Shown: piece after piece, positions 1 through 64,000 of the stretch
Numbering within the stretch: the first letter of the stretch is position 1
Layout: the number at the start of each line of letters is the position of its first letter
Source: an archaeon
Lineage (GTDB): Archaea > Aenigmatarchaeota > Aenigmatarchaeia > Aenigmatarchaeales > JACQIB01
NCBI GenBank assembly: GCA_035291225.1
Contig: DATDSO010000004.1
Coordinates: 41,298-105,297, forward strand
DNA length: 64,000 bases
Reading direction: 5' to 3'
Notes under the pieces: generated by a model
The model's database searches: none
What the model was told of the DNA's origin: nothing
Seen by the model: the letters and a program-made list of their open reading frames with translations, nothing else
Made by a program: the position numbers and the translations under genes

Positions 1-1
1 A

Positions 2-772
2 CCAGCAGAAATTATTGAGCTGCTGAGAAAAATGCGACATGATGGGCGGCCTGCAGGAAAAGCAATTGAAGTTTTTGTTGCGCCATACCGCACAGATATT
101 CTGCACCCGATTGATTTGGTTGAGGAAGTTGCGATTGCTTATGGATATGGAAACTTTCAGCCAGAGATTCCGAATGTCGCAACTATTGGAGAGGAAACGC
201 AGAAAACTATTTTCTCGCGCAAGCTCGCGGAAATTTGTGTTGGGCTGGGCTTGCAGGAAATTCAAAGTTTGCATTTGGGAAATGAAAAAATTCTTGCTGA
301 GAAAATGCTTCTCACTGGAAAAAATAATTTTGTGAAAGTTCTGAATTCTGTAAATGCGGATTATGACACAATTAGGAATTCGCTTATTCCGAATTTGCTG
401 AAAGTTCTTTCTGAAAATACTCATTATGAATTTCCGCAAAATCTTTTTGAGATTGGAGAGGTTTATGAAAATGCGAATGGAGAGCCGGTTGAGAAAAATA
501 ATTTGGGAATTGTTTTCTGCCACGCGGGCGCGGAGTTCAATGAGGCAAAGTCTAGCGTTGAAGCTTTGTTCAGGCTTTTGGGAAAAACTATTTCTGTTGA
601 GCCTATAGAACATCCAAGCTTTATTGAGAGCCGTGTGGGGAAAATTATTTGCAATGGAAAAGAAGTTGGCTTACTCGGGGAAATTCATCCGCAGGCTCTT
701 GTGAATTTCGGATTGGAGCTGCCGGTTGTGGCGGTTGAGATTGAGGTTGGGAAAATGGCGGAAGTTATTTAA
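2..772 (+). CDS. pheT: Phenylalanine--tRNA ligase beta subunit, C-terminal part (5' end lies outside the window)
   Basis: The frame stays open upstream to the window edge. The motifs LVEEVAIAYGYGNF and EIPNVAT are characteristic of the B5 and catalytic-like domains of archaeal PheT. Confidence 0.7.
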   Translation, partial: PAEIIELLRKMRHDGRPAGKAIEVFVAPYRTDILHPIDLVEEVAIAYGYGNFQPEIPNVATIGEETQKTIFSRKLAEICVGLGLQEIQSLHLGNEKILAEKMLLTGKNNFVKVLNSVNADYDTIRNSLIPNLLKVLSENTHYEFPQNLFEIGEVYENANGEPVEKNNLGIVFCHAGAEFNEAKSSVEALFRLLGKTISVEPIEHPSFIESRVGKIICNGKEVGLLGEIHPQALVNFGLELPVVAVEIEVGKMAEVI

Positions 773-795
773 TCTTGAATTATCAATATTTATTA

Positions 796-1307
796 TGGCA
801 GAAACAACGAAACCAAGAATAACTATCGTCGATGAAAACGATAAAATTATAGACCATAAAAATAGAGGCACTGTGAAGAAAGAAGATATTTATCGTGTCT
901 CTGCCCTATGGATTACCAATTCTCGTGGTGAAATTCTTCTTGCAAGACGCCACAGCTCTAAATCTCATCACCCAAGAAAATGGGGTCCTGCTGTTGCTGG
1001 AACTGTTGATGAGGGTGAAACTTATGAAGAAAATATAATCAAAGAAGCTGAAGAAGAATTGGGACTCAAGAACATTAAACCTGAACTCGGTCCAAAAACA
1101 AAAACAGATAACGAATTTCACCACTTCACTCAATGGTATATATTAAATATCGATAAAAATTTAGATGAATTCAAAATACAAGAAGATGAAGTTGAAGAAA
1201 TTAAATGGTTTTCACCAGATGAGTTAAAGAAAGAACTTCAAGAACATCCTGAAGAATTCTTGCCTACAATGAAAAAGTATTTTGAATTATTTTTGCCACG
1301 CCATTAA
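796..1307 (+). CDS. Nudix hydrolase
   Basis: Nudix box GTVDEGETYEENIIKEAEEELGL. The ATG at 796 (MAETTKPRITIVDE) is preferred over the longer ORF that overlaps pheT. Confidence 0.7.
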
Positions 1308-1478
1308 TAATTAAAAATTTATGACTGTGTGTTTTAAGTTGCTCATTTCGTTGTACCCCGCTGCGCTTTCGCCGCTATCTAATTTCTGGCCAATTTTCTT
1401 TTTCCTATTTTCTTCTAGCATAACAAAGTCTGTAGTCTGTAAAACAAACTTTATAAATCCCTTTTGCCAAAAAAACCC

Positions 1479-3236
1479 ATGCGCGCACTTCTCTTATCGG
1501 CCCTTGCTTTCTTCATTCTGGCCTCGCCTGCGTTTGCTTTCAATGTTTTCGGAGCAGAAAGCACTGCAGAGGGGCAGACAGATTTTACAGGGAATGGAGT
1601 TGGAAACATCCAGAACTGGCCGCAGAAAGTTCAGGATATGTGCAAGAAATCTCAGGACAATGCAATTCAAGCGTGCCAGGATTATGTTAAAAGATTGAAC
1701 TTAAATCCTGGCGGCTGGTGGGTTACGAGAATGATTTCCGCAAAAAGTTTTACTCCGAGAACTCCTTCAATAGATGTAAATATTCAGGATATAATTTCCG
1801 GAAAGTTTGACTGCCCGCCGCATGATTTGCTTGTTGATAGCAATGGGCAGCTGGTTACTCAGGTTGCGATTTACAGCGAAATTGTGGATTATGGAAAATC
1901 AACTCAAAAAACCGGAGCAAAGCACATTCCCGGAGGAGATGAAAGCATACAGATTGCGTGCTCTTTTTCATGCTCAGCGTGGCCATGCGCGGCCGGGACA
2001 GATGAGTTCAAAAATTGCGAGGACACTTACTTTGATGATGCGAATGGGGATGGTTTTAGCGATGGAAAAAGAGATCCGGATGGAGGCGGATGGGGAGGGA
2101 GGACAAAGGGAGAAGTTGTTGACAGATTAACTAATGGAGAGCCCAACGAAGCTGGCGGATATTATGCGGGCTTGAGAATTATGTGCGAGGGGGAAGAAAA
2201 AATCCCGTGGTGGAAATTCTGGAAGGATAAAAATTGCAAGCTGAAAGATTGTGTTTCAACAGAGATTCCTTACAGGGGCGTTGCGGGCGCAGATGTTCAA
2301 CCCGGAAGATCAATCATAAGAGTCTGCTGCGGCTGCACTTGCACGAACAAATACATGACTCCAAATTTCAGGAATGACACTTATGTTCCGCTTGGATATG
2401 ATCCGTATGTGAAAATTTTCACTCCGGAGCCAATAGAAACAACTGTTAAAAATGATGTCAATGCTTTAATCGGAACTTTTGAAACACTGCCGCGGCTGCC
2501 CGCTGGAATAAAAAATATTTTCGGGGATGAGAGTGTTGATGTAAATATTGTTGACCCAGCAAAGAAAAATCTTATTTCATTTGGAGTTCAGTTAGTTGAT
2601 GGGAAAATTTCTGGAGCGAAAATAGGAAGCTTGGGAAAAGCCGCAACAATGAGCGTCAATACTGACCACAACACTTTTTACAGAATAAAAGATTCAAAGG
2701 ATCCGGCTGGAATTCTTGTGAAATCAATAAATGACAAGAGCATAAAATATTCTTCTGTTGGAATTGGTGGGGCTGTAAAAGTTGGTTTGGTAAATCTTGC
2801 TGCAGGGGTTTTGGGCGGGGGGCAAACTCCGACTGTAAAAGCTGGAAGCGAAATTTATCTCAATGGCCAGACTGGAGTTGTGAAAGTAAATCCAAATAAT
2901 ATTTTCGTTGTTCAATATACAACTCCAAATCCTCCAAGAGAGATGCCTGTTGTGAATCTTTATGGAAACGCTTATGGTTATACTTACTCGCGGCCGCAGA
3001 ATTTGGTTTCAACAGCGCCGAAATCTTACAGCGTGAGCGCGGGAATTTACAATTATCCGACAAACAATTATGCGAATTATTGGGCAACGCAGAGCTATAG
3101 GCCGAGCGTTCCTTCATTTGGATACACTCCAACAACTGCAATGCAAACTGCTTATGCTGGTTATACTTATGCTGCACGCGGAGGATTTGGCGGAAGCAGT
3201 GGGGCAACTTATTCAACAATTGGTTTTAGAGCGTGA
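1479..3236 (+). CDS. Secreted cysteine-rich protein with Tyr/Gly-rich C-terminal tail
   Basis: N-terminal signal peptide MRALLLSALAFFILASPAFA. Many Cys residues, CCGC and CTC clusters. The C-terminus is low-complexity and rich in Y, G, T and S. No recognisable family. Confidence 0.45.
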   Translation: MRALLLSALAFFILASPAFAFNVFGAESTAEGQTDFTGNGVGNIQNWPQKVQDMCKKSQDNAIQACQDYVKRLNLNPGGWWVTRMISAKSFTPRTPSIDVNIQDIISGKFDCPPHDLLVDSNGQLVTQVAIYSEIVDYGKSTQKTGAKHIPGGDESIQIACSFSCSAWPCAAGTDEFKNCEDTYFDDANGDGFSDGKRDPDGGGWGGRTKGEVVDRLTNGEPNEAGGYYAGLRIMCEGEEKIPWWKFWKDKNCKLKDCVSTEIPYRGVAGADVQPGRSIIRVCCGCTCTNKYMTPNFRNDTYVPLGYDPYVKIFTPEPIETTVKNDVNALIGTFETLPRLPAGIKNIFGDESVDVNIVDPAKKNLISFGVQLVDGKISGAKIGSLGKAATMSVNTDHNTFYRIKDSKDPAGILVKSINDKSIKYSSVGIGGAVKVGLVNLAAGVLGGGQTPTVKAGSEIYLNGQTGVVKVNPNNIFVVQYTTPNPPREMPVVNLYGNAYGYTYSRPQNLVSTAPKSYSVSAGIYNYPTNNYANYWATQSYRPSVPSFGYTPTTAMQTAYAGYTYAARGGFGGSSGATYSTIGFRA

Positions 3237-3706
3237 TTATTATGTCTAATAAAAAAATTGAAGAAAAAGTAGAAGAAGCAAAACCAAAAGCAGGAATTGG
3301 AAAAAAGAAAATCGCTATTTTAGTTTTGGCTTTGATAGTTATAATTATCGTTGGCTATATGTTTATTCCGGCGCCAACAGGAGAAATTATTTTGAATGAA
3401 AAAAATTCTGAGATTTACTCTCTGCTTGTTGCGGGCGGAATAAATGAATCGATGGTTGATGCAACCGCTGAAAGAGTTTTGATTCAGTATGATTTGCCTG
3501 AAGGGATGGAGAAAGAGGCCTCGTGGTATTTTGTGATGGGATCTGCAGCAGCTGCTTCGCCTGAGTCTGAAAAAGTTGTTGCGCAGGCTTTTGTTGGCGA
3601 AAATCCGACTGAAAAAGTTTCTGTGAAAACAAAAGATGTTTTGGATTTGCTTGCTGGCAGGATTAATGATGCGGAGTTTGCAGGGAAGGTTGAGGTTATT
3701 TCCTGA
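3233..3706 (+). CDS. Hypothetical membrane-anchored protein
   Basis: Overlaps the stop of the upstream gene by 4 nt, which suggests co-transcription. One N-terminal TM helix (IAILVLALIVIIIVGYMFI). Confidence 0.4.
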   Translation: MIIMSNKKIEEKVEEAKPKAGIGKKKIAILVLALIVIIIVGYMFIPAPTGEIILNEKNSEIYSLLVAGGINESMVDATAERVLIQYDLPEGMEKEASWYFVMGSAAAASPESEKVVAQAFVGENPTEKVSVKTKDVLDLLAGRINDAEFAGKVEVIS

Positions 3707-4457
3707 AAGCTCCGAAAAGAAAATCCAAAAATCCTTTCCTTTCAACAAATTCTTCTCCCAGCAAATTCGCAGCAAGCCTTTTGAATTCGCGTGAAGCCTT
3801 TGATCGCGGAAATTGAAAAACAACTGGAGATTTCTTGGCAATTGATTTCTGCACATCTATATCTTCAGGAATTTTTGCGATAACAGGATGCTCCAAAAGG
3901 GATCGGATTTCTTTCGTGGTCATTTCATGATTTCTATCTGTGGTCCTGTTCACAACAACCCCCAGAACTGTTTTGTTGTAATTTTCGCAGATTTTTATCG
4001 CCTTCAGTGCATCTGTTACTGCAGGCATTTCCGGATTAGTTACAATTATAATATCATCTGCAATTTCTATCGCAGTCCTAGCTTCCCGTCCCAAGCCCGC
4101 TGCGCCGTCAATAAAAATAAATCCTCTGCGAGGCAAAAGTTTTTCTACAGCGTCCCTGAGTTTTTCAACATCTATTCTTGTTATCGCATTTACAGAAAGG
4201 CTCGCCGGAACCACCCTCACACCGGAGTCGTGGACAAAAATTGTGTCATATATCTCACATTCTCCGGCCAAAAAATCATGAAGTGTTCTCGGATATAGCG
4301 GGATTCCAAAATGCAAGCCCAGATTCGGTGTCGTAACATTTCCGTCTATTACCAAAACGCCGTGTCCGTTCTGTGCAAGAGCAACTGCAAGGTTTGCTGT
4401 TGTGGTGGTTTTTCCTACGCCACCTTTCGCAGAAATGACAGAAATGATGCGAGTCAT
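3696..4457 (-). CDS. minD: MinD/ParA-family P-loop ATPase
   Basis: Deviant Walker A SAKGGVGKTTTTANLA. The MTRIISV start at 4457 is preferred over the longer ORF that extends to 4568. Confidence 0.8.
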   Translation of the reverse strand: MTRIISVISAKGGVGKTTTTANLAVALAQNGHGVLVIDGNVTTPNLGLHFGIPLYPRTLHDFLAGECEIYDTIFVHDSGVRVVPASLSVNAITRIDVEKLRDAVEKLLPRRGFIFIDGAAGLGREARTAIEIADDIIIVTNPEMPAVTDALKAIKICENYNKTVLGVVVNRTTDRNHEMTTKEIRSLLEHPVIAKIPEDIDVQKSIAKKSPVVFQFPRSKASREFKRLAANLLGEEFVERKGFLDFLFGAFRK

Positions 4458-4494
4458 ATTTCTGATTGGAATTGTGAGAATAAAAAGATTAATT

Positions 4495-5253
4495 TTAGTT
4501 GTTTCTTTCTCTGGAATTGACCACCACAAGAGTTTTTTGTATTTCTCTCGGCACGGACTTCCTTTCAAAATATGCTCCTCCGGTGGAAAAAAGCAGGCCC
4601 GATATCAACGCAATTGAGTAAGAGAATATAAGAGTGTTAGAGAGCGGCAAGAGGAAGTATTGTAATGCTGCCGAGTACATTCCGCTTGCATCTGGCAAAG
4701 GCAAAAATGTTTCAAAGAAAGGAATTGCTAAAATTGGGAGGCTCGCTATAATAAGAGATATACCCGCATATTTAGATATCTCAAAGATTTTCTTTTTGTT
4801 AAAATAAAGCACAGTTGCTCCTATAAGAGAAAACAAGAATGAAAATATCGAGGCCACCATGAAAATTCCGTTTCCATATTGGCTTACAGCCAATTCAAAA
4901 ACTGAAGTTTTTTCTGAAGGGAAATTTCTGTAATATCCCTGTGAGAAAAGCTCTTCGCCGAAATAAGTTCCTATGTTCTGCTGGGTTGACTGCTTTATTT
5001 TCTCGGAATAGAATTTGAATATATAGCCGCTTGTGCTTTTTCTCTCTATGAACTGCTTTCCATTAGATTCCTCTATCAAGTTTTCTATTTTATCCGGCGG
5101 CTGATTTGCCTGATAGGCTTTTTGCAGAGATTCTATTGCATTTGCCTTAACAACTTCTGGCTGTGTAAAATAGAAAAGCGAGGTTGAAATAACAAAAATG
5201 CTAAGCGAAGCTATCAATATGAAAACTCCAAAAACTGTCTTTAATTCTGACAT
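4495..5253 (-). CDS. Hypothetical polytopic membrane protein
   Basis: Several hydrophobic helices. Lies immediately upstream of minD on the same strand. Confidence 0.4.
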   Translation of the reverse strand: MSELKTVFGVFILIASLSIFVISTSLFYFTQPEVVKANAIESLQKAYQANQPPDKIENLIEESNGKQFIERKSTSGYIFKFYSEKIKQSTQQNIGTYFGEELFSQGYYRNFPSEKTSVFELAVSQYGNGIFMVASIFSFLFSLIGATVLYFNKKKIFEISKYAGISLIIASLPILAIPFFETFLPLPDASGMYSAALQYFLLPLSNTLIFSYSIALISGLLFSTGGAYFERKSVPREIQKTLVVVNSRERNN

Positions 5254-5315
5254 AGTATCTGGAATATACTATGCATAGGTGGTATTTAAAGCTTCTTAAC
5301 TTAGTGGTGGTGAAG

Positions 5316-5448
5316 TGGCGCGCCCGACGGAATTTGAATCCGCGACCTCTTGCTTTCATCTCTTCCAATCTTGGATTAGAAGGTTCGCCTAATCATCAAG
5401 CGCTCTATTTGCTTAACCAAATTAGTTTCCAAGCTGAGCTACGGGCGC
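5316..5448 (-). tRNA. tRNA gene with two putative introns (D-loop and anticodon region) and an encoded CCA; anticodon not assignable by eye
   Basis: - **Acceptor stem:** the minus strand reads GCGCCCG-TA-GCTC-AGCTTGG... and closes with ...GCGGA-TTCAAAT-TCCGT-CGGGCGC-G-CCA. The acceptor stem GCGCCCG/CGGGCGC is perfect.
- **T arm and D stem:** the T-loop is the canonical TTCAAAT and the D-stem is GCTC/GAGC.
- **Length accounting:** the gene is 130 nt, which equals 74 nt mature plus a 21-nt insert in the D-loop plus a 35-nt insert in the anticodon arm. Confidence 0.6.
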
Positions 5449-5487
5449 ACAGCTCTAATAGAAGAACATAACTTATAAATTTGGATT

Positions 5488-6018
5488 TTGAAGATGTTTT
5501 GTGGTGAAATGAAAATTAGAGAAGCTTTGGAAAGAGATTTGGATTATCTTTTTGAAATAGACAAAAAATCTTACGGCGACGATGGTTGGAGCAAAGAGTT
5601 CATGCTGGCGAGGTTTAAGTCGTTTCCAAACGAATTTTTTGTGGCGGAAGAAAATGGAAAACCTACTGGCTTTATTATTTTTGAAATTTTGAGCGGGAAT
5701 GAAACTCCCGCGGGATTTTCTAATATGAAATTGTATAAGCCTCTAGCAGGAAAATGGATGCACATAATAGGATTTACAACCAAGACAAATTACAAAGATA
5801 AAGCAGCCGATTCTAAACTACTTCTGGCAGCAGAAAATATTGGAAAGCGCGAAGGGTGCATAGAAGCATTTGTGCCGCTAAGCAAAAATCATCCTTTTGA
5901 AGAGAATGGAGCATTTAAGTTCTGGAAAGAAAATGGTTATAAAAAATCGGGAGAGATAGATTGGACATCCGAAATAGGCAGTTCTGTTAGCTGCTATTTT
6001 TACAGAAAGAAATTGTGA
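5488..6018 (+). CDS. GNAT-family N-acetyltransferase (probable)
   Basis: The layout resembles RimI. The start could instead be at 5509 (MKIREALERDLDYL). A GNAT core-like segment runs GFIIFEIL...IGFTT. Confidence 0.45.
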   Translation: MKMFCGEMKIREALERDLDYLFEIDKKSYGDDGWSKEFMLARFKSFPNEFFVAEENGKPTGFIIFEILSGNETPAGFSNMKLYKPLAGKWMHIIGFTTKTNYKDKAADSKLLLAAENIGKREGCIEAFVPLSKNHPFEENGAFKFWKENGYKKSGEIDWTSEIGSSVSCYFYRKKL

Positions 6019-6022
6019 TTAA

Positions 6023-9000
6023 ATGGACTTCATCAAAATAGAAAAAAAGTGGCAGGCTGCTTGGGAGAAAGCGAAAATATTTGAGTCCAGCGAGAAATCA
6101 AAGAAGAAAAAATTTTACTGCCTTGAAATGTTCCCATATCCGTCCGGCTCGGGCCTGCATATGGGGCACACGAAAAATTATGTGATTGGGGATATTTTCA
6201 GCCGCTTCAAAAGAATGAAAGGTTTCAATGTTCTTTATCCAATGGGCTATGATGCCTTTGGCTTGCCGGCTGAAAATGCCGCAATAAAAGCCGGAGTTGA
6301 TCCGGAAAAATACACAAAAGAAATAATAGCAAACTTCATCAAGCAGCAGAAAGCAATTGGGCTTAGCTATGATTGGCCGAGAACAATTGCGACATGCGAG
6401 CCTGAATATTACAAATGGAACCAGTTTTTCTTTTTGAAATTTTTTGAGAGAGGCTTGGTCTACAGGAAAAAAGCTGCTGTAAATTGGTGCCCGAAGTGCC
6501 AAACTGTTTTGGCAAACGAGCAGGTTCAGGGAGGAGTTTGCTGGAGGCACACTGACACGCAGGTTGAAATAAAACAGCTTGAGCAGTGGTTTGTCAAAAC
6601 AACAAATTATGCGGATGAGCTGCTTGAGGGAATCAAAGAATTGCAGTGGCCTGAAAGAATTAAAATTATGCAGGAAAATTGGATTGGAAAAAGTTTTGGG
6701 ACTGAAATTGATTTTGAAATTGCTCATGATAGAGAGAAAAAGAAAATTCTTATTGGAACAAGGAACAAAGCAAAAATTTCTATGATAAAAAACGCTTTCG
6801 CAAGTTTTCCTGAAATTGAATTTATTTCTCTTGAGGATTTTCCGAATCTCGATGACTCTGCTTTAAAAGAGGGAAATGATTTCAGGGAAAATTCCCATAA
6901 GAAAGCCGAATTCTATTTCAAGAAGACAGGTATTCGGACTATTTCAACAGATCAAATCCAATGGGTGGAAAAATATCCTAAAGAAAATGGATTTATTGTG
7001 CATGTAAGAAAATTGGCAAATCCAAACTCTCCGCGCGCTTCTGATGAGGAGGTTGGAAAATGGATAGAAGAATTTGTTGAAAAACATGGAGATTCAAGAG
7101 CTAATTTTCATTTTGCTATTTCGTATGCTGATGAGAATGGCATAAAAGATTTTGTCAGCATACAAAAGGAATATATTTTACAGAAGGAAAAGTCAAAAAA
7201 ATCCAACGATGGATACGCCTTTGATAAATATATGAAGGATTCGAACACTGGGGAGTTTAGAATTGAACAGCCTGAGCATATTGCCTTTAGCAAATTTCAT
7301 GATTTTGTTAGAGAGGAATTCGTTCCAAGCGTTTTTCCTAATCTTAAGAAATGGCCGATTTTCACAACGCGCCCTGACACAATTTTCGGAGTTACTTTCA
7401 TGGTTGTTTCTGCGCAGCATCCAAGATTAATGGAACTTGTAACGCAGAAACAGAAAATTGAAGTTGAAAACTTTTTGAAAAAAATAAAATCAACAAGCGA
7501 GAAGGAAACCGAAGAATTAAACAAAGAAGGGGCATTTACAGGAAGCTATGCAATAAATCCTGCGACCGGAGAAAAAATTCCAATCTATGCTGGAAATTTT
7601 GTGATTGCTGATTATGGCTCTGGAATGGTTATGGCTGTGCCTGCCCATGACCAGAGAGATTTTGAATTTGCGAAGAAGTATGGGCTGCCAATCAAGCGCG
7701 TCATCTCTCCAAGCAAACAGAGTTGCATTATTGTTCATGGTTCAAACTCTTCTGAGGCAGCAGCAAAAAAAGGCGCGCTAGAAAATCTGAGGCATTGGAA
7801 GCCGTGGTTAAAGAAAAATCTGGAGAAAAACGGAATAAAAACATCTAATGAATTATATCCCGAAGACTGGCTTCCAGATTATGATAAATGGAAAAGTGTT
7901 TTTGAAAAAAATACAATCGATGAAAATACCATTCTTGTTGGTCATAGCGCCGGAACTGCATTCTTGCTGCGATGGTTAAGTGAGAATAAGAAAAAGGTTA
8001 ACAAACTAATATTGGTGGCGCCATCAGTCATTAAAAAGAATGACAAGTACCTGCGGCTAAGCAAATTAAAGGATTTTAGTTATGACTCATCATTGAAAAA
8101 CTACTTCAATAAATTGGTGGTATTCTATTCAGACAGCGATGCAGAACACATCATAGAAAGTGCAAAACAGATCCATACTAGGCTTGGTGGTGATTTGGTA
8201 CAAATCAAAGGAAAGGGGCATTTCATCTATGAAGATATGGGTACCGAAGAATTTCCCGAATTGCTTGAGGTAATACTTATTCTCAATGAAGCGTTTACCG
8301 GAGATGGAGTTTTAGTAAATTCTGGAAATTTTTCAGGAATGAACAATCGTGAGGCAATCGAAGAAATCACAAAATATTTGGAAAGCAAAAATCTTGGAAA
8401 GAAAGTTGTAAATTATAAACTGCGCGACTGGTTGATTTCGCGCCAGAGATATTGGGGCACGCCGATTCCAATAATTTATTGCGGGAAGTGCGGAATTGTC
8501 CCTGTGCCTGAAAAAGACTTGCCAATTCTCCTGCCGAAGGATGTGAAGTTTGGGCAAGGAAATCCTTTGCTCACAAGCGAGAAATTTGTGAAAACAAAAT
8601 GCCCGAAATGCAAATCTCCCGCCAAAAGAGAAACTGACACAATGGACACTTTCTTTGACAGCAGCTGGTATTTTTTGAGATACTGCGACAGCAAAAATTC
8701 CAAAGTTCCGTTTGAAAAGAAAAAAGCAGAATACTGGATGCCGGTTGACCAATATATTGGCGGCGCAGAGCACGCGTGCATGCACTTAATCTACGCGAGA
8801 TTTTTCACAAAAGTTTTGCGGGATATGGGAATGCTGAAATTTGGAGAGCCGTTTCCGAAATTGTTCAACCAAGGAATGCTGCATAAAGATGGATTTGTAA
8901 TGAGCAAGAGCCGGGGAAATGTTGTGTCCCCAGATGAGGTTTCAAAAAAATACGGAATTGATGCGGCAAGATTTTTCCTAATGTTTGCGGCCGCGCCTGA

Positions 9001-9631
9001 CAGAGACACTGAATGGACTGAGGATGGAATAGAAAGTGGAAGCCGCGTTGTGAGCAAGCTGATTTCCATCGGAAAGAAAAAATTCGGCAGGGATGATTTG
9101 AAACTTCTAAATAAATTGCACAGAGCCATAATTTTTGTTGAAGAAAATTTGGAAAAGTTTCAATACAATTTTGCTTTGGTAAAGCTAAGTGATTTGCTTG
9201 GCAGATTTGAAAAAGCAGAATACAGCAAAAAATCTTTTGAAACTTTGCTTTTGCTTTTCAGCCCTTTCATGCCTCATATTTGCGAGGAGCTATGGCATAA
9301 GATTGGAAACAAAAGTTTTATTTCAGAAGAAATCTGGCCTGCGGCTGAAAAGAAATTTATCAGCGAGGAGCTTGAGCAGCAGGAGAAAGCTCTTGAAAAA
9401 ACAATAGAAGATGTGAGGCATATTCTGAAAATTGTTGGAAAATCTGCGAAGAAGATTTACATTTATGCAATACCAAAAGAAGTTGAAGTTTACAAAGAAA
9501 TGTCTAATGATTTGAAAAAAGAATTTTCCTGCGAGGTAAATGTTTTTGCTGTTAATGATCCGAAGAAATATGACCCGGAAAACAAATCCCAAAAGGCAAA
9601 GCCAGGCAAGCCTGGGATTTTGGTGGAGTAG
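6023..9631 (+). CDS. leuS: Leucine--tRNA ligase, bacterial type, with two large inserted domains
   Basis: - **Bacterial-type signatures:** the HMGH signature (PYPSGSGLHMGHTKNYVIGD), TTRPDTIFG at the start of the editing domain, and the anticodon-binding region KLRDWLISRQRYWGTPIP.
- **Length:** 1202 aa, against roughly 860 aa for typical bacterial-type LeuRS.
- **Extra segments:** at approximately residues 240-435 and 568-757. Confidence 0.9.
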   Translation: MDFIKIEKKWQAAWEKAKIFESSEKSKKKKFYCLEMFPYPSGSGLHMGHTKNYVIGDIFSRFKRMKGFNVLYPMGYDAFGLPAENAAIKAGVDPEKYTKEIIANFIKQQKAIGLSYDWPRTIATCEPEYYKWNQFFFLKFFERGLVYRKKAAVNWCPKCQTVLANEQVQGGVCWRHTDTQVEIKQLEQWFVKTTNYADELLEGIKELQWPERIKIMQENWIGKSFGTEIDFEIAHDREKKKILIGTRNKAKISMIKNAFASFPEIEFISLEDFPNLDDSALKEGNDFRENSHKKAEFYFKKTGIRTISTDQIQWVEKYPKENGFIVHVRKLANPNSPRASDEEVGKWIEEFVEKHGDSRANFHFAISYADENGIKDFVSIQKEYILQKEKSKKSNDGYAFDKYMKDSNTGEFRIEQPEHIAFSKFHDFVREEFVPSVFPNLKKWPIFTTRPDTIFGVTFMVVSAQHPRLMELVTQKQKIEVENFLKKIKSTSEKETEELNKEGAFTGSYAINPATGEKIPIYAGNFVIADYGSGMVMAVPAHDQRDFEFAKKYGLPIKRVISPSKQSCIIVHGSNSSEAAAKKGALENLRHWKPWLKKNLEKNGIKTSNELYPEDWLPDYDKWKSVFEKNTIDENTILVGHSAGTAFLLRWLSENKKKVNKLILVAPSVIKKNDKYLRLSKLKDFSYDSSLKNYFNKLVVFYSDSDAEHIIESAKQIHTRLGGDLVQIKGKGHFIYEDMGTEEFPELLEVILILNEAFTGDGVLVNSGNFSGMNNREAIEEITKYLESKNLGKKVVNYKLRDWLISRQRYWGTPIPIIYCGKCGIVPVPEKDLPILLPKDVKFGQGNPLLTSEKFVKTKCPKCKSPAKRETDTMDTFFDSSWYFLRYCDSKNSKVPFEKKKAEYWMPVDQYIGGAEHACMHLIYARFFTKVLRDMGMLKFGEPFPKLFNQGMLHKDGFVMSKSRGNVVSPDEVSKKYGIDAARFFLMFAAAPDRDTEWTEDGIESGSRVVSKLISIGKKKFGRDDLKLLNKLHRAIIFVEENLEKFQYNFALVKLSDLLGRFEKAEYSKKSFETLLLLFSPFMPHICEELWHKIGNKSFISEEIWPAAEKKFISEELEQQEKALEKTIEDVRHILKIVGKSAKKIYIYAIPKEVEVYKEMSNDLKKEFSCEVNVFAVNDPKKYDPENKSQKAKPGKPGILVE

Positions 9632-9634
9632 AAA

Positions 9635-10405
9635 TTAAGAGTGAAGCATCCACTCAGCAACTGGAGATTCAAAATACTTGTCTCTTGGAACAAAGCCAAC
9701 TTTTCTGAAAGCTTCTAATGCTGGAATATTTTGCTCGGCAACATAAACAAATACTTCAGATGCTCCTGATTCCTCAAACAAATATTTCGTAATTCCGTGT
9801 GCTGTAGATGTGGCATGCCCTCGGTTTCTTTTCTCTGGGTGCGTGAAAAGATTGTAAAGCCTGAAAATTTTGTTCAGTTCCATATTTACATTTATGAAAG
9901 AGGCTGCGCCATCATCTTCAAATGAAAAGACCGCAGGATTTTCTCTTGTGCTTCTGATTAAAGCCATTCTTCTTGCGTAGTCTGGATGATGGTGGAACAG
10001 CCTATCTGCCATTAAAATTTCGTCATCTGTTAGACTTCTGTAAGCTCTTGTCCTTTGTTTTGGTTCGTAATCAGAAACACTTTGCGCAACAAGCTCTTGT
10101 TTTATCAAGCCATCTGTATCTAGAACCTGTTTTGCGACATCAGCATATTGTGCTTGGACCGTGCACCTTAATCCGGGTTCTCTCACCCGTTCCAATAATT
10201 CTTTGCAAGCTTCTGAGTCAACTGCCATAACATGAACTCGGTTTCCCAATTCCGGACCCTGCCTCCAATAAGCCAGAACTCCAGTAACTTCCCCGCCTTT
10301 TTCTGAAGTGTGAATATCTACATCTCTTCTTCCGGCTAAATAGAGAAGTGGCATGTTAGCATGCTCGTCTCTACGCAAAAATCTCAAAGCCTTCTCGTTA
10401 GTCAT
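9635..10405 (-). CDS. GNAT-fold protein, compositionally atypical (GC-richer)
   Basis: The C-terminal part (HATSTAHGITKYLFEESGASEVFVYVAEQNIPALEAFRKVGF) looks like a GNAT core. Codon usage is visibly GC-richer (CGN Arg codons) than the flanking genes. Confidence 0.4.
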   Translation of the reverse strand: MTNEKALRFLRRDEHANMPLLYLAGRRDVDIHTSEKGGEVTGVLAYWRQGPELGNRVHVMAVDSEACKELLERVREPGLRCTVQAQYADVAKQVLDTDGLIKQELVAQSVSDYEPKQRTRAYRSLTDDEILMADRLFHHHPDYARRMALIRSTRENPAVFSFEDDGAASFINVNMELNKIFRLYNLFTHPEKRNRGHATSTAHGITKYLFEESGASEVFVYVAEQNIPALEAFRKVGFVPRDKYFESPVAEWMLHS

Positions 10406-10439
10406 AATAACTATTGAATAGAAAAGTATTAAAGGCTTT

Positions 10440-11237
10440 CTATTTTAGATTTTTCTTGAACCATTTTATTGTTTCTTCAAGAAAGATTTTTTTCTCCTTT
10501 GGGCTGCCATATAGATTGTGATCTGCGAATGGGACAATCTTTAACTTTTTCGGCTTGTTAGCGGCCTTGAATAAAGCTCTGACATTTTTAATGTCAACAT
10601 ACCTATCTTTCCCGCCGCTGATTATGAAAATCGGCTTCTTTATTTTCTTAATTTCTCTAGTCATGTTGAGCGATTTTATATCTTCTATAAGGAGCTTTCC
10701 TATTCTCTGTCTTCTAATATCAGTCGGTGTAAATCTTTTTACTGTCATAAAGCCGGTTTTCTCTAATTCTATTTTCCAATTTTCGCCGCAGTTTCTTGAA
10801 AAAACATATTGAGCATGCTTGTCTAATATTATGTATGGGCTTGTTAATTGAAATGCCTTTATTCTTTTATCAGCAAGAAGGATTGTCGGAGTCGCGCCAA
10901 AGCTTGTTGAGATTAAGCCTAAATTATTTTTATCTATATTTTGTTTTAGGAAAAAATCAATTGCATATTTTAGGTCATTGACTTCTTGCGCGACTCTGAC
11001 ATCAACATAGTCCCCATCAGACTCTCCATGGCCGCCAAAATCAAAACGAAAAACAGAAAATCCCGCGGAAAATAGTTTCTTTGCAAGAGAGTCATACAGC
11101 CCATATTCATGCTTATCTGTGCGGGGCATTAAGCCGTGAACTAAAATTATTGCCGGCGCGCGCTTTTTCTGCGAAGCAATAAGACCGCAGAGCTTCTGGC
11201 CTTTAGAATTTCTAAACCAAACTTTCTGCTCCTCCAC
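10440..11237 (-). CDS. Alpha/beta-fold hydrolase
   Basis: HG motif ILVHGLMPR, a nucleophile-elbow-like ISTSFGA, and a conserved Asp/His region near the C-terminus. Confidence 0.6.
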   Translation of the reverse strand: MEEQKVWFRNSKGQKLCGLIASQKKRAPAIILVHGLMPRTDKHEYGLYDSLAKKLFSAGFSVFRFDFGGHGESDGDYVDVRVAQEVNDLKYAIDFFLKQNIDKNNLGLISTSFGATPTILLADKRIKAFQLTSPYIILDKHAQYVFSRNCGENWKIELEKTGFMTVKRFTPTDIRRQRIGKLLIEDIKSLNMTREIKKIKKPIFIISGGKDRYVDIKNVRALFKAANKPKKLKIVPFADHNLYGSPKEKKIFLEETIKWFKKNLK

Positions 11238-11248
11238 AAATCTCAGCC

Positions 11249-12007
11249 CTAAATCTCCTCAGCAACATCCCACTGCTTGAGAAAAGTTTTCTTGAAATCT
11301 GTTTTCTTGTTCGCAAACCACTGGCCTGATTTTGAAATGTCAATTCCGTGCATGCTGTCGGAAACAATCATTTGCGGGCGGGCTTTTCCAAATTTAATTT
11401 CAACTCCAGCCTCCTGAAGTTTTTTTGCTTTTGAAATGTCAGCCTCGGCTGCAATAATTTTCACAATTGCGCCGCGCAGAGCTGCGCGCTTCAAAGCATC
11501 CTGCAGAACAAAATTTTCAAAAAGCTTTGGAGTGCTTACAAGAACTTCTGTCCGTGCAGCATCAATGACAAAAGTTGCGCGCTCCACAAAATCATCTGAG
11601 AAATTTTCAACAACTGTCTGCCCTTGCCAGACTCCGTCATTGAACTGTGAGAGCTTTGAGTAAAATCCCTCCAGCTCTGAGAATAATTGTTTCTTCTCCA
11701 AGAACTCGGCGGCATAATTTGCGAACAGCCGCGGGAACGGGTTTGAGCTGTGCGAGAGCCAGAAAAGTTTTCTCTTGGGCCCGAAGCCCTCGGACTCCAT
11801 GCTTTCCACAATTCCTTTTTTCTGCAGGCTGTACAAATATTTGTAAGCATTGGTTACGGAAATTTTCGCTGCCTGGGAAATCTGGTTTGCGTTGAAGCGG
11901 TCGCGTCGATTTTTTCTCAGTTGCAAAAGCGCGGAGAGAATTTTTATTTCAAGCTCATCAAACTGGCCGGTTTTTTCCAGAAGGGATGAAATTTGCTCTG
12001 TATTCAT
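11249..12007 (-). CDS. TrmB-like transcriptional regulator (winged helix)
   Basis: N-terminal wHTH (ISQAAKISVTNAYKYLYSLQKKGIV) with a longer C-terminal domain. The length fits the TrmB family. Confidence 0.45.
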   Translation of the reverse strand: MNTEQISSLLEKTGQFDELEIKILSALLQLRKNRRDRFNANQISQAAKISVTNAYKYLYSLQKKGIVESMESEGFGPKRKLFWLSHSSNPFPRLFANYAAEFLEKKQLFSELEGFYSKLSQFNDGVWQGQTVVENFSDDFVERATFVIDAARTEVLVSTPKLFENFVLQDALKRAALRGAIVKIIAAEADISKAKKLQEAGVEIKFGKARPQMIVSDSMHGIDISKSGQWFANKKTDFKKTFLKQWDVAEEI

Positions 12008-12169
12008 GTGAAAATAGTAGCAGAGCCAGTTTATATTTTTGATTATAATGGGGATTTTCGATGTGTTTAGAGATTTTCAAAAAACCAATCTGGTATATAA
12101 AATATTTACAACCAACTTCACATTTCAAATTTTTCAAATCTTTATAAACATTATTATTCAACTGCTCCC

Positions 12170-12805
12170 ATGCAAAAAGATGACTTCGTGAAAATTTCCT
12201 ACACTGGAAAGCTGAAAGAGGCGGGGCAGATTTTTGACAAGGCTGAAGGAGTGCAAATAATTGTTGGAGAGGGATTTGTGATTCCGGGAGTTGATGAGGC
12301 TTTGCTGGAAATGAAAGTTGGCGAGAAAAAAACTTTTGAGGTTGAGCCTGCAAAAGCTTTCGGGGATAGGAATCCGGATTTGCTGAAGCTTGTGCCAGAA
12401 TCTGAATTCAGAAAAAGGGACATTGAGCCGCGTGTTGGAATGCCTGTTGATGCGGACAATTTGCGCGGCAGGGTTATTTCAGTTGCGAGCGGAAGAGTTC
12501 GCGTGGATTTTAACCATCCGCTTGCCGGAAAAGTTTTGGTTTATGATTTAGAGGTAAAAGAAAAAATTGAAAAGCCTGAGGAAAAAATTTCCGGGCTTGT
12601 GAGTTTCTACAGCAAGCTTGAGCCGGAAAAAATTTCTGTTGCGCTCGCTGGGAAGGACGCGGAAATTACAGTGCCGCCTGTTATCCATCCTGCCTACAAA
12701 AAAAGAATTGCTGATGAGATTAGAAAATTCTTGGGATTTGAGCGGATAAAGTTCGTGGAAGTTTTTGACAAGGGAACTGGGGAGCAGCAGGGCTCGCTTG
12801 GGTAA
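12170..12805 (+). CDS. FKBP-type peptidyl-prolyl cis-trans isomerase (archaeal long type with IF and C-terminal domains)
   Basis: Motifs KISYTGKL...VIPGVDEALLEMKVGEKKTFEV, then VDFNHPLAGKVLVYDLEV, typical of archaeal SlyD-like FKBP. Confidence 0.85.
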   Translation: MQKDDFVKISYTGKLKEAGQIFDKAEGVQIIVGEGFVIPGVDEALLEMKVGEKKTFEVEPAKAFGDRNPDLLKLVPESEFRKRDIEPRVGMPVDADNLRGRVISVASGRVRVDFNHPLAGKVLVYDLEVKEKIEKPEEKISGLVSFYSKLEPEKISVALAGKDAEITVPPVIHPAYKKRIADEIRKFLGFERIKFVEVFDKGTGEQQGSLG

Positions 12806-12951
12806 ACCCAAGCTCGCGTAAGTTATGTGTTGAGAAAAATAATTTACAAAAATTTCTAGCAGGTGATTTTTCTTTTTACACAATTTATGGGAAGTTTTTC
12901 AAGTAATCGAAATTTCTCAATTATATTTTTTCATATAATTTCTCGCAAATG

Positions 12952-12958
12952 TTTATAA
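12952..12958 (+). promoter_or_regulatory. Putative TATA box upstream of ftsZ
   Basis: TTTATAA lies 33-39 bp upstream of the ftsZ ATG in an AT-rich intergenic region. Confidence 0.3.
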
Positions 12959-12990
12959 GAGAGCTGGGGAAATTTTCTTTGTGATTCTAA

Positions 12991-14103
12991 ATGGCAGCGC
13001 GCCCAACTCCATCTGAAAAAGGATATGACAAGCCAGAGAGAGCTGGAAGAGCAAGCCAAGATGATGAGGATTTGAGAAAACTTTTGGAAGCGAGAAGGGC
13101 TAACATAAAAGTTGTTGGAATCGGGGGCGCGGGCAACAACACAATTTCCAGAATGATGCAGGTCGGAGTTATCGGAGCAGAGGTTGTTGCTGTCAATACA
13201 GATGCGCAGGATTTATTGTATACAGATGCGGATAGAAAAGTTTTGGTTGGGAGAGAATTAACAAGAGGGCTTGGGGCAGGGGCGGACCCGCAGATTGGAA
13301 TGGAAGCTGCGAAAGAAAACAAAGATGATTTGAAAGAGGCATTAGCTGGCGCGGATTTAGTTTTTATTACTTGCGGGCTTGGTGGAGGAACTGGAACTGG
13401 AGCGAGCGGAGTTGTTGCAGAGGTTGCGAAAAAAGCCGGAGCAATTACTGTTGGAGTTGTAACTCTTCCTTTCACAATGGAAGGCTCACATAGAATGGAC
13501 AACGCAAGATTTGGATTTGACCAGCTGCAGAAAAATGCAGACACGCTTATTGTAATTCCAAATGACAAGCTTTTGGAAGTTGTGCCTGATGTTGGAATAA
13601 TGACTGCATTCAAAGTTGCGGATGAAATTTTAGTTAATGCTGTAAAGGGAATTACTGAATTGATTACAAAACCCGGACTGGTGAATTTGGATTTCGCGGA
13701 TGTGAGAACTGTAATGAGAGACGGCGGGCTTGCAATGATTGGAATGGGCGAGTCTGACTCTGACAAGCGCGCGCTTGAGGCTGTTGAGAAAGCTTTGAAC
13801 AATCCTTTGCTTGATGTGGATATTGATGGAGCAACTGGCGCGCTGATAAATGTTTCTGGCGGCTCTGATGTTACAATAAAAGAATGCCAGCAGGTTGTTG
13901 AGGCTGTCACAAGAAAATTGGACAAGGATGCGAAAACAATTTGGGGCGCAATGGTGAACAAGGAATTGGGCGATGTGGTTCGGGCAATGATTGTTGTTAC
14001 TGGAGTTAAGAAGAGTGATATTTTCAACGGGCATGTTTTGCCTTTTGATAAAAAGAAAGCTGCAGAGATTGAGAAGGTTTTGGGAATAGATTTTGTGGAA
14101 TAA
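12991..14103 (+). CDS. ftsZ: Cell division GTPase FtsZ
   Basis: Tubulin signature GGGTGTG (CGLGGGTGTGASGVVAEV) and the IKVVGIGGAGNN GTP-binding N-terminus. Confidence 0.95.
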   Translation: MAARPTPSEKGYDKPERAGRASQDDEDLRKLLEARRANIKVVGIGGAGNNTISRMMQVGVIGAEVVAVNTDAQDLLYTDADRKVLVGRELTRGLGAGADPQIGMEAAKENKDDLKEALAGADLVFITCGLGGGTGTGASGVVAEVAKKAGAITVGVVTLPFTMEGSHRMDNARFGFDQLQKNADTLIVIPNDKLLEVVPDVGIMTAFKVADEILVNAVKGITELITKPGLVNLDFADVRTVMRDGGLAMIGMGESDSDKRALEAVEKALNNPLLDVDIDGATGALINVSGGSDVTIKECQQVVEAVTRKLDKDAKTIWGAMVNKELGDVVRAMIVVTGVKKSDIFNGHVLPFDKKKAAEIEKVLGIDFVE

Positions 14104-14105
14104 TT

Positions 14106-14519
14106 TTATTTTTCAAGCAAGCTGGCTATTGAAGTTCTGAGATTTTTTATTCTATCTATAATTGTTTTGGACTCTTCAGCAGAAATTTCCTTTCCATAAT
14201 AATTCACAGAATTTCTGGCTCTTCTTATAAAATCAAATTCATCCCCCTTTGAGCTTTCTTTCATAATTTCTTTTAGGAATGCAGTATAGCACTCGTGGTT
14301 ATACACTTTGTAGCCTTTCTTGAGAGCAAGAGCTTCGAGCAGTTCTCTTAAAGAGTCGTAAGCAAGAGAGAGCTTTGAAACAGCGGTGACTTCGCTCATT
14401 TCTAATTTCATTTCGGATTTCAATTTATTTTCGCTGGACTTGATTAGAGATTTTATCATTCCAAAATCCGGCCTCACGGACTTTGACAAAAGTTTTCCGC
14501 AACACTCTTCCCAATCCAT
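14106..14519 (-). CDS. HEPN-domain protein (toxin partner of the adjacent MNT)
   Basis: Small all-helical protein with an R-x-x-x-R-N core near the C-terminus (IRRARNSVNY). It shares one nucleotide with the upstream MNT gene. Confidence 0.5.
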   Translation of the reverse strand: MDWEECCGKLLSKSVRPDFGMIKSLIKSSENKLKSEMKLEMSEVTAVSKLSLAYDSLRELLEALALKKGYKVYNHECYTAFLKEIMKESSKGDEFDFIRRARNSVNYYGKEISAEESKTIIDRIKNLRTSIASLLEK

Positions 14520-15028
14520 TATATCACTATCCTTCCAGCAAGCACGTATCCATTTAGTATGTTGCCTGCGAGCTCTTTGTTTTTTATTTTGCTTGCAGAC
14601 TCGAACCAGAATATCTGTATTTTTCTTTTCAATTTCTTTTCCAAATCTTTCTGGGGCATTTCTTTTTTACCTGAGAAAACCGCGATATCAATGTCAGAAT
14701 CCGGCTTGACTTCTGCTTTTGAGAGAGAGCCGAACAAAACTATTGTCGGGCTTGTTAATTTGCTTTCAAGCCTCTCAACAATCGGCTCCAGCTTGTGCGC
14801 CCAGTAAATCCTTGAAATATTTATGAAGTCTTGGCTCTCCTTGTTGGCGAAAAAAAATGTGTTGTTTCTTTGAACAGATTTCAGCAGAAGCCCTTCCTTG
14901 CTATAAGAGCTGAGGAGCTTTGAAGCTGTCGGCGGGGAAATCTTTTCCAATCTCGCATACTCTCTCACGCCTATCCTCCTGTAGCAGTCCTCAAAGAACG
15001 GCGCCAAAGTGTTAAATTTATTTAACAT
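14519..15028 (-). CDS. Minimal nucleotidyltransferase (MNT) with N-terminal HTH
   Basis: Nucleotidyltransferase motif LFGSLSKAEVKPDSDIDIAVF. The N-terminal roughly 60 aa look HTH-like. Confidence 0.75.
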   Translation of the reverse strand: MLNKFNTLAPFFEDCYRRIGVREYARLEKISPPTASKLLSSYSKEGLLLKSVQRNNTFFFANKESQDFINISRIYWAHKLEPIVERLESKLTSPTIVLFGSLSKAEVKPDSDIDIAVFSGKKEMPQKDLEKKLKRKIQIFWFESASKIKNKELAGNILNGYVLAGRIVI

Positions 15029-15035
15029 ATGTTAA
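15022..15035. promoter_or_regulatory. Perfect 14-bp palindrome TTAACATATGTTAA over the MNT start codon (putative autoregulatory operator)
   Basis: Read directly from the sequence. A second palindrome, TGTTAACA, lies 8 bp downstream. Confidence 0.4.
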
Positions 15036-15150
15036 ATATTGTTAACAGTTGTTTAAAAAGGCTTATGCGGGTGTATGTAGCCCAGACTTGCTCTCATATT
15101 TTTTCAAGCACGCCCGGAGATTTTTATAGAAAAGCAAAAGATAAAAAGGC

Positions 15151-16035
15151 TTATGGTTTTAGATTTCTTAATGCTTTAATTCTGTTTCGGATTCCGCTGA
15201 GCTCTTTTTCAAGTCCATCAAGCTCCTCCTGATATCTTGAACGATTCCAATCCTCATCGGTTTCAAAATTCTTAACAAGCTCGTCCGCACTTTGCCTGCT
15301 ACCCAGCACAGCACCCCAGCCGGAATCCCTGACAAACGGCCCCCAGCCGGACCTGAGGACCGGCCACCCGCGGCCCCCGAAAACCCAAACGAGAGCACCC
15401 GAACCATCAAAAGTTTCTTTCAAATGTTTTAAATTTGCTGGATAATGATGAGTATCTTCACTCGCGCCTGTAACTCCTCTCCAATCAGCTGTAATAATTT
15501 TTCCTGAAGTTGGAATATTTACCTGCACGACTTCTGCTTTGCTCGCATCCAAAGTTTCTCCAGAAACTTTAACATCTCCTCTATAAAGAACTGCATTTTT
15601 TCCTCTTTCTAATCTGTGGCCTCTTTTTCCTGGAGTTGAATCCATAAATTCTGCCCAAACCCAATATCGTTTCCATAAATCTGCATCTAAATTTCCTATT
15701 CTTTCGCGCATCTGCGCTTCTGAAACTTTACCAGAATATAAAAGCCTTTTGTTCATTCCATACGCGAGCAAAGAAGAATAGCCGTCTCCTCTGCCGGCTT
15801 TAAGAACATTATATATTTTGTTTAGCAATCTTGAATCATCAACAAGAACAACTCCCTTTGCCGGGTCCTGAACATATTCCTGCACTTCGAATCTGTTCAT
15901 GTGGAGCAATGCTATGCCTGCTTGAACAGGAAAAGGAACGTCAGGCACTTCAATATAAAATGGTCTTTGCTCTCCCATAACTATCAATTGGTAATGGAAG
16001 CAAAGATATTTAAAGCCATCGGCAGGTCTCGCCAA
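15151..16035 (-). CDS. Hypothetical protein, Gly/Trp-rich, compositionally atypical (GC-richer)
   Basis: Long ORF with no recognisable family. The GC content and Arg codon choice differ from the neighbouring genes. Confidence 0.4.
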   Translation of the reverse strand: MARPADGFKYLCFHYQLIVMGEQRPFYIEVPDVPFPVQAGIALLHMNRFEVQEYVQDPAKGVVLVDDSRLLNKIYNVLKAGRGDGYSSLLAYGMNKRLLYSGKVSEAQMRERIGNLDADLWKRYWVWAEFMDSTPGKRGHRLERGKNAVLYRGDVKVSGETLDASKAEVVQVNIPTSGKIITADWRGVTGASEDTHHYPANLKHLKETFDGSGALVWVFGGRGWPVLRSGWGPFVRDSGWGAVLGSRQSADELVKNFETDEDWNRSRYQEELDGLEKELSGIRNRIKALRNLKP

Positions 16036-16164
16036 AAGTAAATTTCAGCAAAAACTTTTCCTCTTCCAGTAATCTTTTTAAACATTACTTTCCAAACCAT
16101 TTCTGATTCTTATGGCAATAAAAATGCTGAACATTTTTATGACACAAAAATCCTGAAGATTTTT

Positions 16165-16413
16165 ATGGATTTCAAATCCTTAGTTTCGCCTGCGAAGTGG
16201 AAAGAGAGGCTGAGCCTTTACAGGAGAACAATTGATGTCGCGCGCAAGCCTGACAAGGAAGAGTTCATGAGCGCGGCAAAGATTACTGCGCTGGGAATCG
16301 CGCTCTTGGGAGTTGTAGGATTTTTGATTTTCCTTGTGTATGAATTTTCGCTTGGGCAGTTTATTTTAGAAGGGGCGGGAGAATTTGCTGGGGCTGCTGC
16401 AGGAGGAGTTTGA
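16165..16413 (+). CDS. secE: Preprotein translocase subunit SecE/Sec61-gamma
   Basis: 82 aa with a single C-terminal TM helix (ITALGIALLGVVGFLIFLVYEF). Lies in the conserved position upstream of spt5-L11. Confidence 0.75.
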   Translation: MDFKSLVSPAKWKERLSLYRRTIDVARKPDKEEFMSAAKITALGIALLGVVGFLIFLVYEFSLGQFILEGAGEFAGAAAGGV

Positions 16414-16478
16414 AAAACAAATTATGTGCTGGAGAAAAACATTCGCCATAAATACAAAAAATCAAAGTGTGATAAAAA

Positions 16479-16928
16479 ATGATATTCACAATACGCGCGA
16501 CAGTTGGAAGAGAAAATGCTGTGATGGAAACTATCGCAAGCAAAACAAAAAACATGCAGCTGCCGATAAAATCTATTTTCCATCCGGATGAGCTGAAGGG
16601 ATATTTGTTTGTAGAGGGGGAATTGCAGGCAATTGAGAAAGCCTCTGGAGGCGTGCCGCATATTCGCGGAATAATAAAAAAAGATGTGCCTTTGATAGAA
16701 ATCGCAAAATTTCTGCAAACAAGAAAAATTGAAATTAAATTGAACCGCGGGGATGTTGTTGAAGTCATGGGCGGGCCGTTCAAGAATGAGAAAGGAAGAG
16801 TCACAAGAGTTGATGAGGCGAAGGGGGAAATTACAATTGAACTTTTGGAGGCAGCGATTCCGATTCCAATTACTGTTGGTTTGGATTCTGTAAGAATTAT
16901 TTCAACTGCTGAAGGGGAGAAGAAGTAA
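16479..16928 (+). CDS. spt5: Transcription elongation factor Spt5 (NusG homologue)
   Basis: NGN domain followed by a KOW motif (GDVVEVMGGPFKNEKGRVTRVD). Conserved neighbourhood. Confidence 0.85.
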   Translation: MIFTIRATVGRENAVMETIASKTKNMQLPIKSIFHPDELKGYLFVEGELQAIEKASGGVPHIRGIIKKDVPLIEIAKFLQTRKIEIKLNRGDVVEVMGGPFKNEKGRVTRVDEAKGEITIELLEAAIPIPITVGLDSVRIISTAEGEKK

Positions 16929-16955
16929 TTTAAAGGTTTCGTGAGATGATTTTAT

Positions 16956-17438
16956 ATGCCAAACGTAATCGTCAAAGCTTTAGTGGAAGGAGGCAAGGCA
17001 AGTGCAGGTCCGCCTCTTGGGCCAACTTTAGCTCCATTGAAAGTAAATATTGGGCAAGTGATTGCTGCTATCAATGAAAAAACAAAAGAGTTTGCCGGAA
17101 TTTCTGTTCCTGTTTCTGTTGAAATTAATCCTGCGACAAAGCAGTTCACAATTTCTGTTGGCACTCCGCCGGTTTCGCAATTAATAAAAAAAGAATTGAA
17201 GCTGGAGAAATTGGCAAAGACAGCATGGAAAGAGCCGGCTGTCGGAGATTTGAAAATTGAGTCTGCTGTGAAAATCGCAAAATTAAAATTGGATTCTCTC
17301 GGGACAAAGAATTTGAAAAAAGCAACAAAGGAAGTTGTAGCAACCTGCGTTAGCTTGGGGGTTAATGTTGAGGGGAAAAATCCGAAGGAAGTCTTAAAAG
17401 AGATTGAAACGGGTACGTTTGATTCTAAGTTCTCTTAG
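16956..17438 (+). CDS. rpl11: 50S ribosomal protein uL11
   Basis: N-terminal GGKASAGPPLGPTLAPLKVNIG, typical of L11. Confidence 0.9.
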   Translation: MPNVIVKALVEGGKASAGPPLGPTLAPLKVNIGQVIAAINEKTKEFAGISVPVSVEINPATKQFTISVGTPPVSQLIKKELKLEKLAKTAWKEPAVGDLKIESAVKIAKLKLDSLGTKNLKKATKEVVATCVSLGVNVEGKNPKEVLKEIETGTFDSKFS

Positions 17439-17512
17439 AAACATTATTTTCTGAAATATATGCCAGACCGAAAGCTTTATATTGCTTCGGTTCGTTTATT
17501 TTTAAGATTAAA

Positions 17513-18091
17513 ATGGCAAAATTGTTTTGGGTGTCGGCTCTTGTAACCCTCGGATTGATAGCTTTGCAGGTTTCCGGCTACCCTACACTTGAGCTTATAG
17601 TCGTGTTCCTTCTTTTAGACGTTATAGTCGCGCGCTATTCTGGGGAGAGAGCAATAAGAAATTTCGGAAAACAGGCCGAGGAATATTCAGGCAGATTTTC
17701 AGGATTCAAAAATTCTTTGGGGGAAATTGAAAAAGCTGTTAATGAAACGCAGAAAAACATTGGCGAGCTGACTTTTTTTATGCAGGAAACAAAAACAATG
17801 CGCGCCACCGAGCAGACAACTCTTGGAACAATACAGGCTGCTCTAGATAGGCATAAGGAAGATTTGAGAATGGATTTCAAGAATGATATGGACAGGATGG
17901 CTGGAAAATTTATTGAAATGGAAAATGATTTTCATGATTTCAAGCGCGGGTTTGCTTCTGCAATTGGAGCAATGGATGACAGGTTGAAAATGATTGAGGC
18001 ACCGAATGGAAATTCGAAGGGGGCGCCGGAAACAATCGCAGAGCAGATTAGCGAAGAATATGCGGAGATTGCGCCTGAGAATCAAAATTAA
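17513..18091 (+). CDS. Hypothetical membrane plus coiled-coil protein inserted between rpl11 and rpl1
   Basis: Two N-terminal hydrophobic helices, then a region that looks like a helical coiled coil. Confidence 0.4.
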   Translation: MAKLFWVSALVTLGLIALQVSGYPTLELIVVFLLLDVIVARYSGERAIRNFGKQAEEYSGRFSGFKNSLGEIEKAVNETQKNIGELTFFMQETKTMRATEQTTLGTIQAALDRHKEDLRMDFKNDMDRMAGKFIEMENDFHDFKRGFASAIGAMDDRLKMIEAPNGNSKGAPETIAEQISEEYAEIAPENQN

Positions 18092-18146
18092 GCTTATGAA
18101 GTCTGGTGTAAATCAGATTTTACGCACTCCCTAGGGAGTAGCCACT

Positions 18147-18812
18147 GTGGCAAAACTGGTTTTTATGCCTGAAGAAAAAGTTTTGGCAGCTGTAAAAGCT
18201 GCGCGGGAAAACTCAAAGCAGAGAAAATTCAAGCAGACGTTTTCTCTTTCAATTAATCTGAAAAATCTTGATATGAAAAAACCGGACAGCAAAATAAAAA
18301 CCGAAATTATTCTGCCACATGGGTTGAGCGAAGGCTTGAAAGTTGGAATTTTTGCAGATGCTCTTCTGCCTCAGGCAAAAGCGATTGAAGGAGTTTCTGT
18401 TATCAGAAGAGATGAAATTGATTCTTACGGAAAAAATAAAAAGGCGATGAAAATTATGGCTGGGCAATGCTGGACTTTTCTTGCTGAAGCTCCTCTCATG
18501 CCTAGCGTTGGAAAAGCTTTCGGGCCTGTGCTTGCTGTCAGAAATAAAATGCCAAAGCCAATTCCGCCGCAGCTGCCAAATTTGAAAGGGGCTGTTGATG
18601 TCGCGCGGAAAACTGTCAGAGTGGCTTTGAAAGAATCGCCTGTTGTTCAAGTGCCTGTTGGCTCGGAAGATTTTGATGATAATAAAATCGCAGAAAATAT
18701 TGAAGCTGTTATCAAAGCAATAGAAACTGCCGCACCCAAGGGGAAAGAAAATCTGAGAAATGCTTATCTGAAATTGACTATGGGAAAACCGGTTAAATTG
18801 GAACTGAGATGA
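18147..18812 (+). CDS. rpl1: 50S ribosomal protein uL1
   Basis: Typical uL1 sequence (KQRKFKQTFSLSINLK...). The start codon is GTG at 18147, or ATG at 18165. Confidence 0.9.
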   Translation: MAKLVFMPEEKVLAAVKAARENSKQRKFKQTFSLSINLKNLDMKKPDSKIKTEIILPHGLSEGLKVGIFADALLPQAKAIEGVSVIRRDEIDSYGKNKKAMKIMAGQCWTFLAEAPLMPSVGKAFGPVLAVRNKMPKPIPPQLPNLKGAVDVARKTVRVALKESPVVQVPVGSEDFDDNKIAENIEAVIKAIETAAPKGKENLRNAYLKLTMGKPVKLELR

Positions 18813-18816
18813 TTTT

Positions 18817-19671
18817 ATGCAAAACAAAAAAGGCCGAGCAAACCCGAATGAGAAAAAAATAAAGCAGGCTGAAATGCTTGCTGAGCTTATTGGGAAATAT
18901 AAAATCTGCGGAATGCTGAACTTATACAAAATGCCTGCGCGCTCATTCCAGAAAATAAAAAGGGACTTGAGCGAGCGGGCTGTGATAAAAGTCGCAAAGT
19001 CCGCTGTGCTTGTGAAAGCTTTGGAAACCGCTGGGAAAAAAGAGCTTGCGAAAATCATTGCGCCCCAGCCTGCGATTATTTTGACAAATGAAAATCCTTT
19101 TAAGATTTTCAGGTTTATACAGAAAAACAAAAGCAGGGCTGCTGCGAAGGGCGGAGATGTCGCGCCAGCAGATATTGTTGTGCCAGCAGGACCGACTGAC
19201 ATTCCGCCGGGTCCTGCGATTTCCGCTTTGACAAAAGTTAAAATTTCCGCGCGCGTTGAGGGAGGAAAAATTGCTGTTGCAAAAGATTCTCTTGTTGCGA
19301 AAAAAGGAGAAGTGATTTCAGCTGAGCTTGCTTCTGCTTTGTCTATGGTAAAAATTGAGCCAATGGAAATCGGGCTTGATGTTGTCGGAATGCTTGAGGG
19401 CTCGGTGCTTTACGGAAAAAATTCGCTGGCTGTTGATGATGAAAAAGTTTTGGCGGATTTAATTTCAGGAGCGAATGCTAGCTTGAACTTATCAGTATTT
19501 ATTGGCTGGCCCACAAAGCAGAATATTGAATTGCTGCTTGCCAAGGGATTCAGAGAAGCAAAAGGAGTTGGAGTTGACGCGGGGGTTTTGGATTCAGGAA
19601 TTATTGAGGATCTGCTTGCGAAAGGAAAACTGCAGGCTGATGCGCTTGCGGGGAAAGCTGGAATAAATTAA
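18817..19671 (+). CDS. rpl10: 50S ribosomal protein uL10 (archaeal P0)
   Basis: 284 aa and archaeal P0-like. Sits between L1 and L12. Confidence 0.85.
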   Translation: MQNKKGRANPNEKKIKQAEMLAELIGKYKICGMLNLYKMPARSFQKIKRDLSERAVIKVAKSAVLVKALETAGKKELAKIIAPQPAIILTNENPFKIFRFIQKNKSRAAAKGGDVAPADIVVPAGPTDIPPGPAISALTKVKISARVEGGKIAVAKDSLVAKKGEVISAELASALSMVKIEPMEIGLDVVGMLEGSVLYGKNSLAVDDEKVLADLISGANASLNLSVFIGWPTKQNIELLLAKGFREAKGVGVDAGVLDSGIIEDLLAKGKLQADALAGKAGIN

Positions 19672-19826
19672 AAAAATAAAATTTAAAATGAAGAATACAA
19701 ATCAGAATGTGTGTTAAGAAAAAAATATTTGCGCAGAAATTCGTATGCCGAAAATTTCTTTTCCGACACATAATTTAAGGGAAGCTCTTCATTTAATAAA
19801 AAATAATATTCACCAAAAATAAAAAA

Positions 19827-20138
19827 ATGGAGTTGAAAAAAATGGAACTAATATACAGCGCTTTGCTGCTGCACGCGACAAAGCAGCCTGTCAATGAGGA
19901 AAATGTTTCAAAAGTTTTGACAGCTGCTGGTGCGCCTGCTGAAGTTGCAAAAGTAAAGGCATTAGTTGCGGCACTGGATGGAGTCAATATAGATGAGGCC
20001 ATTGCAAAAGCTGCGATGCCTGTTGCAGTTGCTGCTGCACCAGCTGCGCAAGCAGAGAAGAAAGAGGAAAAGAAAGAAGAAGACACAGCGAAGAAAGCAG
20101 AGGAAGCTGCTGCTGGACTCGGCGCGCTTTTCGGTTGA
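19827..20138 (+). CDS. rpl12: 50S ribosomal stalk protein P1 (archaeal L12)
   Basis: Ala-rich hinge, acidic KKEEKKEE stretch and the archaeal/eukaryal C-terminal GLGALFG. Confidence 0.85.
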
Positions 20139-20195
20139 GATGAATTAAATTTTATTTTTCATCTATGAGACCGGCGCGGCTAGTCTTGCATATTT

Positions 20196-20543
20196 CTATT
20201 CAGAATCATATTTGAAGTGGCATTTCGCGCAAAGAAATTTGAAATATTCTTCTATCGGCAGATGATTTTCTATAATCATTTTTTCGGTGTTTTCGAGGTT
20301 GATTTTTATTTTAGTTTTTTCAGCATCTGTAAAAAATTTCTTCAAATTATTTTCTATAATTTTCTTTCTATCTTTCCCTTTTATGTGGGCAGCTTCCAAC
20401 TCGCATTTTTCTCCGCATATTTGGCAGATACTATTTAGTTCTTTTTTCTTCTTCTTTGTTAGATATTGAATTGCGTTTCTTATTCTTGGTCCAATAAACT
20501 TATGAAACTCTTCAATACTACCAATAAACTCAGCCATGAACAT
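20196..20543 (-). CDS. Small HNH-motif endonuclease
   Basis: CQICGEKCELEAAHIKG together with CAKCH gives an HNH/zinc-ribbon signature. The protein is 115 aa. Confidence 0.5.
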   Translation of the reverse strand: MFMAEFIGSIEEFHKFIGPRIRNAIQYLTKKKKKELNSICQICGEKCELEAAHIKGKDRKKIIENNLKKFFTDAEKTKIKINLENTEKMIIENHLPIEEYFKFLCAKCHFKYDSE

Positions 20544-20596
20544 TTTCAGATAATCAATATTATAAACCTTTTTAATTCTACCAAATATCTTATCTC

Positions 20597-23311
20597 ATGC
20601 CCATCGCCAAAAAAGAACTCCTCGCGCAATTCCAGCAAAACTGGAAAAAATATTGGGATTTGCAAACTCTGAAAGATTTGGATTTCAAGCGCCAGCAGTG
20701 CAAAAGCTGCAGGAAGTTTTTCTGGGCGCAAATCCAGCAGGAGAAATGCAATGATGCGAGCTGCAGGGAATATGAATTTCTAGGAAAGCCGATAACAAAA
20801 AAGAAATTTGATTATTTTTCCGCGTGGAAAAGCGCGCGGGATTTTTTTGTGAAGAACGGGCACGCCGAGCTTGAGAGATATCCGACAATCTGCAGGTGGT
20901 TCCCGCTTTATTTCACAATCGCGGGCATTGTGGATTTTTACAGAATGAGCGGAAGCAAATTTGTTTTTGAGTTTCCAAAAAATCCCGCGACTGTTCTGCA
21001 ACCTTCTCTACGCTTCAATGATATTCCGCAGGTTGGAGTTTCCGGAAGGCATTGGACTTGCCATTCGCACATTGAGCAGGCGAGCATCTGGGATGGAAAA
21101 AAAGGATACTGGAAAGAAAAATGCATTGAGCTGGATTTTGATTTGCTCACAAAAGTTTTTGGAATAAAACCTGAAAAAATAAATTTCATTGAGGACGCAT
21201 GGCTTGGGGCGGGCGCGTTTGGTTATTCTCTTGAATATCATGTTGCTGGAATTGAATTGGGCAATGCGGTTTTCACAGAATTCGCTGGAACGCCTGACAA
21301 ATTTGAAACCATGAAAGAAAAAATCATTGACATGGGAGCCGGGCTGGAAAGATTTGTATGGGTTTCGCAGGGAACTCCGACAAGCTATGATGCTGTGCTC
21401 GGGCCTGTGTTGAAAAAATTTATCAAACAGGGAAATGTTCAGTATGATGAAAAATTCTTTTTGCAGTATGCGAGAATGGCAGGAGCTTTGAATGTTGATG
21501 AGGCGCCGAATGTTGAAGCTTTGCGCGCGGAGATTGCAAGAAAACTCGGAGTGAGCAAGATTGAGCTTGAGGAAAAGATTGAGCCTATTCAGGCCATCTA
21601 TGCGATTGCAGACCACTCGCGCTGCCTGCTTTTCGCGCTTGCAGATGGGGGAATTCCTAGCAATGTCGGCGGCGGATATAATCTGCGCGTGATTTTGAGG
21701 AGGGCTTTGGGATTCATTGATAAATATAAATTTCCGTTTGATGTTGTTGATTTCTCTAGAGATGTTGCGAAATTTTTCAAGCTACAGCATCCCGAGCTTC
21801 TGAAAAACATGGAGAGGTTTGAGGAGATTATCAGAGTTGAAGAAAAGAGATACAGGGGCGGGATGGAAAGAATAAAGAAAACTGTTTCTAGTATGATTGA
21901 GAAAAATGAAAATTTTTCCGAGGAAAAGATTATTGAGCTTTATGATTCTCATGGGATTACGCCAGAAATTCTTACTGAAGTTGCAGGGCAGCGCGGGATA
22001 AAGCTGGACATCCCAATGGACTTGTATGCTCGCGTGACTGCAAAGCATGAGAAAGAAATTCCGGAGAAAAAAGATTTTGGATTTTCTGTTGAGGGCCTGC
22101 CTGAAACACGGACACTTTATTATGAGGACATGAAAGTTAAAAAATTCTCCGGGAAAGTTATTGGATTTTTCAACGGAAAATTTGTTGTGCTGGACAAAAC
22201 TTTATTTTACCCGCGCGGCGGAGGGCAGGAGCCCGACCATGGAACTTTAGGTGGGAAAAAGGTTTTGGATGCGGAAAAAATTGAAGGGGTTATTGCGCAC
22301 CATGTAGATGGAGGAAATTTCAAAATCGGGGAAAATGTTTCCGGGGAGATTGACTGGGACAGGAGATACCAGATAACTCTGCACCATGATGCGACTCATG
22401 TGATTAACGGAGCGTGCAGAAAAATTTTGGGGCCTTGGCTCTGGCAGGCGGGCTCAAAAAAAGATTCCGACAAAGCGCATATTGACATGACGCACTATGA
22501 AGCTCTCACGCCAGAACAGGCTGAAAAAATAGAAGAGCTTGCGAATTCTGTCTGCGAGAAAAATTTGAAAATTATTAAAAAAATTTACCCGCGGCAGGAG
22601 GCTGAAAAGAAATTCGGGTTTGGAATTTACCAAGGGGCTGCTGTACCTTCCGCTGAACTGAGAATTGTGGATATCGGAGGGTTTGATATTGAAGCCTGTG
22701 GTGGAACTCATGGGGACGATACAAAAGATATTTCGCCTATTATAATTACAAAAGTTGAGAGGCCGGCTGACGGAACGATTAGATTAACTTACAAAGCTGG
22801 GCCAGCTGCTAGAAAGTATTTGGAAGTTGTTGAGAAAAATTTGGAAGAGGCTGCTGGAATTTTGAAAGTGAAAAGAGAAAAAATTCCTGCGGCTGCCGAA
22901 AAGCTTGTGGCCGAGTGGAAAGAGAAAAGAAAAGAACTTGAGCAGATGCAGAGAAAAATTGCCCAGAGCTCTGCGGAAAAAATGGAGTTTGAAAATTTGC
23001 GTGGGCTGCGCATGCTCGTGAGAGAAATTTTTGGAGCAGACCCGAAGCAGTTACAGGAAATTTCTCTGAAGCTTTCTGGAGCTGATACTGTGATTGTTTT
23101 GTTCGGAACAACAAAAGAAAAAGTTTTTGTTTTCGGCTCTGCTGGCGCCACTGCGGTGAAAGCTGGAATTAATGTTGAGAAAATTGTTGCTGAAGCTTGC
23201 AAAGAGCTTGGCGGGAGAGGTGGTGGAAGAGAAGGATTGGCGCAAGGAAATGGAATTGCAACAGATAAGGTTAAAAGCCTTTGCAGCAAAATAATTGAAG
23301 GATTGAAATGA
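20597..23311 (+). CDS. alaS: Alanine--tRNA ligase (archaeal type)
   Basis: 904 aa. Editing-domain motifs (HHDATHVINGACRKILG; CGGTH) and the C-terminal DHH-like domain. Confidence 0.92.
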   Translation: MPIAKKELLAQFQQNWKKYWDLQTLKDLDFKRQQCKSCRKFFWAQIQQEKCNDASCREYEFLGKPITKKKFDYFSAWKSARDFFVKNGHAELERYPTICRWFPLYFTIAGIVDFYRMSGSKFVFEFPKNPATVLQPSLRFNDIPQVGVSGRHWTCHSHIEQASIWDGKKGYWKEKCIELDFDLLTKVFGIKPEKINFIEDAWLGAGAFGYSLEYHVAGIELGNAVFTEFAGTPDKFETMKEKIIDMGAGLERFVWVSQGTPTSYDAVLGPVLKKFIKQGNVQYDEKFFLQYARMAGALNVDEAPNVEALRAEIARKLGVSKIELEEKIEPIQAIYAIADHSRCLLFALADGGIPSNVGGGYNLRVILRRALGFIDKYKFPFDVVDFSRDVAKFFKLQHPELLKNMERFEEIIRVEEKRYRGGMERIKKTVSSMIEKNENFSEEKIIELYDSHGITPEILTEVAGQRGIKLDIPMDLYARVTAKHEKEIPEKKDFGFSVEGLPETRTLYYEDMKVKKFSGKVIGFFNGKFVVLDKTLFYPRGGGQEPDHGTLGGKKVLDAEKIEGVIAHHVDGGNFKIGENVSGEIDWDRRYQITLHHDATHVINGACRKILGPWLWQAGSKKDSDKAHIDMTHYEALTPEQAEKIEELANSVCEKNLKIIKKIYPRQEAEKKFGFGIYQGAAVPSAELRIVDIGGFDIEACGGTHGDDTKDISPIIITKVERPADGTIRLTYKAGPAARKYLEVVEKNLEEAAGILKVKREKIPAAAEKLVAEWKEKRKELEQMQRKIAQSSAEKMEFENLRGLRMLVREIFGADPKQLQEISLKLSGADTVIVLFGTTKEKVFVFGSAGATAVKAGINVEKIVAEACKELGGRGGGREGLAQGNGIATDKVKSLCSKIIEGLK

Positions 23312-23694
23312 CAGAATATGAAAATGACAGTGTTGGCTACAGTATTGAAGATGGTATTGTTACTTTCTGGGGCCCTGATAGCGGAAATATTTTTTATAGA
23401 AACACAATAACAGAGCAGCCTGTGCAAACTTACAGAGACTACACAAAAGATGGCGAGTCTGTCACGATACAATTTGTTCCTGGCTCCGAACTGGGCTATG
23501 GAGTTTTAGGCAGGTCTTTGCCAGAAGAAAATTTCGCGCAGGTTGATTATTCTTTGATTGGAGAGGCGCGCGAGCTTGTTTTGAAACATGAGCTTTGCCA
23601 CATAGAATATCCAGACTGGAGCGAGTTGCGAGTGAGAGAAGCAACTGATACTTTGGAACCGAGCGAGGTTTTAAAAAAGAGTAAATTGAAGTGA
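23308..23694 (+). CDS. Hypothetical small protein with HExxH motif
   Basis: Overlaps the alaS stop. Contains LKHELCHIEY, which could be a zinc-metallopeptidase motif. Confidence 0.35.
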   Translation: MTEYENDSVGYSIEDGIVTFWGPDSGNIFYRNTITEQPVQTYRDYTKDGESVTIQFVPGSELGYGVLGRSLPEENFAQVDYSLIGEARELVLKHELCHIEYPDWSELRVREATDTLEPSEVLKKSKLK

Positions 23695-23851
23695 TAAATT
23701 TATGAAAGATTTACGTGCAAATGAAAAAATCCTGCGAAAGGCTGCAGAAGTTTTGAACACAGAGCCAGAGCAGGTGCCGGCTGTTATTAGAAAATTTCAG
23801 AAGGAAATTGAAGAGGCTGAAAGGGAAATCAAAAAATTAAATGGTTAGAGC

Positions 23852-26560
23852 TCATTCCGCCAGATGTCCGCCGATTGCCCCGCCACCTACAAATGGAACT
23901 TCTGGCTGAACTGGAGCCTCAACCGGAGCTGAAACTTTTTCAGGCGGTTTTGATTCTTCTATTTGTGTTGCTGAAAGTCCGAGAAGTCTTGCTATGAAAG
24001 TAATTATTGAACGCAGAAGTTTTTCAACTGTGTTTACCTGCTGGCCTGTTTCTCTGGAAATCTCTTTTGTCTCGCTGATTTCTTTTCTTATCTGTTCGAG
24101 CTTTTGTAACATTTCATCCTGGCTTGATTGCTGTGGACCGCATTGCTCTTTCTCGCAGGTCTTTAGGCAGTTTTCCACAACATCTATTCCAACACCAGAA
24201 GAAATTGTTTTGCACTTTGAAATGCACTCTTTGTCAAATATTTTTGTGCATGTAGGAACTGAGCAGGATTTTTGGAAGCAGCCAGGACCGCAGGAAACTG
24301 CCTGGCAGAATTCGTCCCCTTCAATCGGCGTTGGCCGGAATTCCCTGTACTCGTATCCTTTTTCATATTTCACTTCAAGAATCTGTGTTGAATTTGAAGC
24401 TGCATATCGCGGGCTTTGCGCAGAGAGCTCCAAAACATATTTTCCTTCTGGACAGTCTGGGAGAGAAATGAATTGATTTGAATTGTATCTCTTAGTATTG
24501 TAATCCCAATAATATTCTGTTTTTTTCACACAGCCCTGCGCATCCAGCGGATGCAGATAACCGGAAAGTTTTACATTTTGGTCAGCGGCTTTTCCCAATT
24601 CATCTGTCAGCTCTGCGTAAAGCTGTATGTCAGCACCATTGCTTACCGACTTCACGCGCGCGCCGCTTTCAATATTTATTTTCTGCAAAACAACTTGGAA
24701 TTCTTTTTCAATTGAAACTTCTTCATATCCTTTCGCACCAACTTTAAGCCTTAAAACATAAGTTCCGACTGGGCATGTTTCCTGCAACCAAATTTCATCA
24801 ATGAAATATTTTTGTATAAATTGCCCCTGATAAAATATCGGGCCCTGCGGATTTGCGTATTGCTTGCACTGTTTTATTGAACTCACATATGGTGGGTAAT
24901 CGCCTGGCAGTTCCCTTGTTTCTTGTGAAAGAGGAAATACTTCTCCATTAACATAAGCGTCCGGAAGGACTTCGCCTGTGGGTGATGTAACCAGCATTTT
25001 CAGGAACATTCTGTCTCCAGGCTTGTAGGATGTTTTATCAAATTCTATCTTGATAGTTATTTTATCGCGCGTGATCTTCAGAACTTTTTCAAATGTTATT
25101 TTGTCCGGATATTTTTCCACTTTTACTTTAAGCTTGTATTCGCCTGAAGAATACCAATCCTCTATTTTTCTTTGGTCAAATTCATAAACTCCGTTTGAAT
25201 ATGTCGTTGTGAAAAACTGAACTTGCGTTCCTTCTGGGCTGACTAGCTGCGCTTCTACATAAGCATCTTTCAGCTCTACGCCAGACTGGTCAATGACTTT
25301 TATTTTTCCACGGATGTAATCTCCTGCCTTGAGGTCTGTTTTTTCTAGAGCTATATCAGCGGAAATCGCGCGCTTTTGTATTGTTACTGAAGCTGAAGCA
25401 GAGGCTTCCTGCTCTTTCCACTTTACCTTCGCATTAAATGTTAAAGTTTTCCCGACATCCTCAACTTTCGCATAGTAGTCGTACCTGTATTCATCGCCGC
25501 TTGCGTATGGGTAAGCGATTTGAACCAGAGCTCCGGTTTCATCTCGTATGTCCGCCGTCCATGAGGGTTGGATTTTATTTCCGTTTTGGTCAGTTGCTGT
25601 TATTATAAATGAAATCTTATCGTTTCCGTAATATATTTCTTTTTCAGGCTTCGCTGTTATTTTTAGTGTGGGCTTTTCAACTGTGAAAGTTTTCGTCAAG
25701 GAAACGGAGGGGTAGTTTGTTTTCGAAGCTTTCATTTCAATTGTGTAATCTCCCAAATAACTTTCTGAAAGCCACGCAGTCGCCTTATAGCAATCGCATA
25801 GGTAGGAATAAGATGGGTAAAGATAATTTTTAACAACTCCGTCCTTTTTTATTGTTCCGGAAACAGAAGCGTCCGTGACAAGCTTTCCGGTTTCATCTTT
25901 TACCGTAAGCTTGAGCTCCATGCTTTCCTGCGGGAATGTTTTTTCTTTCACTCCAGTTAAATCAGCTGTTAATTGTTTTGCTGTTGTTGTGGTTGTTGTA
26001 ACACCCGCTGTTGTTGTGGTTGTTGATGCGATGGTTGTGGTTGTTGCCTGCAAGCAAACTCCATCAGAGCACCCAGCACTGCCACAATTTACTCCTGCTA
26101 CAGAAAGCATTCCAGTTGAAGATTCACAATAAGCTTCGTTTAGTTGGGCCGAAGTTACGCAAAGATCATTGATAGTTTGATAGGATCTTATTGTCGCTCC
26201 TCTATAATTTCCAGAGCCGGTTCCTTTTACATAAATGCTGTTTCCGCCATCAGAATCCGTGCAGGCTTGGAGTGTTGTTGCGCACGCTGTTGAGGAGTAA
26301 GAGTTCCAGCAACAATATCCTGAAGTTTCAGTTATGTAACCGTTTGCATTTCCTCTGTTGCATGTGCAGCCTGCTGCAGGTATTGCTCCCTGTGAACAGC
26401 TTGCTCCAGCACTTGTGCAGTCGCTCGCGCAATTTTGTTTGGTTTCATAAAAATCGCAATAGCCGTTGCCACATGAAGATTGTGTTGTGGTTGTCTGCGC
26501 GAGAGAAATTGATGTTAATAAAAGAAACATTAAAGCTATTCCAATATAAAGCTTTCTCAT
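23852..26560 (-). CDS. Large secreted/surface protein with N-terminal Cys-rich module, Thr-rich linker and repeated beta-sandwich-like domains
   Basis: Signal peptide. Cys module CTDSDGGNSIYVKG...EAYC...CSDGVC. Poly-Thr linker. A further Cys-rich block near the C-terminus, then a hydrophobic segment. Total 902 aa. Confidence 0.55.
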   Translation of the reverse strand: MRKLYIGIALMFLLLTSISLAQTTTTQSSCGNGYCDFYETKQNCASDCTSAGASCSQGAIPAAGCTCNRGNANGYITETSGYCCWNSYSSTACATTLQACTDSDGGNSIYVKGTGSGNYRGATIRSYQTINDLCVTSAQLNEAYCESSTGMLSVAGVNCGSAGCSDGVCLQATTTTIASTTTTTAGVTTTTTTAKQLTADLTGVKEKTFPQESMELKLTVKDETGKLVTDASVSGTIKKDGVVKNYLYPSYSYLCDCYKATAWLSESYLGDYTIEMKASKTNYPSVSLTKTFTVEKPTLKITAKPEKEIYYGNDKISFIITATDQNGNKIQPSWTADIRDETGALVQIAYPYASGDEYRYDYYAKVEDVGKTLTFNAKVKWKEQEASASASVTIQKRAISADIALEKTDLKAGDYIRGKIKVIDQSGVELKDAYVEAQLVSPEGTQVQFFTTTYSNGVYEFDQRKIEDWYSSGEYKLKVKVEKYPDKITFEKVLKITRDKITIKIEFDKTSYKPGDRMFLKMLVTSPTGEVLPDAYVNGEVFPLSQETRELPGDYPPYVSSIKQCKQYANPQGPIFYQGQFIQKYFIDEIWLQETCPVGTYVLRLKVGAKGYEEVSIEKEFQVVLQKINIESGARVKSVSNGADIQLYAELTDELGKAADQNVKLSGYLHPLDAQGCVKKTEYYWDYNTKRYNSNQFISLPDCPEGKYVLELSAQSPRYAASNSTQILEVKYEKGYEYREFRPTPIEGDEFCQAVSCGPGCFQKSCSVPTCTKIFDKECISKCKTISSGVGIDVVENCLKTCEKEQCGPQQSSQDEMLQKLEQIRKEISETKEISRETGQQVNTVEKLLRSIITFIARLLGLSATQIEESKPPEKVSAPVEAPVQPEVPFVGGGAIGGHLAE

Positions 26561-26598
26561 AAAAATCTTTTGTTTTGCCTATTTAAAAAACAATATTT

Positions 26599-28071
26599 TT
26601 AAGCGGTTGTGGTTGTTGCTAAAATTGTTGCATTTGTAGCGTTGCTCGCATTCGGTATTACAATTGTATCAGCATACTGCGAGCCTTTTCCAACAAGTTT
26701 GCTGAGTAAGTCCACAAGTCCATTAATCATATCCATTCCTTTGCTAACGAGCGCAATTCCTTTTTCCAGAATTTTACCCTGTGCAATTAAGTCAATAAGA
26801 TAGCTTACATTATCAATAATTTTTGAAGCAAGCGCCGCGCCCTTTTCTGCCAAGAGCGAGCCCGCCTGCACGCACGCGCCATTTACGCAACCCGATGTAC
26901 AGTTTGCAACAAATATGGAAACATTTGTGTCAGAGCAATAAAATTCATTTAGAGTTTGGTTATTCAGACAGCCGTCAATGCTTATTTTCCCTTCGGGATC
27001 CTTGACTGTGCCAAGCTGATAAATTGAGATTCCATCATCGCTATCATTGCAGCCTGGCAAAGTTGATTGTGTTGTTTTATATGGATAGAATGTTGTTGTG
27101 GTGTAAAAAGTTGTTGTGGGCGCGAGAGTTGTAGTTGTGATTTTTGTTGTGGTTGTTGCTCTATCCTCTACGGATGGCTCCGGTTTTTCACAAAGAAATG
27201 GCTCACCCGAAAGAGCAGAATGATAGTAATATTTTACGTTGTTGTAAAACAAAACAACTCTGTAGCCGGGCACGATAGCTTGTGAATAACCAAAACCTTC
27301 TTTTGGGCAGCCGATAGCACTATCGCCCCATGTTACTTTCTGCGCGCTTTCTATTTTTATTTCACCTACAGAAATGTTAAGCCTTTTTGCTAAATCAGAT
27401 AAGGCTTGCGATTTCACTTGCTCCAAAGTTAGTGTAGGTTTAGTTGTCGTAGTTGTTGCTGCTGCAGAATATTTTACGCAAATTCTCCAAGCCCTGTAAT
27501 TTTCTGTTTCATTAAAATGGATTTCCTTGAACGCGCCAGTGTTTTCAAATCCTGTTGGGCACACATCAGGCTCAGCAAAAGAGCCTGTTTGCTCTTTGAA
27601 AATTGTTGTTGCATTTTCAATATTTCCTTTCACACAGAGCCTAAAAACATTTTGAGTCCAGTTGCCTTCGGAAAAATCCCGCTTCTCATCAAGCAAACCG
27701 ATTTCAACTAAACCCACACCACAAACAGCGGGCGCGCATTTTTTTGTTTCATTGCTTATTTTGCTTGAGCATTTGAAGGCTTTGATTTCATCTGCATTAG
27801 CAATGCAAAATTTTTGGTGGATAAATGTTTCTGTTCCATTCAACAAATATTTGTCAGAAATTACAGTTGTGCTTGCTGTGTAAAATTTTAAGCTACACTC
27901 GCTTGGCCAGCAATTTGTTGAAGAGTCTGTGCCGTTTGTCTGCAATTTTAATTTAACTTCGCCTTTTGAACCAAGAGAAATTTTTTCATCGCCGCAAATT
28001 GCAGCGGTCTGGGCAAGGGCGGGAGCGGCTAAGAAAATGAATAAAAGAAAAATTGCCAAGAGTTTTTTCAT
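26599..28071 (-). CDS. Secreted Thr-rich protein with C-terminal copy of the shared Cys module
   Basis: Signal peptide MKKLLAIFLLFIFLAAPALA. Sequons NASNATNAT. Module CNDSDDGISIYQLG...EFYC...CVNGAC. Confidence 0.55.
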   Translation of the reverse strand: MKKLLAIFLLFIFLAAPALAQTAAICGDEKISLGSKGEVKLKLQTNGTDSSTNCWPSECSLKFYTASTTVISDKYLLNGTETFIHQKFCIANADEIKAFKCSSKISNETKKCAPAVCGVGLVEIGLLDEKRDFSEGNWTQNVFRLCVKGNIENATTIFKEQTGSFAEPDVCPTGFENTGAFKEIHFNETENYRAWRICVKYSAAATTTTTKPTLTLEQVKSQALSDLAKRLNISVGEIKIESAQKVTWGDSAIGCPKEGFGYSQAIVPGYRVVLFYNNVKYYYHSALSGEPFLCEKPEPSVEDRATTTTKITTTTLAPTTTFYTTTTFYPYKTTQSTLPGCNDSDDGISIYQLGTVKDPEGKISIDGCLNNQTLNEFYCSDTNVSIFVANCTSGCVNGACVQAGSLLAEKGAALASKIIDNVSYLIDLIAQGKILEKGIALVSKGMDMINGLVDLLSKLVGKGSQYADTIVIPNASNATNATILATTTTA

Positions 28072-28151
28072 AAATAAATCTGGTTTTCCCGATTTAAAAA
28101 CCTAAAAATATACAGTGGGCTTTTTGGAAAACTTCGCGCGCCAAAAATAAA

Positions 28152-29603
28152 TTATTTCAGATTAAATATTGATTTCAGCAAAGCAATTAAATCTTGAATT
28201 AATTTCGCAAGCGGGGAAACGCACGCGCCGTCATTGCAGCCGTTCGCGCAAGTTGTTTCATGCATTGAAACTTCTCCGTCTTTGCAGTAATATTCTGTTA
28301 AATTATTTTCCGCGCAAGCATCCTCGGAAATTTTTCCATCTTTATCTGTTGCAAATCCATGAGAGTAGATTGAAATTCCTCCATCGTTGTCAGAGCATTG
28401 TGTTTGTTTTTTTCCTGCTGTTGGAGTTTCTGGAGAAGCAGGAGTTCCGCACGGCCTTGAGGATTCGCATCCGTTGACAGAATTTCCATCGCAGTCATAG
28501 TATCTTGGATTGCAAAAATTAATTACGCAGAGTCCGTTGGAATAAACCCCCATTCCGTTTGGAACCGGGCAAGTATTTGAAATTGTTGCGTTTGAAAAAA
28601 TATTTGTTGTTGTGGTTAAGTATTGAGTTGTTGCAGTTGCGTTTCCTTGGTCGCCTCGCTGAGGAGATGTTTGCGCTGGAGTTAATGGAGCTGTTGTTGC
28701 AGTTTGATTTGAAGTTGCGTTTGTTGCATTGCTCATCGCAGTTGTAGTTGTTTGCGAAAAGGTTGTTGTGGTCGGGCATGGACCCGGAGAAATCTGAGAT
28801 GCACTTGAACCGCTGCCGCAACAGACTCCTGGATCATAACCGCTCCAAGTATAATAGGCGCCACCATAAACACCAGAACCGCAGATGCATCTTGTAGTTA
28901 TTTGTGCGTTTGCTGCGCATGCGCTGGGAGGGGTTCCTGCTATGCATGCATAAACACCGCCGCCAGCTGTTGTGAAATCACAAATTTTATTTGAAGATGA
29001 ACAGTCTTCTTTAACTGCCTGAACACTCGTAGTAAAAATGCAAGTTCCAGATTGGCATGTCGGAGCTACTTTGTATTGCTCAACTTTTAAACCTGTGGAA
29101 TCGCAGAATGTTGCTCCTGCCCAAGTGGTGCCTGTTATTGCGCAATCAGAATCAGCCGAGCAGCCTGCAGTTGTTGTGGTAGTAGTCGGGGCAGCGGCTA
29201 ATGTTATTGTGCCATCGCTGTAATCATAAACATCTGCAATTGAAGCACCCCCGCAATCATTCCTGTTTGCTTTTGCGCTGCAAGTTCCGATTTTTAGTTT
29301 GTAAGTGCCGGCGTTTACATTGGTTGGGATTGTCCAGCTTGTTGTTCCGGGATTGCCAACAACATTGACTAAATTTGTAATTGAATCTCCGTAACCATAG
29401 CCGCCTGCGGCGTTTGTTAAATCTAAATAAACATAACTGACATTAGATGATGTCCATGAAATTGTAACTGTTGAGCCAATTGTCCAAGTTTCCCCGCCGT
29501 TTGGAGAAGTTACTGTAATTGATTGCGCAGCAAATGCTGGGAAAGAAAAAAATAAAAGCTGGGCTAAAGCAAGAAATAAAACAGATTTTCCTGAGAGGCA
29601 CAT
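28152..29603 (-). CDS. Secreted Thr-rich protein with N-terminal beta-sandwich domain and C-terminal shared Cys module
   Basis: Signal peptide. N-terminal ITVTSPNGGETWTIGSTVTISW motif. Sequons NATNATSNQT. Module CSDNDGGISIYSHG...EYYC...CNDGAC. Confidence 0.55.
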   Translation of the reverse strand: MCLSGKSVLFLALAQLLFFSFPAFAAQSITVTSPNGGETWTIGSTVTISWTSSNVSYVYLDLTNAAGGYGYGDSITNLVNVVGNPGTTSWTIPTNVNAGTYKLKIGTCSAKANRNDCGGASIADVYDYSDGTITLAAAPTTTTTTAGCSADSDCAITGTTWAGATFCDSTGLKVEQYKVAPTCQSGTCIFTTSVQAVKEDCSSSNKICDFTTAGGGVYACIAGTPPSACAANAQITTRCICGSGVYGGAYYTWSGYDPGVCCGSGSSASQISPGPCPTTTTFSQTTTTAMSNATNATSNQTATTAPLTPAQTSPQRGDQGNATATTQYLTTTTNIFSNATISNTCPVPNGMGVYSNGLCVINFCNPRYYDCDGNSVNGCESSRPCGTPASPETPTAGKKQTQCSDNDGGISIYSHGFATDKDGKISEDACAENNLTEYYCKDGEVSMHETTCANGCNDGACVSPLAKLIQDLIALLKSIFNLK

Positions 29604-29633
29604 GAAAAGTTATCTTAAAGCCTATTTAAAAAC

Positions 29634-30104
29634 TTAAGCGCACCCTGCGGGCTTTGCTGTAAACTGCACACAGACCTTTTGCAAAAGCTCTGCGCTTGTT
29701 GGCGCGCTTTCAATTCTATCCGAGCCTTTTCCCAAAATTATAATTGTCGGAAACTTTTCCAAGCTATTGCTTTGAATTTCGCTGTAGAAATATTTTGTGT
29801 CTATATTTTCAACAACAATATTTGAACCCAGCTTTGAGAAGAGTTTTAGAACTTCAGATTTTGCCTCACCACAGCTGTCGCAGTTTTCTGATGTGTAAAT
29901 TTTCATAATGACTTTTCCGCGGGAAATCAGATTTTGCTCATCGCTTCCGGAAAGCGGCTGGTCGTAAATCGGCTGCTCTTCTCCGCTGGTTGTGCCGCCT
30001 CCTGTAAGCGAGGAAATTATTGCAAACGCAAAACCGCTGAATACAAATGAAACTAAAATAAAAAGCGCGATAATTTGTTTTTTCTTTTGGTCCATTTCAA
30101 TCAC
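29634..30104 (-). CDS. Membrane-anchored thioredoxin-fold protein (CxxC)
   Basis: N-terminal TM helix followed by a thioredoxin-like region with CDSC (ENCDSCGEAKSEV). Confidence 0.5.
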   Translation of the reverse strand: MIEMDQKKKQIIALFILVSFVFSGFAFAIISSLTGGGTTSGEEQPIYDQPLSGSDEQNLISRGKVIMKIYTSENCDSCGEAKSEVLKLFSKLGSNIVVENIDTKYFYSEIQSNSLEKFPTIIILGKGSDRIESAPTSAELLQKVCVQFTAKPAGCA

Positions 30105-30957
30105 CCAAAATTTTGGCTGCTAGGGATTTAAGCTCTTTCAGTTTTTTAAAGTTTATATGGGTCAGGCTGCGAAGTTTTTCAATTTCAATTGAGTCAATGT
30201 CTTTCAGCAACATTAATCCGGCATCTCCAAAGCGCTGTTCATCCTCTTCACTTAAATTCGCAAGCAAAGTTATTGGATAAAGTTTTTTGCTTTCAATTAA
30301 AAACTGCAGGCTTTCGGTTTTTGGGTAGTGCCAGCCCACAAGCTTGAGCCCAGCAAAATTTGCATATTTAATTGCATCACTGGAAAATTTTGTGTTGCTC
30401 ACAAGCCACATTCCGGAAAATTCTTTTGTGCGTGCGCTTATATCCAGAAAGCGCGCCCATGTGTACATTGCCTCGTGCAGGCCTGTGAAAATTCCGGGAG
30501 CGTTGTGGTATTTTGCCTCAATCAGAAATTTCTTCCCGTCCTTTTCTGCAAGAACATCAATTTCGTGCATCACTCCTGAAGCTCCTCGGACAAACTGATC
30601 TGTCTGAAAAGAATAGCCGTGGTTGAAAAGAATTTCCCCGAAAAAAGTTTCAAAGCCAAATCCCGCCGGCCCAAGCCTTAACAAAGCTCCGGATAAATCA
30701 TAGCGGCTGGCTGCTGCTGTGTTTTCTTTTTTCAAAAGCGAGAGAACCAATTTTAAAATTTCTCTTGTGGAAATTCCATTGTAAATTTTTTTCTCTATTT
30801 CAGAGGAAATTTTTTCTGCTGTCTGTTTGGAAGCGCCTGCGCGCATGCAGGTGCGCAGGATTTTTTCTCGGTTGAAAGGCTCGGTGCTGCCTGAGGATTT
30901 GGTTACTAATATCATAGAAATTGCTTGTATAGAGCTAAATAAAAATCTGCTAATCAT
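30097..30957 (-). CDS. ATP-cone domain fused to Mrr-like PD-(D/E)xK nuclease domain
   Basis: ATP-cone-like N-terminus (ILVTKSSGSTEPFNREKILRTCMRAG...). Nuclease core HEIDVLAEKDGKKFLIEAKYH with a D...E-x-K arrangement. Confidence 0.55.
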   Translation of the reverse strand: MISRFLFSSIQAISMILVTKSSGSTEPFNREKILRTCMRAGASKQTAEKISSEIEKKIYNGISTREILKLVLSLLKKENTAAASRYDLSGALLRLGPAGFGFETFFGEILFNHGYSFQTDQFVRGASGVMHEIDVLAEKDGKKFLIEAKYHNAPGIFTGLHEAMYTWARFLDISARTKEFSGMWLVSNTKFSSDAIKYANFAGLKLVGWHYPKTESLQFLIESKKLYPITLLANLSEEDEQRFGDAGLMLLKDIDSIEIEKLRSLTHINFKKLKELKSLAAKILGD

Positions 30958-31619
30958 TCAATTGTTTCCAGAAACTTCTTTGCTATATCGGCGACATTTT
31001 CATCGTCGTGAATACCTGTCCATGGGTCTGATTTAGAAACAATATTTACAACAATAATATTCGCGCCGTTGAAAATCGCGCTTCTTGCTTCCCGCAAATC
31101 AACACCGCCTGCGGCAGAAATCAAAACATCATACTTGCTCCTTATTTTATTAATATGTTTGTATTTGATCACTTTGCCGCGAGTTGTTTCCTCATCTCTG
31201 CCTTTGTGTAGTATAACTACTATTGGCGATTTTTTTAATTTCAATAAAACTTTCAGGGGCTCCTCGACTCCAATCATATCAACCATAGAATCCAAGCCCA
31301 ATTCCTCGCATTTTTCTATAAATAAATTCAATGTTTCAACAGAAGCGCTGCCTAAAACAGTAGCAGCTGTTGCTCCTGCTTTCTGAGCAAGCTCAACTTC
31401 TTCAGCTGCGCCGTCCATAGTTTTCAAATCAGCTACAACATTTCCCCCCCATAAACTTTTTATTTGGCTTATTCCGCGAAAACCTTCTCTTTTGATAAAT
31501 GGAGTTCCAGCTTCTATCAAAATTCTGTCACTCTTTTCTATTAGTGGAAGTATTCTATAAACAGAACTCAAATCATCATTAAAAGCAATTTGCAGATATC
31601 TTGTTTTGGTATCAAGCAT
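30954..31619 (-). CDS. hps: 3-hexulose-6-phosphate synthase (OMPDC-suprafamily)
   Basis: LQIAFNDD...IEAGTPFIK...VVADLKTMDGAAEEVELAQKAGATAATVLG matches the HPS/KGPDC pattern. Confidence 0.65.
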   Translation of the reverse strand: MLDTKTRYLQIAFNDDLSSVYRILPLIEKSDRILIEAGTPFIKREGFRGISQIKSLWGGNVVADLKTMDGAAEEVELAQKAGATAATVLGSASVETLNLFIEKCEELGLDSMVDMIGVEEPLKVLLKLKKSPIVVILHKGRDEETTRGKVIKYKHINKIRSKYDVLISAAGGVDLREARSAIFNGANIIVVNIVSKSDPWTGIHDDENVADIAKKFLETIE

Positions 31620-31627
31620 AAGCTCCC

Positions 31628-32374
31628 CTACTTATTGATGAGCTTTTTTGCAATTTCTCCCATGTCAGAAGGTAAGAATAAAACTATTTTTTCAGATGGA
31701 TCGGCTGCTATGTCTCTTATTGTTTGTAAAGTTCTCAAATGAATGGCTGCTGGGTTTTTGGAAAGCGTTTCAGCTGCTTTTTTTAAGTTCTCCGAGGCTT
31801 TCAGCTCTCCTTCTGCAGCAATTATTACAGCTCTTTTTTCTCTCTCGGCTTCCGCTTGCTTCGCCATTGCTCTTTTCATTTCTGCAGGCAGTTCCATTTC
31901 TTGTATTTTTATTGATTCTATGTTAATACCCCAACCAGAAGTTTCTGAATCAACAATTGCTTTTATGTTTGTAGCAATTTTTTCCCTTTCTGTGAGAGCA
32001 GAATCAAGTTCGGCATTTCCTATAACATCTCTCAAAGCTGCTTGTGTAAACTGCTTTACAGCGAATTCGAAATCTTCAATTTTTATAATCACATCTTCCG
32101 GTCTTTCAACTTTGAAATAAACAACCGCATTTGCCAAAAGCGGGATGTTGTCTTTTGTCATGACTTCCTGGCGCGGGATTTCTGCTGTTTTTATTCTCAT
32201 GTCAACTTTTCTCATTGTTTGAATTATTGGTATTATGAAATTAAGTCCTGGATTTAGAACGTGGCTATATTTCCCTAAAGTAAAAATCACTCCTCGCTCA
32301 TATTGGTAGATGAGCCTGATTGCAGAACTAAGAATTATCAATGCTATTACAAAACCAATAATTTCGAAAACCAT
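31628..32374 (-). CDS. SPFH/band-7 (stomatin/prohibitin-like) membrane protein
   Basis: N-terminal TM helix, an SPFH core (TKDNIPLLANAVVYFKV), then a coiled-coil region rich in A, E and R. Confidence 0.85.
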   Translation of the reverse strand: MVFEIIGFVIALIILSSAIRLIYQYERGVIFTLGKYSHVLNPGLNFIIPIIQTMRKVDMRIKTAEIPRQEVMTKDNIPLLANAVVYFKVERPEDVIIKIEDFEFAVKQFTQAALRDVIGNAELDSALTEREKIATNIKAIVDSETSGWGINIESIKIQEMELPAEMKRAMAKQAEAEREKRAVIIAAEGELKASENLKKAAETLSKNPAAIHLRTLQTIRDIAADPSEKIVLFLPSDMGEIAKKLINK

Positions 32375-32428
32375 GAGCTCATCTGAAATACTAAGACAGA
32401 ACGTATTTATAAAACTTCATGTTTACAT

Positions 32429-32767
32429 TCAGCACGTCACATGGAAAACAGCAGCAACTTTTCTTCCGCGGCCGAGCTTGTTGAATTCCTGAACAGCCTG
32501 CGGAGTTGGCTTGGAAATTATTTCAACACCCTCGAGCTGGCAGGCAACAATTCCATCAGCATCAACTTTCATTAGTCCCGAGTTTCCTGTGCCGATTACA
32601 ATCACGTTTGGCTCGTGCATCAGCAAATCTGAGATTTCATTTTTAGAAACTGTGTGGGTTCTTTCCCTTTCCCTGATTTCGCCGGATGGCAAAATCTGCA
32701 AATCTCTGTCAAATTTTTTCCCGTCAATTATCATTGAACCGAAATAGGAGCTGTCTATTTTTGCCAT
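32429..32767 (-). CDS. Mth938-like domain protein (DUF498)
   Basis: The NVIVIGTGNSGLMKV...KVAAVFHVTC pattern. The start at MAKIDSSYF is preferred over the longer ORF. Confidence 0.45.
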   Translation of the reverse strand: MAKIDSSYFGSMIIDGKKFDRDLQILPSGEIRERERTHTVSKNEISDLLMHEPNVIVIGTGNSGLMKVDADGIVACQLEGVEIISKPTPQAVQEFNKLGRGRKVAAVFHVTC

Positions 32768-32833
32768 GGAACTCAAAATAGATTTACGCTTATAATTTAA
32801 ATATGTTATGGACAAATAGTCGTTGATTGCAAT

Positions 32834-32935
32834 AGCCCCGTCGTCTAGTGGCCAAATTTTCAGGCTATGGATAACTGGCTCTGATCTCAGAAGAGAAACC
32901 AGTTGACATCTGTTCGAATCAGATCGGGGCTACCA
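32834..32935 (+). tRNA. tRNA-Gln (anticodon CUG) with a 13-nt anticodon-loop intron, an oversized D-loop (probable second insert) and an encoded CCA
   Basis: - **Arms:** acceptor AGCCCCG/CGGGGCT, T-arm ATCTG-TTCGAAT-CAGAT, anticodon stem ACTGG/CCAGT.
- **Anticodon loop and intron:** the loop is CUCUGA followed by the insert UCUCAGAAGAGAA and then A, which gives anticodon CUG after excision at 37/38. The loop and intron are complementary, which fits a bulge-helix-bulge (BHB) splicing structure.
- **D-loop:** 22 nt, against the usual 8-11. Confidence 0.65.
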
Positions 32936-33103
32936 ACTTTTTTATTTTTCTCTTATGTTTTCGCGCATAGAAATGTTTATAAGTCAATTTACTCATGGTT
33001 TTGAATTGTGTTTTGCTCTCGCGAGAAATTTCTGCCATTAGAGTGGCTCAGCTAAAAATATGTTTTGGAAAATCGCGCGCGGGCGCATCTGCTCTGAGAA
33101 TTT

Positions 33104-35803
33104 TTGTGTGATAATATGGCTGAAGCAATGCTGCAACTTGGTTCAATGAATTTTTCGGAAAAAGGCTTGAGGCTAAAAAGAAAATTCACAAAAGAAAATG
33201 TCCACCCATATGATGAAATTTCCTGGGAAAAAAGAGATGCAATTATAAAAAATGAGCGGGGGGAAATTGTTTTTGAGCAGCGCGGAGTTGAGATTCCGGC
33301 AGAGTGGTCGCAGAATTCGACAAATATTGTTGTTTCAAAATATTTTCGTGGGAAGCTCGGGGCTCCCGAAAGGGAGACTTCTGCAAGGCAAATGATTGAC
33401 AGGGTTGTGAAAACTATTGGAAGTTGGGGACGCGCAGGCGGATATTTTGCAAATGAGGAGTCTGCGAAAATTTTTGAAGGTGAGCTCGCGTACATGCTTG
33501 TTAACCAAATGTTTTCTTTTAATAGCCCGGTTTGGTTTAATGTTGGTGTTGATGCAAGTCCACAGACGAGCGCGTGCTTTATTTTGGACATCAAAGATAC
33601 AATGCAGGATATTTTGCGATGGTATGCAACCGAGGGAATGATTTTTAAATTCGGCTCGGGCTCGGGAATAAATATTTCGCCGCTCAGAGGCTCGAAAGAA
33701 TTTTTAGCTGGTGGGGGGAATTCTTCCGGACCTGTTGCTTACATGAAAGCTGCGGATGTCTCTGCGGGGACAATTAAATCTGGTGGGAAAACGCGAAGGG
33801 CGGCAAAAATGGTAATTCTAAACTCAGATCATCCGGATATTGTTGAATTCATAAATTGTAAAGCAACAGAAGAGAAAAAAGCTTGGGCGCTTATTGATGC
33901 TGGGTATGATGGGGGTTTCAATGTTCCGGGCGGGGCGTATGATTCTGTTTTTTTCCAGAATGCAAATCATTCTGTGCGTGCGACAGATGAATTTATGAAA
34001 GCAGTTGAGCGAGATGATTCTTGGCAGACAAAATTTGTGAAAAGCGGCGCGCCTGCTGAAACTTACAAGTCACGCGAACTTATAAAAATGATTGCAGAGG
34101 CTGTGTGGGTTTGCGGGGATCCTGGAATGCAGTTTGATACAACTGTAAATATGTGGCACACATGCAAAGCAAGCGGAAGAATTAATGGAAGCAATCCATG
34201 CAGTGAATATATGTTTATCGATAACACCTCCTGCAATTTAGCGAGCATAAATTTAATGAAATTCAAGAATACTGAAAATGGAATAGATATTGAAAAATTT
34301 GAGCACGCCGTTGATTTGATAATTACTGCCATGGAAGTTTTAGTTTCAAACTCAAGCTATCCAACTGAGGAGATTACAAAAAATAGCAGAAACTTCAGAC
34401 CTTTAGGTTTCGGCTATGCGAATCTAGGAGCACTTCTAATGAGCCGCGGGCTTGCGTACGACAGCGAGGAAGGGAGAAATTTTTCTGCTGCAATAACTTC
34501 TCTGCTTTGCGGCAGAGCTTATTTGCAGTCTTCTGCTCTGGCAAAAACTGTCGGGCCTTTCAATTTCTATAGGGAAAATGAAAAATCTTTTTTGGAAGTT
34601 ATTGGAATGCATACAGAGGCTGCGCAGAAAATTTATCAAAATGGAGTGCCGGAAAATTTGCTTGCGGAAGCGAAAAATGTTTGGGCTTCTGCACTTGAGC
34701 ATGGAAAAGAATTTGGATTTAGAAATTCACAGGCATCTGTTTTGGCTCCGACTGGAACAATTGGCTTTATGATGGACTGCGACACAACAGGAGTTGAGCC
34801 GGACATTGCGCTTGTGAAATACAAACGCTTGGTTGGCGGGGGAATGATGAAAATTGTGAATAGAACCGTGCCTGAGGCTTTGGAAAATTTGGGATACAAT
34901 GAGGAGCAGAGAAAACAAATTTTGGATTATATTGAAAAGAATGACACAATTGAGGGCGCGCCATTTTTGCGTGAGGAGGATTTGAAAGTTTTTGACTGCG
35001 CGTTCAAGCCTGCAAATGGCAAGAGAGCAATTCATTATATGGGCCATGTGAAAATGATGGCTGCGGTTCAGCCTTTTTTGAGCGGGGCGATTAGCAAAAC
35101 TGTAAATATGCCAGCAGAAGCAACGCCTGAAGAAATCGCAGAAACTTATTTGGCTGCTTGGAAAATGGGATTGAAAGCAATTGCAATTTACAGAGATGGC
35201 TCAAAGAGAACTCAGCCGCTTTCAACAAAACTTGAGAAAAAAGAATTCAAAGCAAACAAAAGAAAACTTCCGGACGAGCGGCAGTCTGTAACTCATAAGT
35301 TCAATATCAATGGGCATGAGGGATATATTACTGTGGGCTTGTATGAGGATGGGCAGCCCGGAGAGCTTTTTATAAAAATGTCAAAACAGGGCAGCACGAT
35401 TTCCGGAATAATGGATTCGTTTGCGCTCGCGATTTCAATGGCCCTGCAATATGGTGTTCCTCTTAAAGAATTGGTTGGAAAATTTATTCACACGCGATTT
35501 GAGCCTTCTGGAATTACTGATAATAAAGATATAAAATTTGCGCGCTCTGTAATGGATTATATTTTCACTTGGATGGCTCTAAAATATTTGAACTCAGAAG
35601 ATCAGGAAGAGTTTGGGGTGAAAAGTTTTCAGAAAACTTTGGTTGGGATTTCTACAGAGAAAGAAAAGAAGAAAGATGAGAAGGGATTTACAATTGACTT
35701 GCAGGAGGATTCGCCGCCGTGCTTTATCTGCGGGAGTATAATGATTAGGAGCGGCTCGTGCTACAAATGCGTGAACTGCGGCTCAACTTCTGGATGCTCG
35801 TGA
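33104..35803 (+). CDS. nrdJ: Ribonucleoside-triphosphate/diphosphate reductase, class II (adenosylcobalamin-dependent)
   Basis: 899 aa monomeric class II RNR. The motifs PCSEYMFIDNTSCNLASINL and a C-terminal zinc ribbon (CFICGSIMIRSGSCYKCVNCG). Confidence 0.9.
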   Translation: MCDNMAEAMLQLGSMNFSEKGLRLKRKFTKENVHPYDEISWEKRDAIIKNERGEIVFEQRGVEIPAEWSQNSTNIVVSKYFRGKLGAPERETSARQMIDRVVKTIGSWGRAGGYFANEESAKIFEGELAYMLVNQMFSFNSPVWFNVGVDASPQTSACFILDIKDTMQDILRWYATEGMIFKFGSGSGINISPLRGSKEFLAGGGNSSGPVAYMKAADVSAGTIKSGGKTRRAAKMVILNSDHPDIVEFINCKATEEKKAWALIDAGYDGGFNVPGGAYDSVFFQNANHSVRATDEFMKAVERDDSWQTKFVKSGAPAETYKSRELIKMIAEAVWVCGDPGMQFDTTVNMWHTCKASGRINGSNPCSEYMFIDNTSCNLASINLMKFKNTENGIDIEKFEHAVDLIITAMEVLVSNSSYPTEEITKNSRNFRPLGFGYANLGALLMSRGLAYDSEEGRNFSAAITSLLCGRAYLQSSALAKTVGPFNFYRENEKSFLEVIGMHTEAAQKIYQNGVPENLLAEAKNVWASALEHGKEFGFRNSQASVLAPTGTIGFMMDCDTTGVEPDIALVKYKRLVGGGMMKIVNRTVPEALENLGYNEEQRKQILDYIEKNDTIEGAPFLREEDLKVFDCAFKPANGKRAIHYMGHVKMMAAVQPFLSGAISKTVNMPAEATPEEIAETYLAAWKMGLKAIAIYRDGSKRTQPLSTKLEKKEFKANKRKLPDERQSVTHKFNINGHEGYITVGLYEDGQPGELFIKMSKQGSTISGIMDSFALAISMALQYGVPLKELVGKFIHTRFEPSGITDNKDIKFARSVMDYIFTWMALKYLNSEDQEEFGVKSFQKTLVGISTEKEKKKDEKGFTIDLQEDSPPCFICGSIMIRSGSCYKCVNCGSTSGCS

Positions 35804-35807
35804 TTGC

Positions 35808-36044
35808 ATGAACGCAAAAATTTACACAACTTCTGTTTGCCCTGCATGCAATATGGCAAAAGAATTTTTGAAATCAAAAAAAGTTGAGTTTGAAATTTTA
35901 AATATTGAAAATGATGATAATCTTGCGAATGAGATGATTGAAAAATCCGGGCAGTTTTCTGTGCCTGTTATTGAGATTGGAGGGAAAATAATTGTTGGGT
36001 TCAATAAGCCTGCGATTGCTGCGGCGATTGAAAGGTTTAAATAG
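35808..36044 (+). CDS. nrdH: Glutaredoxin-like protein (NrdH-type)
   Basis: CPAC active site (IYTTSVCPACNMAKEFL). 78 aa. Lies immediately downstream of nrdJ. Confidence 0.8.
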   Translation: MNAKIYTTSVCPACNMAKEFLKSKKVEFEILNIENDDNLANEMIEKSGQFSVPVIEIGGKIIVGFNKPAIAAAIERFK

Positions 36045-36046
36045 AT

Positions 36047-36502
36047 TTGCAACAAAGAAATTTTATGGGAACTGTTTATAGACATCCTGGAAATGTGCAG
36101 CCAACTGAAGTTGTGGGCGAAGAAATATTTGAACTTCTGGCTGGAGCTGAATTTCCGTTCGGAAGCGTGAAAGCTGTTGTTACAGGTTCCATACCACATT
36201 ATCATGAAAGAACCCATGAATTGTATATTGTTACAAAAGGCATGGGAAAAGTTCTTGTGCAAACTCCGGATAATTTTCTCAGAATATATTTTGTGGAGGA
36301 TGGCGGGGTTCTTTACATACCTCCGGGAACAAAACACGCGGCGCGTGGAATGAAAGTCGGTGGAAAAATTGTGCCATTTGAAGTTAATGTGGTTTCTTAT
36401 CCGCCATGGACACAGGCAGACCATCATTCGGTAGATTTAGATTGGCCGAGAGATGAGAGAAGATTTACTCATGTGAAACATGAACAACGGAAAATAGCTT
36501 AA
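36047..36502 (+). CDS. Cupin-domain protein
   Basis: Two-His cupin motif region (GSIPHYHERTHELYIVTKG...YIPPGTKHAA). Confidence 0.55.
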   Translation: MQQRNFMGTVYRHPGNVQPTEVVGEEIFELLAGAEFPFGSVKAVVTGSIPHYHERTHELYIVTKGMGKVLVQTPDNFLRIYFVEDGGVLYIPPGTKHAARGMKVGGKIVPFEVNVVSYPPWTQADHHSVDLDWPRDERRFTHVKHEQRKIA

Positions 36503-36510
36503 TAACTTTC

Positions 36511-37047
36511 TCACGCAACAATATGCTGCCGAATTTTGTCGGCGGTCATTCTTCCGGATAATTGCTCAACAATTTTCAAAGCAAATTCAACTGCTGTTCC
36601 GGGCCCTTGAGAAGTTATAATATTTCCGTCAACAACAACTTTGTCCGGCCGCGGGCGCTCCAATAATTTTTCCTGCCCTGGGAAAATTGTTGCGCGCTTG
36701 TCTTTCAAAACTCCTGCCTGCACTAAAACTTTGGGGCCCATGCAGATTGCTGCAACTATTTTTCCTGACTCAGCATAATCGCGCGCGAGCTTTATAATAT
36801 TTGGATTTCGCAATAAATTGTCAACGCCCTCGGTTCCGCCTGGAATCACAAGGCAGTCATACTTGCTCGCGTCCATGTCAATGAAGCGCGCGTCCGCATG
36901 GCTGCGCACGCCGTGCTTGCTTAAAACAATATTTCCTGTAACTCCTGCTGTAACTGTTGTTATGCCAGCGCGGCGCAGAATATCTATTGCTGCGATTCCC
37001 TCTATGTCTTCAAATCCATCCGCTAAGAGAACAAGAGCTTTTGGCAT
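36511..37047 (-). CDS. DJ-1/PfpI-family protein (class I glutamine amidotransferase-like)
   Basis: ALVLLADGFEDIE...DCLVIPGG...VAAICMGPKVL, with the nucleophile Cys in AICMGP. Confidence 0.85.
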   Translation of the reverse strand: MPKALVLLADGFEDIEGIAAIDILRRAGITTVTAGVTGNIVLSKHGVRSHADARFIDMDASKYDCLVIPGGTEGVDNLLRNPNIIKLARDYAESGKIVAAICMGPKVLVQAGVLKDKRATIFPGQEKLLERPRPDKVVVDGNIITSQGPGTAVEFALKIVEQLSGRMTADKIRQHIVA

Positions 37048-37118
37048 GGGAAGTATCTGTGTTGCCTATTTATAAAAATTAGTTTTGGATTATAATTTCT
37101 CTTATAGCGCAATATTTT

Positions 37119-37589
37119 TTACTGCCCTTCATTTTCAATTCTATAAACATCAGCGCGCTTGCCGCGCCTTTCTATTCTTGCAAGCCCGAGCCCAACCAGC
37201 CTTTTCACATAATAAGAAACTGTGCTTGGCGCACGGCTCGTCTTTTCTGCAAGCTCTTCTCCGGAGGAGCCGGGATCTTTGCCTATTGCAGAAAGAAATA
37301 CTTCTTCAACTCTTGTGAGAATTGGCTTGCTTGGAATTTTGAAATATGCTGTATAATAAAAATTTCGCTTTCCATTCCAAACGCTTTTTATGTAGCCCTT
37401 TTTCTCAAGCATATCCAAATGGCCGCGTAGAGATCCGCGGCTCATTTCAACCGACTCAAAATAATCCATGCGCGCGCGGAGTTCGGTGAAAGTGGCTCCT
37501 TGGTTTTTCTCTATTGTTGAGTATAGCCTGCCGCGCACTGATTCGTCCAGAACTTCCTCTTGCTTTGTAAGCGAACCCAGTGGAGGCAT
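37119..37589 (-). CDS. Transcriptional regulator with tandem winged-helix domains
   Basis: Two wHTH-like segments (GATFTELRARMDY...LEKKGYIK and SGEELAEKTSRAPSTVSYYVKRLVGLGL). Confidence 0.45.
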   Translation of the reverse strand: MPPLGSLTKQEEVLDESVRGRLYSTIEKNQGATFTELRARMDYFESVEMSRGSLRGHLDMLEKKGYIKSVWNGKRNFYYTAYFKIPSKPILTRVEEVFLSAIGKDPGSSGEELAEKTSRAPSTVSYYVKRLVGLGLARIERRGKRADVYRIENEGQ

Positions 37590-37627
37590 AATTATTTTTT
37601 AGATATTTCAATTTATAATGTTCTATC

Positions 37628-38446
37628 TCAGACTACGGCAATTTGAGAAGTCGGAATTTCTTTCCTGCTCCATGCACCAGGAATGTATTTTTCAATCGAA
37701 ATACTTTTGTAGCCGAAATTTTCTAAAGCAGAAATTATTTTTCCCTGCATTAGTTGCGCCTGCTCAAAATTATCAATCTGCACTAGCGCAGATTCGCCAT
37801 AGTCCCGCACGCGTAAAGCTTTGAAGCCTAAGCTTCGCAAAAATTCTTCTGATTTTTCAACCCTGATTAAAGCCTCGGCTGTTATTGGTGTGCCGTGCGG
37901 AATTCGCGAGGAAGTGCAGCCGCCTGCAGGCTTGTCAAAAACATGGAGAGAAAATTCTTTTGCTATTTCTCGTATATGATTTTTTGTAATTCCAAATTCA
38001 ATAAACGGGCTCCAGACTTTTGCCTCGCTCATTGCTTTCATTCCCGGGCGAAAATCTCCGAGGTCTTCCACATGCGCGCCATCGATTATAACTTCAGCAG
38101 AAAGTTTTTCTTTTAGCTCCAGCATTTCTCTTGTGTCCATTTTTCTGCAGAAGTAGCAGCGCAGTTTTGAATTTTCTCTGAAACCTTTGTCAGAAAGCTT
38201 GTCAACTTCAACAACAATGTGGCGTACACCGATTTTTTTAGCAACCGATTTTGCATCATCCAAATCCTGCTGAGATAAAGCCTCGGAAGTTATTGTAACT
38301 GCTGTTAAATTTTTTCCTAAAGCGCGGAAAGCGAGCGCGCAAACAGTAGCAGAGTCAACCCCGCCAGAGAGCGCGATTATTGCGCTTTTCTTTTTTGAAA
38401 TTTCAGAAATTATTTTTCCTGAAAGCTCTTTTAATTCTTTGTCCAT
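37628..38446 (-). CDS. larE: PP-loop ATP pyrophosphatase LarE-like (sulfur transferase for nickel-pincer cofactor)
   Basis: PP-loop SGGVDS (AIIALSGGVDSATV). A LarE-like central region containing RCYFCRK and a later GGCTSS, which gives three Cys in total. Confidence 0.7.
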   Translation of the reverse strand: MDKELKELSGKIISEISKKKSAIIALSGGVDSATVCALAFRALGKNLTAVTITSEALSQQDLDDAKSVAKKIGVRHIVVEVDKLSDKGFRENSKLRCYFCRKMDTREMLELKEKLSAEVIIDGAHVEDLGDFRPGMKAMSEAKVWSPFIEFGITKNHIREIAKEFSLHVFDKPAGGCTSSRIPHGTPITAEALIRVEKSEEFLRSLGFKALRVRDYGESALVQIDNFEQAQLMQGKIISALENFGYKSISIEKYIPGAWSRKEIPTSQIAVV

Positions 38447-38452
38447 GATTGC

Positions 38453-39109
38453 TCACTTAAATTCCTTAACTTCAATCAAGCGTAGATAGCCGGGGATTTC
38501 TAAAAGGCCTGTTGAGTATTTTATTGAAAGTGGTATGAATTTTTTGTTGGAAAAATTTGCGAATGTAGATAGCAAAGTTATCCCTGTAGGAGTTGTCAAT
38601 TCATGCGGACTTTCCCTGAAAAGCAGTGGAACTTTTCTCTTTTTTGCGACTTCAAGAACAGCCGGAGCTGCAGAGCCTACTGCAATTGGAAGGGAATATA
38701 TTTTTTTCCCTTTTGGAATGGAAATTGCTGTTCCAATAAAATCTATCAATGTATCAACAGAGCCAAGCTCGTGCAGCTCGTGTATTTGACCATGAACTGC
38801 TTTTTCTGCATTCTCTAAAGTTTTGAAGGCTTTGAAAACAAATTCCTTTTCTCTTTTTCTTTTGGAAAGAATCTTTTTTGTTGCTGCGCGCAGCTCATCG
38901 AAATTCCTGAAATGCTTTTCGTTTCCGATTTCTATTTTCAGCCTTTTGCATTTCACCTCTTCTTTTTCAGTTTCTTCGAGCTCAAGTTTTACCTTATACT
39001 CATGCAAAAGTTTTTCAAGCTCGCGTAGTTTTTTTTTGTCTGCTAGCAATGATAGAATCATGTCCCCGGAAACTCCTGAAATGGATGGGTCGAATAAGTT
39101 TGTTTTCAT
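38453..39109 (-). CDS. larC: LarC N-terminal domain protein (DUF111-like, nickel insertion)
   Basis: N-terminus MKTNLFDPSISGVSGDMILSLLAD matches the LarC/DUF111 start (CFSGISGDM). At 218 aa it covers only the N-terminal half. Confidence 0.55.
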   Translation of the reverse strand: MKTNLFDPSISGVSGDMILSLLADKKKLRELEKLLHEYKVKLELEETEKEEVKCKRLKIEIGNEKHFRNFDELRAATKKILSKRKREKEFVFKAFKTLENAEKAVHGQIHELHELGSVDTLIDFIGTAISIPKGKKIYSLPIAVGSAAPAVLEVAKKRKVPLLFRESPHELTTPTGITLLSTFANFSNKKFIPLSIKYSTGLLEIPGYLRLIEVKEFK

Positions 39110-39173
39110 TTTTCTACTTTGTGAGCGAAGTTTTAAAAGGCTGTGGGATTGCAGGTCTATAAAGATTTAAAAG

Positions 39174-39911
39174 GTGTGCGACTCTATAGAGTCCATGAAT
39201 TTTGACTTCGTTGATGTGGGTGATTTCGGGAAAATAGATGTTTCAAAAAAGCAGCGCACTGGAATTCCTGAAGTTGTGCTTTGCTCGGGGAAAACTGCAA
39301 AGCATATTATTGAGATTTGCAAAAAATATTTTCTTTATTCTGATTCAATAATTCTTACGAAATGCCCGCAAAAGATTTTTTCTGCTGTGAGGAAAATATT
39401 TTCAAAGGTTGTGTATGAGAGGGATGCGAAGGTTTTGATAATTAGAAAAACTGAGGGGAAAAAGGAAACAATAGGAACAGTTGGCATTATAGCCGCTGGA
39501 ACTGCGGATTATTCTGTTGCAAAAGAGGCGGAGATAATTTGCAGGGAGTTCGGAATGAAAACTTTTCTGCAGATTGATGTTGGGGTTTCTTCTGTGCAAA
39601 GATTGAAACCTACATTTTCTGACATAAAAAAATTTGAGCCTGACATGCTGATTGTTGTTGCTGGAATGGAGGCTGCGTTGCCAACTTTTCTTTCTGGGCT
39701 TGTGAAAATTCCAATTGTCGCTGTGCCGACTTCTGTCGGATATCAGCGGGGGGTAAAAGGGCTGCCGGCGCTCCTATCAATGTTGAACTCCTGCGCGCCG
39801 GGGATTTCTGCTGTGAATATTGATAATGGATTCGGAGCTGCGGCGTTTGCTTACAAAACAATTTTCAATATTAGAAGAAAAGAGGGAATTTCAATCGCTA
39901 GAGAGGCTTAG
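39174..39911 (+). CDS. larB: LarB (PurE-like AIR-carboxylase-family domain; pyridinium-3,5-biscarboxylic acid mononucleotide synthase)
   Basis: C-terminal PurE-like domain (TVGIIAAGTADYSVAKEAE...MLIVVAGMEAALPTFLSGL...PIVAVPTSVGY). An N-terminal extension is typical of LarB. Confidence 0.75.
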   Translation: MCDSIESMNFDFVDVGDFGKIDVSKKQRTGIPEVVLCSGKTAKHIIEICKKYFLYSDSIILTKCPQKIFSAVRKIFSKVVYERDAKVLIIRKTEGKKETIGTVGIIAAGTADYSVAKEAEIICREFGMKTFLQIDVGVSSVQRLKPTFSDIKKFEPDMLIVVAGMEAALPTFLSGLVKIPIVAVPTSVGYQRGVKGLPALLSMLNSCAPGISAVNIDNGFGAAAFAYKTIFNIRRKEGISIAREA

Positions 39912-40332
39912 TCAGCTTTCTCATTTTTCTTAGCGGCATTTTTAGATTTTCCGAAAGTTTTTTCAAATCCTCAAATTCCGGTTTCTCATTATGTTCGGAA
40001 ATTTTAAAATTAATGTCGAATTCTTTTCCGTTTATATTCACTTTTCTTTTTTCAACTTTTGTTTCCTGAAAAAACCATCTGTCGCATAAAATTTCGCGCA
40101 CGCCTGTTGTGCCGGTTTCTTCCATTAATTTTTCTGCGAGCTTTTCCGAATTCTCTTTTGAGCAGATAACCCGTACGATGTGTCCGGGGCGGTTTTTTTT
40201 CATTGTCGCTGGAATAATATTTACGTCAAGCGCAGGCGGCATAAGAGCAGAAAACATATTTCCTAAAACCTCTCCGTCGATATCATCTAAGTTCGTTTCG
40301 AGAACTACTAATTCTGATTTTTTGGCTTTCAT
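39898..40332 (-). CDS. larC: LarC C-terminal (CTP-binding) domain protein
   Basis: VLETNLDDIDGEVLGNMFSALMPPALDVNIIPATMKKNRPGHIV matches the LarC2-type C-terminal domain. It is separated from the N-terminal ORF by larB on the opposite strand. Confidence 0.55.
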   Translation of the reverse strand: MKAKKSELVVLETNLDDIDGEVLGNMFSALMPPALDVNIIPATMKKNRPGHIVRVICSKENSEKLAEKLMEETGTTGVREILCDRWFFQETKVEKRKVNINGKEFDINFKISEHNEKPEFEDLKKLSENLKMPLRKMRKLTKPL

Positions 40333-40390
40333 GCCTATTGTTGGCCCAAAAGCTTTTTAAAGCTTCCGCACAATTAAGAGATGTGATAAA

Positions 40391-40837
40391 ATGCCGGTAG
40401 TAGGATTGGTTATTAGAAACATCAGCGCAAAGAAAAATGAAGAGTTCATTGGCGCGGCCCAGATAAGCAACAATGCAAATATAAAGAGCATTGAAGAGCA
40501 GAACCTCATTGCGCTTGGAAAGCCTTCACTTAAAATTGGCTTTGAGTATAAATCAGATTATTTAACAGACAAGAAAAAATCTTATGCTGAGATTGTGATA
40601 AACGGTGATGTTTTTTTCGCTGACGGACCAAGCGAAAAAGTTATTGATGGTTGGAAGAAGGAAAAAAAACTTCCGGATGCTGTTAATCTGCATGTAATCA
40701 ATACAATTCTGCACAAGTGTATGATTGAATCTTTGGGATTGAGCGAGAAACTACAGTTGCCGCCGCCGGTGCAGTTGCCGTTTGCGCAGCCCAGCACTCC
40801 TCGCGCTGATGCGCCGCAAAGCAAGTATATCGGGTAA
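40391..40837 (+). CDS. Hypothetical protein
   Basis: ORF only. No recognisable motifs. Confidence 0.3.
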   Translation: MPVVGLVIRNISAKKNEEFIGAAQISNNANIKSIEEQNLIALGKPSLKIGFEYKSDYLTDKKKSYAEIVINGDVFFADGPSEKVIDGWKKEKKLPDAVNLHVINTILHKCMIESLGLSEKLQLPPPVQLPFAQPSTPRADAPQSKYIG

Positions 40838-41122
40838 ACTTCTGAAAGGAAATAAAATTTTGCTTCAGCTTCACTTATCTCGATTTTTCTTGCGAACTCT
40901 CACTTTTTTCGTTTGGGTTTGTGCTAATTGCGGGCTAAATTATTAGTGTCTATAAAATATAGTTGTTATCACAGATTTTACTTAGTCATTATTCAAACCT
41001 ATTTGATTGATGATATTTATTAAATTATATATTTTGCAATAAATATTCAGTAAGATATTCTGTGTGAAATATAAATCACTATATACGCGATTTTGCTATT
41101 TTTCAGTAAACCTAGCGAATTT

Positions 41123-41530
41123 TCACCTGCGGACAATTTCTTTAACCGAATTCCTGTAGGATTCTGCCATGCGCACGAGCGCAGACGAGAAATCCGTTGA
41201 AAGCTCGTAGTCGCCGAAGTCCGTGCGCCTGATTATTCCGAGGGAAACCATGTCGTGTATCACATTGTAAAACTGCCCTCTCGAGAATTTCTCGCTGTTC
41301 GCAAGCTTTGATAGTTCAGAAGTTGTAAGCATTCTCTCATTGACAGATTTGAAAGTTGAAACAATTATTTTTGCCGCCTCGGCTGCCTTATTGTTGCCCT
41401 TTGGGCCGGCCCCGAATATAATTTCCATTACTTCTTCAATCGGGATATCGCTTGGGATTACATTTGCAGAAAAAAGTATGCGCGTGTTTTTCTGCCGGCG
41501 GTGTTTGAAGGCTCTGACCATATAGTACAT
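41123..41530 (-). CDS. Hypothetical small DNA-binding-like protein
   Basis: wHTH-like stretch (TTSELSKLANSEKFSRGQFYNVIHDMVSLGIIRR). Flanked by long AT-rich intergenic regions. Confidence 0.35.
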   Translation of the reverse strand: MYYMVRAFKHRRQKNTRILFSANVIPSDIPIEEVMEIIFGAGPKGNNKAAEAAKIIVSTFKSVNERMLTTSELSKLANSEKFSRGQFYNVIHDMVSLGIIRRTDFGDYELSTDFSSALVRMAESYRNSVKEIVRR

Positions 41531-41779
41531 GTAAACTGACTAATTTATAAAAATTTCGCTTTTGCAGAGTAAATGCGGTTTTTGAAATATCTTCTCCCCA
41601 AATGAGGGGGATTGTGCGGGGTATAGCAGGCTTTGTCAGTTTTTACTGAACAACGGGAGATTTTTGCCGATAGCCAAAAATTGCATAAACTGACTATGCA
41701 AAATATAGTTTCTGGAGAATATAGATTGCCTGAAAAGTTTTTGAAGAAAAATGTTGTTGAAAAAAGGGTTTCGGAGAAA

Positions 41780-42130
41780 TTATTTTGCCTTCGCGCCTTT
41801 TGCTTCCTTGCCTGTTGGGAATTCTTTGAAGTTTGAGGCGAAACGCGAGAACTTTTTTCTTATTCCCTCGAAATCATGCGCGAGCTCCTCCCCGTCGCCG
41901 GTAAGCCTCACCATTTTCACGCGGCCTTTTTTTTCAAACTCCACTAAGCCGAGCTTTTTGAAAACATCCAGAACTTTTACTGTGTGCGAGTATGTGCAGT
42001 CCACATGCTTTGAGACCTGAGTTGCATATTTTACATCGTCCCTAGTCAAACTCACAAGCATTTTCACGGGCTTGTGGTGTAGGAATGCTTCTTCAAACGC
42101 TAATTTTGCTTGATCACTCACTTTTTGCAT
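41780..42130 (-). CDS. Hypothetical small wHTH protein
   Basis: VKYATQVSKHVDCTYSHTVKVLDVFKKLGLVEF resembles a winged helix. Confidence 0.35.
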   Translation of the reverse strand: MQKVSDQAKLAFEEAFLHHKPVKMLVSLTRDDVKYATQVSKHVDCTYSHTVKVLDVFKKLGLVEFEKKGRVKMVRLTGDGEELAHDFEGIRKKFSRFASNFKEFPTGKEAKGAKAK

Positions 42131-42402
42131 GAACTCACCTGAAATTTTTTGTATTTTTGTGTTAATAAAGCATATGTATGGAGTTCGAAATATATTTTAC
42201 CCCATATATCTAGTGAACTCCTGCTTCCTTATTAGAGTTTGAGGAGAATAGCTTCTAATATATATTTCATTTTATTTGGTCTATTTGTTCTATCATGTAA
42301 GATAACTATTATAAAATATATTTCATAACTACTATCACAGCGGTTTTTCGTGCGCACGCATGCGAATGAAAGGATTTAAATTCAAAAATCCTTAACTCTC
42401 GC

Positions 42403-42609
42403 ATGGAATATCCGCTTGCTGTTGTGGAAAAGATTTTGAAAAAGTCTGGCATGAGAGTTGGCGAGGATGCTGTGAAAGAATTCGCGCAACTTCTTGAGGA
42501 AATCACGGTAGACATCGCAAGCGAGGCTGATGCGAACGCAAAGAGAAATAAAAGAAAAACTGTTGGGCGCGAAGATGTTCTTGAAGCTTACAAAAAGATT
42601 TCAGGTTAG
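42403..42609 (+). CDS. Archaeal histone (HMf-like)
   Basis: A 68-aa histone fold. LAVVEKILKKSGMRVGEDAV...LEEITVDIASEA...KRKTVGREDVLEAYKK matches the HMfA/B pattern. Confidence 0.85.
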   Translation: MEYPLAVVEKILKKSGMRVGEDAVKEFAQLLEEITVDIASEADANAKRNKRKTVGREDVLEAYKKISG

Positions 42610-42650
42610 TTGCGCGCTTCTTTTATAAATCTCAATTTCTCCTGTATTTC

Positions 42651-43823
42651 ATGCAAGAAGATTTTTACATTAGCCCAGAGCCGGAAAAATTTGCAAGAAT
42701 TAGCAAGTGGGGAGTTCCTGCGCTTTCGCCGACGGTTAATTATGGAATGGCTTTGTTTGAGGGAATGAGCATAATTGCCAGAAAAAAAGGGAGCGGCTAC
42801 AGGCTTTCGTTCTTTCATCCTATGCTGAATTATGAGCGCATGAAGTTTGGCGTTGATGAGCTTGGAATGAATGCGCCTGTTTATCCGATGGAGAGGCACA
42901 TCAAAACAGTTTTCCAAATCTGCGCGCTGAATGGATGGAACAAAAAAATCAGCCTGAATGGAAAAGAAATTTCTATTGAAAGAGCTAATGGAGAAAAATA
43001 TGCGCGAATTTATGTGCGACCTGTTGTTTACTCAACAACAAATTCAATCGGGCTTGGGGCAAAAATGGATTTCACAATAATGCACGCGCTCCTGCCTTTC
43101 GGGCAGTATTTGAAAATGGAAAATCCTGGTGGGATAAAAACTATTTTGTATCCGAAACCGCGCAGCATTCCATTTGCGAATTTCAAAATGATTTCCAATT
43201 ATCCCATCAGTATAAGCGCGCGGGGGCTTTTGAATTCTTTCAATGAGAAAAACAAATATAATGCAGAGGAAGCGGTTTTTGTGAATGAGGCTGGGGTTCT
43301 TACTGAAGGGAGCGGGGAAAATATTCTTTTGCTTAAAGATAATGAATTGATTACTCCGCCTGTTAGTGCGGGAGCTTTACCTGGGACAACTCTGAGAATC
43401 GTTTCAAAAATTGCAGAATCTCTTGGAGTGAGATTTTCTTTCAGAACTTTTTTCCCGAAAGATATTGAGAAAGCTGAAACGATGTTTTTTACTGGGAATG
43501 CAGCAGGCATGATTCCTATTGCATCAATTGCAGAAATTGATGAAAAGTTTTCTGTGAAAAAATTGCATGAAACAGAAATTGGCGGGAGAGGAGAGCTTTT
43601 CAAGAAAATAAATTCTCTGTATGAAAGCGTTGTTTTTGGAGATGACTCATTCGGAGATTTTTCTGTTTACTTTGATGATTGGATGAGTGAGGAAGAAGCG
43701 GACGAGCTTGAGAAGGAAAAGCGGGATTCTTTTTCTTTGAACATGAAAATAAATCCGCCGGAGAAATGGGAGAAACAAAAAGAATCTGTTTTGAAAGAGT
43801 TGGGGATTGGGAAGTTTTTGTGA
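42651..43823 (+). CDS. Class IV PLP-dependent aminotransferase (branched-chain aminotransferase-like) with acidic C-terminal extension
   Basis: N-terminal pattern W..P..S.....GMALFEGMSI followed by the core fold-type IV region. About 90 extra C-terminal residues. Confidence 0.55.
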   Translation: MQEDFYISPEPEKFARISKWGVPALSPTVNYGMALFEGMSIIARKKGSGYRLSFFHPMLNYERMKFGVDELGMNAPVYPMERHIKTVFQICALNGWNKKISLNGKEISIERANGEKYARIYVRPVVYSTTNSIGLGAKMDFTIMHALLPFGQYLKMENPGGIKTILYPKPRSIPFANFKMISNYPISISARGLLNSFNEKNKYNAEEAVFVNEAGVLTEGSGENILLLKDNELITPPVSAGALPGTTLRIVSKIAESLGVRFSFRTFFPKDIEKAETMFFTGNAAGMIPIASIAEIDEKFSVKKLHETEIGGRGELFKKINSLYESVVFGDDSFGDFSVYFDDWMSEEEADELEKEKRDSFSLNMKINPPEKWEKQKESVLKELGIGKFL

Positions 43824-43864
43824 TTAGATGTTTGGTTTTTAAATTTCCTTTTACAATAGTTTTA

Positions 43865-45043
43865 ATGAAGTTTGTAATTTTCCATGGAGCCTACGGGAAT
43901 CCTGAAAAGAATTGGTTCCCAGAATTAAAGGAAAGGCTTGAAATGTTTGGACAGGAAGTTATTGCTCCAAAATTTCCTGTTGAGGATTGGAATGAAGTTT
44001 CTAAGGCAGGACACGATTTCAATCCGAGAAATCAGACTCTTGAAAGCTGGATGAAGGTTTTTGATAAAGTAAAGAGCGATTTCAAGAAAGGAGAAAAGCT
44101 TTGCTTTATCGGGCACTCAATGTCGCCTGTTTTTATTTTACGTGTTGTTGAAAAATACGACCTTAAGCTTGATAGCGCGATTTTCGTTTCACCGTTTCTT
44201 GGACCTCTCGGGAATCCACGCTTTGATGTTGTAAACAAAAGCTTTTACAAAACAGATTTTGATTTTGAAAAGCTTAGGAAGCTCGTACCTGTTTCGTATG
44301 TGCTTTACTCTGAAAATGATCCCTACGTCCACGAAAAGAATTCAAAAGAGTTTGCTGAAAAAATGCATAGCTCTGTAATCTTTGTCAGAAAGGCCGGCCA
44401 TATGAACAGCGAGGTTAATTTGAACGAGTTCCCTCTTGTTCTTGAGCTTTGTAAATCGCGGCTTGATTTGTCTCTTTATCAGAAATATCTCGCACATAGA
44501 AGAGAACTTTACTCTGTTCCATATATCAATGGAAAAGGTGAAGAAATTATTTTTTTGGATCCGAAGGAGGTTTTCGAGGAGGGGGTTTTTCATTTTAGAA
44601 ATTTGAGGCAGGAAGGCTTTTGCACATTTCTTACATCACTGAAATTCTGGGATACTCAGTCAAAGTATATGGAAGAGGCGCGAAAAGCCGCAATGAGAAT
44701 AAAGCTCATAAGAGTTTTCATTATTGATAAAATATCAGATTTGAAACGATCAAATATCTTAAAACAAATAATACTTGATATGGAAGCTGGTATCAATGTT
44801 TATTTTTGCATACTTAGCCAGATAGAAGGTAAAACCGGAGAGATCGACTTTGGTATTTGGGATAATGATTATCTTTGCGCCGTGCATTATGATAAGCGTG
44901 GTGGCATAAACGAAGTTAAGCTAACAAGCCGCGCTAAAGATATCGAAGAGGCTTTAAAGTGGAAAAATATTATTCTAAAAAAAGCTGTGCGCATCAAAAG
45001 CGAAAAAGATATTAAAATATTTGTCGAAGATTTTCATCCTTAA
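43865..45043 (+). CDS. RBBP9/YdeN-type serine hydrolase fused to an uncharacterised C-terminal domain
   Basis: VIFHGAYGNPEKNWFPEL, a GHSMS nucleophile elbow, then ENDPYV (Asp) and AGHMN (His) at RBBP9-like spacing. A C-terminal domain of about 190 aa has no recognised motif. Confidence 0.6.
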   Translation: MKFVIFHGAYGNPEKNWFPELKERLEMFGQEVIAPKFPVEDWNEVSKAGHDFNPRNQTLESWMKVFDKVKSDFKKGEKLCFIGHSMSPVFILRVVEKYDLKLDSAIFVSPFLGPLGNPRFDVVNKSFYKTDFDFEKLRKLVPVSYVLYSENDPYVHEKNSKEFAEKMHSSVIFVRKAGHMNSEVNLNEFPLVLELCKSRLDLSLYQKYLAHRRELYSVPYINGKGEEIIFLDPKEVFEEGVFHFRNLRQEGFCTFLTSLKFWDTQSKYMEEARKAAMRIKLIRVFIIDKISDLKRSNILKQIILDMEAGINVYFCILSQIEGKTGEIDFGIWDNDYLCAVHYDKRGGINEVKLTSRAKDIEEALKWKNIILKKAVRIKSEKDIKIFVEDFHP

Positions 45044-45119
45044 TCTCGTCTGGTATCAATTATACTTTCCAAAATAATTTCTCGGAAACCAATAAATACC
45101 TTCCTTCACATCAATTCCC

Positions 45120-46082
45120 ATGGACATAATACAAAAAATTCTTTCTTCAACTGGATTGGGAGCAGAGGAAGTTGAGCGCAGGATTTTAGAAAAGCAAAGA
45201 GAGCTTTCGGATTTGGTCAGCAGAGAGGGCGCGGCGTTTATTGTCGCAAAAGAGCTGGGGTTGGATTTGATTGATAGGCAGAAAAATTATACAAAGATTT
45301 CTGATTTGAAAGAAGGGGACAGGGCATTGAATTTTGTCGCGCGGATTTCAAGAATATTTGAGCCAAAAGAATTTGAGCGCGAGGGGAAAAAATCAAAAGT
45401 TGCGAGCCTGTTTCTTTTGGATGAGTCTGGTCAAACTAGATTGACTTTGTGGGACAGGCAGGCTGAGGTTGCGACAAAAGTAAAAGTAGGGGATGCTGTT
45501 GAGGTTTCGGGAGCATATGTGAAAGCAAATAATGGGGCAATTGAAGTGCGTCTAGGAAACCGCGCGAATATAAAACTTTTGGAAACAAGCGCGTTGCCGA
45601 AAATTGAAGAGCTTCTAAAGGCTGAGAAAAAAGAATTTTCAGTTGAGAATTTGCATGATGGGGCAACTGGGGAATTGCGCGCGGCTGTTGTGCAGGTTTT
45701 TGACAATGAGCAGTTCTATGAGATTTGCCCGCAGTGCTCAATGAGAATTAAAGAGGTGGATGGAAAATATAATTGCAAAACTCATGGAGAAATTGCAGAG
45801 CCTAGCCTCACTCTTGTAATTTCTTGTGTTGTGGATGATGGGACTGGAAATGTGCGGGCTGTTTTTTTCCGAGATTCTGCGTGCAAGCTTTTGGGAATGG
45901 ACATGCCTACTGTTCTTAGAAAACGCGGGAAACTTTTCAGAGATGTTGATTTAGCTGGAAAAGAATTTTTGCTTACTGGGCGCGCGAGGAAAAACCAGAT
46001 GTTTGAGAGGCTGGAGTTTATTGTTAGTGATTTTAGGGAAGCGAATGCGAAGGAAGAGATTGGAAAAATTCTAAGCGTCTGA
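45120..46082 (+). CDS. rpa: Replication protein A (ssDNA-binding, OB folds plus zinc ribbon)
   Basis: N-terminal helical region, OB-fold segments and a C4 zinc ribbon CPQCSMRIKEVDGKYNCKTHG. Confidence 0.7.
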   Translation: MDIIQKILSSTGLGAEEVERRILEKQRELSDLVSREGAAFIVAKELGLDLIDRQKNYTKISDLKEGDRALNFVARISRIFEPKEFEREGKKSKVASLFLLDESGQTRLTLWDRQAEVATKVKVGDAVEVSGAYVKANNGAIEVRLGNRANIKLLETSALPKIEELLKAEKKEFSVENLHDGATGELRAAVVQVFDNEQFYEICPQCSMRIKEVDGKYNCKTHGEIAEPSLTLVISCVVDDGTGNVRAVFFRDSACKLLGMDMPTVLRKRGKLFRDVDLAGKEFLLTGRARKNQMFERLEFIVSDFREANAKEEIGKILSV

Positions 46083-46091
46083 AAATTTATC

Positions 46092-46733
46092 TTATAAATC
46101 GTTTACAGCAAGAACAACCTGTTCTCTGTATTTTTCCTTGCTTATGAAATGCGCATAATGAGGAATTTTGATAATTTTGAATTCGCCTTTAAAATATCTC
46201 TTCAAGATATCAAAAACAGCATTCCCAAAAGCAACAAGCAAAGGATCCGTAGCTCCAATATCTCTGAGTTCTTGTCTGAAAAATTCTACGTTTTTCTCTT
46301 CAATGGCTTTGTTGTGTTTCAAAAACTCGATCACTTTATCTGATTCTTTCTCTGGATAGTCTTTGATAATGTCTGTCATGTATGCTCCCCACAAACTAGA
46401 ACCTCTGAGCGCGTATCTTGTCTTGTAGTCTGTAGCCATTGGCCTGTTGCTATGAAAGTTTCCCCATTGCTCATGTTTTACGTTCTTTGAAAAGTTCAGA
46501 GCCACCATTATCACATTAGGATTTAATTCAGATAACAGATTCTTGTTTATTTCTGGATCCAAAACTGTTAGGTCTCCCATGTTGCTTTTTGGTGTCTCTA
46601 CCTCATGTGCCCAAACTGCCCAGCTAGCAAAATGGCCGTACTTGACCTTGATAAAGTCAAATTTTTTTCTAGTAACGTTTTTCATCTTCAACATATTTTC
46701 ATCTGCAGAAGTTCTTCTGCGCATTGATGGCAA
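46092..46733 (-). CDS. Hypothetical protein, possibly with a uracil-DNA-glycosylase-like fold
   Basis: Weak resemblance (GAYMTDIIK; LVAFGNAVF). Lies between rpa and radA. Confidence 0.3.
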   Translation of the reverse strand: MPSMRRRTSADENMLKMKNVTRKKFDFIKVKYGHFASWAVWAHEVETPKSNMGDLTVLDPEINKNLLSELNPNVIMVALNFSKNVKHEQWGNFHSNRPMATDYKTRYALRGSSLWGAYMTDIIKDYPEKESDKVIEFLKHNKAIEEKNVEFFRQELRDIGATDPLLVAFGNAVFDILKRYFKGEFKIIKIPHYAHFISKEKYREQVVLAVNDL

Positions 46734-46890
46734 CCAACCATCTGCTGGTATATTTTTAATTGTCTCTCTAGTATAAAAATCTTTTACGCCCCGCTCTCGT
46801 AATGAAATTCATTATTCATAATAAAATAATTCAAAGCAAACATATTTATACTTTCAATTCATATAGAAATAGAGTTCTAAGTGATTAACA

Positions 46891-47925
46891 ATGGTAAAAA
46901 AAGAAAAAGATTCTGAAGAGCAAGTGGAAATCTCCGCTCCAAGCCAGAAAGATAAATTGATTGCAATGGCTGGAACGAAAAAGCAAATTGAAGTTGCGGA
47001 CCTGCCGGGGGTTGGAGAGAAAACAGCAGAGAAAATGAAGGAAGCTGGGTTTGTTGATATGATGGCTGTTGCTGCAGCGCTTCCGGGAGATTTGGCAGAG
47101 GCTGCGGAAATTGGGGAGCCGACTGCTGCGAAAATTATTCAGGCAGCAAGAGACGCACTGGAAATGGGATATGAGACTGCGACAAAAGTTATGGAGCGCA
47201 GATTGAAAGTTGGAAAAATCACAACTGGCTCAAAAACTTTGGACGCGCTTCTGGGAGGCGGAGTTGAGACAGGAGCCACAACAGAATTTCACGGAGGGTT
47301 TGGCTCTTCAAAAACACAAGTGGGGCACCAGCTTTCTGTAAATGTTCAGCTTCCGCTGGATAAAGGAGGGCTCGGAGGCGCGGCTTTGTATATTGACACT
47401 GAGGCAACTTTCAGGCCTGAGAGAATTGCGCAAATGGCAATTGCTTTGAAATTGGATCCTAAAAGAGTTTTGGAAAATGTTTTCGTGGCTCGCGCTTATA
47501 ATTCTGACCATCAATGTTTGCTTATAGAGAAAGCCGGGGATTTGATAAAGCAAAAAAATATTAAATTGATTGTTGTTGATTCTGTGACTGCTTTGTTCCG
47601 CGCGGATTTTACTGGAAGAGGGGAGCTCGCGCCGCGCCAGCAGAAATTGAATCGGCACTTGCACACTTTGCAAAGGCTTGCTGATATTCATAATGTTGCG
47701 GTTTACATGGCTAACCAAGTTATGTCGCGTCCGGACATGATGTTCGGGGACCCGACTACTCCGATTGGCGGGCATATTATGGGGCATTTTTCTACATACC
47801 GTATATATGTCCGCAAATCAAAAGGAGAAACAAGGATTGCGCGCATAATTGATTCGCCGAATCTGCCGGAGGGAGAATGCGTTTTCAGAATTTGCGAAGC
47901 TGGGGTTAGGGATTTGGAGAATTAG
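46891..47925 (+). CDS. radA: DNA repair and recombination protein RadA
   Basis: N-terminal HhH (DLPGVGEKTAEKMKEAGF), the Walker A region FGSSKTQ, Walker B LIVVDS and the conserved C-terminus. Confidence 0.92.
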   Translation: MVKKEKDSEEQVEISAPSQKDKLIAMAGTKKQIEVADLPGVGEKTAEKMKEAGFVDMMAVAAALPGDLAEAAEIGEPTAAKIIQAARDALEMGYETATKVMERRLKVGKITTGSKTLDALLGGGVETGATTEFHGGFGSSKTQVGHQLSVNVQLPLDKGGLGGAALYIDTEATFRPERIAQMAIALKLDPKRVLENVFVARAYNSDHQCLLIEKAGDLIKQKNIKLIVVDSVTALFRADFTGRGELAPRQQKLNRHLHTLQRLADIHNVAVYMANQVMSRPDMMFGDPTTPIGGHIMGHFSTYRIYVRKSKGETRIARIIDSPNLPEGECVFRICEAGVRDLEN

Positions 47926-48296
47926 GCTATTGCCACACCATCAATAAAAAAAGTTTCATCAACTTCTTCTGGTTCTCTAGAAGATCTGTAAGGTGCTTCA
48001 CACACATCAGAAAACGTTAGGTCGAGCATTACGGTAGAAAATCCTCCTGGAACCAAACCACTTAAATAATTGAGAGCTTGCGTTCTTATTTTTCTTCTAT
48101 CTTCTTTTGGAACGGGTCTATATTTTTTCGAATTCCGTGGTTTGTATCCCAACACTTCTATGTCAAGAACTCTCGGATCTCCATATCTATTTTTCTTTTC
48201 GCCATCATAGTTTAATCTAAGAACAATGGGAGTTCTTTTTCCATGAGGAGTAAACTCTTCATATGCTGTTACTTTGTTTGGCATATCTTCACGCAA
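47922..48296 (-). CDS. Hypothetical protein
   Basis: ORF only. Confidence 0.3.
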   Translation of the reverse strand: MREDMPNKVTAYEEFTPHGKRTPIVLRLNYDGEKKNRYGDPRVLDIEVLGYKPRNSKKYRPVPKEDRRKIRTQALNYLSGLVPGGFSTVMLDLTFSDVCEAPYRSSREPEEVDETFFIDGVAIA

Positions 48297-48546
48297 TATC
48301 CTTCTCGCTCACAATGACAAAATCGCCGACGCTTTTCACTGCGGAGAATGGGACCATCACTCGCCCGCGGTCGTCCTCTTGCAGTCCAAGCTCAGCCACA
48401 TTTTTTGTCGGCTCGGCAACTACAATGTTCATCAGCTCGCCAGATTCGGAGATAAAGCTAACATCGCCAACAACTCCAAAGCGGCGACCGTTCTCGCCAA
48501 CGATTGTTTTGCCCAGCATTTCTTTTGTTGCAACTCTTGATTCCAT
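48289..48546 (-). CDS. PRC-barrel domain protein
   Basis: An 85-aa protein: GKTIVGENGRRFGVVGDVSF...GRVMVPFSAVKSVGDFVIV. Confidence 0.65.
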   Translation of the reverse strand: MESRVATKEMLGKTIVGENGRRFGVVGDVSFISESGELMNIVVAEPTKNVAELGLQEDDRGRVMVPFSAVKSVGDFVIVSEKDIA

Positions 48547-48803
48547 TTTATCAACTCCTATTACAAAATTATTTTTTGATTAAATGAAGAGCATGCTCGT
48601 CGTTATGTGTTGAAGAAAAAAATAATTTTCCGCGCAAAAATTTTGCTGGATTTATTTTTTTCTTAATACATATTTTAGCGAGCGCGCGTGAGTTTACTCT
48701 GCGCGCGAGCTCTTCGTTTTTTTAATTATCTGCTAAAATATTATTCTCTGCCCCCAATAAAAAGCTAACTGATTACTTATAAGGAAAGTTATAATTGGGA
48801 AAT

Positions 48804-49583
48804 TTATTTTTTCTTATGTCTGCTTATTAATTTTCCTGCATGCGAGCCTGATTGTTTTAGTATTTCTCTTCCCAGTTCCAATCCGCCAGTAACTTCTGGC
48901 AGAACAATCAATTGCGCGCCGGCTTTGTGGAGTTTTGGAACAACGCTTTCGGAATGGGCGCGCGCTGCTATTGTTAAATTTGGGTTGATTTCATTTGCTG
49001 TGAGTGTTAAAAATAAATTATCTGAATCTGTGCCCAGAACTGCTATCAAGCCTTTTGCCCTGTCTATTCCTGCTTTCTCTAAAGTTTTTGGATTTAGGGC
49101 ATCGCCTTCGAGAGCAGCATAGCCCGCGTCTCGCAGAGAGGCAACTGAATCTATTTTTTTGTCAATCACAACAAAATCTTTTTTTGCTTTTGCCAGAATT
49201 TCGCACACATGCTCGCCAACTCTGCCGTAGCCGCAAACGATATAGTGGTTCTTCAAAGTGGAAATTTTTCTTTTCATGGACAAAACCCTGATGTCAACTT
49301 CAAGCAATCTTTCAGCGAGAGTCCAGATAATCATTATCAGGATTGCGCCGCCGATTATTGCATTGAATATTGAAATTATGTTAACCTGCCTATTATAAAT
49401 AATAGGTATTTCGCAGTGGGAGTAAGTCATTGCGCAGGCTGTCCATAGAGCAGATTCCTCAAAAGAGTTTCCGGCTTTTTCTGTTATAGAAACTGAAACC
49501 GTAAAATTGATTGCGATTATTACAAGGAAAATTTCTATAAAGTTTAAACCGAAAACAAATCTGCGCTCGCGGGGGGTTAGCAT
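48804..49583 (-). CDS. Two-TM potassium-channel-like protein with C-terminal RCK/TrkA-N domain
   Basis: N-terminal hydrophobic helices, then a Rossmann-type NHYIVCGYGRVGEHVCEIL...VVIDKK RCK domain. Confidence 0.6.
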   Translation of the reverse strand: MLTPRERRFVFGLNFIEIFLVIIAINFTVSVSITEKAGNSFEESALWTACAMTYSHCEIPIIYNRQVNIISIFNAIIGGAILIMIIWTLAERLLEVDIRVLSMKRKISTLKNHYIVCGYGRVGEHVCEILAKAKKDFVVIDKKIDSVASLRDAGYAALEGDALNPKTLEKAGIDRAKGLIAVLGTDSDNLFLTLTANEINPNLTIAARAHSESVVPKLHKAGAQLIVLPEVTGGLELGREILKQSGSHAGKLISRHKKK

Positions 49584-49675
49584 GGATTTGTTTGTGAAAG
49601 GGGATTTATATTTTCAATATTTTTCATAATTGAACTGGAAAGTTTCACAAACAGAAAAAGAATTTTTTTATGAAT

Positions 49676-50005
49676 TTAGTATTTTTCCATCCTCAATTTT
49701 TTATGAATTCTAACCTCTTCTATAGAAGTTATTTGCCTGGATAAAGGTTGAACGCGAAATTCGTAAATTCCATCTTCAGTAGCGCCTCCAGCTACTGCTG
49801 GGAGTTCTATTACTGTTTCGAAATTATCATCTCTTCTTCCAATATATGTAAATGATTTCTTCCTTCCATACACAGAGTCTGAGATTGGATTGTCAACCGC
49901 GCAAGATGTTGTACAAACTGCTACAGAATTTGGCAAACCTAAGATATCCGAAACATCAACAACGTAATGAACATTAGTTCTTTCTAATCGCTCTCTCTCT
50001 GGCAA
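49676..50005 (-). CDS. Hypothetical protein
   Basis: ORF only. Confidence 0.3.
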   Translation of the reverse strand: MPERERLERTNVHYVVDVSDILGLPNSVAVCTTSCAVDNPISDSVYGRKKSFTYIGRRDDNFETVIELPAVAGGATEDGIYEFRVQPLSRQITSIEEVRIHKKLRMEKY

Positions 50006-50132
50006 TTACTATTTTTGTTCTGTGGGGGTATTTCAAATGATCGTCTGAAAGCCATTTCAATGCTTTATGTTCATCCATACAAATTATGTGTGGTTTCTTG
50101 TATATAAAGCTTTGTAACTAACAGAAAGTTAA

Positions 50133-51224
50133 TTAACTTCTCACAAAAATCGTCCTTACCTTCGGAGTCAAAGCGTAAATGAAAGCCTTGCCTCGGGCTT
50201 CGCGCTGGACAAATCCTTCTCTCATCAAACGGACTAAAATATTGTTGATTGAGCGGATTGCATGCTCCTTAGTTGCGTATTTGCTCGCGTCAAGTTTTTC
50301 AACAATTTCTGTCGGGGTTTGCCAGTCTGCTTTTGAGAGAGCTTCTAAAATTTGGCGCTGCTTTGATGGGAGATTTTTTATCTGGTCATCGGAAGGGGGT
50401 TTTGGGGAAAAAGTAACAGCAGGAGGCTCAAGGGCAATTGGCTCGGGCGGGGCGATTTTTGTTTCTTCAATGTTTGCTGCTTCAATCTGGTCCCAGTTTT
50501 TTTCCATTGCTTCTGCAATCAAGCGGCCGCACATTTTCAAAACTTCGCGCGGGAAGCCGCCGGTGCGCTGGTAAATAATTCCAATTGCGGATTCTGTGAA
50601 TGGCTTTATTCCTGTTCCTCCAACAGACTCAATTCTTTTTCTTATCAGCTCTCTGGTCTCACTTTCGCTGAGCGCGGTCAAAGTAATTCTGCTTGTAATT
50701 CTTTGGTCCAAAGTTTCGAGCTGCTCTTTTATTTTGCTTTCAAGAACTGGCAGGCCCGCGAGAATTAAGCTCACATTTTCTATTTGGTCCACAAGAACCC
50801 GCAGCCATTCCAAAACTTCTTTGTCGGTTTCGTGCGCCTCGTCCACCATGAAAATTATTTGCTGGCCTCTCACTTTTTCGTTTATGTATTTTGGTAAAGT
50901 GTAAAGGCTGGGCTTTTTCTTGAAAATTTTTTCAAATAAATTCTGCCCGAAAATTTCTGTGAAAATTTCTATAAATTCTTCCGGATGCTTTGGGGGTTTG
51001 CTTATGTAAATTCTATTTGTTTTTTCCAAACTGGATTCAAGCCACTTCAGAAAATTTGTTTTGCCCGAGCCTGTGTGGCCTGTGAGAATCGCAATTTTGT
51101 GCTTGTTGTCAATGTGGTTGAGAGCTGCTTTCACTTGCTCTTCGTAGCCTGTAAAGAGCTTTGGGTCTACGCGCAGGACAAATGGATTTTCTCTCCAGCC
51201 GAATTTTTGAAATTGTTGTGTCAT
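50133..51224 (-). CDS. cdc6: Origin recognition protein Orc1/Cdc6
   Basis: AAA+ Walker A ILTGHTGSGKTNFLKWL, Walker B IIFMVDEAHE and a C-terminal winged helix. Lies adjacent to a repeat-rich intergenic region. Confidence 0.9.
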   Translation of the reverse strand: MTQQFQKFGWRENPFVLRVDPKLFTGYEEQVKAALNHIDNKHKIAILTGHTGSGKTNFLKWLESSLEKTNRIYISKPPKHPEEFIEIFTEIFGQNLFEKIFKKKPSLYTLPKYINEKVRGQQIIFMVDEAHETDKEVLEWLRVLVDQIENVSLILAGLPVLESKIKEQLETLDQRITSRITLTALSESETRELIRKRIESVGGTGIKPFTESAIGIIYQRTGGFPREVLKMCGRLIAEAMEKNWDQIEAANIEETKIAPPEPIALEPPAVTFSPKPPSDDQIKNLPSKQRQILEALSKADWQTPTEIVEKLDASKYATKEHAIRSINNILVRLMREGFVQREARGKAFIYALTPKVRTIFVRS

Positions 51225-51239
51225 ACCTTTGCTTCCTTT

Positions 51240-51740
51240 GAAAATGAATATTCACGTGAAGGTTTTTTGCTTGCGTGAAGGTTGTGTGAAGTTATGCATG
51301 AAGATTTATTCGTAAAATTAATGAATGTTCACAAATAAAAAGCTTTTTTCTGCTGGTTTTTTCTATCTTCACGTGAAGAATAAAGGAAAGTATATTCTGG
51401 AGAATATAGTTTCTGATAGATAAATTTCTTTTGGAAAGAAATTTGCAGAAAATTAGAAATGTGAGGGAATTTGGCTGGCCCTAAAGAAAGAATTTCACAA
51501 TTTAGAAATTCTGAAACGTGAAGATTTTAGTCCACGTGAAGGTCGCGTGAACATTCACATCATCTTCACATTATCTTCACGCGTTCATTTATCTTCACGC
51601 CATCTTCACGTTTTCTTCACGTGAATTCACGTGAAGGTGGATTCGGTTGTTAATGTTTGTGAGTGTATTTGTGATAACTTCACGTGAAGTTCATATGAAG
51701 TTCACGTGAAGGTTTTTTGGCTTTGGGAGGAAATTTTTGG
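51240..51740. other. Putative chromosomal replication origin (oriC) with ORB-like repeats and an AT-rich unwinding region
   Basis: - **Repeat copies:** at least eight copies of the dyad-containing 12-mer TTCACGTGAAGG or CTTCACGTGAAG, at 51251, 51367, 51531, 51615, 51626, 51679 and 51701.
- **Tandem octamer:** five tandem ATCTTCAC-type units at 51562-51620.
- **Bracketing direct repeats:** an identical 19-bp TTCACGTGAAGGTTTTTTG at 51251 and 51701.
- **AT-rich core:** 51390-51520. Confidence 0.7.
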
Positions 51741-51849
51741 CTTTTTTTCATTTTCTCTTCTCTCTCAGAAAAATTTATAACAGCGTAATGTCTTGCGTAT
51801 AACATTGTTATAGCTAAAAGTTTTATAAATTCAGGCACTAATAACTTTC

Positions 51850-52407
51850 ATGCGCCTTTTCATTGGAATTCCGATGCCGGAAGAGCTTAAGCAAAAGCTT
51901 TTGGCCTCTCAAAAACAAATAGAAAAGCTTTGCGACATCAAACTTGTTGAGCCAGAGAACCTTCACTTCTCCCTGAAATTCATCGGTGAAGTAAATGAAG
52001 ATCGCGTGAAGGAAATTCGTGAAGTTCTCACATCCGCGGCAGAAAAATTTTCTGCTTTCGCGCTTTCAATAGCTGGCATTGGCGCGTTTCCGTCAGCCGG
52101 CTCAGCTCGCGTTGTCTGGGCAGGTTGTTCTGCTGGCGCAAAAGAGCTCGAAGCTCTCGCGGGCTTTATAGATTCAGAACTTTCTAAAGTCGGCTTTGCT
52201 GGCGAGGAGCGGCTGTTCAGAGCACATTTGACACTTGGCAGAATTAGACAGTTAGAAAATAACCCAGCCCTGCAAAAATTTATTTCCGGCAACAAAGAAA
52301 AAGATTTTGGCTCTTTCAGGGTTTCAAAAATCTCTCTAATAGAATCAGAGCTCAGCCCTCACGGGTCGACTTACATAGAAATTTTTTCAGTTGATTTACA
52401 TGAATAA
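51850..52407 (+). CDS. thpR: RNA 2',3'-cyclic phosphodiesterase (2H family, LigT/ThpR-like)
   Basis: Two H-x-T/S-x motifs (HFSLKF and HLTLGR) at the expected spacing. Confidence 0.8.
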   Translation: MRLFIGIPMPEELKQKLLASQKQIEKLCDIKLVEPENLHFSLKFIGEVNEDRVKEIREVLTSAAEKFSAFALSIAGIGAFPSAGSARVVWAGCSAGAKELEALAGFIDSELSKVGFAGEERLFRAHLTLGRIRQLENNPALQKFISGNKEKDFGSFRVSKISLIESELSPHGSTYIEIFSVDLHE

Positions 52408-52426
52408 ACTTCTTCACTATTGAAAG

Positions 52427-53020
52427 GTGGCAAAGCTTTATATTCTACCTCTGCCTATGATTATCATGATCAAAGTGCATAAAGCAAGAATAGAAATCGG
52501 ACAATGTCCATTCAAAGGTCAAGTAGATCTTGCTCCTGGAGGAAAGCGTTACTGCGATGGAGAAGATGTCGGCATGGCATGTTTAGCAAAATATTTATTT
52601 TATGGCCTTGCTGCAACAACAGGCGGCGGAAGGCATTATGTAGCTAAAAGCAAAGGACCTTGCCCAGATTATTCGGAACTAAAAATACCACTCAAAGGAA
52701 AGGATGAATATGTTGGTTTGGTTGATGGCGGGAAGCTTGAGGGGTTTAAATCTGGAAAAGCTGGACCGTGTCTTTTCTTTGAGGTTATTAGCCACAATGA
52801 AGAACTCTTACAACATCTACAAAGTATAGCTGCGCTGACTATAAAGCCAGACGCTGAAGGAGAAATCGCAAACTACTTGAAGGAACATTTTGGCGCGCCA
52901 GATGACGTGCGGGAAAAAGCACGTCTTGTAGATATGAACAGCAATGCGCCAAAAGGTGCCACTCCTCAAATTGAAGGTTATGAAAAGCATCTGGTACAAA
53001 AAGCATGCTCTCTTTCTTAA
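52427..53020 (+). CDS. Hypothetical protein
   Basis: ORF only. No recognised motif. Confidence 0.3.
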   Translation: MAKLYILPLPMIIMIKVHKARIEIGQCPFKGQVDLAPGGKRYCDGEDVGMACLAKYLFYGLAATTGGGRHYVAKSKGPCPDYSELKIPLKGKDEYVGLVDGGKLEGFKSGKAGPCLFFEVISHNEELLQHLQSIAALTIKPDAEGEIANYLKEHFGAPDDVREKARLVDMNSNAPKGATPQIEGYEKHLVQKACSLS

Positions 53021-53042
53021 ACTTTGAAAATTATTTTATTGC

Positions 53043-53384
53043 ATGAATAAACTCCTCATAGCCGCGCTCGCATTTTCAGTCGTTGGCATAACAGCGTTAT
53101 ACTTTTACACAAACAGCCTGACTACGCAGCCAATAGAAATTTCAACCATCAGCTCAGATATGATTGGAAAGGCTGTTCGCATAGACGGATTTGTTTCCTC
53201 AAAATTTATTTCTCCGAATAAAAACACTTTCTTGACAATTGATGACGGCTCGGGAAAAATAATTGCGATTTTCACAAAGCCTGTCGCAGCCGAGCAGTTT
53301 GACAATGTAGAAATCCTCGGCTCGGTTTCCGAGAAAGACGGCAAGCTCTCTATTTTCGGGAGGGAGATTTTGCAGAAGCCTTAA
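53043..53384 (+). CDS. Membrane-anchored OB-fold-like protein
   Basis: N-terminal TM helix, then KAVRIDGFVSSKF...LTIDDGSGKIIAIF, which looks like an OB fold. Confidence 0.35.
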   Translation: MNKLLIAALAFSVVGITALYFYTNSLTTQPIEISTISSDMIGKAVRIDGFVSSKFISPNKNTFLTIDDGSGKIIAIFTKPVAAEQFDNVEILGSVSEKDGKLSIFGREILQKP

Positions 53385-53667
53385 TTCTTCTTTTGAGCTC
53401 AATATATTTTATCACATCCTCCAGCTTTGCATTTTCCTTTCCAGGCTTGAACCTGACAAGAACCGCGCGGAAGCCATAAATATTCACTCCCTGCTTTTCC
53501 AAAAAGAAATCCAAATAATCTGTAATTATTTTATCTGCAATAAACGGGTGGCAGTTCAGTGCTCTGGCAATTCCGCGCACGTGCATCTGCTGGTTTTCCC
53601 TGAGCAAAGACAGAATCTGCTCAATTCTTTTGTAGGTTTTCAAAGACAAGCCACGCATATTTGACAC
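53350..53667 (-). CDS. Hypothetical wHTH protein
   Basis: GIARALNCHPFIADKIITDYLDFFLEKQGV looks HTH-like. Confidence 0.3.
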   Translation of the reverse strand: MSNMRGLSLKTYKRIEQILSLLRENQQMHVRGIARALNCHPFIADKIITDYLDFFLEKQGVNIYGFRAVLVRFKPGKENAKLEDVIKYIELKRRIKASAKSPSRK

Positions 53668-53736
53668 CCGACATATGAATTGCTTTCAGAAGTTAAAAAG
53701 CTTGTGGAACGCGGAATTGGGGCGAATAGGCGTGCT

Positions 53737-54153
53737 TCAGCCACCGAAGAATTTCTGAATATTTCTTCTCACAGCTTCTGTCGGTTCGCGGATGCGCAAA
53801 AATTGTAAATATTGTTTGAGAGTTTCTGGATTTGTTTTAACACCATCAGACTGAACACATCTAAAATCTTCCTCTGTTACTGGAATCCAACCTGTTCCGT
53901 CATGCAACCATAAATCATTATGAAAATTACATTTACCGCACCCATATTGCGCTTTCCATAATTCCACTATTCTCTTAGAAGGATCTGCTACTTTATCTGG
54001 AGCGAATTCATACACCACCTTTTCCTGCCTCTCTTGAACCAAATCCTCATAGCAGCTTGGGCATTTCCTCTCAACATAAGTTTTCTCAACGCGCGCATCA
54101 GAAGCAATGCGCGGCTCTTCTTTTTTTCCACCAAACAATTCCATAAGAATCAA
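53737..54153 (-). CDS. Hypothetical zinc-ribbon protein
   Basis: CPSCYEDL...CGKCNFH. Confidence 0.3.
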   Translation of the reverse strand: MILMELFGGKKEEPRIASDARVEKTYVERKCPSCYEDLVQERQEKVVYEFAPDKVADPSKRIVELWKAQYGCGKCNFHNDLWLHDGTGWIPVTEEDFRCVQSDGVKTNPETLKQYLQFLRIREPTEAVRRNIQKFFGG

Positions 54154-54174
54154 TGTAATTTTGGATTTAAATTT

Positions 54175-55893
54175 CTATCTCACAGCAACAGCAACCCCTC
54201 TCTTGAAATCTTTCATTTCCTGCGAATTTAGAACGGCTGTGCCGCAATTCAAAAACTTTTTTCTGAAATAAACTGCAACTTCTTCTCCGGGGAAAATATT
54301 TTTGTCTGCCCGAGAAACAAATTTTGCGAAAACGCTCCTGCCGGCTTTTGCGTGCTCGGCAACTTCCTTGTCCTTGACAAAAACTTTTTTCATTGGAATT
54401 TTCTCAGCAGAAAATTTCGTTGGAATAAAAAATCCATCATGCGGCCTGAAAGTTCCGAGCAAAACTTTTTTGCTGTCCCACGCGCGCACAGGCCTGCCTG
54501 TGTTTTTGGAAACTTCCACGAAAACTTTCTTGAATTTTTTGTCAGCGGATTTTCCAAATTGATATTGAACTGTTTGCCGGAAAACTTCCTCTGGTTTGGC
54601 TTTTGCTTTTTCAAATCTCTGGCTTGGAACAATGCTCTGCGAAAATGGATAAGCCCACTTGAGCCCAACAGGAATTTTTCCAAACGGCTCTTTGCGGAAA
54701 AACTTTTTCGCGCGCACATTTTTCAAAAATTCTTTTGCGCGCAAAATCTCAGGCCTAAAGTTTGATTCCTCTCCGAGCCAAAGCAAAGCAGATTTTTTTG
54801 AAACCAGCTCGCGGACGGAAAAATATTTTGGATAATTTTCCCAAACATGGGCGAGCGCGCGGAGCAAATTCGGATGCGCGCGGGCTCGCTGCTGCACCAA
54901 TTCCCACAGCCACTGCCCGCGAATCGCCTCTCTGACAGTTCGCATTTCAGCCATTGTTGTGTACAAATTGTGCCGCGTTAAAAATTCCTCCTGCTTTTCT
55001 TTTTCCATTTTTTTAATTTCAAATGGGTTTGAATTTGCGCAGACTTTGCACGCGCAGGGAAATTCCGAAAGCTCAGAAAGATTTTGCGTGCCGCTCAAAG
55101 TCAGGTAAGCCCCGCGCTGGGCAGCAAGAGAATACATTGCAGAATCAAATAAATCGCAGCCCACTGCTGCTAAAAAAGCAAAAGTTATTGGATGGCCTGC
55201 GCCAAATGCGTGCACAGGCTTGTTTGCCGGCAGATTTTGCTTGCAGGTTATGATTATGTCAGCGAGCTCTCTGAATCTATACTGCTCCATTAGCGGAACA
55301 ATTCCTCCAATGGAAAAAACATCTGGCTCTAATTTCGCAACCTGCTTTGCGGCTGCTGCGCGCAGTTTCAAATGCGAGCCGCCTTGAATTGGGCCGTTTA
55401 ATAAATGAAGAGCATCCCCTGAATTATGTGTTGCAAGAATTTTCTTAGCAGCAGCAATTCTTTCTAAAGTTTGCTTTAATTTTTTATTCGCGATTTTGTA
55501 ATCGTCTTTCGGCAAAGTGAAAATATCCACAGGAGTTATAATATCCGAGCCAAATTTTTTCTGGAACTCCACAATCTCCTCTGCGTTTTCAATTTCAATA
55601 TTCTGCGAGAACATTTGGAAAGTTCCGGAGTCAGTGTAAATCGGGCCGCTGAAATTCAGAAATTTATGCAGGCCTTCTGAAATTACTTTCTTTGTGATTT
55701 CTTCATTCTTCAGAATTATATAAGAATTCGTAATTATGATTTCCACGCCGAATTCTTTTTTCATTTCCGCAGGCGCAATTGCCTGGCGGTTCGGGTTTAC
55801 AACAATCGCAATGTTCGGGGTTTTGATTTCATAATCAGAAATTTTCCATTTGCACAAGCGGGCGGCTGCGTCTCTGTCTGAGAGCTCGAACAT
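54175..55893 (-). CDS. tgtA: Archaeosine tRNA-guanine transglycosylase (ArcTGT, with C-terminal PUA-type extension)
   Basis: Catalytic YTDSGTFQ, the zinc site CACKVCANSNP...H, and GAGHP...GCDLFDSAMY. At 572 aa it includes the C-terminal domains. Confidence 0.85.
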   Translation of the reverse strand: MFELSDRDAAARLCKWKISDYEIKTPNIAIVVNPNRQAIAPAEMKKEFGVEIIITNSYIILKNEEITKKVISEGLHKFLNFSGPIYTDSGTFQMFSQNIEIENAEEIVEFQKKFGSDIITPVDIFTLPKDDYKIANKKLKQTLERIAAAKKILATHNSGDALHLLNGPIQGGSHLKLRAAAAKQVAKLEPDVFSIGGIVPLMEQYRFRELADIIITCKQNLPANKPVHAFGAGHPITFAFLAAVGCDLFDSAMYSLAAQRGAYLTLSGTQNLSELSEFPCACKVCANSNPFEIKKMEKEKQEEFLTRHNLYTTMAEMRTVREAIRGQWLWELVQQRARAHPNLLRALAHVWENYPKYFSVRELVSKKSALLWLGEESNFRPEILRAKEFLKNVRAKKFFRKEPFGKIPVGLKWAYPFSQSIVPSQRFEKAKAKPEEVFRQTVQYQFGKSADKKFKKVFVEVSKNTGRPVRAWDSKKVLLGTFRPHDGFFIPTKFSAEKIPMKKVFVKDKEVAEHAKAGRSVFAKFVSRADKNIFPGEEVAVYFRKKFLNCGTAVLNSQEMKDFKRGVAVAVR

Positions 55894-55943
55894 ATGTTTA
55901 GATTTGCAGATGAGTTTAAATTGATCGAAAATAAATTAAAAAT

Positions 55944-56795
55944 ATGCTAACAGAAGAACTCCATGCGAAATCCATTCTGACAAAATCAGGCCTGCCTGAT
56001 TCAGATTATGTTGTAAATCCTTACACAGGCTGCGCATTTGGCTGCCAGTATTGCTACGCTGCTTTCATGCGCAAGTGGCACCATCCTGAGATTGAATGGG
56101 GAGATTATGTCGGCGTGAAAGTAAACGCGCCTGAGCTTTTGCTAAAGGAAATAAAAAAACTTTCTGGAACAGAATCGATTTTCTTTTCTTCTGTTACAGA
56201 TTGCTATCAGCCTGCAGAAAGCAAATTCAAACTCACGCGCGCGTGCCTGAAAGTTATTGCTGAAGAAAAATATTCTGGCCCGATTTCAATTCTTACAAAA
56301 TCTCCGCTCTGCCTGCGCGACATAGATATTTTCAAGCAGATAAAAGATTTTGAAATCGGGATGACTGTAACAACAACAGAAGACCAGCTCGGCTCGCTTA
56401 TAGAAAAGCTCGCGCCGCCTTCTGACTCGCGCATAACTGCTTTGAAAAAATTAAAGCAGGCAGGCTTGAGAACATATGCTTTTGTCGGGCCGCTTCTTCC
56501 ACACTTTGCCTCTGATGCGAAAAATCTGGAAAAGCTTTTTGGAAAATTAGAAAATGCTGGAGTGGATTACATTTACTTGGAGCATATTAATCTCTCGCCT
56601 TACATAAAGAAAATGCTTTTTGATTTTGTTGAGAAGAAAGCTCCGTTGCTTTTGGATGGATTAAAGCAAGCTGAAACTGAAAGCTACAGGCGGGATTTAG
56701 AAAAGAAAATAAAAGAGATTATTTCTTCTACAAAACTGATTGTGAAAAACAATGATGTTATGGAGCATGGAAAGTTTTCTGGAAGGAAAATTTAA
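55944..56795 (+). CDS. Radical SAM protein, SPL/DNA-photolyase-like family (COG1533 type)
   Basis: NPYTGCAFGCQYCYA, a CX3CX2C cluster in the characteristic SplB-family context. Confidence 0.6.
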   Translation: MLTEELHAKSILTKSGLPDSDYVVNPYTGCAFGCQYCYAAFMRKWHHPEIEWGDYVGVKVNAPELLLKEIKKLSGTESIFFSSVTDCYQPAESKFKLTRACLKVIAEEKYSGPISILTKSPLCLRDIDIFKQIKDFEIGMTVTTTEDQLGSLIEKLAPPSDSRITALKKLKQAGLRTYAFVGPLLPHFASDAKNLEKLFGKLENAGVDYIYLEHINLSPYIKKMLFDFVEKKAPLLLDGLKQAETESYRRDLEKKIKEIISSTKLIVKNNDVMEHGKFSGRKI

Positions 56796-56802
56796 TTTTT
56801 CA

Positions 56803-58191
56803 TTAACGCCTACCGGCTATTCTGTCTCCGCGCGGGCGGATTGAAAGAGCATTTTCCTCTTTTGCAAATTGCAGTCCCTTAACATCTACAGGGAATCGGC
56901 TGCTCAATCCAATTTCCCCTTTACCATCTTTGAAGCTTATTCTAACTTCATAATCAGCAAACTCTTTCAGGGAATCCAAGTTTGGACTTCCGTCTGAAAC
57001 AACTAACACCAAAAGCCCCTCAGCTTCAGCTACCATATCTCTTACTCTTGAAAGAGATTCTTGGTGATCGGCTCCTATTTCTTTTTCTTCATCCACCAGC
57101 GGATATTTGTGGGTTTCTATTACAACCCGCGGGCTGTCATCTTCATGCGTTCCAAGCCATTTAACAAGATGCGTATGAACATTCGGAGATTTTCCCCTTT
57201 GCTCCATTGTGTAAGCATCATAAATATCAGGAATTTCTCTGTCAGGTTTTCTGTCAAGTAGAGCGTTAAACTCTTTTATTATAGCTTCCTCGTTCATGTT
57301 TGTTGTCACATAGCGCAGCGGCATTCCCATACTTATTGCGCGCGCTGCAATTTTTCTTGCGAGCCTGTCCCTTCCAGAATATACATCACCAACAATCATT
57401 ACTGTGGAACCTGCTTTGAAACCCCCATAGAGCGCGTCATCAAGAACCCTATCTCCGGTTGCTATTTTTCCAGATTTTTTCTCGTAGGCTTTTGAAGTTT
57501 TTCTCATCTCCTCAACTGCCATCTGCAAATCCTGCGACAGTCTTGAAACTCCTTCACCTCCTAGCTCACTAAGAAGACCTTCAAATATTTCCATCTTTCC
57601 TGCTTTAACTGCAAGAGCTGCTTCGCGCGCTTTCAGCTCCTCTTCTTTTCTGTTAACATCAAAAACTTTTTTCCAAAGACCGTCTGCTTCTTTTCTCAGA
57701 TTTCCCATCTCTCCGAGCTCGGCTTCAAGATGCCCTGCTCTTTCCTGAGCAGCAGAAAGCTCAATGTGAAGAAGTTCCTCTTTTTCTGAATATTCTTTTT
57801 CAAGCTTAGCTCTTACTTCACCGGCGCTTAAAGAAATTCTTTGTTCAACTCCGGCTTCCAGAATGGCGCGCTCTTCCTTTGCTCTCTCAAGTTCTGCCTG
57901 CGCGGCTTCTTTTTGTTTTCTTAGTTCACTTACGCGCCCATATAATTTTTGAATGTTTACTTTCTGTCGATCTAATTCCAAAGATGTTGCTCTTTCATAA
58001 TCTTTCATCTGCACTAAACCTCTCAGCGCCAGACTTGCTGCAGCTTCGAGAACCTCCAGATAACTTTCAGGCGTTGGATCTGCAACATAAGCTCCGTGGC
58101 GCCTGCCAAGCTCTTCAAACCTCTCCATCAAATTTCCATAGTCAGGTCTAACAATTGTAGAGCTGACGCTATCTGGAATTTTATCTGGCAT
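56803..58191 (-). CDS. Coiled-coil protein with C-terminal KaiC/RecA-like domain bearing a degenerate Walker A
   Basis: A long heptad-like central region rich in E, K and R. C-terminal LDDALYGGFKAGSTVMIVGDVYSGRDRLA resembles a KaiC-type ATPase, with the GKT replaced by GRD. Confidence 0.4.
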   Translation of the reverse strand: MPDKIPDSVSSTIVRPDYGNLMERFEELGRRHGAYVADPTPESYLEVLEAAASLALRGLVQMKDYERATSLELDRQKVNIQKLYGRVSELRKQKEAAQAELERAKEERAILEAGVEQRISLSAGEVRAKLEKEYSEKEELLHIELSAAQERAGHLEAELGEMGNLRKEADGLWKKVFDVNRKEEELKAREAALAVKAGKMEIFEGLLSELGGEGVSRLSQDLQMAVEEMRKTSKAYEKKSGKIATGDRVLDDALYGGFKAGSTVMIVGDVYSGRDRLARKIAARAISMGMPLRYVTTNMNEEAIIKEFNALLDRKPDREIPDIYDAYTMEQRGKSPNVHTHLVKWLGTHEDDSPRVVIETHKYPLVDEEKEIGADHQESLSRVRDMVAEAEGLLVLVVSDGSPNLDSLKEFADYEVRISFKDGKGEIGLSSRFPVDVKGLQFAKEENALSIRPRGDRIAGRR

Positions 58192-58355
58192 TAAGAGTAT
58201 CTGCTTTTGTTCTATTTAAACAAGAAGGCTTTTCAGAAAGCTTTTAAAGTTTTCGGTGGCTGTTGGAAATATATTTTAGAGGTCAACTTTGGCTGGCATC
58301 TACCACAATTTAATTTGTCCTATAATTATTTAAGCTTTCCTTCCCAACTCCAGAC

Positions 58356-59690
58356 ATGGACCTCGGACTTCGCGAAAAAGTAATAATAATAAATTCAGGC
58401 AAGTGCGCATGGGGCGGCTGCACTTACTGCGGATGGGGCAGGCTTGTCGCAAAGAAAAAAAATATGCATGAGCTGAAAAAATTCTGGGATGAGCAGGTAG
58501 CTGACATAAAGCCCGGCTCAATTGACAGAATAAAAATTTTCAACTCTGGATGCTTCCTTGATGAAAAACAAATTGTTCCTGCTTTTAGAAGCTATGTTGT
58601 GCGCTCATGCGAAAAGCTTGGAGTGAAAAGCTTGATAGTTGAAAGCTTTCCAAAATTCATCACGCCGGAAAATTTGGAGAATATGCAATCGGATAAAGTG
58701 AAAATTCTCGCTGGCATTGGTTTGGAAGTTGCAGATGATGAGGGATTGAAACTTGTGCAGAAAGGATTTACGCTAAAAGAATTTGCTGACGCGCGCGAAA
58801 TTCTAAAAAAGTTTGGCTGGGGCATACGCGCCTATTTGCTTGTGAACGCGCCGAAGTGCGAAAAAATTTCACTGCAAAAAACAGTTGAATGGGCGCGAGA
58901 GCATTCGGATGAAATTATTTTGATAAACACTCTGCCGCACTATGCTGCGCCGATTATGGATATGTGGCTTGGCAGGGAGTGGAAGCCTCTGGACAGAAAG
59001 CAATTCAATGAAGCTGTTGCGCCGTTTGAAAGTTTTTGCGAAACTGATTTTGAGAATTTTTCTTTTGTGCCGGCTTTTCCTTTGAGGCTCAAGAAAAAAA
59101 TCCGCGGCGCAACTGAAGAGGCTTTGAAAAATCCTGCGTTTGAAGTTTGGCAGGATTTTATCTGCAGGTTTTGGGTTCCTCCAAAAGAAAAAGAAATTTT
59201 ATTTTTCATTCCGTGCGCTTTCAGAAAGCCTTATCCGAATTCGCAGCTGCATAAGGCAATAATGTCTGTTGCAACAAAAGCAAAAGATTTTGAGAAAATG
59301 CAGTTTTGCGTTGTAAGCACGCCAGGCATTGTTCCATTGCAGTTTTCCCAGAGGTATCCGTTTGATTCTTATGACTGGCCTGAATGGGAGGAAACTGAAG
59401 AGATAAAGAAAATTTACACGCAGGTTACGCAAGAAAGAGTTGAAAATTTTCTGGCAGCGCACGCTGGCAAATACAAAAAAATAATTTCCTATTTCAAGCC
59501 AGCCTCGGAAAGCTTTGTTGCTTTGCGGGCCGCGTGCGAGAAATTAAATTTGAATTTGGAAAATTTAATTTCTGAAAAGGAATTTGAAAACGTTTCTGAA
59601 ATGAAAAATCCTCTGGCTCAGGCGGATGCGCTGGAATGTTTGGGAAGAGGGTTGGGGGTGAAAGCGGTGGCGGTTGCCGCATCGGCATGA
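58356..59690 (+). CDS. Radical-SAM-like Fe-S protein (COG1244/RaSEA-like, possible archaeosine synthesis partner) with C-terminal extension
   Basis: N-terminal Cys cluster GKCAWGGCTYCGWG with CX4CX2C spacing. The remainder looks like a TIM-barrel. Lies about 2.5 kb from tgtA. Confidence 0.45.
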   Translation: MDLGLREKVIIINSGKCAWGGCTYCGWGRLVAKKKNMHELKKFWDEQVADIKPGSIDRIKIFNSGCFLDEKQIVPAFRSYVVRSCEKLGVKSLIVESFPKFITPENLENMQSDKVKILAGIGLEVADDEGLKLVQKGFTLKEFADAREILKKFGWGIRAYLLVNAPKCEKISLQKTVEWAREHSDEIILINTLPHYAAPIMDMWLGREWKPLDRKQFNEAVAPFESFCETDFENFSFVPAFPLRLKKKIRGATEEALKNPAFEVWQDFICRFWVPPKEKEILFFIPCAFRKPYPNSQLHKAIMSVATKAKDFEKMQFCVVSTPGIVPLQFSQRYPFDSYDWPEWEETEEIKKIYTQVTQERVENFLAAHAGKYKKIISYFKPASESFVALRAACEKLNLNLENLISEKEFENVSEMKNPLAQADALECLGRGLGVKAVAVAASA

Positions 59691-59693
59691 TTC

Positions 59694-60098
59694 CTACCAC
59701 CTCAACAAACCTTCTTTTATGCAAAGCGGAATAACCTGATTTTCAATTGATGGCGGGAGCTTTATTCCATCTTGCTTGTAGTTGCTGCCAATAAATTTAT
59801 GCTCTTCAAGCTCGGGATCGATTATTTCAATGTCGCCGCTGAGCTCAACAAGAAACACTGAAAGCCTTACAGTGGCGTCATCGAAAACTGCTTTATCTTC
59901 AAAGTCTCCGAGCTTCCTTATTATTTTTGCGCCGCAATTCGCCTCTTCTTTGATTTCCCGAAGCAGGCACTGCTCTTCTGTTTCATTCGGCTCAATCCGT
60001 CCGCCAAGGCTTGTCCACATGTCTTTTCCAACTTTGCGAACCATTAGAAATTTATTGTCATTGATTACTACGGCGGCAATTTTGTGTATGAGCGTCAT
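59694..60098 (-). CDS. Nudix hydrolase
   Basis: Nudix box GGRIEPNETEEQCLLREIKEEANC. Confidence 0.75.
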   Translation of the reverse strand: MTLIHKIAAVVINDNKFLMVRKVGKDMWTSLGGRIEPNETEEQCLLREIKEEANCGAKIIRKLGDFEDKAVFDDATVRLSVFLVELSGDIEIIDPELEEHKFIGSNYKQDGIKLPPSIENQVIPLCIKEGLLRW

Positions 60099-61168
60099 GG
60101 AACCAAACTCCTATCTGATTTTGTTAAAATCTCAAAACCATTTTTTGTTTTCAGAAACATATCTTCAATTCTCACGCCGCCGAATTTTGGAATGTAAATT
60201 CCCGGCTCAATTGTGAAAACTGTTCCTGTGCGCAATTTGTCTTTTGAGTTCGGCCCGACATATGGAACCTCATGCACTTCAACTCCGATTCCGTGACCTG
60301 TGCCGTGAATTAAATTGTAGCCGAATTTTTTAATCCATGCGCGCGTGGCTGCATCAACCTCAACAGCTTTTCCTGAATTTATTTTTTCAATTGCAAATTT
60401 CTGCGCGTGCGCAACAATTGAGAAAATCTTTTCTTCTTTCAGAGGAGGCTTTAAGCAAAATGTGCGCGTTGTGTCCGAGCAATAGCTTTTGTAAATTGCG
60501 CCCAAGTCAACAACAACCAAGTCTGTTGATTTTATTTTCCTGCTTGATGTTGTGTGATGCGGCAGAGCGGAGTTCGGGCCTGAGCCAACAATTGTTTCAA
60601 AGGAAAACCATTCTGCGCCAGCCTTTCTCATTTCAGTTTCAGCAACAGCAGCGAGCTCTGCTTCTGTGATTCCTGGCCGCAAGGATTCTCTTACTGCTTT
60701 TTCCGCCGAGTCTGCTATTGCTGCCGCGCGCCTGATTAATTTTATTTCCTCCGGCTCTTTGAGCGCGCGCTGCTGAGTTATTGAGCTTGAGATTTCATAA
60801 GTTTTCGCGCGCAGAAATTTATTGGCGCGGGCAAACTGAGAAATTGTTAGAGAAGATTTTTCCATGCCGATTTTTTTAAATTTTAATTTTTCCCCGCGGG
60901 CATAATTTTTTATTGCTTCAAAAATTGATTTCGTGCGCACGTCCGCGCCTTCGCGGCCAACAGAAAGAGAAAGAAAGCCTGAAAGCTGTGCGCGGGATTT
61001 TTCCAGAGTGTTTGTGAAAACAACTGGCTTCGCATCCGCAGGAACAAAAACAACTGAGCCTAGATTGCGCTGGCCTGTGAAGTAAGTTACATTAGGATCT
61101 GTGAGAATTACTGCGGCATCCAGTTTGCTTTTTCTGAGAGCTTCTTGGAAGCGGGAGATTTTTTGCAT
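60095..61168 (-). CDS. Xaa-Pro aminopeptidase / M24-family metallopeptidase
   Basis: Pita-bread fold motifs (VVDLGAIYKSYCSD; HGTGHGIGVEVHE; FTIEPGIY; VRIED). Confidence 0.88.
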   Translation of the reverse strand: MQKISRFQEALRKSKLDAAVILTDPNVTYFTGQRNLGSVVFVPADAKPVVFTNTLEKSRAQLSGFLSLSVGREGADVRTKSIFEAIKNYARGEKLKFKKIGMEKSSLTISQFARANKFLRAKTYEISSSITQQRALKEPEEIKLIRRAAAIADSAEKAVRESLRPGITEAELAAVAETEMRKAGAEWFSFETIVGSGPNSALPHHTTSSRKIKSTDLVVVDLGAIYKSYCSDTTRTFCLKPPLKEEKIFSIVAHAQKFAIEKINSGKAVEVDAATRAWIKKFGYNLIHGTGHGIGVEVHEVPYVGPNSKDKLRTGTVFTIEPGIYIPKFGGVRIEDMFLKTKNGFEILTKSDRSLVP

Positions 61169-61189
61169 TGAAGGACTTGTTTTCTGTAT

Positions 61190-61534
61190 TTAAACTATTT
61201 TTTTAAGACGTATTATAGCTTCAGCCAAATCTCCGCCAGTTTCTTCGAGAGCTTTTTTTGCTTCTGTTTCAGAAATTCCTGATTGCTCCACAACTGTTTT
61301 CACATCTTCATCAGAAAATCTTTCTTTTTGTCTCTCTGAAACATTTCCAACAATCTGGAAAGTTTCCTGTCCACCCATTTTTATTTTTGAAACCTGCGGC
61401 TCGCTTATTATAATTTCTTTTTCTGCTGTGCGTATCACAACTTCAGTCGCATCAATATTTTCTGTTTGCATGCCCATCTGCTTCATCATTTTTTCCATTT
61501 GCTTTGGGTCTATTTTGGGAAACATATTTTTCAC
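61190..61534 (-). CDS. nac: Nascent polypeptide-associated complex protein (NAC alpha)
   Basis: NAC domain (VVIRTAEKEIIISEPQV) together with a C-terminal UBA-like segment (ISETEAKKALEETGGDLAEAIIRL). Confidence 0.8.
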   Translation of the reverse strand: MKNMFPKIDPKQMEKMMKQMGMQTENIDATEVVIRTAEKEIIISEPQVSKIKMGGQETFQIVGNVSERQKERFSDEDVKTVVEQSGISETEAKKALEETGGDLAEAIIRLKKIV

Positions 61535-62028
61535 TTCGCAAGCATTTTATTTACAGCCTTGTGCAGATTTGGAATTGTATTGAACCTTTTTATTTCTTCC
61601 GGCTTTGCCCATTTATAGCTCGTGTGCTCCCAGTCAAGCTTTATTTTTCCTTTGCTTTTCAGCTCAGCGAGCACAGGAAAAACAATCCAAACTTTTTTTA
61701 TTTTCTTGTCAGCAGCGCGGAATGATTTGAAAACTTTTATTCTTTTCACATTTTCCTTTTCCACTCCAAGCTCCTCTTTTATTTCTTCAAGAGCCTTTTC
61801 CCGCACGGATTTGAATTCATCCAAGTAGCCGCCTATTGTATTCCACTTTCCTTTGTAGCTTCTGACTTTTCTGCTGCGCTTCAGGAGAAGGACTTTTCCT
61901 TTGCAGACAACTGTGCAGTTTATCACAGGCACAAGTTTGGCATGGCTGTAATTAATTCTTCCATCAGGAAAATGCGGGAGCTCGCTGGAAAGTTTTTTCA
62001 GAAGCACGAAAAGATTTTTGTTTCCCAT
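61531..62028 (-). CDS. Nudix hydrolase
   Basis: Nudix box GGYLDEFKSVREKALEEIKEELGVE. Confidence 0.75.
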   Translation of the reverse strand: MGNKNLFVLLKKLSSELPHFPDGRINYSHAKLVPVINCTVVCKGKVLLLKRSRKVRSYKGKWNTIGGYLDEFKSVREKALEEIKEELGVEKENVKRIKVFKSFRAADKKIKKVWIVFPVLAELKSKGKIKLDWEHTSYKWAKPEEIKRFNTIPNLHKAVNKMLAK

Positions 62029-62148
62029 AAAAGAATTTGTATTTCGCTGTTAATAAATTGAAAGAAAATTTATGGTTTCCCATGGTTTCTGCCTGGTTTC
62101 TCAAGTTCCATTATACCCCATCTTTTAGCATATTTTTAATGTGATTTT

Positions 62149-63360
62149 ATGCTAGAATTAATATTCGCATTTACAATCGGCACAGCGCTCGGAGTCCTCG
62201 CCGGCCTAATCCCAGGCTTGCACCAAAACAATTTCATTCCGATAATTTTGGGCGCGAGTTTTTTGTTTGAGCCAATGAGCGCTGCGATAATTCTAATTAG
62301 CGCAGCAGTTGTGAATTCTTTTGTAAATTACATTCCATCAATTTTACTTGGCGCTCCTGAGGATTCTTCAGCACTATCAGTTCTACCAGGCCATCGCTTG
62401 CTTCTGCAAGGAAGGGGCTATGAGGCAATTAGGCTTACTGTAATTGGAAATTTTCTTGGAGCTGTTTTTGCAGTTGCATCCCTGCCGCTATTTACAATTA
62501 TCGTGCCTGAACTCTACGACATTGTACGCCCAAATCTTTTTTGGATTCTTTCTTTTGTTGTTGTGTATATGATTTTTTCTGAAAAATCTTTCAGGCAGAT
62601 ATTTCTCGCTGTTTTGGTTTTTTCTTTGAGCGGGGCGCTTGGATTGATTGTTCTGAACAATTATCCAAATGATTTTCTGTTTCCCTTGCTCGCGGGCTTG
62701 TTCGGCCTGCCAATGCTTTTGCTTTCATTCCAGCAGAAAACAAACTTTCCTGAAAATTTTTCATTCGAAACTGAAAAGCTGAAAAAACGAACAATAGCTT
62801 CTGCTGTCAGCATAGGCTCACTGGCTGGAATTATTGCAGGCCTGCTTCCGGGCGTCGGAAATGCTCAGGCAACTTTAATCGCGCAGGAAGCTGTGGGCTC
62901 GCAGAAAAATTCTCCTGAGCAGGGCGCGAGAAAATTTTTAATTTCTATTGGCAGCGTGAACATGGCTGATTTTATTTATTCTCTGTTTGCTTTGTTTTTG
63001 ATTAACAGGCCGCGCAGCGGAATTGCCGTTGCTGTTGAAAAATTAATGCCAGTGGGCTCAACAGAAATTTTAATTTTCATTGGATTTATTTTGCTTTCAG
63101 CAGTTGTCGGCGCTGTGATAACAACATTGCTCGCGCGCCGCGCTTTGTTTTTCATGCGGCGTGTTTTCTATCCAAGGCTTTCGGCTGCGGTTTTCGTTTT
63201 CATTCTTGCGCTAATTTTTGTTTTCACCGTAGCTGTTGGAATTTTTGTTTCTCTAACTGCGCTTGCGATTGGGCTTGTTGCAAATTTGTCTGGAGTAAAA
63301 AGAAGCCACGCAATGGGCTGTTTGCTTTTGCCAACGATTTTATTTTTTGCTGGGATTTAG
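62149..63360 (+). CDS. TctA-family (DUF112) membrane transporter-like protein
   Basis: Polytopic membrane protein with two repeated GxxPG-containing halves (LAGLIPGLH and IAGLLPGVGNAQAT). Confidence 0.55.
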   Translation: MLELIFAFTIGTALGVLAGLIPGLHQNNFIPIILGASFLFEPMSAAIILISAAVVNSFVNYIPSILLGAPEDSSALSVLPGHRLLLQGRGYEAIRLTVIGNFLGAVFAVASLPLFTIIVPELYDIVRPNLFWILSFVVVYMIFSEKSFRQIFLAVLVFSLSGALGLIVLNNYPNDFLFPLLAGLFGLPMLLLSFQQKTNFPENFSFETEKLKKRTIASAVSIGSLAGIIAGLLPGVGNAQATLIAQEAVGSQKNSPEQGARKFLISIGSVNMADFIYSLFALFLINRPRSGIAVAVEKLMPVGSTEILIFIGFILLSAVVGAVITTLLARRALFFMRRVFYPRLSAAVFVFILALIFVFTVAVGIFVSLTALAIGLVANLSGVKRSHAMGCLLLPTILFFAGI

Positions 63361-63395
63361 AAATCATTTTTCCTTATTGATACATATTTCTCAAT

Positions 63396-63821
63396 TTATG
63401 GAAATTCAAAATAACTTGCTTCAGCTATTGAACCACCAATCTCCCACAACACGTTTTTGTGCGTGCCAAAAGATGCTCTATCAGTCAAGAACCCTTTCTC
63501 TTTGAACATATTAACTGCTTTGTCTAAAACTTCTTTTGCTCTAGCTGGCTCTTCAAGATTGTTTGACATGTGAGCAAATGGCAAAATCAAAACTTTCTCT
63601 GATTTATAAAACTTTTGATTTAGCTCCCGAAATCTTAGAAGTAGAGAATTGATATAATTATCTTTATCATCTTTTTCTATACAAAGCCATATACAAACCA
63701 CATCAGTAAAAATCTTTCTGCCTTTTGACATCTCACTTAACTTTTTTATTCCCGGCGGCCTATTGGATTTCTCTTCGTCTTCGAATTCAAATCTTTTTGT
63801 CTGCCATATTATGCCGCGCAT
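63396..63821 (-). CDS. Free-standing archaeal threonyl-tRNA synthetase editing domain (ThrRS-ed-like)
   Basis: MRGIIWQTKRFEFEDEEK...LILPFAHMSNNLEEPARAKEVLDKAVNMFKEKGFLTDRASFGTHKNV parallels the archaeal ThrRS N-terminal editing domain. The ORF stops after about 141 aa with no catalytic domain downstream. Confidence 0.6.
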   Translation of the reverse strand: MRGIIWQTKRFEFEDEEKSNRPPGIKKLSEMSKGRKIFTDVVCIWLCIEKDDKDNYINSLLLRFRELNQKFYKSEKVLILPFAHMSNNLEEPARAKEVLDKAVNMFKEKGFLTDRASFGTHKNVLWEIGGSIAEASYFEFP

Positions 63822-64000
63822 ATCTATTGTTCTTGTTCTGAGTTTAAAAATTCGCACATGCCGCCGAGCTGAATTTAATTCATCCAACAGCAACAAACTT
63901 CCCCATGCTCCCATTACTGGAAAAATATAAAGTTCCAGAGCATGAGGGGCAGTGCCCGACAAGCGGCGGGCGGCGGAAAGTCCACGCACAGTTTTTGCAA

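Follow-up and report, generated by a model that had tools for sequence, protein, structure and literature searches.

On the minus strand of the window (the whole 64-kb stretch of archaeal DNA that was analysed) lies a tRNA gene that carries additional sequence in both the D-loop and the anticodon arm. Its features are collected in the table below; positions within the gene are given as i = 5449 minus the window coordinate. The gene has the layout GCGCCCG-UA-GCUC-AGCUUGG[...]AUA-GAGC-G-CUUG[...]CCUUCUA[...]A-GCAAG-AGGUC-GCGGA-UUCAAAU-UCCGU-CGGGCGC-G-CCA. Several parts of a cloverleaf can be read directly from the minus strand, namely an acceptor stem of 7 bp (GCGCCCG/CGGGCGC), the D-stem GCTC/GAGC, the T-arm GCGGA-TTCAAAT-TCCGT, a discriminator G and a CCA encoded in the gene. 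The original prediction had named the acceptor stem, the D-stem, the T-loop TTCAAAT and the encoded CCA, all of which are present, and the length of 130 nt that it gave is correct for the gene without CCA.

Features of the tRNA-Arg(UCU) locus, in window coordinates, with predicted exon and intron boundaries
Feature	Coordinates	Strand	Description
tRNA-Arg(UCU) gene, whole	5316..5448	-	133 nt including encoded CCA; 130 nt without CCA
TATA-like box TTTATAA, within AAATTTATAAG	5473..5479	-	25-31 nt upstream of the mature 5' end
Exon 1	5429..5448	-	Acceptor 5' strand, U8-A9, D-stem 5' strand, D-loop to G18-G19; aligns base for base with orthologues
Intron 1, 20 nt, AAACTAATTTGGTTAAGCAA	5409-5428 (gene 21-40)	-	D-loop, between G19 and A20 (19/20); strict hBHBh'
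Exon 2	5397..5408	-	A20-U20a-A21, D-stem 3' strand, G26, anticodon-stem 27-30 (CUUG); invariant across alleles, partly by ascertainment
Intron 2, 13 nt, AUGAUUAGGCGAA	5384-5396 (gene 53-65)	-	Position 30/31
Exon 3, micro-exon of 7 nt, CCUUCUA	5377..5383	-	C31 and C32-U33-U34-C35-U36-A37; carries the anticodon
Intron 3, 22 nt, AUCCAAGAUUGGAAGAGAUGAA	5355-5376 (gene 73-94)	-	Canonical position 37/38; relaxed BHB
Exon 4	5316..5354	-	A38, GCAAG, variable loop AGGUC, T-arm, acceptor 3' strand, G73, CCA (5316-5318)

When the three introns were excised, a product of 78 nt was obtained, consisting of a 75-nt cloverleaf and the CCA. All four stems of this product are perfectly paired, the anticodon loop is CUUCUAA and the T-loop UUCAAAU, and the tertiary nucleotides U8, A14, G18G19, A21 and U33 are kept. 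ARAGORN classified the spliced product as tRNA-Arg(tct), at up to 115% of its threshold. The anticodon arm after splicing reads CUUGC-CUUCUAA-GCAAG, with the loop C32-U33-U34-C35-U36-A37-A38 and the anticodon UCU (window 5378-5380). A20 in the D-loop is an arginine identity element; both A20, the first nucleotide 3' of intron 1, and the anticodon UCU with its C35 are found here. The locus is a predicted arginine-accepting tRNA gene of isoacceptor UCU. Its exons are colinear, and all four lie within 133 nt, so that the gene is neither split nor permuted. A gene for a GNAT protein adjoins the tRNA-Arg gene.

The intron boundaries were examined by enumerating every excision, scoring the products with ARAGORN, and then imposing the rule of the bulge-helix-bulge (BHB) motif. 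In this motif, two 3-nt bulges lie on opposite strands, 4 bp apart, and each is cut after its second nucleotide; at the canonical site, position 32 pairs with the third-last intron nucleotide. The top ARAGORN score was reached only by models that excise two separate stretches from the anticodon arm. Neither approach is selective when used singly, as brute-force excision is degenerate (many products score equally) and BHB geometry is permissive (many chance matches occur in the gene); excision scoring and BHB geometry become decisive only in combination with each other and with the comparative data described below. The bulges of 3 nt separated by 4 bp, which the original prediction had proposed to look for at the insert boundaries, were found in full for introns 1 and 2. 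In intron 1, the central helix GCUU/AAGC is paired at 4/4 positions between the bulges GGA and AAA, and an inner helix of 5 bp follows. In intron 2, the central helix CGCU/GGCG is also paired at 4/4 positions, with the bulges UGA and AAC, an outer helix of 3 bp and a minimal h'. Intron 3, however, shows the motif in a relaxed form only, its central helix CUUC/GAUG being paired at 3/4 positions (with a U33.U mismatch) between the bulges UAA and AAA. The anticodon stem becomes its outer helix when intron 2 has been removed. The boundaries of intron 3, placed by tRNA structure and BHB geometry only, permit three registers, all of which yield one product.

Orthologous genes were then collected for comparison. 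One orthologue (L001) was found by synteny, on a contig whose LeuRS gene product is 94% identical, and eleven further copies (L007-L017) were obtained with an exon-anchored DNA pattern in one scan each of genome and metagenome collections, giving ten distinct alleles in all. Because the D-stem 3' strand, anticodon arm and variable loop were fixed in the pattern, which also demanded 10-40 nt at 37/38, the invariance of the D-stem and anticodon stem, the constancy of exon 2 and the universal presence of a 37/38 intron are partly or wholly a matter of ascertainment. The exons of all alleles are near-identical and could be aligned exon for exon, and insertions are confined to five sites: the D-loop, 30/31, 37/38, 53/54 and 59/60. 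The window allele has introns in the D-loop and at 30/31 and 37/38. L009 has these three and a fourth at 59/60; L014 has introns in the D-loop and at 37/38, 53/54 and 59/60; L001 has a different D-loop insert (54 nt) together with introns at 37/38 and 59/60. Introns at 30/31 and 37/38 were found in L008 and L016, and an intron at 37/38 only in L007/L015, L010/L017, L011/L013 and L012. The D-loop site is empty in L007, L008, L010-L013 and L015-L017, where the sequence TTGG-ATA-GAGC corresponds to the predicted junction. Likewise, the 30/31 site is empty in L001, L007, L010-L015 and L017, where GAGCGCTTG is followed directly by CCTTCTA; this again is the predicted junction, and a single register is possible. 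As relatives lack them at the exact junction, the D-loop and 30/31 inserts are, on this sequence comparison, dispensable.

These data bear directly on the number of introns. The original prediction had placed two introns in the gene, a D-loop insert of 21 nt and a single insert of 35 nt in the anticodon arm, with an extended hairpin (GATTAG/CTAATC) as the BHB structure. That arrangement has the inserted total nearly right (56 nt, compared with 55 nt found), and the hairpin does exist in the sequence. However, when all products of a single anticodon-arm excision were scored, 0/380 passed ARAGORN at ≥110% of threshold; every one of them leaves an A31.G39 mismatch, and none has a BHB helix paired at 4/4 positions. 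Moreover, the orthologues have 30/31 and 37/38 as independent sites, with 30/31 empty in most alleles, and L001, L007 and L010, in which CTTG runs directly into CCTTCTA, already refute a single insert. The GATTAG/CTAATC hairpin spans the 30/31 intron and the anticodon loop, takes part in no BHB, lies outside the minimum free energy (MFE) fold, and is not conserved in the 30/31 intron alleles of L008 and L016. In the D-loop, a 21-nt boundary gives only 2/4 central pairs, whereas a 20-nt boundary gives 4/4 and the 5-bp inner helix. This two-intron arrangement is extremely improbable. Three introns were found: a D-loop intron of 20 nt, a 30/31 intron of 13 nt and a 37/38 intron of 22 nt, the latter two flanking the 7-nt micro-exon. 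This parse also removes a doubt raised with the prediction, that a G would fall at position 33, as the loop now has U33. Comparison and BHB geometry together support the more general proposal of an archaeal tRNA gene that contains BHB-type introns, among them a non-canonical D-loop intron.

The alleles were also used to examine whether the exons and introns vary as parts of a processed tRNA. Although the intron sets of the window allele, L009 and L014 differ, their spliced products are identical at 78/78 positions. On the spliced alignment, 168/168 stem cells are paired, and compensatory double changes occur at five pairs, three in the acceptor stem (3-70, 6-67 and 7-66) and two in the T-stem (50-64 and 53-61). 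In controls, 0/500 shuffles did as well, and slid registers were paired at 33-63%. Within the introns, when comparison sets the junctions, pairing of the BHB central helix at 4/4 positions is seen in 15/19 distinct intron alleles, compared with about 2% for shuffled introns. The inner helices of the D-loop introns are unrelated in sequence and yet all paired (AACUA/UGGUU, and, in the D-loop introns of L009 and L014, AGUAAA/UUUACU and GGCA/UGCC). Among the three 30/31 alleles, only the 3' GGCGAA (helix strand and bulge) is conserved, the 15-nt introns of L008 and L016 varying in the loop. The 37/38 introns of 6 other alleles have a central helix paired at 4/4 positions (GAAG or GAGG), and the 54-nt D-loop intron of L001 has two candidate registers, both paired at 3/4 positions, and no clean BHB. 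The paired inner helices of the D-loop introns and the conserved GGCGAA show selection on the predicted splicing signals inside the introns.

All 10 distinct orthologous alleles have the AAATTTATAA box at an equal distance upstream of the gene (-31 to -25). Archaeal TATA boxes are established promoter elements, and the conserved box is a putative archaeal promoter. The gene itself is 100% identical over its full 133 nt in four other assemblies of the same organism, and a fifth assembly is 100% identical over the 97 nt that lie on its contig. Given that ARAGORN accepts the spliced product and that the cloverleaf covaries across orthologues, the locus represents more than a chance resemblance; the existence of a tRNA gene with inserts is real, far beyond chance.

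Could such a gene nonetheless be a decaying tRNA-Arg pseudogene that has accumulated insertions and is no longer processed, as had been named as an alternative? Standard detectors make no call at this locus, and the BHB at the canonical site is imperfect (the U.U mismatch) and energetically disfavoured, by 4.4-6.5 kcal/mol over the MFE. The comparative data nevertheless contradict decay. Three alleles with differing introns have identical exons; compensatory stem changes and the complete pairing of stem cells would not persist in a pseudogene; the insertions occur only at BHB-competent sites and contain helix-preserving changes; the promoter box is conserved; and the sequence is the same across five assemblies of one organism. 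We consider a pseudogene very unlikely and conclude that the locus is very probably a functional three-intron tRNA-Arg(UCU) gene, as predicted from these combined comparisons.

The gene was not reported by standard tools. ARAGORN at default settings reported 0 tRNA genes in the 64-kb window. In intron mode, it reported nothing for the region at default thresholds and only spurious Leu and Gly models when thresholds were lowered. Rfam at gathering thresholds gave no match for the tRNA-Arg gene, and in E-value mode a tRNA match of 19.4 bits in the wrong register. When L010, which has the canonical intron only, was used as a positive control, the Rfam tRNA model scored 52.2 bits, which indicates that the window gene is hidden by its extra, non-canonical introns. 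Wrong isotypes (Ser, SeC or Gln) were assigned by ARAGORN to the orthologues, and a tRNA-Gln of the window was called His. The latter is a second hidden tRNA gene, tRNA-Gln(CUG), with two 13-nt introns, one a D-loop BHB intron and the other at 37/38, both with perfect central helices; it was likewise missed by ARAGORN and the Rfam tRNA model. The BHB models of tRNAscan-SE were trained on Cren-, Eury- and Thaumarchaeota, not on DPANN archaea (PMC8450103).

In two assemblies (L003 and L005), JGI gene calls place an ORF of 66 aa over the tRNA-Arg region, which raises the alternative that the region is a small protein-coding ORF. That call is missing from other assemblies of identical sequence, and the spliced region is a textbook tRNA. 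The catalytic core of group I introns (P3-P9) requires about 200 nt or more, and the inserts, at 13, 20 and 22 nt, are far below this size. Rfam gave no intron match here, although group I introns do occur in Pace-/Woesearchaeota (PMC6125680). The likelihood that the inserts are self-splicing group I introns, or that the region encodes a protein, is vanishingly small. For the three BHB introns, protein-dependent splicing is the predicted mode.

The folding of the precursor was also examined. The unconstrained MFE of the 133-nt precursor is -42.8 kcal/mol, and the fold contains the acceptor stem, the D-stem, the T-arm and essentially the BHB of intron 1, which can be forced at a cost of 0.1 kcal/mol. 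Formation of the intron 2 BHB requires about 3.5 kcal/mol and takes up nucleotides 32-34 as well as the 3' strand of the D-stem. The BHB of intron 3 costs 6.5 kcal/mol, or 4.4 kcal/mol after removal of intron 2, and the MFE fold of the precursor has the anticodon loop paired with the intron instead of the 37/38 BHB. Anticodon-loop nucleotides 32-34 are required by the BHB of intron 2 and by that of intron 3, so that the two cannot coexist and the precursor would have to refold between cuts. In the proposed pathway, the conserved TATA box, some 28 nt upstream, would direct transcription; the splicing endonuclease EndA would cleave each 3-nt bulge after its second nucleotide, an RtcB-type ligase would join the exons, and the outcome would be a 75-nt tRNA already bearing its CCA. 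The folding energies suggest a stepwise order in which the pre-formed D-loop intron would be removed first, followed by the 30/31 intron, whose BHB would melt the D-stem as it forms, and finally by the 37/38 intron. Interdependent splicing of multiple introns has been described by the authors of tRNAscan-SE (PMC8450103). An EndA of broad specificity would be expected, since introns 2 and 3 have minimal or relaxed motifs and lie at non-canonical or imperfect sites. When about 50 ORFs of the 64-kb window were scanned against Pfam, no EndA (PF01974/PF02778) and no RtcB was found among them; fibrillarin and Nop5 were likewise not found by Pfam in the window.

The pairing of the anticodon loop with the intron is a feature of the whole series. 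In every allele, the anticodon loop together with 1-3 intron nucleotides pairs over 7-9 bp with an intron segment, ...UAGAAG, whose version in the window is AUUGGAAG. The intron-side pairs of this hairpin co-vary, and the hairpin, not the BHB, is the MFE structure. Exactly 2 nt after this segment, seven alleles have CUGA, CCGA or GCGA, then a further 5-7 nt and GAUGA. This CUGA-type block and GAUGA look like a box D'/C' K-loop that would put U34 at N+5, which we regard as a lead and not as a finding. Box C/D guides have a C box (RUGAUGA), a D box (CUGA) and a guide of 10-12 nt ending 1-2 nt before D or D'. The window 37/38 intron was considered as a box C/D guide and rejected, as the D box is missing: it has GAUGA without CUGA, and in the orthologous introns no more than a C'/D'-like half is present. 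In the window allele, the CUGA-type block is lost along with 3 nt that perfect the BHB helix in other alleles. A broader reading is that the 37/38 insert serves primarily as a guide or chaperone acting in cis, in the manner of a box C'/D'-like half-guide that would direct 2'-O-methylation of U34, and is no mere passive intron. The conserved pairing with C32-A37, with its co-varying flanking pairs, and the box spacing in seven alleles that places U34 at N+5 are in its favor, and a precedent exists in Haloferax pre-tRNA-Trp (PMC4090602). The absence of the CUGA block from the window allele and of a terminal C/D pair argues against it, as do the Rfam C/D families, which gave below-threshold matches only (sR4 at 12.4 bits, snoR64a at 19.8 bits), and the fact that fibrillarin and Nop5 genes were not seen in the window; the pairing could also be a stable by-product of the intron's origin. 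A primary guide function for this insert is thus unlikely.

With regard to the host, the G+C content is about 40%, and the tRNA-Arg gene is flanked by archaeal housekeeping genes, including those for PheRS-beta, LeuRS, AlaRS, FtsZ, RadA, ribosomal proteins L11/L1/L10, class II RNR and ArcTGT. An identical locus is present on 350-380-kb contigs of several groundwater metagenomes. The closest relatives of the window LeuRS carry the names Nanoarchaeota, Pacearchaeota or Woesearchaeota, and the host is a DPANN archaeon, Pace-/Woesearchaeota-like (Nanoarchaeota in the GTDB sense). Disrupted tRNA genes are known in DPANN archaea (PMC5829648). In these lineages, alpha4 EndAs with an L3 loop have been linked to more tRNA disruption, and incomplete tRNA sets imply undetected disrupted genes (PMC5829648).

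Beyond the window gene itself, the alleles may represent a dynamic series within one Pace-/Woesearchaeota-like clade, in which an identical tRNA has undergone intron gain and loss at five BHB sites, two alleles have reached four introns, and the 37/38 intron is perhaps a degenerate half box-C/D guide for U34; taken as a whole, this is a tentative proposal that we put forward as possible without favoring it. A series in which one mature tRNA is combined with varied intron sets at five sites would be a natural experiment on archaeal tRNA intron gain and loss, and it probes the limits of EndA with a 7-nt micro-exon, introns of 12-13 nt and four introns per gene. Among 208 complete Nanobdellota genomes, only 96 have tRNAs for all 20 amino acids, for which loss and split genes have been discussed (bioRxiv 10.64898/2026.05.13.725050). 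Hidden multi-intron genes offer a simpler explanation for "missing" DPANN tRNAs than either. Both tRNA genes of the 64-kb window were invisible to ARAGORN and Rfam, and one public annotation calls a spurious ORF across the Arg gene. Should the pattern of the allele series hold more widely, many of the tRNAs absent from complete DPANN genomes would be undetected multi-intron genes. Hidden genes of this kind also bear on claims of completeness and auxotrophy for DPANN archaea. For specialists in archaeal tRNA the gene is ordinary, and its use lies in DPANN annotation.

Archaeal BHB introns, the positions seen here and a link to EndA variants in DPANN archaea have all been documented (PMC4090602, PMC3239211, PMC5829648). 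BHB introns at 20/21, 30/31, 53/54 and 59/60, at most three per gene, have been described in Thermoproteales and other archaea (PMC4090602, PMC8450103), and three is the stated maximum per archaeal tRNA gene (PMC3239211, PMC8450103). The Thermoproteales (Pyrobaculum calidifontis, Thermofilum; Sugahara et al., as cited in PMC4090602 and PMC8450103) likewise have up to three BHB introns per gene, at non-canonical sites, with neighbouring BHBs that form only after another intron has been removed and with gain and loss between relatives. They are, however, hyperthermophilic crenarchaea with an (alpha-beta)2 EndA, whereas the present host is a mesophilic DPANN archaeon of about 40% GC. In addition, the window introns are AT-rich and, at 13-22 nt, very short; by BHB register the D-loop intron sits at 19/20, and two orthologues have four introns.

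ARMAN-2 (Ca. Micrarchaeum) is likewise a DPANN host, with many non-canonical introns and relaxed hBH motifs (PMC3239211, PMC12397907). In its pre-tRNA-Pro(GGG), neighbouring introns occupy 53/54 and 59/60 (PMC3239211), two sites that are also combined in L014. ARMAN-2 nevertheless belongs to another DPANN lineage and has an epsilon2 endonuclease, whereas an alpha4 enzyme with an L3 loop has been suggested for Pace-/Woesearchaeota (PMC5829648). Methanopyrus kandleri pre-tRNA-Glu(UUC) also combines a non-canonical D-loop intron with a 37/38 intron in one gene (PMC5829648). There, the D-loop intron has a relaxed HBh' motif and is spliced out after the canonical one, whereas the D-loop motif of the window gene is a strict hBHBh', pre-formed and predicted to be removed first. 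In Haloferax volcanii pre-tRNA-Trp, an alternative fold in which intron and anticodon loop pair competes with the BHB (PMC4090602), as seen here, and the likeness extends to the longer orthologous introns, in which the C'/D'-like boxes would put position 34 at N+5. The H. volcanii intron is, however, about 100 nt long, whereas those described here are 22-39 nt and contain no more than half a guide unit, and a D'-like box is missing from the window allele.

In summary, tRNA genes with several introns, and introns at the positions described here, have precedents in Thermoproteales, ARMAN-2 and M. kandleri. No report of a four-intron archaeal tRNA gene was found in the literature searched, although such a search cannot prove absence. 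The window gene stands at the published maximum of three introns, and the four-intron genes L009 and L014, which lie outside the window, may exceed it.

A second tRNA gene in the window is also predicted to be interrupted, by two introns with BHB motifs, namely tRNA-Gln(CUG) (see the table). This gene was not detected when ARAGORN and Rfam were run on the window, and ARAGORN in intron mode typed it wrongly as His; the spliced product, 76 nt in length, passes ARAGORN at up to 115% of threshold. The tRNA-Gln D-loop intron (AUUUUCAGGCUAU) agrees at 8 of its 13 positions, the AGGC among them, with the 13-nt intron at position 30/31 of the window tRNA-Arg(UCU) gene (5384-5396, minus strand; AUGAUUAGGCGAA). 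This likeness is suggestive of common origin or transposition, the 8/13 match alone not being significant.

Features of the window and of two orthologous loci
Sequence	Feature	Position	Strand	Details
L009	tRNA-Arg(UCU), four introns	598-803	+	D-loop 23 nt, 30/31 13 nt, 37/38 22 nt, 59/60 70 nt
L014	tRNA-Arg(UCU), four introns	390-567	-	D-loop 21 nt, 37/38 39 nt, 53/54 28 nt, 59/60 12 nt
Window	LeuRS, 1202 aa	6023-9631	+	serine-hydrolase domain PF06821 inserted at residues ~590-749, after editing domain
Window	tRNA-Gln(CUG), CCA encoded, two 13-nt BHB introns (predicted)	32834-32935	+	spliced product 76 nt
Window	tRNA-Gln(CUG) intron, D-loop/D-stem border, 13 nt	32856-32868	+	central helix GGCC/GGCU
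Window	tRNA-Gln(CUG) intron, 37/38, 13 nt	32885-32897	+	perfect central helix CUCU/AGAG
Window	free-standing PF06821 protein	43766-45043		
Window	LigT-type 2H phosphoesterase ('2'-5' RNA ligase' family)	51850-52407	+	
Window	archaeosine tRNA-guanine transglycosylase	54175-55893	-	TGT + PUA
Window	DUF5591 (ArcS-like) protein	58356-59690	+	

The genes encoding the 2H phosphoesterase, the archaeosine TGT and the DUF5591 protein lie near one another in the window. In tRNA-Arg, G15, the target of ArcTGT, forms a base pair inside the D-loop intron's central BHB helix; therefore, archaeosine can probably be inserted in this tRNA only once that intron has been removed.

Gene order around tRNA-Arg was also examined. 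In the orthologous loci L001 (816-1148), L009 and L014, tRNA-Arg immediately precedes LeuRS in the same orientation, whereas in the window (4495-6018) the tRNA gene and promoter are inverted as a unit, and the tRNA gene is flanked by two genes extra to those of its relatives, a GNAT acetyltransferase and a 252-aa ORF having no Pfam match. Many DPANN homologues of LeuRS carry a PF06821 insert, or NUDIX/alpha-beta-hydrolase inserts; the LeuRS of L001 (815 aa, 94% identical to that of the window) lacks the PF06821 insert. Public gene calls seem to leave tRNA-Arg unannotated: in the JGI contigs L003 and L005, a 66-aa ORF is called across the tRNA gene (2249-2456, plus strand), and identical sequence in other assemblies has no gene call in the tRNA region.

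The D-loop insert of L001 (914-967; 54 nt) shows no sequence relationship to the D-loop intron of the window type, and neither of two candidate registers gave a clean BHB (3/4 central pairs). Its site may instead be after GGAU, shifted 3' by 2 nt; an independent insertion would then be indicated. The longer 37/38 introns, as seen in L010 (6900-7013), L001, L007, L008, L011, L014 and L016, share a common order of UAGAAG, 2 nt, CUGA, CCGA or GCGA, 5-7 nt, and GAUGA; the window 37/38 intron has no CUGA block. The UAGAAG pairs with C32-A37, a pairing that competes with the BHB. This layout resembles a box D'/C' K-loop half-guide, whose target by the N+5 rule would be U34.

Predicted splicing of the L009 and L014 genes yields the same mature sequence as that of the window tRNA-Arg gene. 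Each of these two orthologues has four predicted introns; for archaeal tRNA genes, three introns per gene is the stated maximum (PMC3239211, PMC8450103).

Follow-up and report, generated by a model that had tools for sequence, protein, structure and literature searches.

The window, a 64,000-nucleotide stretch of archaeal DNA, contains a gene for leucyl-tRNA synthetase (LeuRS) that is interrupted by two enzyme-like modules (Table 1). The open reading frame is exactly as the first-pass annotation had described it, in both type and length, and an NCBIfam profile search matched the product to TIGR00396 (leuS_bact) at 909 bits, against a cutoff of 548. The protein also matches T. thermophilus (Tt) LeuRS (1h3n) with E=4.5e-219, and a model of the whole protein gives TM 0.61-0.75 (normalised to the target) when laid over bacterial LeuRS. 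The HIGH, KMSKS and editing motifs are all kept, and the spacing from SRQRYWG to KMSKS across the clade is 152-157 residues, mostly 154. In alignment to Tt LeuRS, the leucine-specific domain (Tt residues ~578-627) is absent from this protein and its clade. Neighbouring genes are archaeal (ArcTGT, RPA, and AlaRS with DHHA1). This is an intact bacterial-type LeuRS of a DPANN-like archaeon.

Table 1. Features of the LeuRS gene. Nucleotide positions are those of the window; Tt, T. thermophilus.
Feature	Residues	Nucleotides	Strand	Remarks
LeuRS gene, complete	1202 aa plus stop	6023..9631	+	ATG start; bacterial type; from ORF list
N-terminal catalytic segment	1-233	6023..6721	+	Aligns to Tt LeuRS residues 9-236
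HIGH motif (HMGH)	46-49	6158-6169	+	In N-terminal catalytic segment
NWIG	219-222		+	In N-terminal catalytic segment
Insert 1 (site A), Ham1/ITPase-fold module	234-439	6722..7339	+	NCBIfam, AF2 fold, comparison with L001
Central CP1 editing domain	440-563	7340..7711	+	Aligns to Tt LeuRS residues 243-363
Editing motif TTRPDT	448-453	7364-7381	+	
Editing motif HDQRD	542-546	7646-7660	+	
Insert 2 (site B), YdeN/RBBP9-family serine hydrolase (PF06821)	564-756	7712..8290	+	Domain proper about aa 568-752
CP1 end and remaining catalytic, anticodon-binding and C-terminal domains	757-1202	8291..9628	+	Aligns to Tt LeuRS residues 373-578 and 627-821
SRQRYWG	806-812		+	In segment 757-1202
KMSKS-type motif (VMSKS)	959-963	8897-8911	+	

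Exact boundaries were set by codon-level comparison with an insert-free relative, contig L001, which is ~92% identical in DNA and encodes an 815-residue LeuRS (P0002) without either insert. The comparison establishes the architecture: insert 1 adds 206 codons cleanly between I233 and N440, and insert 2 stands in place of a 12-residue loop of P0002, so that the net gains add up precisely to the difference in length (206 + 181 = 387 = 1202 - 815). The distance from NWIG to TTRPDT is 229 residues here versus nearly always 23 in 42 insert-free homologues, and that from HDxxD to SRQRYWG is 264 versus 77-85. The match to Pfam PF13603 is split into three stretches along the protein, indicating that the editing domain is interrupted twice. 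Insert 1 is at the entry to CP1, and insert 2 is in a surface loop just past the editing-site aspartates, between Tt LeuRS residues 363 and 373. The first-pass annotation had estimated the inserts at about nt 6740-7330 and 7724-8294. Its description of the second site as the leucyl-specific loop does not hold: the site is within CP1, and the leucine-specific domain is missing. Insert 2 as a substitute for that loop is ruled out by its position.

The inserts could in principle be an assembly chimera, inteins, RNA-level introns or mobile DNA, and as such absent from the mature protein. Their presence and absence between ~92%-identical contigs resembles mobile DNA, as does the lower GC3 of insert 1 (0.286 versus 0.37-0.46 in the LeuRS core), and one short public contig (P0122) is chimeric, passing from LeuRS-Ham1 into LysRS-like sequence. 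However, 16 contigs (NCBI, JGI and ENA; up to 874 kb long) carry a protein of identical length in the same 90% cluster, and hundreds of related insert architectures are known in sequence data; the assembly chimera that would have refuted the original proposal is thereby excluded. Both inserts keep the reading frame, and their catalytic residues are conserved. Their boundaries show no target-site duplication, and the same arrangement is found in bacteria, which have no archaeal BHB splicing. A Pfam search of the LeuRS gave no match to a Hint domain, and the junctions (I/AHDRE...SVFP/N for insert 1, P/SKQSC...ILNE/A for insert 2) lack intein residues, as the first-pass annotation had also concluded. 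We regard an artefact or removable element as largely refuted, with practically no chance left to it. Since both modules lack a start codon of their own, they are produced only within LeuRS. In a separate case, an apparent 'split LeuRS' (P0246) was rejected as a gene-calling artefact of one continuous ORF.

Insert 1 had been proposed to be Ham1/ITPase-like, and this identification stands, with the qualification that the subfamily is divergent. The NCBIfam XTP/dITP diphosphatase model NF011397 matches it at E=5e-11, far below the NCBIfam (equivalog) score cutoffs. A search with Pfam PF01725 (Ham1p_like) gave no match to the insert itself, whereas its close relatives score above the cutoff of that model. 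An AF2 model of the insert alone reached a pLDDT of 78.6, and the top 31 PDB fold matches to this model were all Ham1/RdgB/ITPase proteins; its low pLDDT in the whole-protein run is explained by alignment coverage of just two rows. The Ham1 motifs T-x-N-x-x-K, E, N...K and D are kept (conserved core residues T246, N248, K251, E283, N290, K294, D310 and D341), while residue comparison with the Ham1 family showed that the C-terminal SHR base-recognition motif is missing. Insert 1 represents a divergent Ham1 subfamily; it may be something other than an ITPase and may not be catalytic at all.

Insert 2 scores 61.3 bits against Pfam PF06821 (gathering cutoff 22), and among solved structures it is homologous to YdeN (1uxo, E=1.4e-10) and RBBP9 (E~5e-4). 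The predicted Ser-Asp-His triad aligns with that of YdeN and RBBP9 as Ser642 (GHSAG), Asp706 (SDSD) and His733 (GKGHF). This is the hydrolase family expected from the initial inspection, and both domain identities are far beyond chance. Block-mean pLDDT of insert 2 was mostly 72-93 in the whole-protein model, although with a pTM of 0.61 the inter-domain geometry is not reliable. RBBP9 acts hydrolytically on alpha-aminoacyl substrates, provided that the alpha-amine is free (PMC8866121). By alignment mapping, its amine-anchoring Glu108 corresponds to a Leu in insert 2, so that RBBP9 specificity cannot be transferred to the insert.

One or both inserts, especially the Ham1 fold, might instead be non-catalytic, binding a nucleotide or metabolite and regulating LeuRS, or serving only as decoration. 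The missing SHR motif and Pfam match of insert 1 would fit such a role, as would the presence among its fold matches of the KomBC defence complex, whose Ham1-like subunits are nucleotide-binding components; the catalytic His is also missing in 8 of 62 site-A hydrolase copies. On the other hand, the metal/phosphate-binding core and catalytic Asp of Ham1 are conserved, and the hydrolase triad is intact in the window and in the great majority of embedded copies (Ser in 61/62, the acid in 61/62 and His in 54/62 at site A; 6/6 at site B). The Ham1 module is conserved at least as well as the LeuRS backbone across the divide between archaea and CPR bacteria, which fits a retained active site. We therefore hold a non-catalytic role to be very doubtful.

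Free full-length homologues of the inserts are 72-77% identical to them (P0121, P0123 and P0124 for insert 1), and insert 2 spans residues 4-187 of the 188-residue free protein P0126 at 77% identity. Each insert reproduces almost the whole length of a free-standing protein of ~190-205 residues. Insert 2 is 77% identical to free proteins and only 42% identical to the site-B module of another LeuRS (P0007), the backbone of which is 59-77% identical to that of the window. Judged from these identities, both modules were captured from free-standing genes. Because the inserts are present or absent between lineages ~92% identical in DNA, the change is recent; the low GC3 of insert 1 points the same way. 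Neighbor-joining trees require at least 17 (site A) and at least 22 (site B) state changes, and at least 18 switches between free and embedded forms. Occupancy of site B carries almost no phylogenetic signal (22 changes versus 25.6 with shuffled labels).

The window gene belongs to a large family of such architectures in DPANN archaea and CPR bacteria, in which modules are combined in different ways. Inserts at site A, site B or both were observed in 79 of the 121 closest LeuRS, and related architectures number in the hundreds. The modules at these sites belong to PF06821, NUDIX, Ham1, HAD-like and PF10706 families (the last a nucleotidyltransferase, with an aminoglycoside-2''-adenylyltransferase-like domain), and a further module of ~100 residues is unidentified. 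Up to five modules were found within a single LeuRS. At least four insertion positions are used in LeuRS, three of them by the Ham1 module in CPR LeuRS, and members of these families are also fused to GlyRS or ValRS, including HAD plus Ham1 on one ValRS. LeuRS hosts all nine genomic copies of the Ham1 subfamily, at three different positions. The 42 metagenomic copies of the hydrolase subfamily comprise 26 free proteins, 15 in LeuRS and one fused to GlyRS, with none in a non-synthetase host. These host-range samples were pattern-limited, and the copies are not independent events. Outside synthetases, modules are fused to one another, NUDIX to PF06821 (P0226, P0233) and PF06821 to Ham1 (P0248). 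A literature search found no publication describing a LeuRS with nested hydrolases, and nested hydrolases in synthetases of ultra-small archaea and bacteria are apparently new to the literature.

Embedded copies were seen solely in aminoacyl-tRNA synthetases (LeuRS, GlyRS and ValRS), from which we infer that the modules are active and selected to act next to the synthetase. We lean, by a little, towards the view that both inserts are active hydrolases selected to work beside LeuRS; the data show the architecture, the folds, the residue conservation, the recency and the distribution, while catalytic activity, substrates and coupling to LeuRS are inferred. In this view, small free-standing hydrolase genes were recently captured into CP1; folding as a distinct globular domain is confidently predicted for the hydrolase within the whole protein, and is also predicted for the Ham1 module modelled on its own. 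Possible substrates of the serine hydrolase are aminoacyl esters or anhydrides (for instance mis-made aminoacyl-tRNA or aminoacyl-adenylate); the Ham1-like module may cleave compounds of the nucleoside-triphosphate type, for instance non-canonical NTPs or by-products derived from adenylates. The extra proofreading and nucleotide sanitation suggested by the first-pass annotation remain an inference, which the finding of embedded copies in synthetases alone and the alpha-aminoacyl chemistry of RBBP9 support indirectly.

Alternatively, the modules could be housekeeping enzymes parked in insertion-tolerant LeuRS loops of tiny, promoter-poor genomes, acting on their own cellular substrates and kept through co-expression with an essential gene, without functional coupling. 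The module families are unrelated and heterogeneous, a mix that looks like a grab-bag and not like one pathway, and this speaks against coupled enzymes. So does the free-standing state of most hydrolase copies, which implies that tethering is not needed for function, and the near-absence of phylogenetic signal at site B, which fits frequent, weakly selected gain and loss. Fusion of modules to each other outside synthetases and the untouched LeuRS motifs also favor parking. Yet all embedded copies found are in synthetases, which are a small fraction of any proteome, and the terminal fusions to GlyRS and ValRS are unrelated to CP1 loops. The occurrence of one Ham1 subfamily at three or more LeuRS positions argues for selection for the host, not for one permissive site. 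Parking without coupling is, in our judgment, unlikely, but it cannot be set aside.

Another alternative is that the modules inactivate inhibitors of the synthetase that carries them, such as aminoacyl-adenylate mimics, as a form of immunity in cis. Such inhibitors could be hydrolysed (serine hydrolase, NUDIX, Ham1, HAD-like) or modified (the PF10706 nucleotidyltransferase, neighboring GNATs), and this might benefit episymbionts on antibiotic-producing hosts. Enzymes of these families classically hydrolyse or modify small molecules, and the aminoglycoside-adenylyltransferase-like domain is among them. In addition, several different synthetases carry fusions, and a model for IleRS with GNAT (NF040702) is already in NCBIfam. 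Detoxification of aminoacyl-nucleotide antibiotics by the GNAT MccE and the serine peptidase MccF is a precedent in favor of this reading. In the window, moreover, two GNATs and an S33/S9-like hydrolase flank LeuRS, and the ~92%-identical contig lacks them. However, a second insert-bearing locus (L003) does not keep this neighborhood, nucleotide house-cleaning is the simpler reading of Ham1 and NUDIX, and the argument would rest on analogy alone, with no inhibitor or resistance phenotype known. We consider detoxification improbable.

Compared with other bacterial-type LeuRS (1h3n, E. coli 4aq7), the window protein shares the HIGH and KMSKS motifs, CP1 with TTRPDT and HDQRD, and the anticodon-binding and C-terminal domains, but has 387 additional residues forming two nested enzymes, lacks the leucine-specific domain, and is encoded in an archaeal genome. 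Insert 1 resembles Ham1/RdgB/ITPA (PF01725, TIGR00042) in fold (TM up to 0.76), N-terminal motifs and catalytic Asp; it differs in lacking the Pfam match and SHR and in being LeuRS-embedded rather than a free dimeric enzyme. Like B. subtilis YdeN (1uxo) and human RBBP9 (2qs9), insert 2 is a minimal alpha/beta-hydrolase of ~190 residues with GHSxG, Asp and the GHF His, but it is nested in a synthetase and, by the alignment mapping, does not conserve the RBBP9 amine anchor.

Some hydrolase families occur both free and joined to synthetases, as with the ProRS INS domain and YbaK/ProX, and the AlaRS editing domain and AlaX. In concept, ProRS INS/YbaK and AlaRS/AlaX come closest to what is seen here, the turning of a free hydrolase into a nested synthetase domain. 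Editing has been demonstrated for those domains, whose folds are dedicated to aminoacyl-tRNA deacylation, whereas the LeuRS modules have alpha/beta serine hydrolase, Ham1, NUDIX and HAD folds with no demonstrated tRNA-related activity. The LeuRS modules also interrupt an editing domain that is already there, and their combinations and positions vary. NF040702 (isoleucine--tRNA ligase, N-acetyltransferase domain-containing) likewise joins a class-Ia editing synthetase to a small-molecule-modifying enzyme, at the level of annotation only, but differs in synthetase, enzyme family (GNAT) and layout. Like inteins, the inserts are in-frame, gene-sized, located in an essential conserved protein and patchy among close relatives. 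Unlike inteins, they contain neither a splicing domain nor a homing endonuclease and lack Cys/Ser/Thr...His-Asn boundary residues; their folds are those of ordinary metabolic enzymes, and they remain part of the mature protein.

The open reading frame, which the first-pass annotation had taken for a bacterial-type leucyl-tRNA synthetase (LeuRS) of 1202 aa, is indeed such an enzyme by profile and motifs: it scores 909.2 bits against the TIGR00396 (leuS_bact) model, for which the curated equivalog cutoff is 548.4, aligns with the Thermus thermophilus (Tt) enzyme 1h3n at E=4.5e-219, and carries the class I signatures and both editing motifs (table). Leucylation and editing activity are inferred. 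The alignment with 1h3n breaks exactly twice (aa 6-233 with Tt 9-236, 444-562 with Tt 243-363, and 754-954 with Tt 373-578), and the PF13603 editing-domain model (195.8 bits) is split into three stretches, which places both inserts inside the editing domain, CP1. The second insertion had been assigned to the leucyl-specific loop; this assignment is wrong, as the insert lies between Tt 363 and 373, within CP1. The leucine-specific domain, found in T. thermophilus and E. coli LeuRS, is not universal, and the 1h3n alignment contains no counterpart of Tt ~578-627 before KMSKS in the window LeuRS; the gap from SRQRYWG to KMSKS is 152-157 aa (mostly 154) throughout the clade. A whole-protein AlphaFold model (pLDDT 75.4) matches bacterial LeuRS structures with target-normalised TM scores of 0.61-0.75. 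The window also encodes RPA, an AlaRS with DHHA1, an ArcS-related DUF5591 protein, and a TGT of the archaeosine type that has C2 and PUA domains. Nanoarchaeota, Pacearchaeota and Woesearchaeota supply the nearest named LeuRS homologues, and the DNA belongs to a DPANN-type archaeon having a bacterial-type LeuRS.

Features of the LeuRS gene and its surroundings (L001, contig with the insert-free relative; site A, entry to CP1; site B, CP1 loop after the editing-site aspartates)
Feature	Residues (aa)	Position (nt)	Strand	Remark
LeuRS ORF, ATG start	1-1202	6023-9631	+	1202 aa; bacterial-type (TIGR00396)
HIGH motif, HMGH	46-49			class I signature
Insert 1, Ham1-fold module	234-439	6722-7339	+	site A; clean 206-codon insertion between I233 and N440
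Editing motif TTRPDT (Thr-rich)	448-453			CP1
Editing motif HDQRD (conserved Asp)	542-546			CP1
Insert 2, PF06821 hydrolase	564-756	7712-8290	+	site B; in place of 12-residue loop
KMSKS-type motif, VMSKS	959-963			class I signature
Upstream flanking block		~4464-6015		absent from L001
Membrane ORF		4495-5253		flanking block absent from L001
tRNA-like element		5319-5403	-	sub-threshold
GNAT acetyltransferase		5488-6018		flanking block absent from L001
Downstream flanking block		9638-11247		absent from L001
Second GNAT, FR47-like		9635-10405		flanking block absent from L001
S33/S9-like alpha/beta hydrolase		10440-11237		flanking block absent from L001
Second PF06821 hydrolase		43766-45043	+	more distant

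To define the inserts, we compared the window with contig L001, which is ~92% identical in DNA across LeuRS and its neighbors and encodes an insert-free LeuRS (P0002) with 92-94% protein identity in the protein search, but a length of only 815 aa. Boundaries were taken from a codon-by-codon alignment, the initial MAFFT DNA alignment having misplaced the gaps, and they balance the difference in length (206 + 181 = 387 = 1202 - 815). Neither target-site duplications nor clear microhomology were seen at the junctions in this alignment. GC3 of insert 1 is 0.286, versus 0.37-0.46 for the LeuRS core. Since the spacing in L001 is that of other insert-free homologues, gain in the window's lineage is more parsimonious than loss from L001 by two precise deletions. 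Two further gene-sized blocks flanking LeuRS are absent from L001, giving four presence/absence differences within 8 kb. A conserved GNAT/hydrolase 'island' around LeuRS is unsupported, as the neighbors at L003, another insert-bearing locus, are ordinary archaeal housekeeping genes. No tRNA gene was found in the whole 64 kb by ARAGORN or by Rfam at gathering thresholds. Just upstream of LeuRS lies a tRNA-like element with a long extra segment (RF00005, 19.4 bits, E=0.15), oppositely oriented in its L001 counterpart (~849-1039), that may represent an unusual tRNA, a tRNA with an intron, or only a remnant.

Both inserts correspond to entire free proteins. Insert 1 covers the full length of three that are 204-212 aa long (P0121, P0123 and P0124; 47-72% identity), and insert 2 spans residues 4-187 of the 188-aa P0126 (77% identity); genuine free hydrolase genes occur on contigs of up to 668 kb, the named ones from Nanoarchaeota and Patescibacteria. 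Each insert is thus the copy of a complete gene that also exists on its own. A start codon of its own is absent from each insert, so the window gene yields both modules solely within LeuRS. An assembly chimera is ruled out: NCBI, JGI and ENA together have 16 contigs (up to 873,710 bp long) with a 1202-aa member of its 90% cluster, and the architecture class is widespread. Inteins, too, can be rejected, as had been noted from the sequence: there is no Hint-family Pfam match, and the junctions (I/AHDRE...SVFP/N for insert 1, P/SKQSC...ILNE/A for insert 2) lack intein boundary residues, satisfying neither the Cys/Ser/Thr +1 nor the His-Asn criterion. One related 206-aa entry, P0122 on a 1069-bp ENA contig, is 100% identical to the window LeuRS from aa ~216 to the first ~140 residues of insert 1, then changes mid-domain to class-II LysRS-like sequence (PF00152) without a counterpart in the window; the entry is probably the product of chimeric assembly.

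Insert 2 is the RBBP9/YdeN-type serine hydrolase that the first-pass annotation had recognized. PF06821 (Ser_hydrolase), with a gathering cutoff of 22, scores 61.3 bits on the insert by itself and 56.2 bits when the entire protein is searched; among solved structures, the best relatives of the insert are B. subtilis YdeN (1uxo, E=1.4e-10) and human RBBP9 (2qs9 and 9fcr, E~5e-4). Ser642 (in GHSAG), Asp706 and His733 (in GHF) align with the RBBP9 triad positions S75, D138 and H165. The catalytic role of S75 is confirmed, and RBBP9 hydrolyzes alpha-aminoacyl substrates, for which it needs a free alpha-amine, Glu108 being the alpha-amine anchor that gives aminopeptidase specificity (PMC8866121). 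By our own mapping insert 2 has Leu at the Glu108 position, in a variable, poorly aligned loop. The whole-protein model renders insert 2 as a confident alpha/beta domain, with 10-residue block means mostly of 72-93. The triad is retained by embedded copies at site A (Ser in 61/62, the acid in 61/62, His in 54/62) and at site B (6/6), and is also conserved in free copies. Elsewhere in the window, a second and more distant PF06821 hydrolase (51.5 bits) is fused to a ~200-aa C-terminal region with only a weak DUF6879 match, its real start probably being an internal MKFVIFHG; a YdeN-like hydrolase thus occurs a second time in this genome, with a different fusion partner.

Insert 1 is a divergent Ham1-fold module. 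Pfam gave no hit to it at E<=1, and family models match it below cutoff (NF011397, 42 bits versus 234; TIGR00042, 26 bits versus 145), with XTP/dITP diphosphatase models at E=5e-11; the PF01725 (Ham1p_like) cutoff is passed by its close relatives P0248, P0250 and P0356. A profile of insert 1 and three free homologues retrieved 389 proteins among 1.84 billion representatives, and the ~200-aa tail of these hits also passes the Ham1p_like cutoff. A stand-alone AlphaFold (AF2) model (pLDDT 78.6, pTM 0.74) matches only Ham1/RdgB/ITPase structures at Foldseek PDB ranks 1-31 (E to 1e-10, TM to 0.76), the related Maf fold coming next. This model is the reliable one; in the whole-protein model insert 1 has low confidence because only two near-identical alignment rows covered it, the three free Ham1 homologues having been left out after MAFFT smeared them, though the order of secondary structure elements is the same in both. 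The Ham1 signature set (T/S-x-N-x-x-K, E, N...K and the catalytic Asp) is present in the alignment: T246, N248, K251, N290, K294 and D310 do not vary, either within the subfamily or in canonical Ham1 members, and E283 is kept within the subfamily, canonical members having an acidic residue at or beside that position. The C-terminal S-H-R motif of Ham1 serves base recognition and is tied to ITP/XTP specificity. No conserved H-R occurs in the insert-1 subfamily alignment, where only the canonical P0256 has SHR. The Ham1/ITPase-like designation in the first-pass annotation thus holds for the fold and the core residues, but neither a Pfam hit nor the SHR motif supports it. The substrate of insert 1 is probably a nucleotide, though it need not be ITP or XTP; pyrophosphohydrolase activity is inferred. 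Ham1-like subunits of the anti-phage complex KomBC (Kongming; 9v0g, 8zsg and 9xvc) are also among its structural matches, a reminder that in defense systems a Ham1 fold can be the component that binds nucleotides. The translated gene is a mosaic LeuRS, in which the identity and fold of both modules and the conservation of their catalytic residues are established.

To see how common this arrangement is, we surveyed the 121 closest LeuRS, in which backbone spacing is near constant and only two positions vary. No insert is present in 42, and 50 have a PF06821 hydrolase at site A only; 16 combine a hydrolase at A (two hydrolases in one case) with another domain at B, six have another domain at B only, and three have a hydrolase at B only, P0080 among them also with a PF10706 module at B. 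The combination of Ham1 at A and hydrolase at B is confined to two, the window LeuRS and its 99% twin, and the last two have a HAD-like module at A, with or without a hydrolase at B. Other than hydrolases, site B holds NUDIX, PF10706 nucleotidyltransferase, or a ~100-aa module ('...IIEKSLPKEK...') without a Pfam match, seen in P0014, P0025, P0087, P0104 and P0120; P0023 has a third hydrolase, in the anticodon-binding region. Parsimony on rough NJ trees requires at least 17 changes in site-A occupancy, at least 22 at site B (near the shuffled expectation of 25.6), and at least 18 switches between free and embedded hydrolase states. Segment-wise comparison shows that the same site was filled independently in different LeuRS: P0007 and the window are 59-77% identical in the backbone but only 42% in the site-B hydrolase, and the window's site-B module reaches 77% identity with free proteins. 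The modules originate from free genes, and their gain or loss has been recent and recurrent. An apparent 81% identity between the P0003 module and a free protein was discarded, as the latter (P0155) has no start Met and may be a LeuRS fragment; the conclusion of hydrolase polyphyly rests on other comparisons. NUDIX and Ham1 were also considered as interchangeable alternatives by functional convergence, which is contradicted by P0247, P0250, L005 and L008, all carrying both, and the NUDIX subfamily offers no functional clue, its weak sub-cutoff matches to RppH/NudH, NudB and MutT not being diagnostic.

The same modules extend beyond Archaea. The Ham1-subfamily profile found nine loci in species-representative genomes, eight of them CPR/Patescibacteria. 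Each of the nine lies within a LeuRS, and three positions are used (site A, ~25 residues upstream of A, and after the CxxC following SRQRYWG), with NUDIX at site B as the customary CPR partner. The ninth, L013 (DYJS01000001.1, frame 2-4804), is labeled Candidatus Methylomirabilis sp., which may reflect mis-binning, all other hits being CPR; its LeuRS of at least 1601 aa holds five modules (HAD, canonical Ham1, NUDIX, Ham1 subfamily and PF10706 nucleotidyltransferase). At L004, in a bacterial gene context, an alpha/beta hydrolase and the Ham1 subfamily lie in tandem at site A. As called, its product P0246 began with hydrolase and Ham1, seemingly without the N-terminal half, but a split LeuRS intermediate is excluded because L004 is one continuous ORF (1254 aa listed) in which the gene caller took an internal ATG. 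Between the window and the bacterial enzymes the Ham1 module is 53% identical, versus 36-51% for the backbone, and is conserved as much as, or more than, the latter. For the insert-2 subfamily, a metagenome scan turned up 42 copies of full length. Of these, 26 stand free, 15 lie within LeuRS (site A in 12 cases, site B in 3) and one is fused to GlyRS; no other protein hosts any of them. In L017 (Ga0172364_10067994, frame containing 1178-1729), PF06821 sits on the N-terminus of a dimeric GlyRS (TIGR00389, 235.6 bits), preceded by a ~57-aa extension; the contig stops inside GlyRS. The association of hydrolases with synthetases reaches a third enzyme through P0356 (1202 aa, representative library), a C-terminally truncated ValRS with HAD_2 and Ham1 at its N-terminus. 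Modules are also fused to one another, NUDIX with PF06821 in P0226 and P0233, and PF06821 with Ham1 in P0248. In the samples examined, embedding hosts are restricted to synthetases.

It is an inference that the modules have enzymatic activity and that selection favors their placement on synthetases. A serious rival is that independent housekeeping enzymes are merely parked in a tolerant host; functional coupling is favored over such neutral parking by the occurrence of the same module families at several LeuRS positions and by the terminal GlyRS and ValRS fusions, which are unrelated to loop tolerance in CP1, but caution is called for, since the modules are a heterogeneous set, most copies are free and site B shows only weak phylogenetic signal. 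As the simplest chemistry, we infer that the serine hydrolase would cleave an aminoacyl ester or anhydride, given its kinship with RBBP9 and with the reservation that Glu108 is not conserved by our mapping, and that the Ham1-like module would cleave an NTP-type compound. Two other rivals are also serious: tethered modules may detoxify inhibitors of the synthetase they sit on, or they may be non-catalytic sensors. Our broadest reading of coupling is a speculation that we think rather unlikely to prove correct as it stands: the ~190-aa PF06821 proteins of CPR and DPANN, with Ham1/NUDIX/HAD-like partners, might form an unrecognized modular accessory system of synthetases, the hydrolase being a new class of aminoacyl-ester/-adenylate hydrolase. 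On this speculative reading the hydrolase would be either a trans-/cis-editing factor or an inactivator of synthetase inhibitors, working free or built repeatedly into LeuRS, GlyRS or ValRS, and the partners that hydrolyze nucleotides would remove by-products or analogues of nucleotides where the synthetase acts. If true, ultra-small symbionts would have a new layer of quality control in translation, or of self-protection, that is peculiar to them.

Insert-bearing sequences are already in public databases, partly mis-named by pipelines; one member of the window protein's 90% cluster is called 'non-canonical purine NTP pyrophosphatase [archaeon]' by the NCBI pipeline. Relatives with wrong or generic names include P0395 (HLE07051.1), P0096, P0052 and P0008, under 'non-canonical purine NTP pyrophosphatase', 'HAD-IA family hydrolase', 'Isoleucine--tRNA ligase' and 'class I tRNA ligase family protein', and gene callers sometimes choose an internal ATG as the start (P0246, P0395 and P0399). 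In phylogenomics, where LeuRS is aligned as a marker gene, the inserts bring in spurious length and columns. For protein engineering, both CP1 loops are candidates for permissive sites, and lineages with ~92% identical DNA, with and without inserts, offer a natural experiment on the origin and tolerance of domain insertion into an essential enzyme. Embedding in synthetases only is a functional lead both for the very common, uncharacterized YdeN/RBBP9-like family of CPR and DPANN and for the divergent Ham1 subfamily.

Full-text literature searches yielded no description of a LeuRS or any other DPANN or CPR synthetase with nested PF06821, Ham1, NUDIX or HAD, consistent with the earlier impression that the architecture was undescribed. 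Few proteins are as conserved as synthetases, and whole unrelated enzymes nested in the editing domain are unusual, the more so as the nesting was repeated many times, at several positions, from a small hydrolase repertoire, in both the DPANN and CPR radiations. Synthetases with inserted or appended domains are already known, as in CP1 itself, ProRS INS and YbaK, AlaX, and IleRS with GNAT; what is new here is that whole metabolic-type enzymes are nested within the editing domain, recurrently and in combination.

What the first reader, a model, noticed from the sequence alone, without database searches (positions are those of the whole stretch)
23852..30104. Cluster of three large secreted proteins (Cys-rich, poly-Thr, sequon-rich) sharing a novel roughly 60-aa cysteine module, plus a membrane thioredoxin-like protein
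Three consecutive minus-strand genes encode signal-peptide proteins of 902, 490 and 483 aa. They carry poly-Thr linkers (TTTTT...), dense N-glycosylation sequons (NATNATSNQT, NASNATNAT) and many cysteines. All three contain one copy of a conserved module, C-x-D-S/N-D-G/D-G-I/N-S-I-Y-x-x-G ... D-x-C ... L-x-E-x-Y-C ... C-x-x-G-C-x-D-G-x-C. It sits at the N-terminus of the 902-aa protein and at the C-terminus of the other two, which suggests a shared disulfide-stabilised binding or anchoring domain. Immediately downstream is a membrane-anchored thioredoxin-fold CxxC protein, which could catalyse extracytoplasmic disulfide formation for them. In a small-genome archaeon this looks like a dedicated cell-surface (S-layer or adhesion/host-contact) system. 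The module matches nothing I recognise.
Basis: seen in the sequence. Interest (0 to 1): 0.6.

Follow-up and report, generated by a model that had tools for sequence, protein, structure and literature searches.

The report
Surface glycoproteins sharing uncharacterised six-cysteine domain
Three neighbouring genes of a small-genome archaeon encode exported, disulfide-rich, threonine-linked surface proteins that each carry one copy of a 65-residue six-cysteine domain; the domain is not unique to this genome but belongs to a very large family, absent from the domain catalogues checked, that is found in the surface proteins of ultrasmall archaea and bacteria.

Summary
Four minus-strand genes (902, 490, 483 and 153/156 aa) are intact and under purifying selection (dN/dS 0.13-0.21 against a syntenic relative). 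All 76 alignable cysteines of the mature proteins are conserved. The three large proteins share only one segment, a six-cysteine module of about 65 aa.

Four acidic residues are 90-98% conserved, which suggests a Ca2+ site (inferred).

The neighbouring protein is a real outward-facing, membrane-anchored thioredoxin. However, it is translationally coupled to the upstream ATP-cone gene. Each surface-protein gene has its own identical TATA-box promoter. No thioredoxin-fold, DsbA or VKOR family recurs near module genes in 14 other genomes. A "dedicated system" is therefore only weakly supported.

Verdict: ordinary cell-envelope glycoproteins carrying an apparently undescribed, widespread extracellular domain. 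Interest is moderate.

The parts
23852..26560 (-). A902: 902-aa exported mosaic protein. Order of parts: signal peptide, N-terminal Cys-rich stretch, six-Cys module, poly-Thr linker, about 550 aa of probable Ig-like beta-sandwich repeats, C-terminal 10-Cys region, coiled coil, amphipathic helix, Pro-rich tail.
   Evidence: ORF. The identical protein occurs on contigs from 31 assembly blocks; it is NCBI HLE07071.1, 'hypothetical'. It is 72.5% identical over its full length to the L005 orthologue, with dN/dS 0.13 and 32 of 32 Cys conserved.
26039..26275 (-). Six-Cys module of A902 (aa 96-174). It carries a 7-residue and a 2-residue insertion relative to the other two copies.
   Evidence: Alignment A1; family HMM 64.0 bits, E 6e-19.
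25109..25333 (-). MG2-like Ig-type beta-sandwich segment of A902 (aa 410-484). It is the best-scoring of several weak Ig-like matches across aa 200-745.
   Evidence: Pfam MG2 E 2.1e-7, 31.7 bits against a cut-off of 32.8. Sub-threshold Big_1, CarboxypepD_reg and SdrD_B matches on segments.
26578..26590 (-). TATA-box-type promoter element TTTTTTAAATAGG. It ends 17 nt before the ATG of A902.
   Evidence: It is conserved in front of the L005 orthologue.
26599..28071 (-). B490: 490-aa exported protein. Order of parts: signal peptide, 180-aa 10-Cys N-terminal domain, Thr linker, 90-aa cassette domain (aa ~205-334, absent from the L005 orthologue), Thr linker, six-Cys module, amphipathic helical tail, NASNATNAT/TTTT end.
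   Evidence: Sequons are enriched, 15 against 4.9 expected. NCBI HLE07072.1, 'hypothetical'.
26860..27063 (-). Six-Cys module of B490 (aa 337-404).
   Evidence: Family HMM 73.5 bits, E 6e-22.
28089..28101 (-). Promoter element GTTTTTAAATCGG. It ends 17 nt before the ATG of B490.
28152..29603 (-). C483: 483-aa exported protein. Order of parts: signal peptide, Kre9_KNH Ig-like domain, Thr linker, Cys-rich middle region, Thr/sequon-rich linker, small Cys-rich segment, six-Cys module, C-terminal amphipathic helix.
   Evidence: NCBI HLE07073.1, named 'Ser-Thr-rich GPI-anchored membrane family protein', presumably because of its Kre9_KNH match.
29280..29507 (-). Kre9/KNH-like Ig-like domain of C483 (aa 33-108).
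   Evidence: Pfam PF10342 E 9.5e-7, 29.9 bits, above the cut-off of 24.6.
28212..28409 (-). Six-Cys module of C483 (aa 399-464). This is the copy that was modelled.
   Evidence: Family HMM 74.9 bits, E 2e-22. AlphaFold2 model m3a7f9117292a has pLDDT 90.7 and is all-beta.
28155..28211 (-). C-terminal amphipathic helix of C483 (SPLAKLIQDLIALLKSIFNLK). It belongs to a recurrent tail motif seen after the last module in other family members.
   Evidence: Not TM-grade by hydropathy. AKLIQDLIALLKSIFNLK is identical in the L005 orthologue. The blastp match between B490 and C483 extends into it. Similar tails occur in P0034, P0058, P0075, P0114, P0132, P0178 and P0180.
29621..29633 (-). Promoter element GTTTTTAAATAGG. 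It ends 17 nt before the ATG of C483 and starts three bases after the thioredoxin stop codon.
   Evidence: It is conserved in L005, L021 and L022.
29634..30095 (-). D153 (156 aa if the GTG at 30104 is used): membrane-anchored, outward-facing thioredoxin-fold protein. Its ATG lies one base after the TGA of the upstream ATP-cone/Mrr-like gene.
   Evidence: The AF2 model shows TM helix 3-29 plus a classical Trx fold. Foldseek finds 398 PDB hits at E 1e-3 or better; all 50 listed are thioredoxin-fold proteins, nearly all thioredoxins.
29871..29882 (-). CxxC active-site motif (CDSC) of the thioredoxin.
   Evidence: Both Cys are invariant in 12 homologues, and the motif reads C-x-[S/D]-C.
30009..30089 (-). 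N-terminal TM anchor of the thioredoxin. KKK precedes it and an acidic linker follows, so the orientation is N-in, C-out by the positive-inside rule.
   Evidence: Hydropathy 2.71; helix 3-29 in the model; sequence highly conserved.

Best explanation
**What it is.** The three genes encode Sec-exported, disulfide-cross-linked, probably glycosylated cell-envelope proteins of a small-genome (DPANN-type) archaeon. Each is a mosaic of independent globular domains strung on poly-Thr linkers.

**The shared domain.** The one domain they share is a compact all-beta unit of about 65 aa with three disulfides. Its pattern is C-x-D-[ST]-D-G-G ... G ... D-x-C ... [LV]-x-E-Y-Y-C ... C-x-x-G-C-x-[DN]-G-x-C. 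It belongs to a very large, uncurated family of extracellular domains found in DPANN archaea, Altiarchaeota and CPR bacteria. There it mostly forms tandem arrays in large surface proteins, and it also occurs alone behind a signal peptide or lipobox.

**How it probably works.**
- Shown: export signals, strictly conserved paired cysteines, family membership, predicted fold, and extracellular partner domains.
- Inferred: the conserved D8, D10, D31 and E41 (90-98% each), together with Gly residues, form a metal (probably Ca2+) site that, with the disulfides, rigidifies the module.
- Inferred: the module serves as a stable extracellular building or binding unit. In these three otherwise unrelated proteins it gives a common docking or adhesion surface.
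- Inferred: the C-terminal amphipathic helices mediate association with the membrane or envelope, or oligomerisation.

**Expression.** The three genes are separate, probably leaderless transcription units driven by one near-identical TATA-box element, so they are likely co-regulated.

**The thioredoxin.** The adjacent outward-facing membrane thioredoxin is a plausible thiol-disulfide oxidoreductase or isomerase for these roughly 39 disulfides and for other exported proteins. It is expressed with the upstream operon and is not a demonstrable dedicated partner.
For: **Real genes**
- Intact ORFs are found on many independent contigs.
- dN/dS is 0.13-0.16 against the syntenic L005 orthologues, at or below that of AlaRS (0.19).
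- 32/32, 16/16 and 28/29 aligned Cys are conserved. The one exception lies in the signal peptide. Non-Cys identity is 72-86%.
- The Cys count is even in all mature proteins.

**Export**
- All three have N-terminal signal-like segments.
- 161 of 194 family proteins also have one.

**Family**
- 5,277 clusters at E 1e-3 or better, and 148 at E 1e-30 or better, with up to 23 matched stretches.
- Of 1,022 aligned copies, 1,007 have all six Cys. Conservation is D8 90%, D10 97%, G12 92%, G19 94%, D31 98%, E41 97% and G63 95%. Cys4 and Cys6 are lost together in 8 copies, which points to a C4-C6 disulfide.

**Fold**
- AF2 gives pLDDT 90.7 and pTM 0.76, all-beta.

**Taxonomy**
- Named loci are Woese-, Pace-, Micr- and Nanoarchaeota, GW2011_AR19, Parcubacteria and Magasanikiibacteriota.
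- Named proteins come from Altiarchaeota, Bilamarchaeum, Micrarchaeota and Nanoarchaeia.

**Extracellular partner domains**
- S_layer_C 5 of 42 members, Kre9_KNH 3, PKD 2, CARDB 2, PG_binding_1 2, Dockerin 1, MG2 1.
- Glycosyltransferases and sugar epimerases are the commonest neighbours in 14 other loci.

**Promoter**
- GTTTTTAAAT[AC]GG gives 3 hits at one mismatch or fewer, against 0.39 expected. All three end 17 nt before the three ATGs.
- The element is conserved in orthologous loci.

**Thioredoxin**
-.
- The gene order ATP-cone, Trx, Kre9_KNH protein is conserved in L005 and L020-L022.
Against: - There is no direct evidence of expression, glycosylation, localisation, metal binding or ligand.
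- Signal peptides were judged by eye and hydropathy only.
- Sequon enrichment holds for B490 alone.
- None of the three proteins has a recognised anchor: no TM segment, PGF-CTERM or S_layer domain. They could therefore be released rather than surface-bound.
- Tandem arrays in the best-scoring relatives fit a passive spacer as well as a binding unit.
- The Ca2+ site is inferred from conservation alone. Model coordinates could not be inspected.
- The taxonomic picture rests on 15 named loci and a handful of named proteins.
Confidence: 0.7

Rival explanations
1. One reading: a dedicated four-gene surface system in which the membrane thioredoxin specifically forms the disulfides of the three module proteins, and the module is their common anchoring domain.
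For: - The genes are adjacent and on the same strand.
- The Trx is outward-facing, with invariant CxxC and cis-Pro.
- The order Trx then C483-like gene is kept in L005 and L020-L022. In L005 it is kept even though an extra ORF separates Trx from the ATP-cone gene.
- The three proteins hold about 78 conserved Cys.
- There is a precedent in CPR bacteria and Gram-positives: membrane-bound MdbA-like oxidoreductases are proposed to fold exported pilins (PMC6744442).
Against: - The Trx ATG lies one base after the stop of the ATP-cone/Mrr-like gene, and the gene has no TATA motif of its own. Each surface gene has its own identical promoter.
- Synteny is seen only among close relatives at 65% identity or more, where it carries little weight.
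- In 14 other module loci there is no D156 homologue, and no Thioredoxin, DsbA or VKOR family is among the recurrent neighbours.
- No DsbB, VKOR or CcdA-like partner was found among the window ORFs that were checked.
- The fold is a classical thioredoxin without the DsbA helical insert. Among exported Trx-like proteins that form is more often a reductant or isomerase (own knowledge: ResA, CcmG, TlpA).
Confidence: 0.25
2. One or more of the three proteins (most plausibly A902, with its array of Ig-like domains) is the S-layer protein of this archaeon.
For: - S_layer_C (PF05124) is the commonest Pfam partner of the module elsewhere, in 5 of 42 members including P0023.
- The proteins have strong-looking private TATA promoters, Thr linkers and sequons.
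- B490 and C483 are unusually well conserved for surface proteins: 84-87% identical, against 67% for AlaRS.
Against: - None of the three proteins has an S_layer_N, S_layer_C or any other S-layer family match.
- None has a membrane anchor.
- No lattice-forming evidence exists. A902 matches MG2 only below the cut-off.
Confidence: 0.15
3. The 'module' is chance similarity between cysteine-rich, low-complexity sequences, or the ORFs are decaying pseudogenes.
For: The regions are rich in Thr, Ser and Cys, which can inflate similarity scores.
Against: - Pairwise blastp E-values reach 3.5e-14.
- Family HMM E-values are 1e-19 to 1e-22, and the HMM hits only these three ORFs in the window.
- Thousands of homologues share the same six-Cys register.
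- The fold prediction is confident.
- dN/dS is 0.13-0.16 with full Cys conservation.
- Identical proteins occur on 18-28 contigs.
Confidence: 0.01

Closest known systems
Small Ca2+-binding, three-disulfide extracellular modules such as LDL-receptor class A repeats and Ca-binding EGF-like domains (comparison from my own knowledge)
   Same: - About 40-70 aa with six conserved Cys.
- A cluster of conserved Asp and Glu.
- Used singly or in long tandem arrays in extracellular mosaic proteins.
   Different: - No sequence relationship: no Pfam hit even at E up to 10.
- The predicted structure is beta-rich, with a long central hairpin.
- Metal binding was not tested.
- The distribution is prokaryotic (DPANN and CPR).
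PKD, CARDB, Big and Kre9_KNH Ig-like repeats of archaeal and bacterial surface proteins
   Same: - The same architectural role as repeated extracellular units.
- They co-occur with the module in the same proteins.
- C483 itself carries a Kre9_KNH domain.
   Different: - Those are beta-sandwiches of 80-100 aa, usually without disulfides.
- The module is smaller and disulfide-dependent.
- None of their Pfam models matches it.
Membrane-anchored extracytoplasmic thiol-disulfide oxidoreductases: MdbA and BdbD (oxidants), ResA, CcmG and TlpA (reductants). An MdbA-like family, fam000318, is enriched in CPR bacteria (PMC6744442).
   Same: - D153 has an N-terminal membrane anchor, an outward-facing thioredoxin fold, CxxC and cis-Pro.
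- It sits next to genes for Cys-rich exported proteins.
   Different: - It is a classical short Trx fold with no DsbA-type helical insertion.
- It matches the Pfam Thioredoxin model only below the cut-off (21.8 against 23.5 bits).
- The CxxC dipeptide is x-[S/D], and there is an extra invariant Cys pair at the C-terminus.
- No VKOR, DsbB or CcdA partner was seen in the window.
- The family was detected only in a narrow clade.
Haloarchaeal-type S-layer glycoproteins with Thr-rich O-glycosylated stretches and N-glycan sequons (own knowledge)
   Same: - Signal peptide.
- Thr-rich runs next to sequon clusters such as NATNATSNQT and NASNATNAT.
   Different: - No S-layer domain match and no C-terminal TM or PGF-CTERM anchor.
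- High cysteine content, which is unusual for classical S-layer proteins.
Chitin-binding CBM14/Avr4-type and cyanovirin-type small disulfide-rich lectin folds

Membership tests
Six-Cys 'CxDxDGG...EYYC...GCxDGxC' extracellular module family (uncurated; defined here by the profile) | Six cysteines in the conserved register (profile columns 6, 33, 44, 56, 60 and 65) | tested here: met
   All three window copies have all six. So do 1,007 of 1,022 family copies.
Six-Cys 'CxDxDGG...EYYC...GCxDGxC' extracellular module family (uncurated; defined here by the profile) | Conserved D8, D10, G12, G19, D31, E41 and G63 | tested here: met
   These columns are invariant in the three window copies and 90-98% conserved across the family.
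Six-Cys 'CxDxDGG...EYYC...GCxDGxC' extracellular module family (uncurated; defined here by the profile) | Significant score against a family HMM built from other organisms' copies | tested here: met
   64.0, 73.5 and 74.9 bits, E 6e-19 to 2e-22.
Six-Cys 'CxDxDGG...EYYC...GCxDGxC' extracellular module family (uncurated; defined here by the profile) | Extracytoplasmic context (signal peptide, TM segment or lipobox at the N-terminus) | tested here: met
   All three window proteins have one, as do 161 of 194 family proteins. This rests on hydropathy and inspection only; no dedicated predictor was used.
Dockerin (PF00404) | Match to the duplicated EF-hand-like Ca-binding segment profile | tested here: not met
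   No Dockerin_1 hit on the modules or their consensus at E up to 10. Dockerin occurs as a separate domain in 1 of 42 family members.
PKD, cohesin or other curated extracellular repeat families (Pfam-A, NCBIfam) | Profile match over the module | tested here: not met
   No family covers the module in the window proteins, in 10 multi-copy relatives or in the consensus.
Thioredoxin fold superfamily (D153) | Trx fold with CxxC at the N-terminus of helix 1 and a cis-Pro loop | tested here: met
   - The AF2 model has pLDDT of roughly 83-92 per 10-residue block over aa 41-153.
- Foldseek finds 398 PDB hits at E 1e-3 or better; the listed hits are thioredoxin-fold proteins, with TM-score up to 0.85 on the target.
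- CxxC and F-P-T are invariant in 12 homologues.
Pfam Thioredoxin PF00085 / NCBIfam MJ0307-family thioredoxin TIGR00411 (D153) | Score at or above the curated cut-off | tested here: not met
   PF00085 scores 21.8 bits against 23.5. TIGR00411 scores 25.1 against 92.75. Eight of the 11 homologues other than the window protein carry a precomputed PF00085 hit.
DsbA/MdbA/BdbD-type disulfide oxidase (D153) | Alpha-helical insertion domain in the Trx fold, and a DsbB or VKOR re-oxidising partner | tested here: not met
   The secondary structure shows a plain Trx fold of about 100 aa with no insertion, and the top structural hits are thioredoxins. No VKOR/DsbB-like gene was found among the window ORFs examined. 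The rest of the genome was not available.
Archaeal S-layer protein families (S_layer_N PF05123, S_layer_C PF05124) | Profile match in the three window proteins | tested here: not met
   No hit at E up to 1. S_layer_C is present in 5 of 42 other module proteins.
Kre9/KNH-like Ig-like domain PF10342 (N-terminus of C483) | Score at or above the gathering threshold | tested here: met
   29.9 bits against 24.6, aa 33-108.
MG2 / alpha-2-macroglobulin-type Ig-like domain PF01835 (A902) | Score at or above the gathering threshold | tested here: inconclusive
   31.7 bits against 32.8 for the whole protein. On isolated segments it scores 20.7 and 16.4 bits.

The most novel reading that the evidence does not exclude
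The six-Cys module is a new fold. It forms a Ca2+-dependent binding unit for host surfaces or glycans and has been exchanged between DPANN archaea and CPR bacteria, giving the two groups of ultrasmall episymbionts a common attachment tool. In this archaeon, three co-regulated proteins present the module on different scaffolds, held at the envelope by a previously unrecognised C-terminal amphipathic helix signal. They are oxidised outside the cell by a clade-specific membrane thioredoxin, in an anoxic organism that probably lacks quinones. That would point to an unknown route of extracytoplasmic disulfide formation.
Probability: 0.12. Interest if true: 0.7.

Novelty: new variant of a known kind. 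Interest (0 to 1): 0.4.

Why it matters
DPANN archaea and CPR bacteria live attached to other cells, and how they make contact is largely unknown. This domain has the following properties:
- It is present in more than 5,000 protein clusters.
- Named hits come from these lineages.
- It is always found in an extracellular context, often in very large surface proteins.
- It is missing from Pfam, NCBIfam and the PDB, and its confidently predicted fold has no solved counterpart.

That makes it a concrete, clonable target of about 65 aa for structural and binding studies, and a useful new profile for annotating 'hypothetical' surface proteins. The locus also offers a compact case for asking how small-genome anaerobic archaea oxidise dozens of extracellular cysteines. 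As a gene cluster it is otherwise ordinary: a set of envelope glycoprotein genes.

Tried and rejected
- **Word-indexed homology search.** With the three-copy alignment it gave only one hit. With 65 diverse copies it returned only short single-module proteins. The exhaustive profile search was needed to see the family.
- **Genome scan with the diverse alignment A2.** The scan with A1 is biased towards the window's own motif variant and returned 15 loci. The window's own genome was not among them.
- **AFDB Foldseek library.** It was unavailable, so the model was compared only with the PDB.
- **Viral contigs.** No relative was found.
- **Literature.** 'CTDSDGG' and combinations of DPANN, cysteine-rich, surface and disulfide terms found no description of the domain. 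Only the CPR MdbA/VKOR precedent was useful.
- **Sigma-70 promoter and terminator scan.** It does not apply to an archaeon and was disregarded. Upstream regions were read directly instead.
- **Pfam on isolated segments of the three proteins.** It gave only sub-threshold Ig-like or spurious hits. PDB sequence searches with the full proteins gave nothing, apart from weak coiled-coil similarity at A902 aa 811-885.
- **Internal repeats.** The A902 self-blastp returned no internal repeat pairs. The idea of repeated Ig-like domains rests on weak Pfam hits and inspection.
- **D156 homologues near other module genes.** None was found.
- **Rejected ideas.** Dockerin, cohesin or PKD identity; chance similarity; pseudogenes; lipoprotein anchoring, since no lipobox precedes the first Cys in any of the three proteins.

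Full report
**1. What is in the sequence**

- A902, 23852-26560
- B490, 26599-28071
- C483, 28152-29603
- a 156-aa ORF, 29634-30104, from a GTG start

Public gene calls start the last one at the ATG at 30095, giving 153 aa.

G+C content (0.41-0.43) does not differ from the rest of the window.

Each large protein begins with a hydrophobic segment that ends in an AxA-type site. None has any other TM-grade segment. These calls rest on hydropathy and inspection only.

Composition:
- Cysteine counts are 32, 18 and 29. One Cys of C483 is in the signal peptide, so every mature protein has an even number.
- Poly-Thr runs of 4-6 separate the Cys-containing blocks.
- Against composition-matched shuffles only B490 is sequon-enriched (15 against 4.9 expected, P=0.0005). 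C483 has 7 against 7.3 expected, and A902 has one.

**2. The shared module is real**

- The only blastp similarity among the three proteins is the module (E 1.7e-7, 7.8e-4 and 3.5e-14). Between B490 and C483 the match runs on into the helix that follows the module.
- The three copies share 20 invariant columns, including six Cys.
- In a six-frame scan of the whole window, a family HMM hits only these three ORFs (E 6e-19 to 2e-22).

**3. These are genes, not pseudogenes**

- The identical A902 protein is found on contigs from 31 assembly blocks, including a 360-kb JGI contig and contigs up to 873,710 bp.
- The NCBI records are HLE07071.1 to HLE07074.1 from a MAG labelled only 'archaeon'. Three are 'hypothetical'. 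C483 is named 'Ser-Thr-rich GPI-anchored membrane family protein', presumably because of its N-terminal Kre9_KNH Ig-like domain.
- A related uncultured archaeon (L005, CAZROS010000007.1) has the same order: Trx-like gene, C483-like, B490-like, A902-like, then a convergent AlaRS.
- Orthologue identity is 73-87%, and dN/dS is 0.13, 0.13, 0.16 and 0.21, against 0.19 for AlaRS.
- Every aligned Cys of the mature proteins is conserved (32/32, 16/16, 28/28 and 4/4), while other positions are 72-86% identical.
- The orthologues differ by whole-domain insertions or deletions flanked by Thr linkers. B490 has a 2-Cys cassette of roughly 130 aa (aa ~205-334, a ~90-aa domain plus Thr linkers) that L005 lacks. 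The L005 C483-like protein has an extra insert of about 100 aa. This is the behaviour expected of mosaic proteins.

**4. The module belongs to a very large, uncurated family**

- A profile of just the three copies, run exhaustively against 1.84 billion representative proteins, found 5,277 clusters at E 1e-3 or better, 1,550 at 1e-10 or better and 148 at 1e-30 or better. Up to 23 stretches matched per protein.
- In the best 150 proteins a re-built HMM finds 1,093 copies, 3-25 per protein.
- Of 1,022 full-length copies, 1,007 have all six Cys.
- Conservation is D8 90% (otherwise Glu), D10 97%, G12 92%, G19 94%, D31 98%, E41 97% and G63 95%.
- Cys4 and Cys6 are replaced together in eight copies, which indicates a C4-C6 disulfide.
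- The consensus is CTDSDGGKNYYVKGTVTDKSGKTYTDSCSDSNTLREYYCSGGNVSSETYTCPNGCSDGACV.
- There are also many small proteins that consist only of a signal peptide, TM segment or lipobox followed by one module.

Named members and loci:
- Woesearchaeota, Pacearchaeota, Micrarchaeota (including Ca. Bilamarchaeum), Nanoarchaeota/Nanoarchaeia, GW2011_AR19 and Altiarchaeota
- two CPR bacteria (Parcubacteria and Magasanikiibacteriota)

Every source name is 'hypothetical' or 'uncharacterised', except one JGI label, 'uncharacterized protein YceK'.

**5. Comparison with what is curated or solved**

- No Pfam-A or NCBIfam model covers the module. This holds for the window proteins, for ten multi-copy relatives, and for the consensus at E up to 10.
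- Profiles A1 and A2 find no PDB sequence with E below 0.86.
- An AlphaFold2 model of the C483 copy, built with a 47-sequence alignment, is confident (pLDDT 90.7, pTM 0.76). It is all-beta, with a long central hairpin over LTEYYC...EVSMHETT.
- The AFDB library was not available.
- Full-text searches found no paper that describes the motif.

Within the resources I could query, the domain is undescribed. I cannot exclude a description elsewhere.

**6. Context of the family**

- Among 42 relatives rich in non-module sequence, the Pfam partners are all extracellular or envelope domains. They are S_layer_C (5), Kre9_KNH (3), PKD (2), CARDB (2), PG_binding_1 (2), Mucin2_WxxW (2), MopE-type metal motif (2), Dockerin (1) and MG2 (1).
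- The same Kre9_KNH and MG2-like partners occur in C483 and A902.
- 161 of 194 family proteins have an N-terminal hydrophobic segment.
- In 14 other module-bearing genomic loci the most recurrent neighbouring families are glycosyltransferases (GT1/GT4 and GT2) and sugar epimerases or dehydratases. This was not tested for enrichment against a background.
- No viral relative was found.

**7. The thioredoxin-like neighbour**

- D153 has a conserved N-terminal TM helix preceded by KKK and followed by an acidic linker, so the catalytic domain should face outward (positive-inside rule).
- The AF2 model shows helix 3-29 followed by a plain thioredoxin fold. All 50 listed Foldseek hits are thioredoxin-fold proteins, nearly all thioredoxins, out of 398 with E 1e-3 or better.
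- The CxxC motif (C-x-[S/D]-C), the cis-Pro motif F-P-T and an additional C-terminal Cys pair are invariant in 12 homologues.
- Sequence models only reach sub-threshold scores.
- The detectable family is a narrow clade at 65% identity or more. In all four contexts examined the order ATP-cone protein, Trx, Kre9_KNH protein is kept.

**8. Transcription units**

Upstream regions were read on the coding strand.
- Each of the three large genes is preceded by GTTTTTAAAT[A/C]GG (TTTTTTAAATAGG for A902), ending exactly 17 nt before the ATG.
- At one mismatch or fewer the motif occurs three times in 64 kb, only at these sites, against 0.39 expected.
- It is conserved before the orthologous genes in L005, L021 and L022, and before the second surface gene in L020.
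- The TTTAAAT core, about 23 nt upstream of the ATG, fits an archaeal TATA box driving leaderless mRNAs. This is an inference from established archaeal promoter geometry.
- The thioredoxin gene has no such element. Its ATG follows the TGA of the upstream ATP-cone/Mrr_cat/AF1548-like gene by one base, which implies co-translation with that operon.

The locus is therefore three co-regulated monocistronic surface-protein genes placed downstream of, but not in the same unit as, the thioredoxin.

**9. Interpretation**

*Shown:*
- The proteins are exported, selected mosaic proteins with strictly conserved paired cysteines.
- They carry one copy each of a widespread extracellular domain.
- They lie next to an outward-facing membrane thioredoxin.
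- They share a promoter element.

*Inferred:*
- The cysteines form disulfides, and the acidic tetrad forms a Ca2+ site that stiffens the module. The analogy is with LDL-A or cbEGF-type modules, from my own knowledge.
- The module acts as a stable building or binding unit. Proteins that consist of a single module argue that it has a function of its own, whereas tandem arrays argue for a spacer role.
- The Thr linkers and B490 sequons are glycosylated.
- The thioredoxin helps oxidise or isomerise these and other exported proteins.

It is weakened by the family-wide architecture, by the promoter layout, and by the absence of recurrent thioredoxin-fold neighbours at other module loci.

**10. Unexplained**

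- Many family proteins, including all three here, end in a short amphipathic tail soon after the last module or linker. In A902 the module is N-terminal and the tail lies near the C-terminus. The tail has the form [IL][IL]xx[IL][IL]xx[LF][FL]G. Examples are C483 LAKLIQDLIALLKSIFNLK, P0114 DIISQIISFFANLFG and P0058 GIIERIIRWLNG. It is not hydrophobic enough for a TM helix. It may be an anchoring, sorting or oligomerisation signal. This was not tested statistically.
- B490, C483 and the Trx gene have roughly half the synonymous divergence of the flanking A902 and AlaRS genes (dS 0.65-0.76 against 1.26-1.39). This could reflect recombination or codon constraints.

**11. Verdict**

The cluster is an ordinary set of envelope glycoprotein genes. 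The noteworthy item is the domain, which is abundant, extracellular, found in DPANN and CPR organisms, and missing from Pfam, NCBIfam and the PDB. Interest is 0.4. Novelty is 'new variant of a known kind': a disulfide-rich extracellular repeat domain whose family appears undescribed and whose fold may be new.

Noticed in passing
window 6023-9631 (+): The 1,202-aa leucyl-tRNA synthetase carries a Pfam Ser_hydrolase (PF06821) match at aa 590-749 (E 5e-15), directly after the editing domain (aa 443-589). This looks like an alpha/beta-hydrolase domain inserted in an aminoacyl-tRNA synthetase. A second Ser_hydrolase protein lies at 43766-45043 (+).
   Followed up: no
window 28155-28211, 26599-26860 and 23852-24100 (-); also P0034, P0058, P0075, P0114, P0132, P0178 and P0180: There is a recurrent short amphipathic C-terminal tail of the form [IL][IL]xx[IL][IL]xx[LF][FL]G, usually after the last six-Cys module, in the window proteins and in unrelated family members. 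It is not TM-grade and may be an anchoring, sorting or oligomerisation signal.
   Followed up: partly
window 26578-26590, 28089-28101 and 29621-29633 (-): A near-identical 13-nt TATA-box element, GTTTTTAAAT[AC]GG, ends exactly 17 nt before the ATG of each of the three surface-protein genes. These are its only occurrences in the window at one mismatch or fewer, and it is conserved in orthologous loci. It implies leaderless, co-regulated transcripts.
   Followed up: yes
window 20597-30104 compared with L005: Synonymous divergence is uneven across the syntenic block: dS is 0.65-0.76 for B490, C483 and the Trx gene, but 1.26-1.39 for the flanking A902 and AlaRS genes. The surface proteins B490 and C483 (84-87% aa identity) are better conserved than AlaRS (67%).
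   Followed up: no
window 27072-27460 (-) (B490 aa ~205-334); L005 4706-6397: Orthologues differ by whole domain cassettes bounded by poly-Thr linkers. B490 has a 2-Cys cassette of roughly 130 aa (a ~90-aa domain...VTWGDSAIGCPKEGFGYSQAIVPGYRVVLFYNN..., plus Thr linkers) that the L005 orthologue lacks. The L005 C483-like protein has an extra Cys-containing insert of about 100 aa. Neither cassette matches Pfam.
   Followed up: partly
window 1464-3236 (+): This is another probable exported Cys-rich protein: 590 aa, a signal-like N-terminus (LLLSALAFFILASPAFAF), 14 Cys and one later hydrophobic segment. It has no Pfam family and no six-Cys module.
   Followed up: no
window 23308-23694 (+): A 128-aa ORF overlaps the AlaRS stop codon by 4 nt and contains an HExxH motif (HELCH). 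It has no Pfam match and is called as a gene in all public contigs.
   Followed up: no
window 30097-30957 (-): The gene translationally coupled to the thioredoxin combines an ATP-cone domain with an Mrr_cat restriction-endonuclease-like core and an AF1548-like C-terminal domain. The pairing of this protein with the membrane thioredoxin is conserved in L020-L022.
   Followed up: partly
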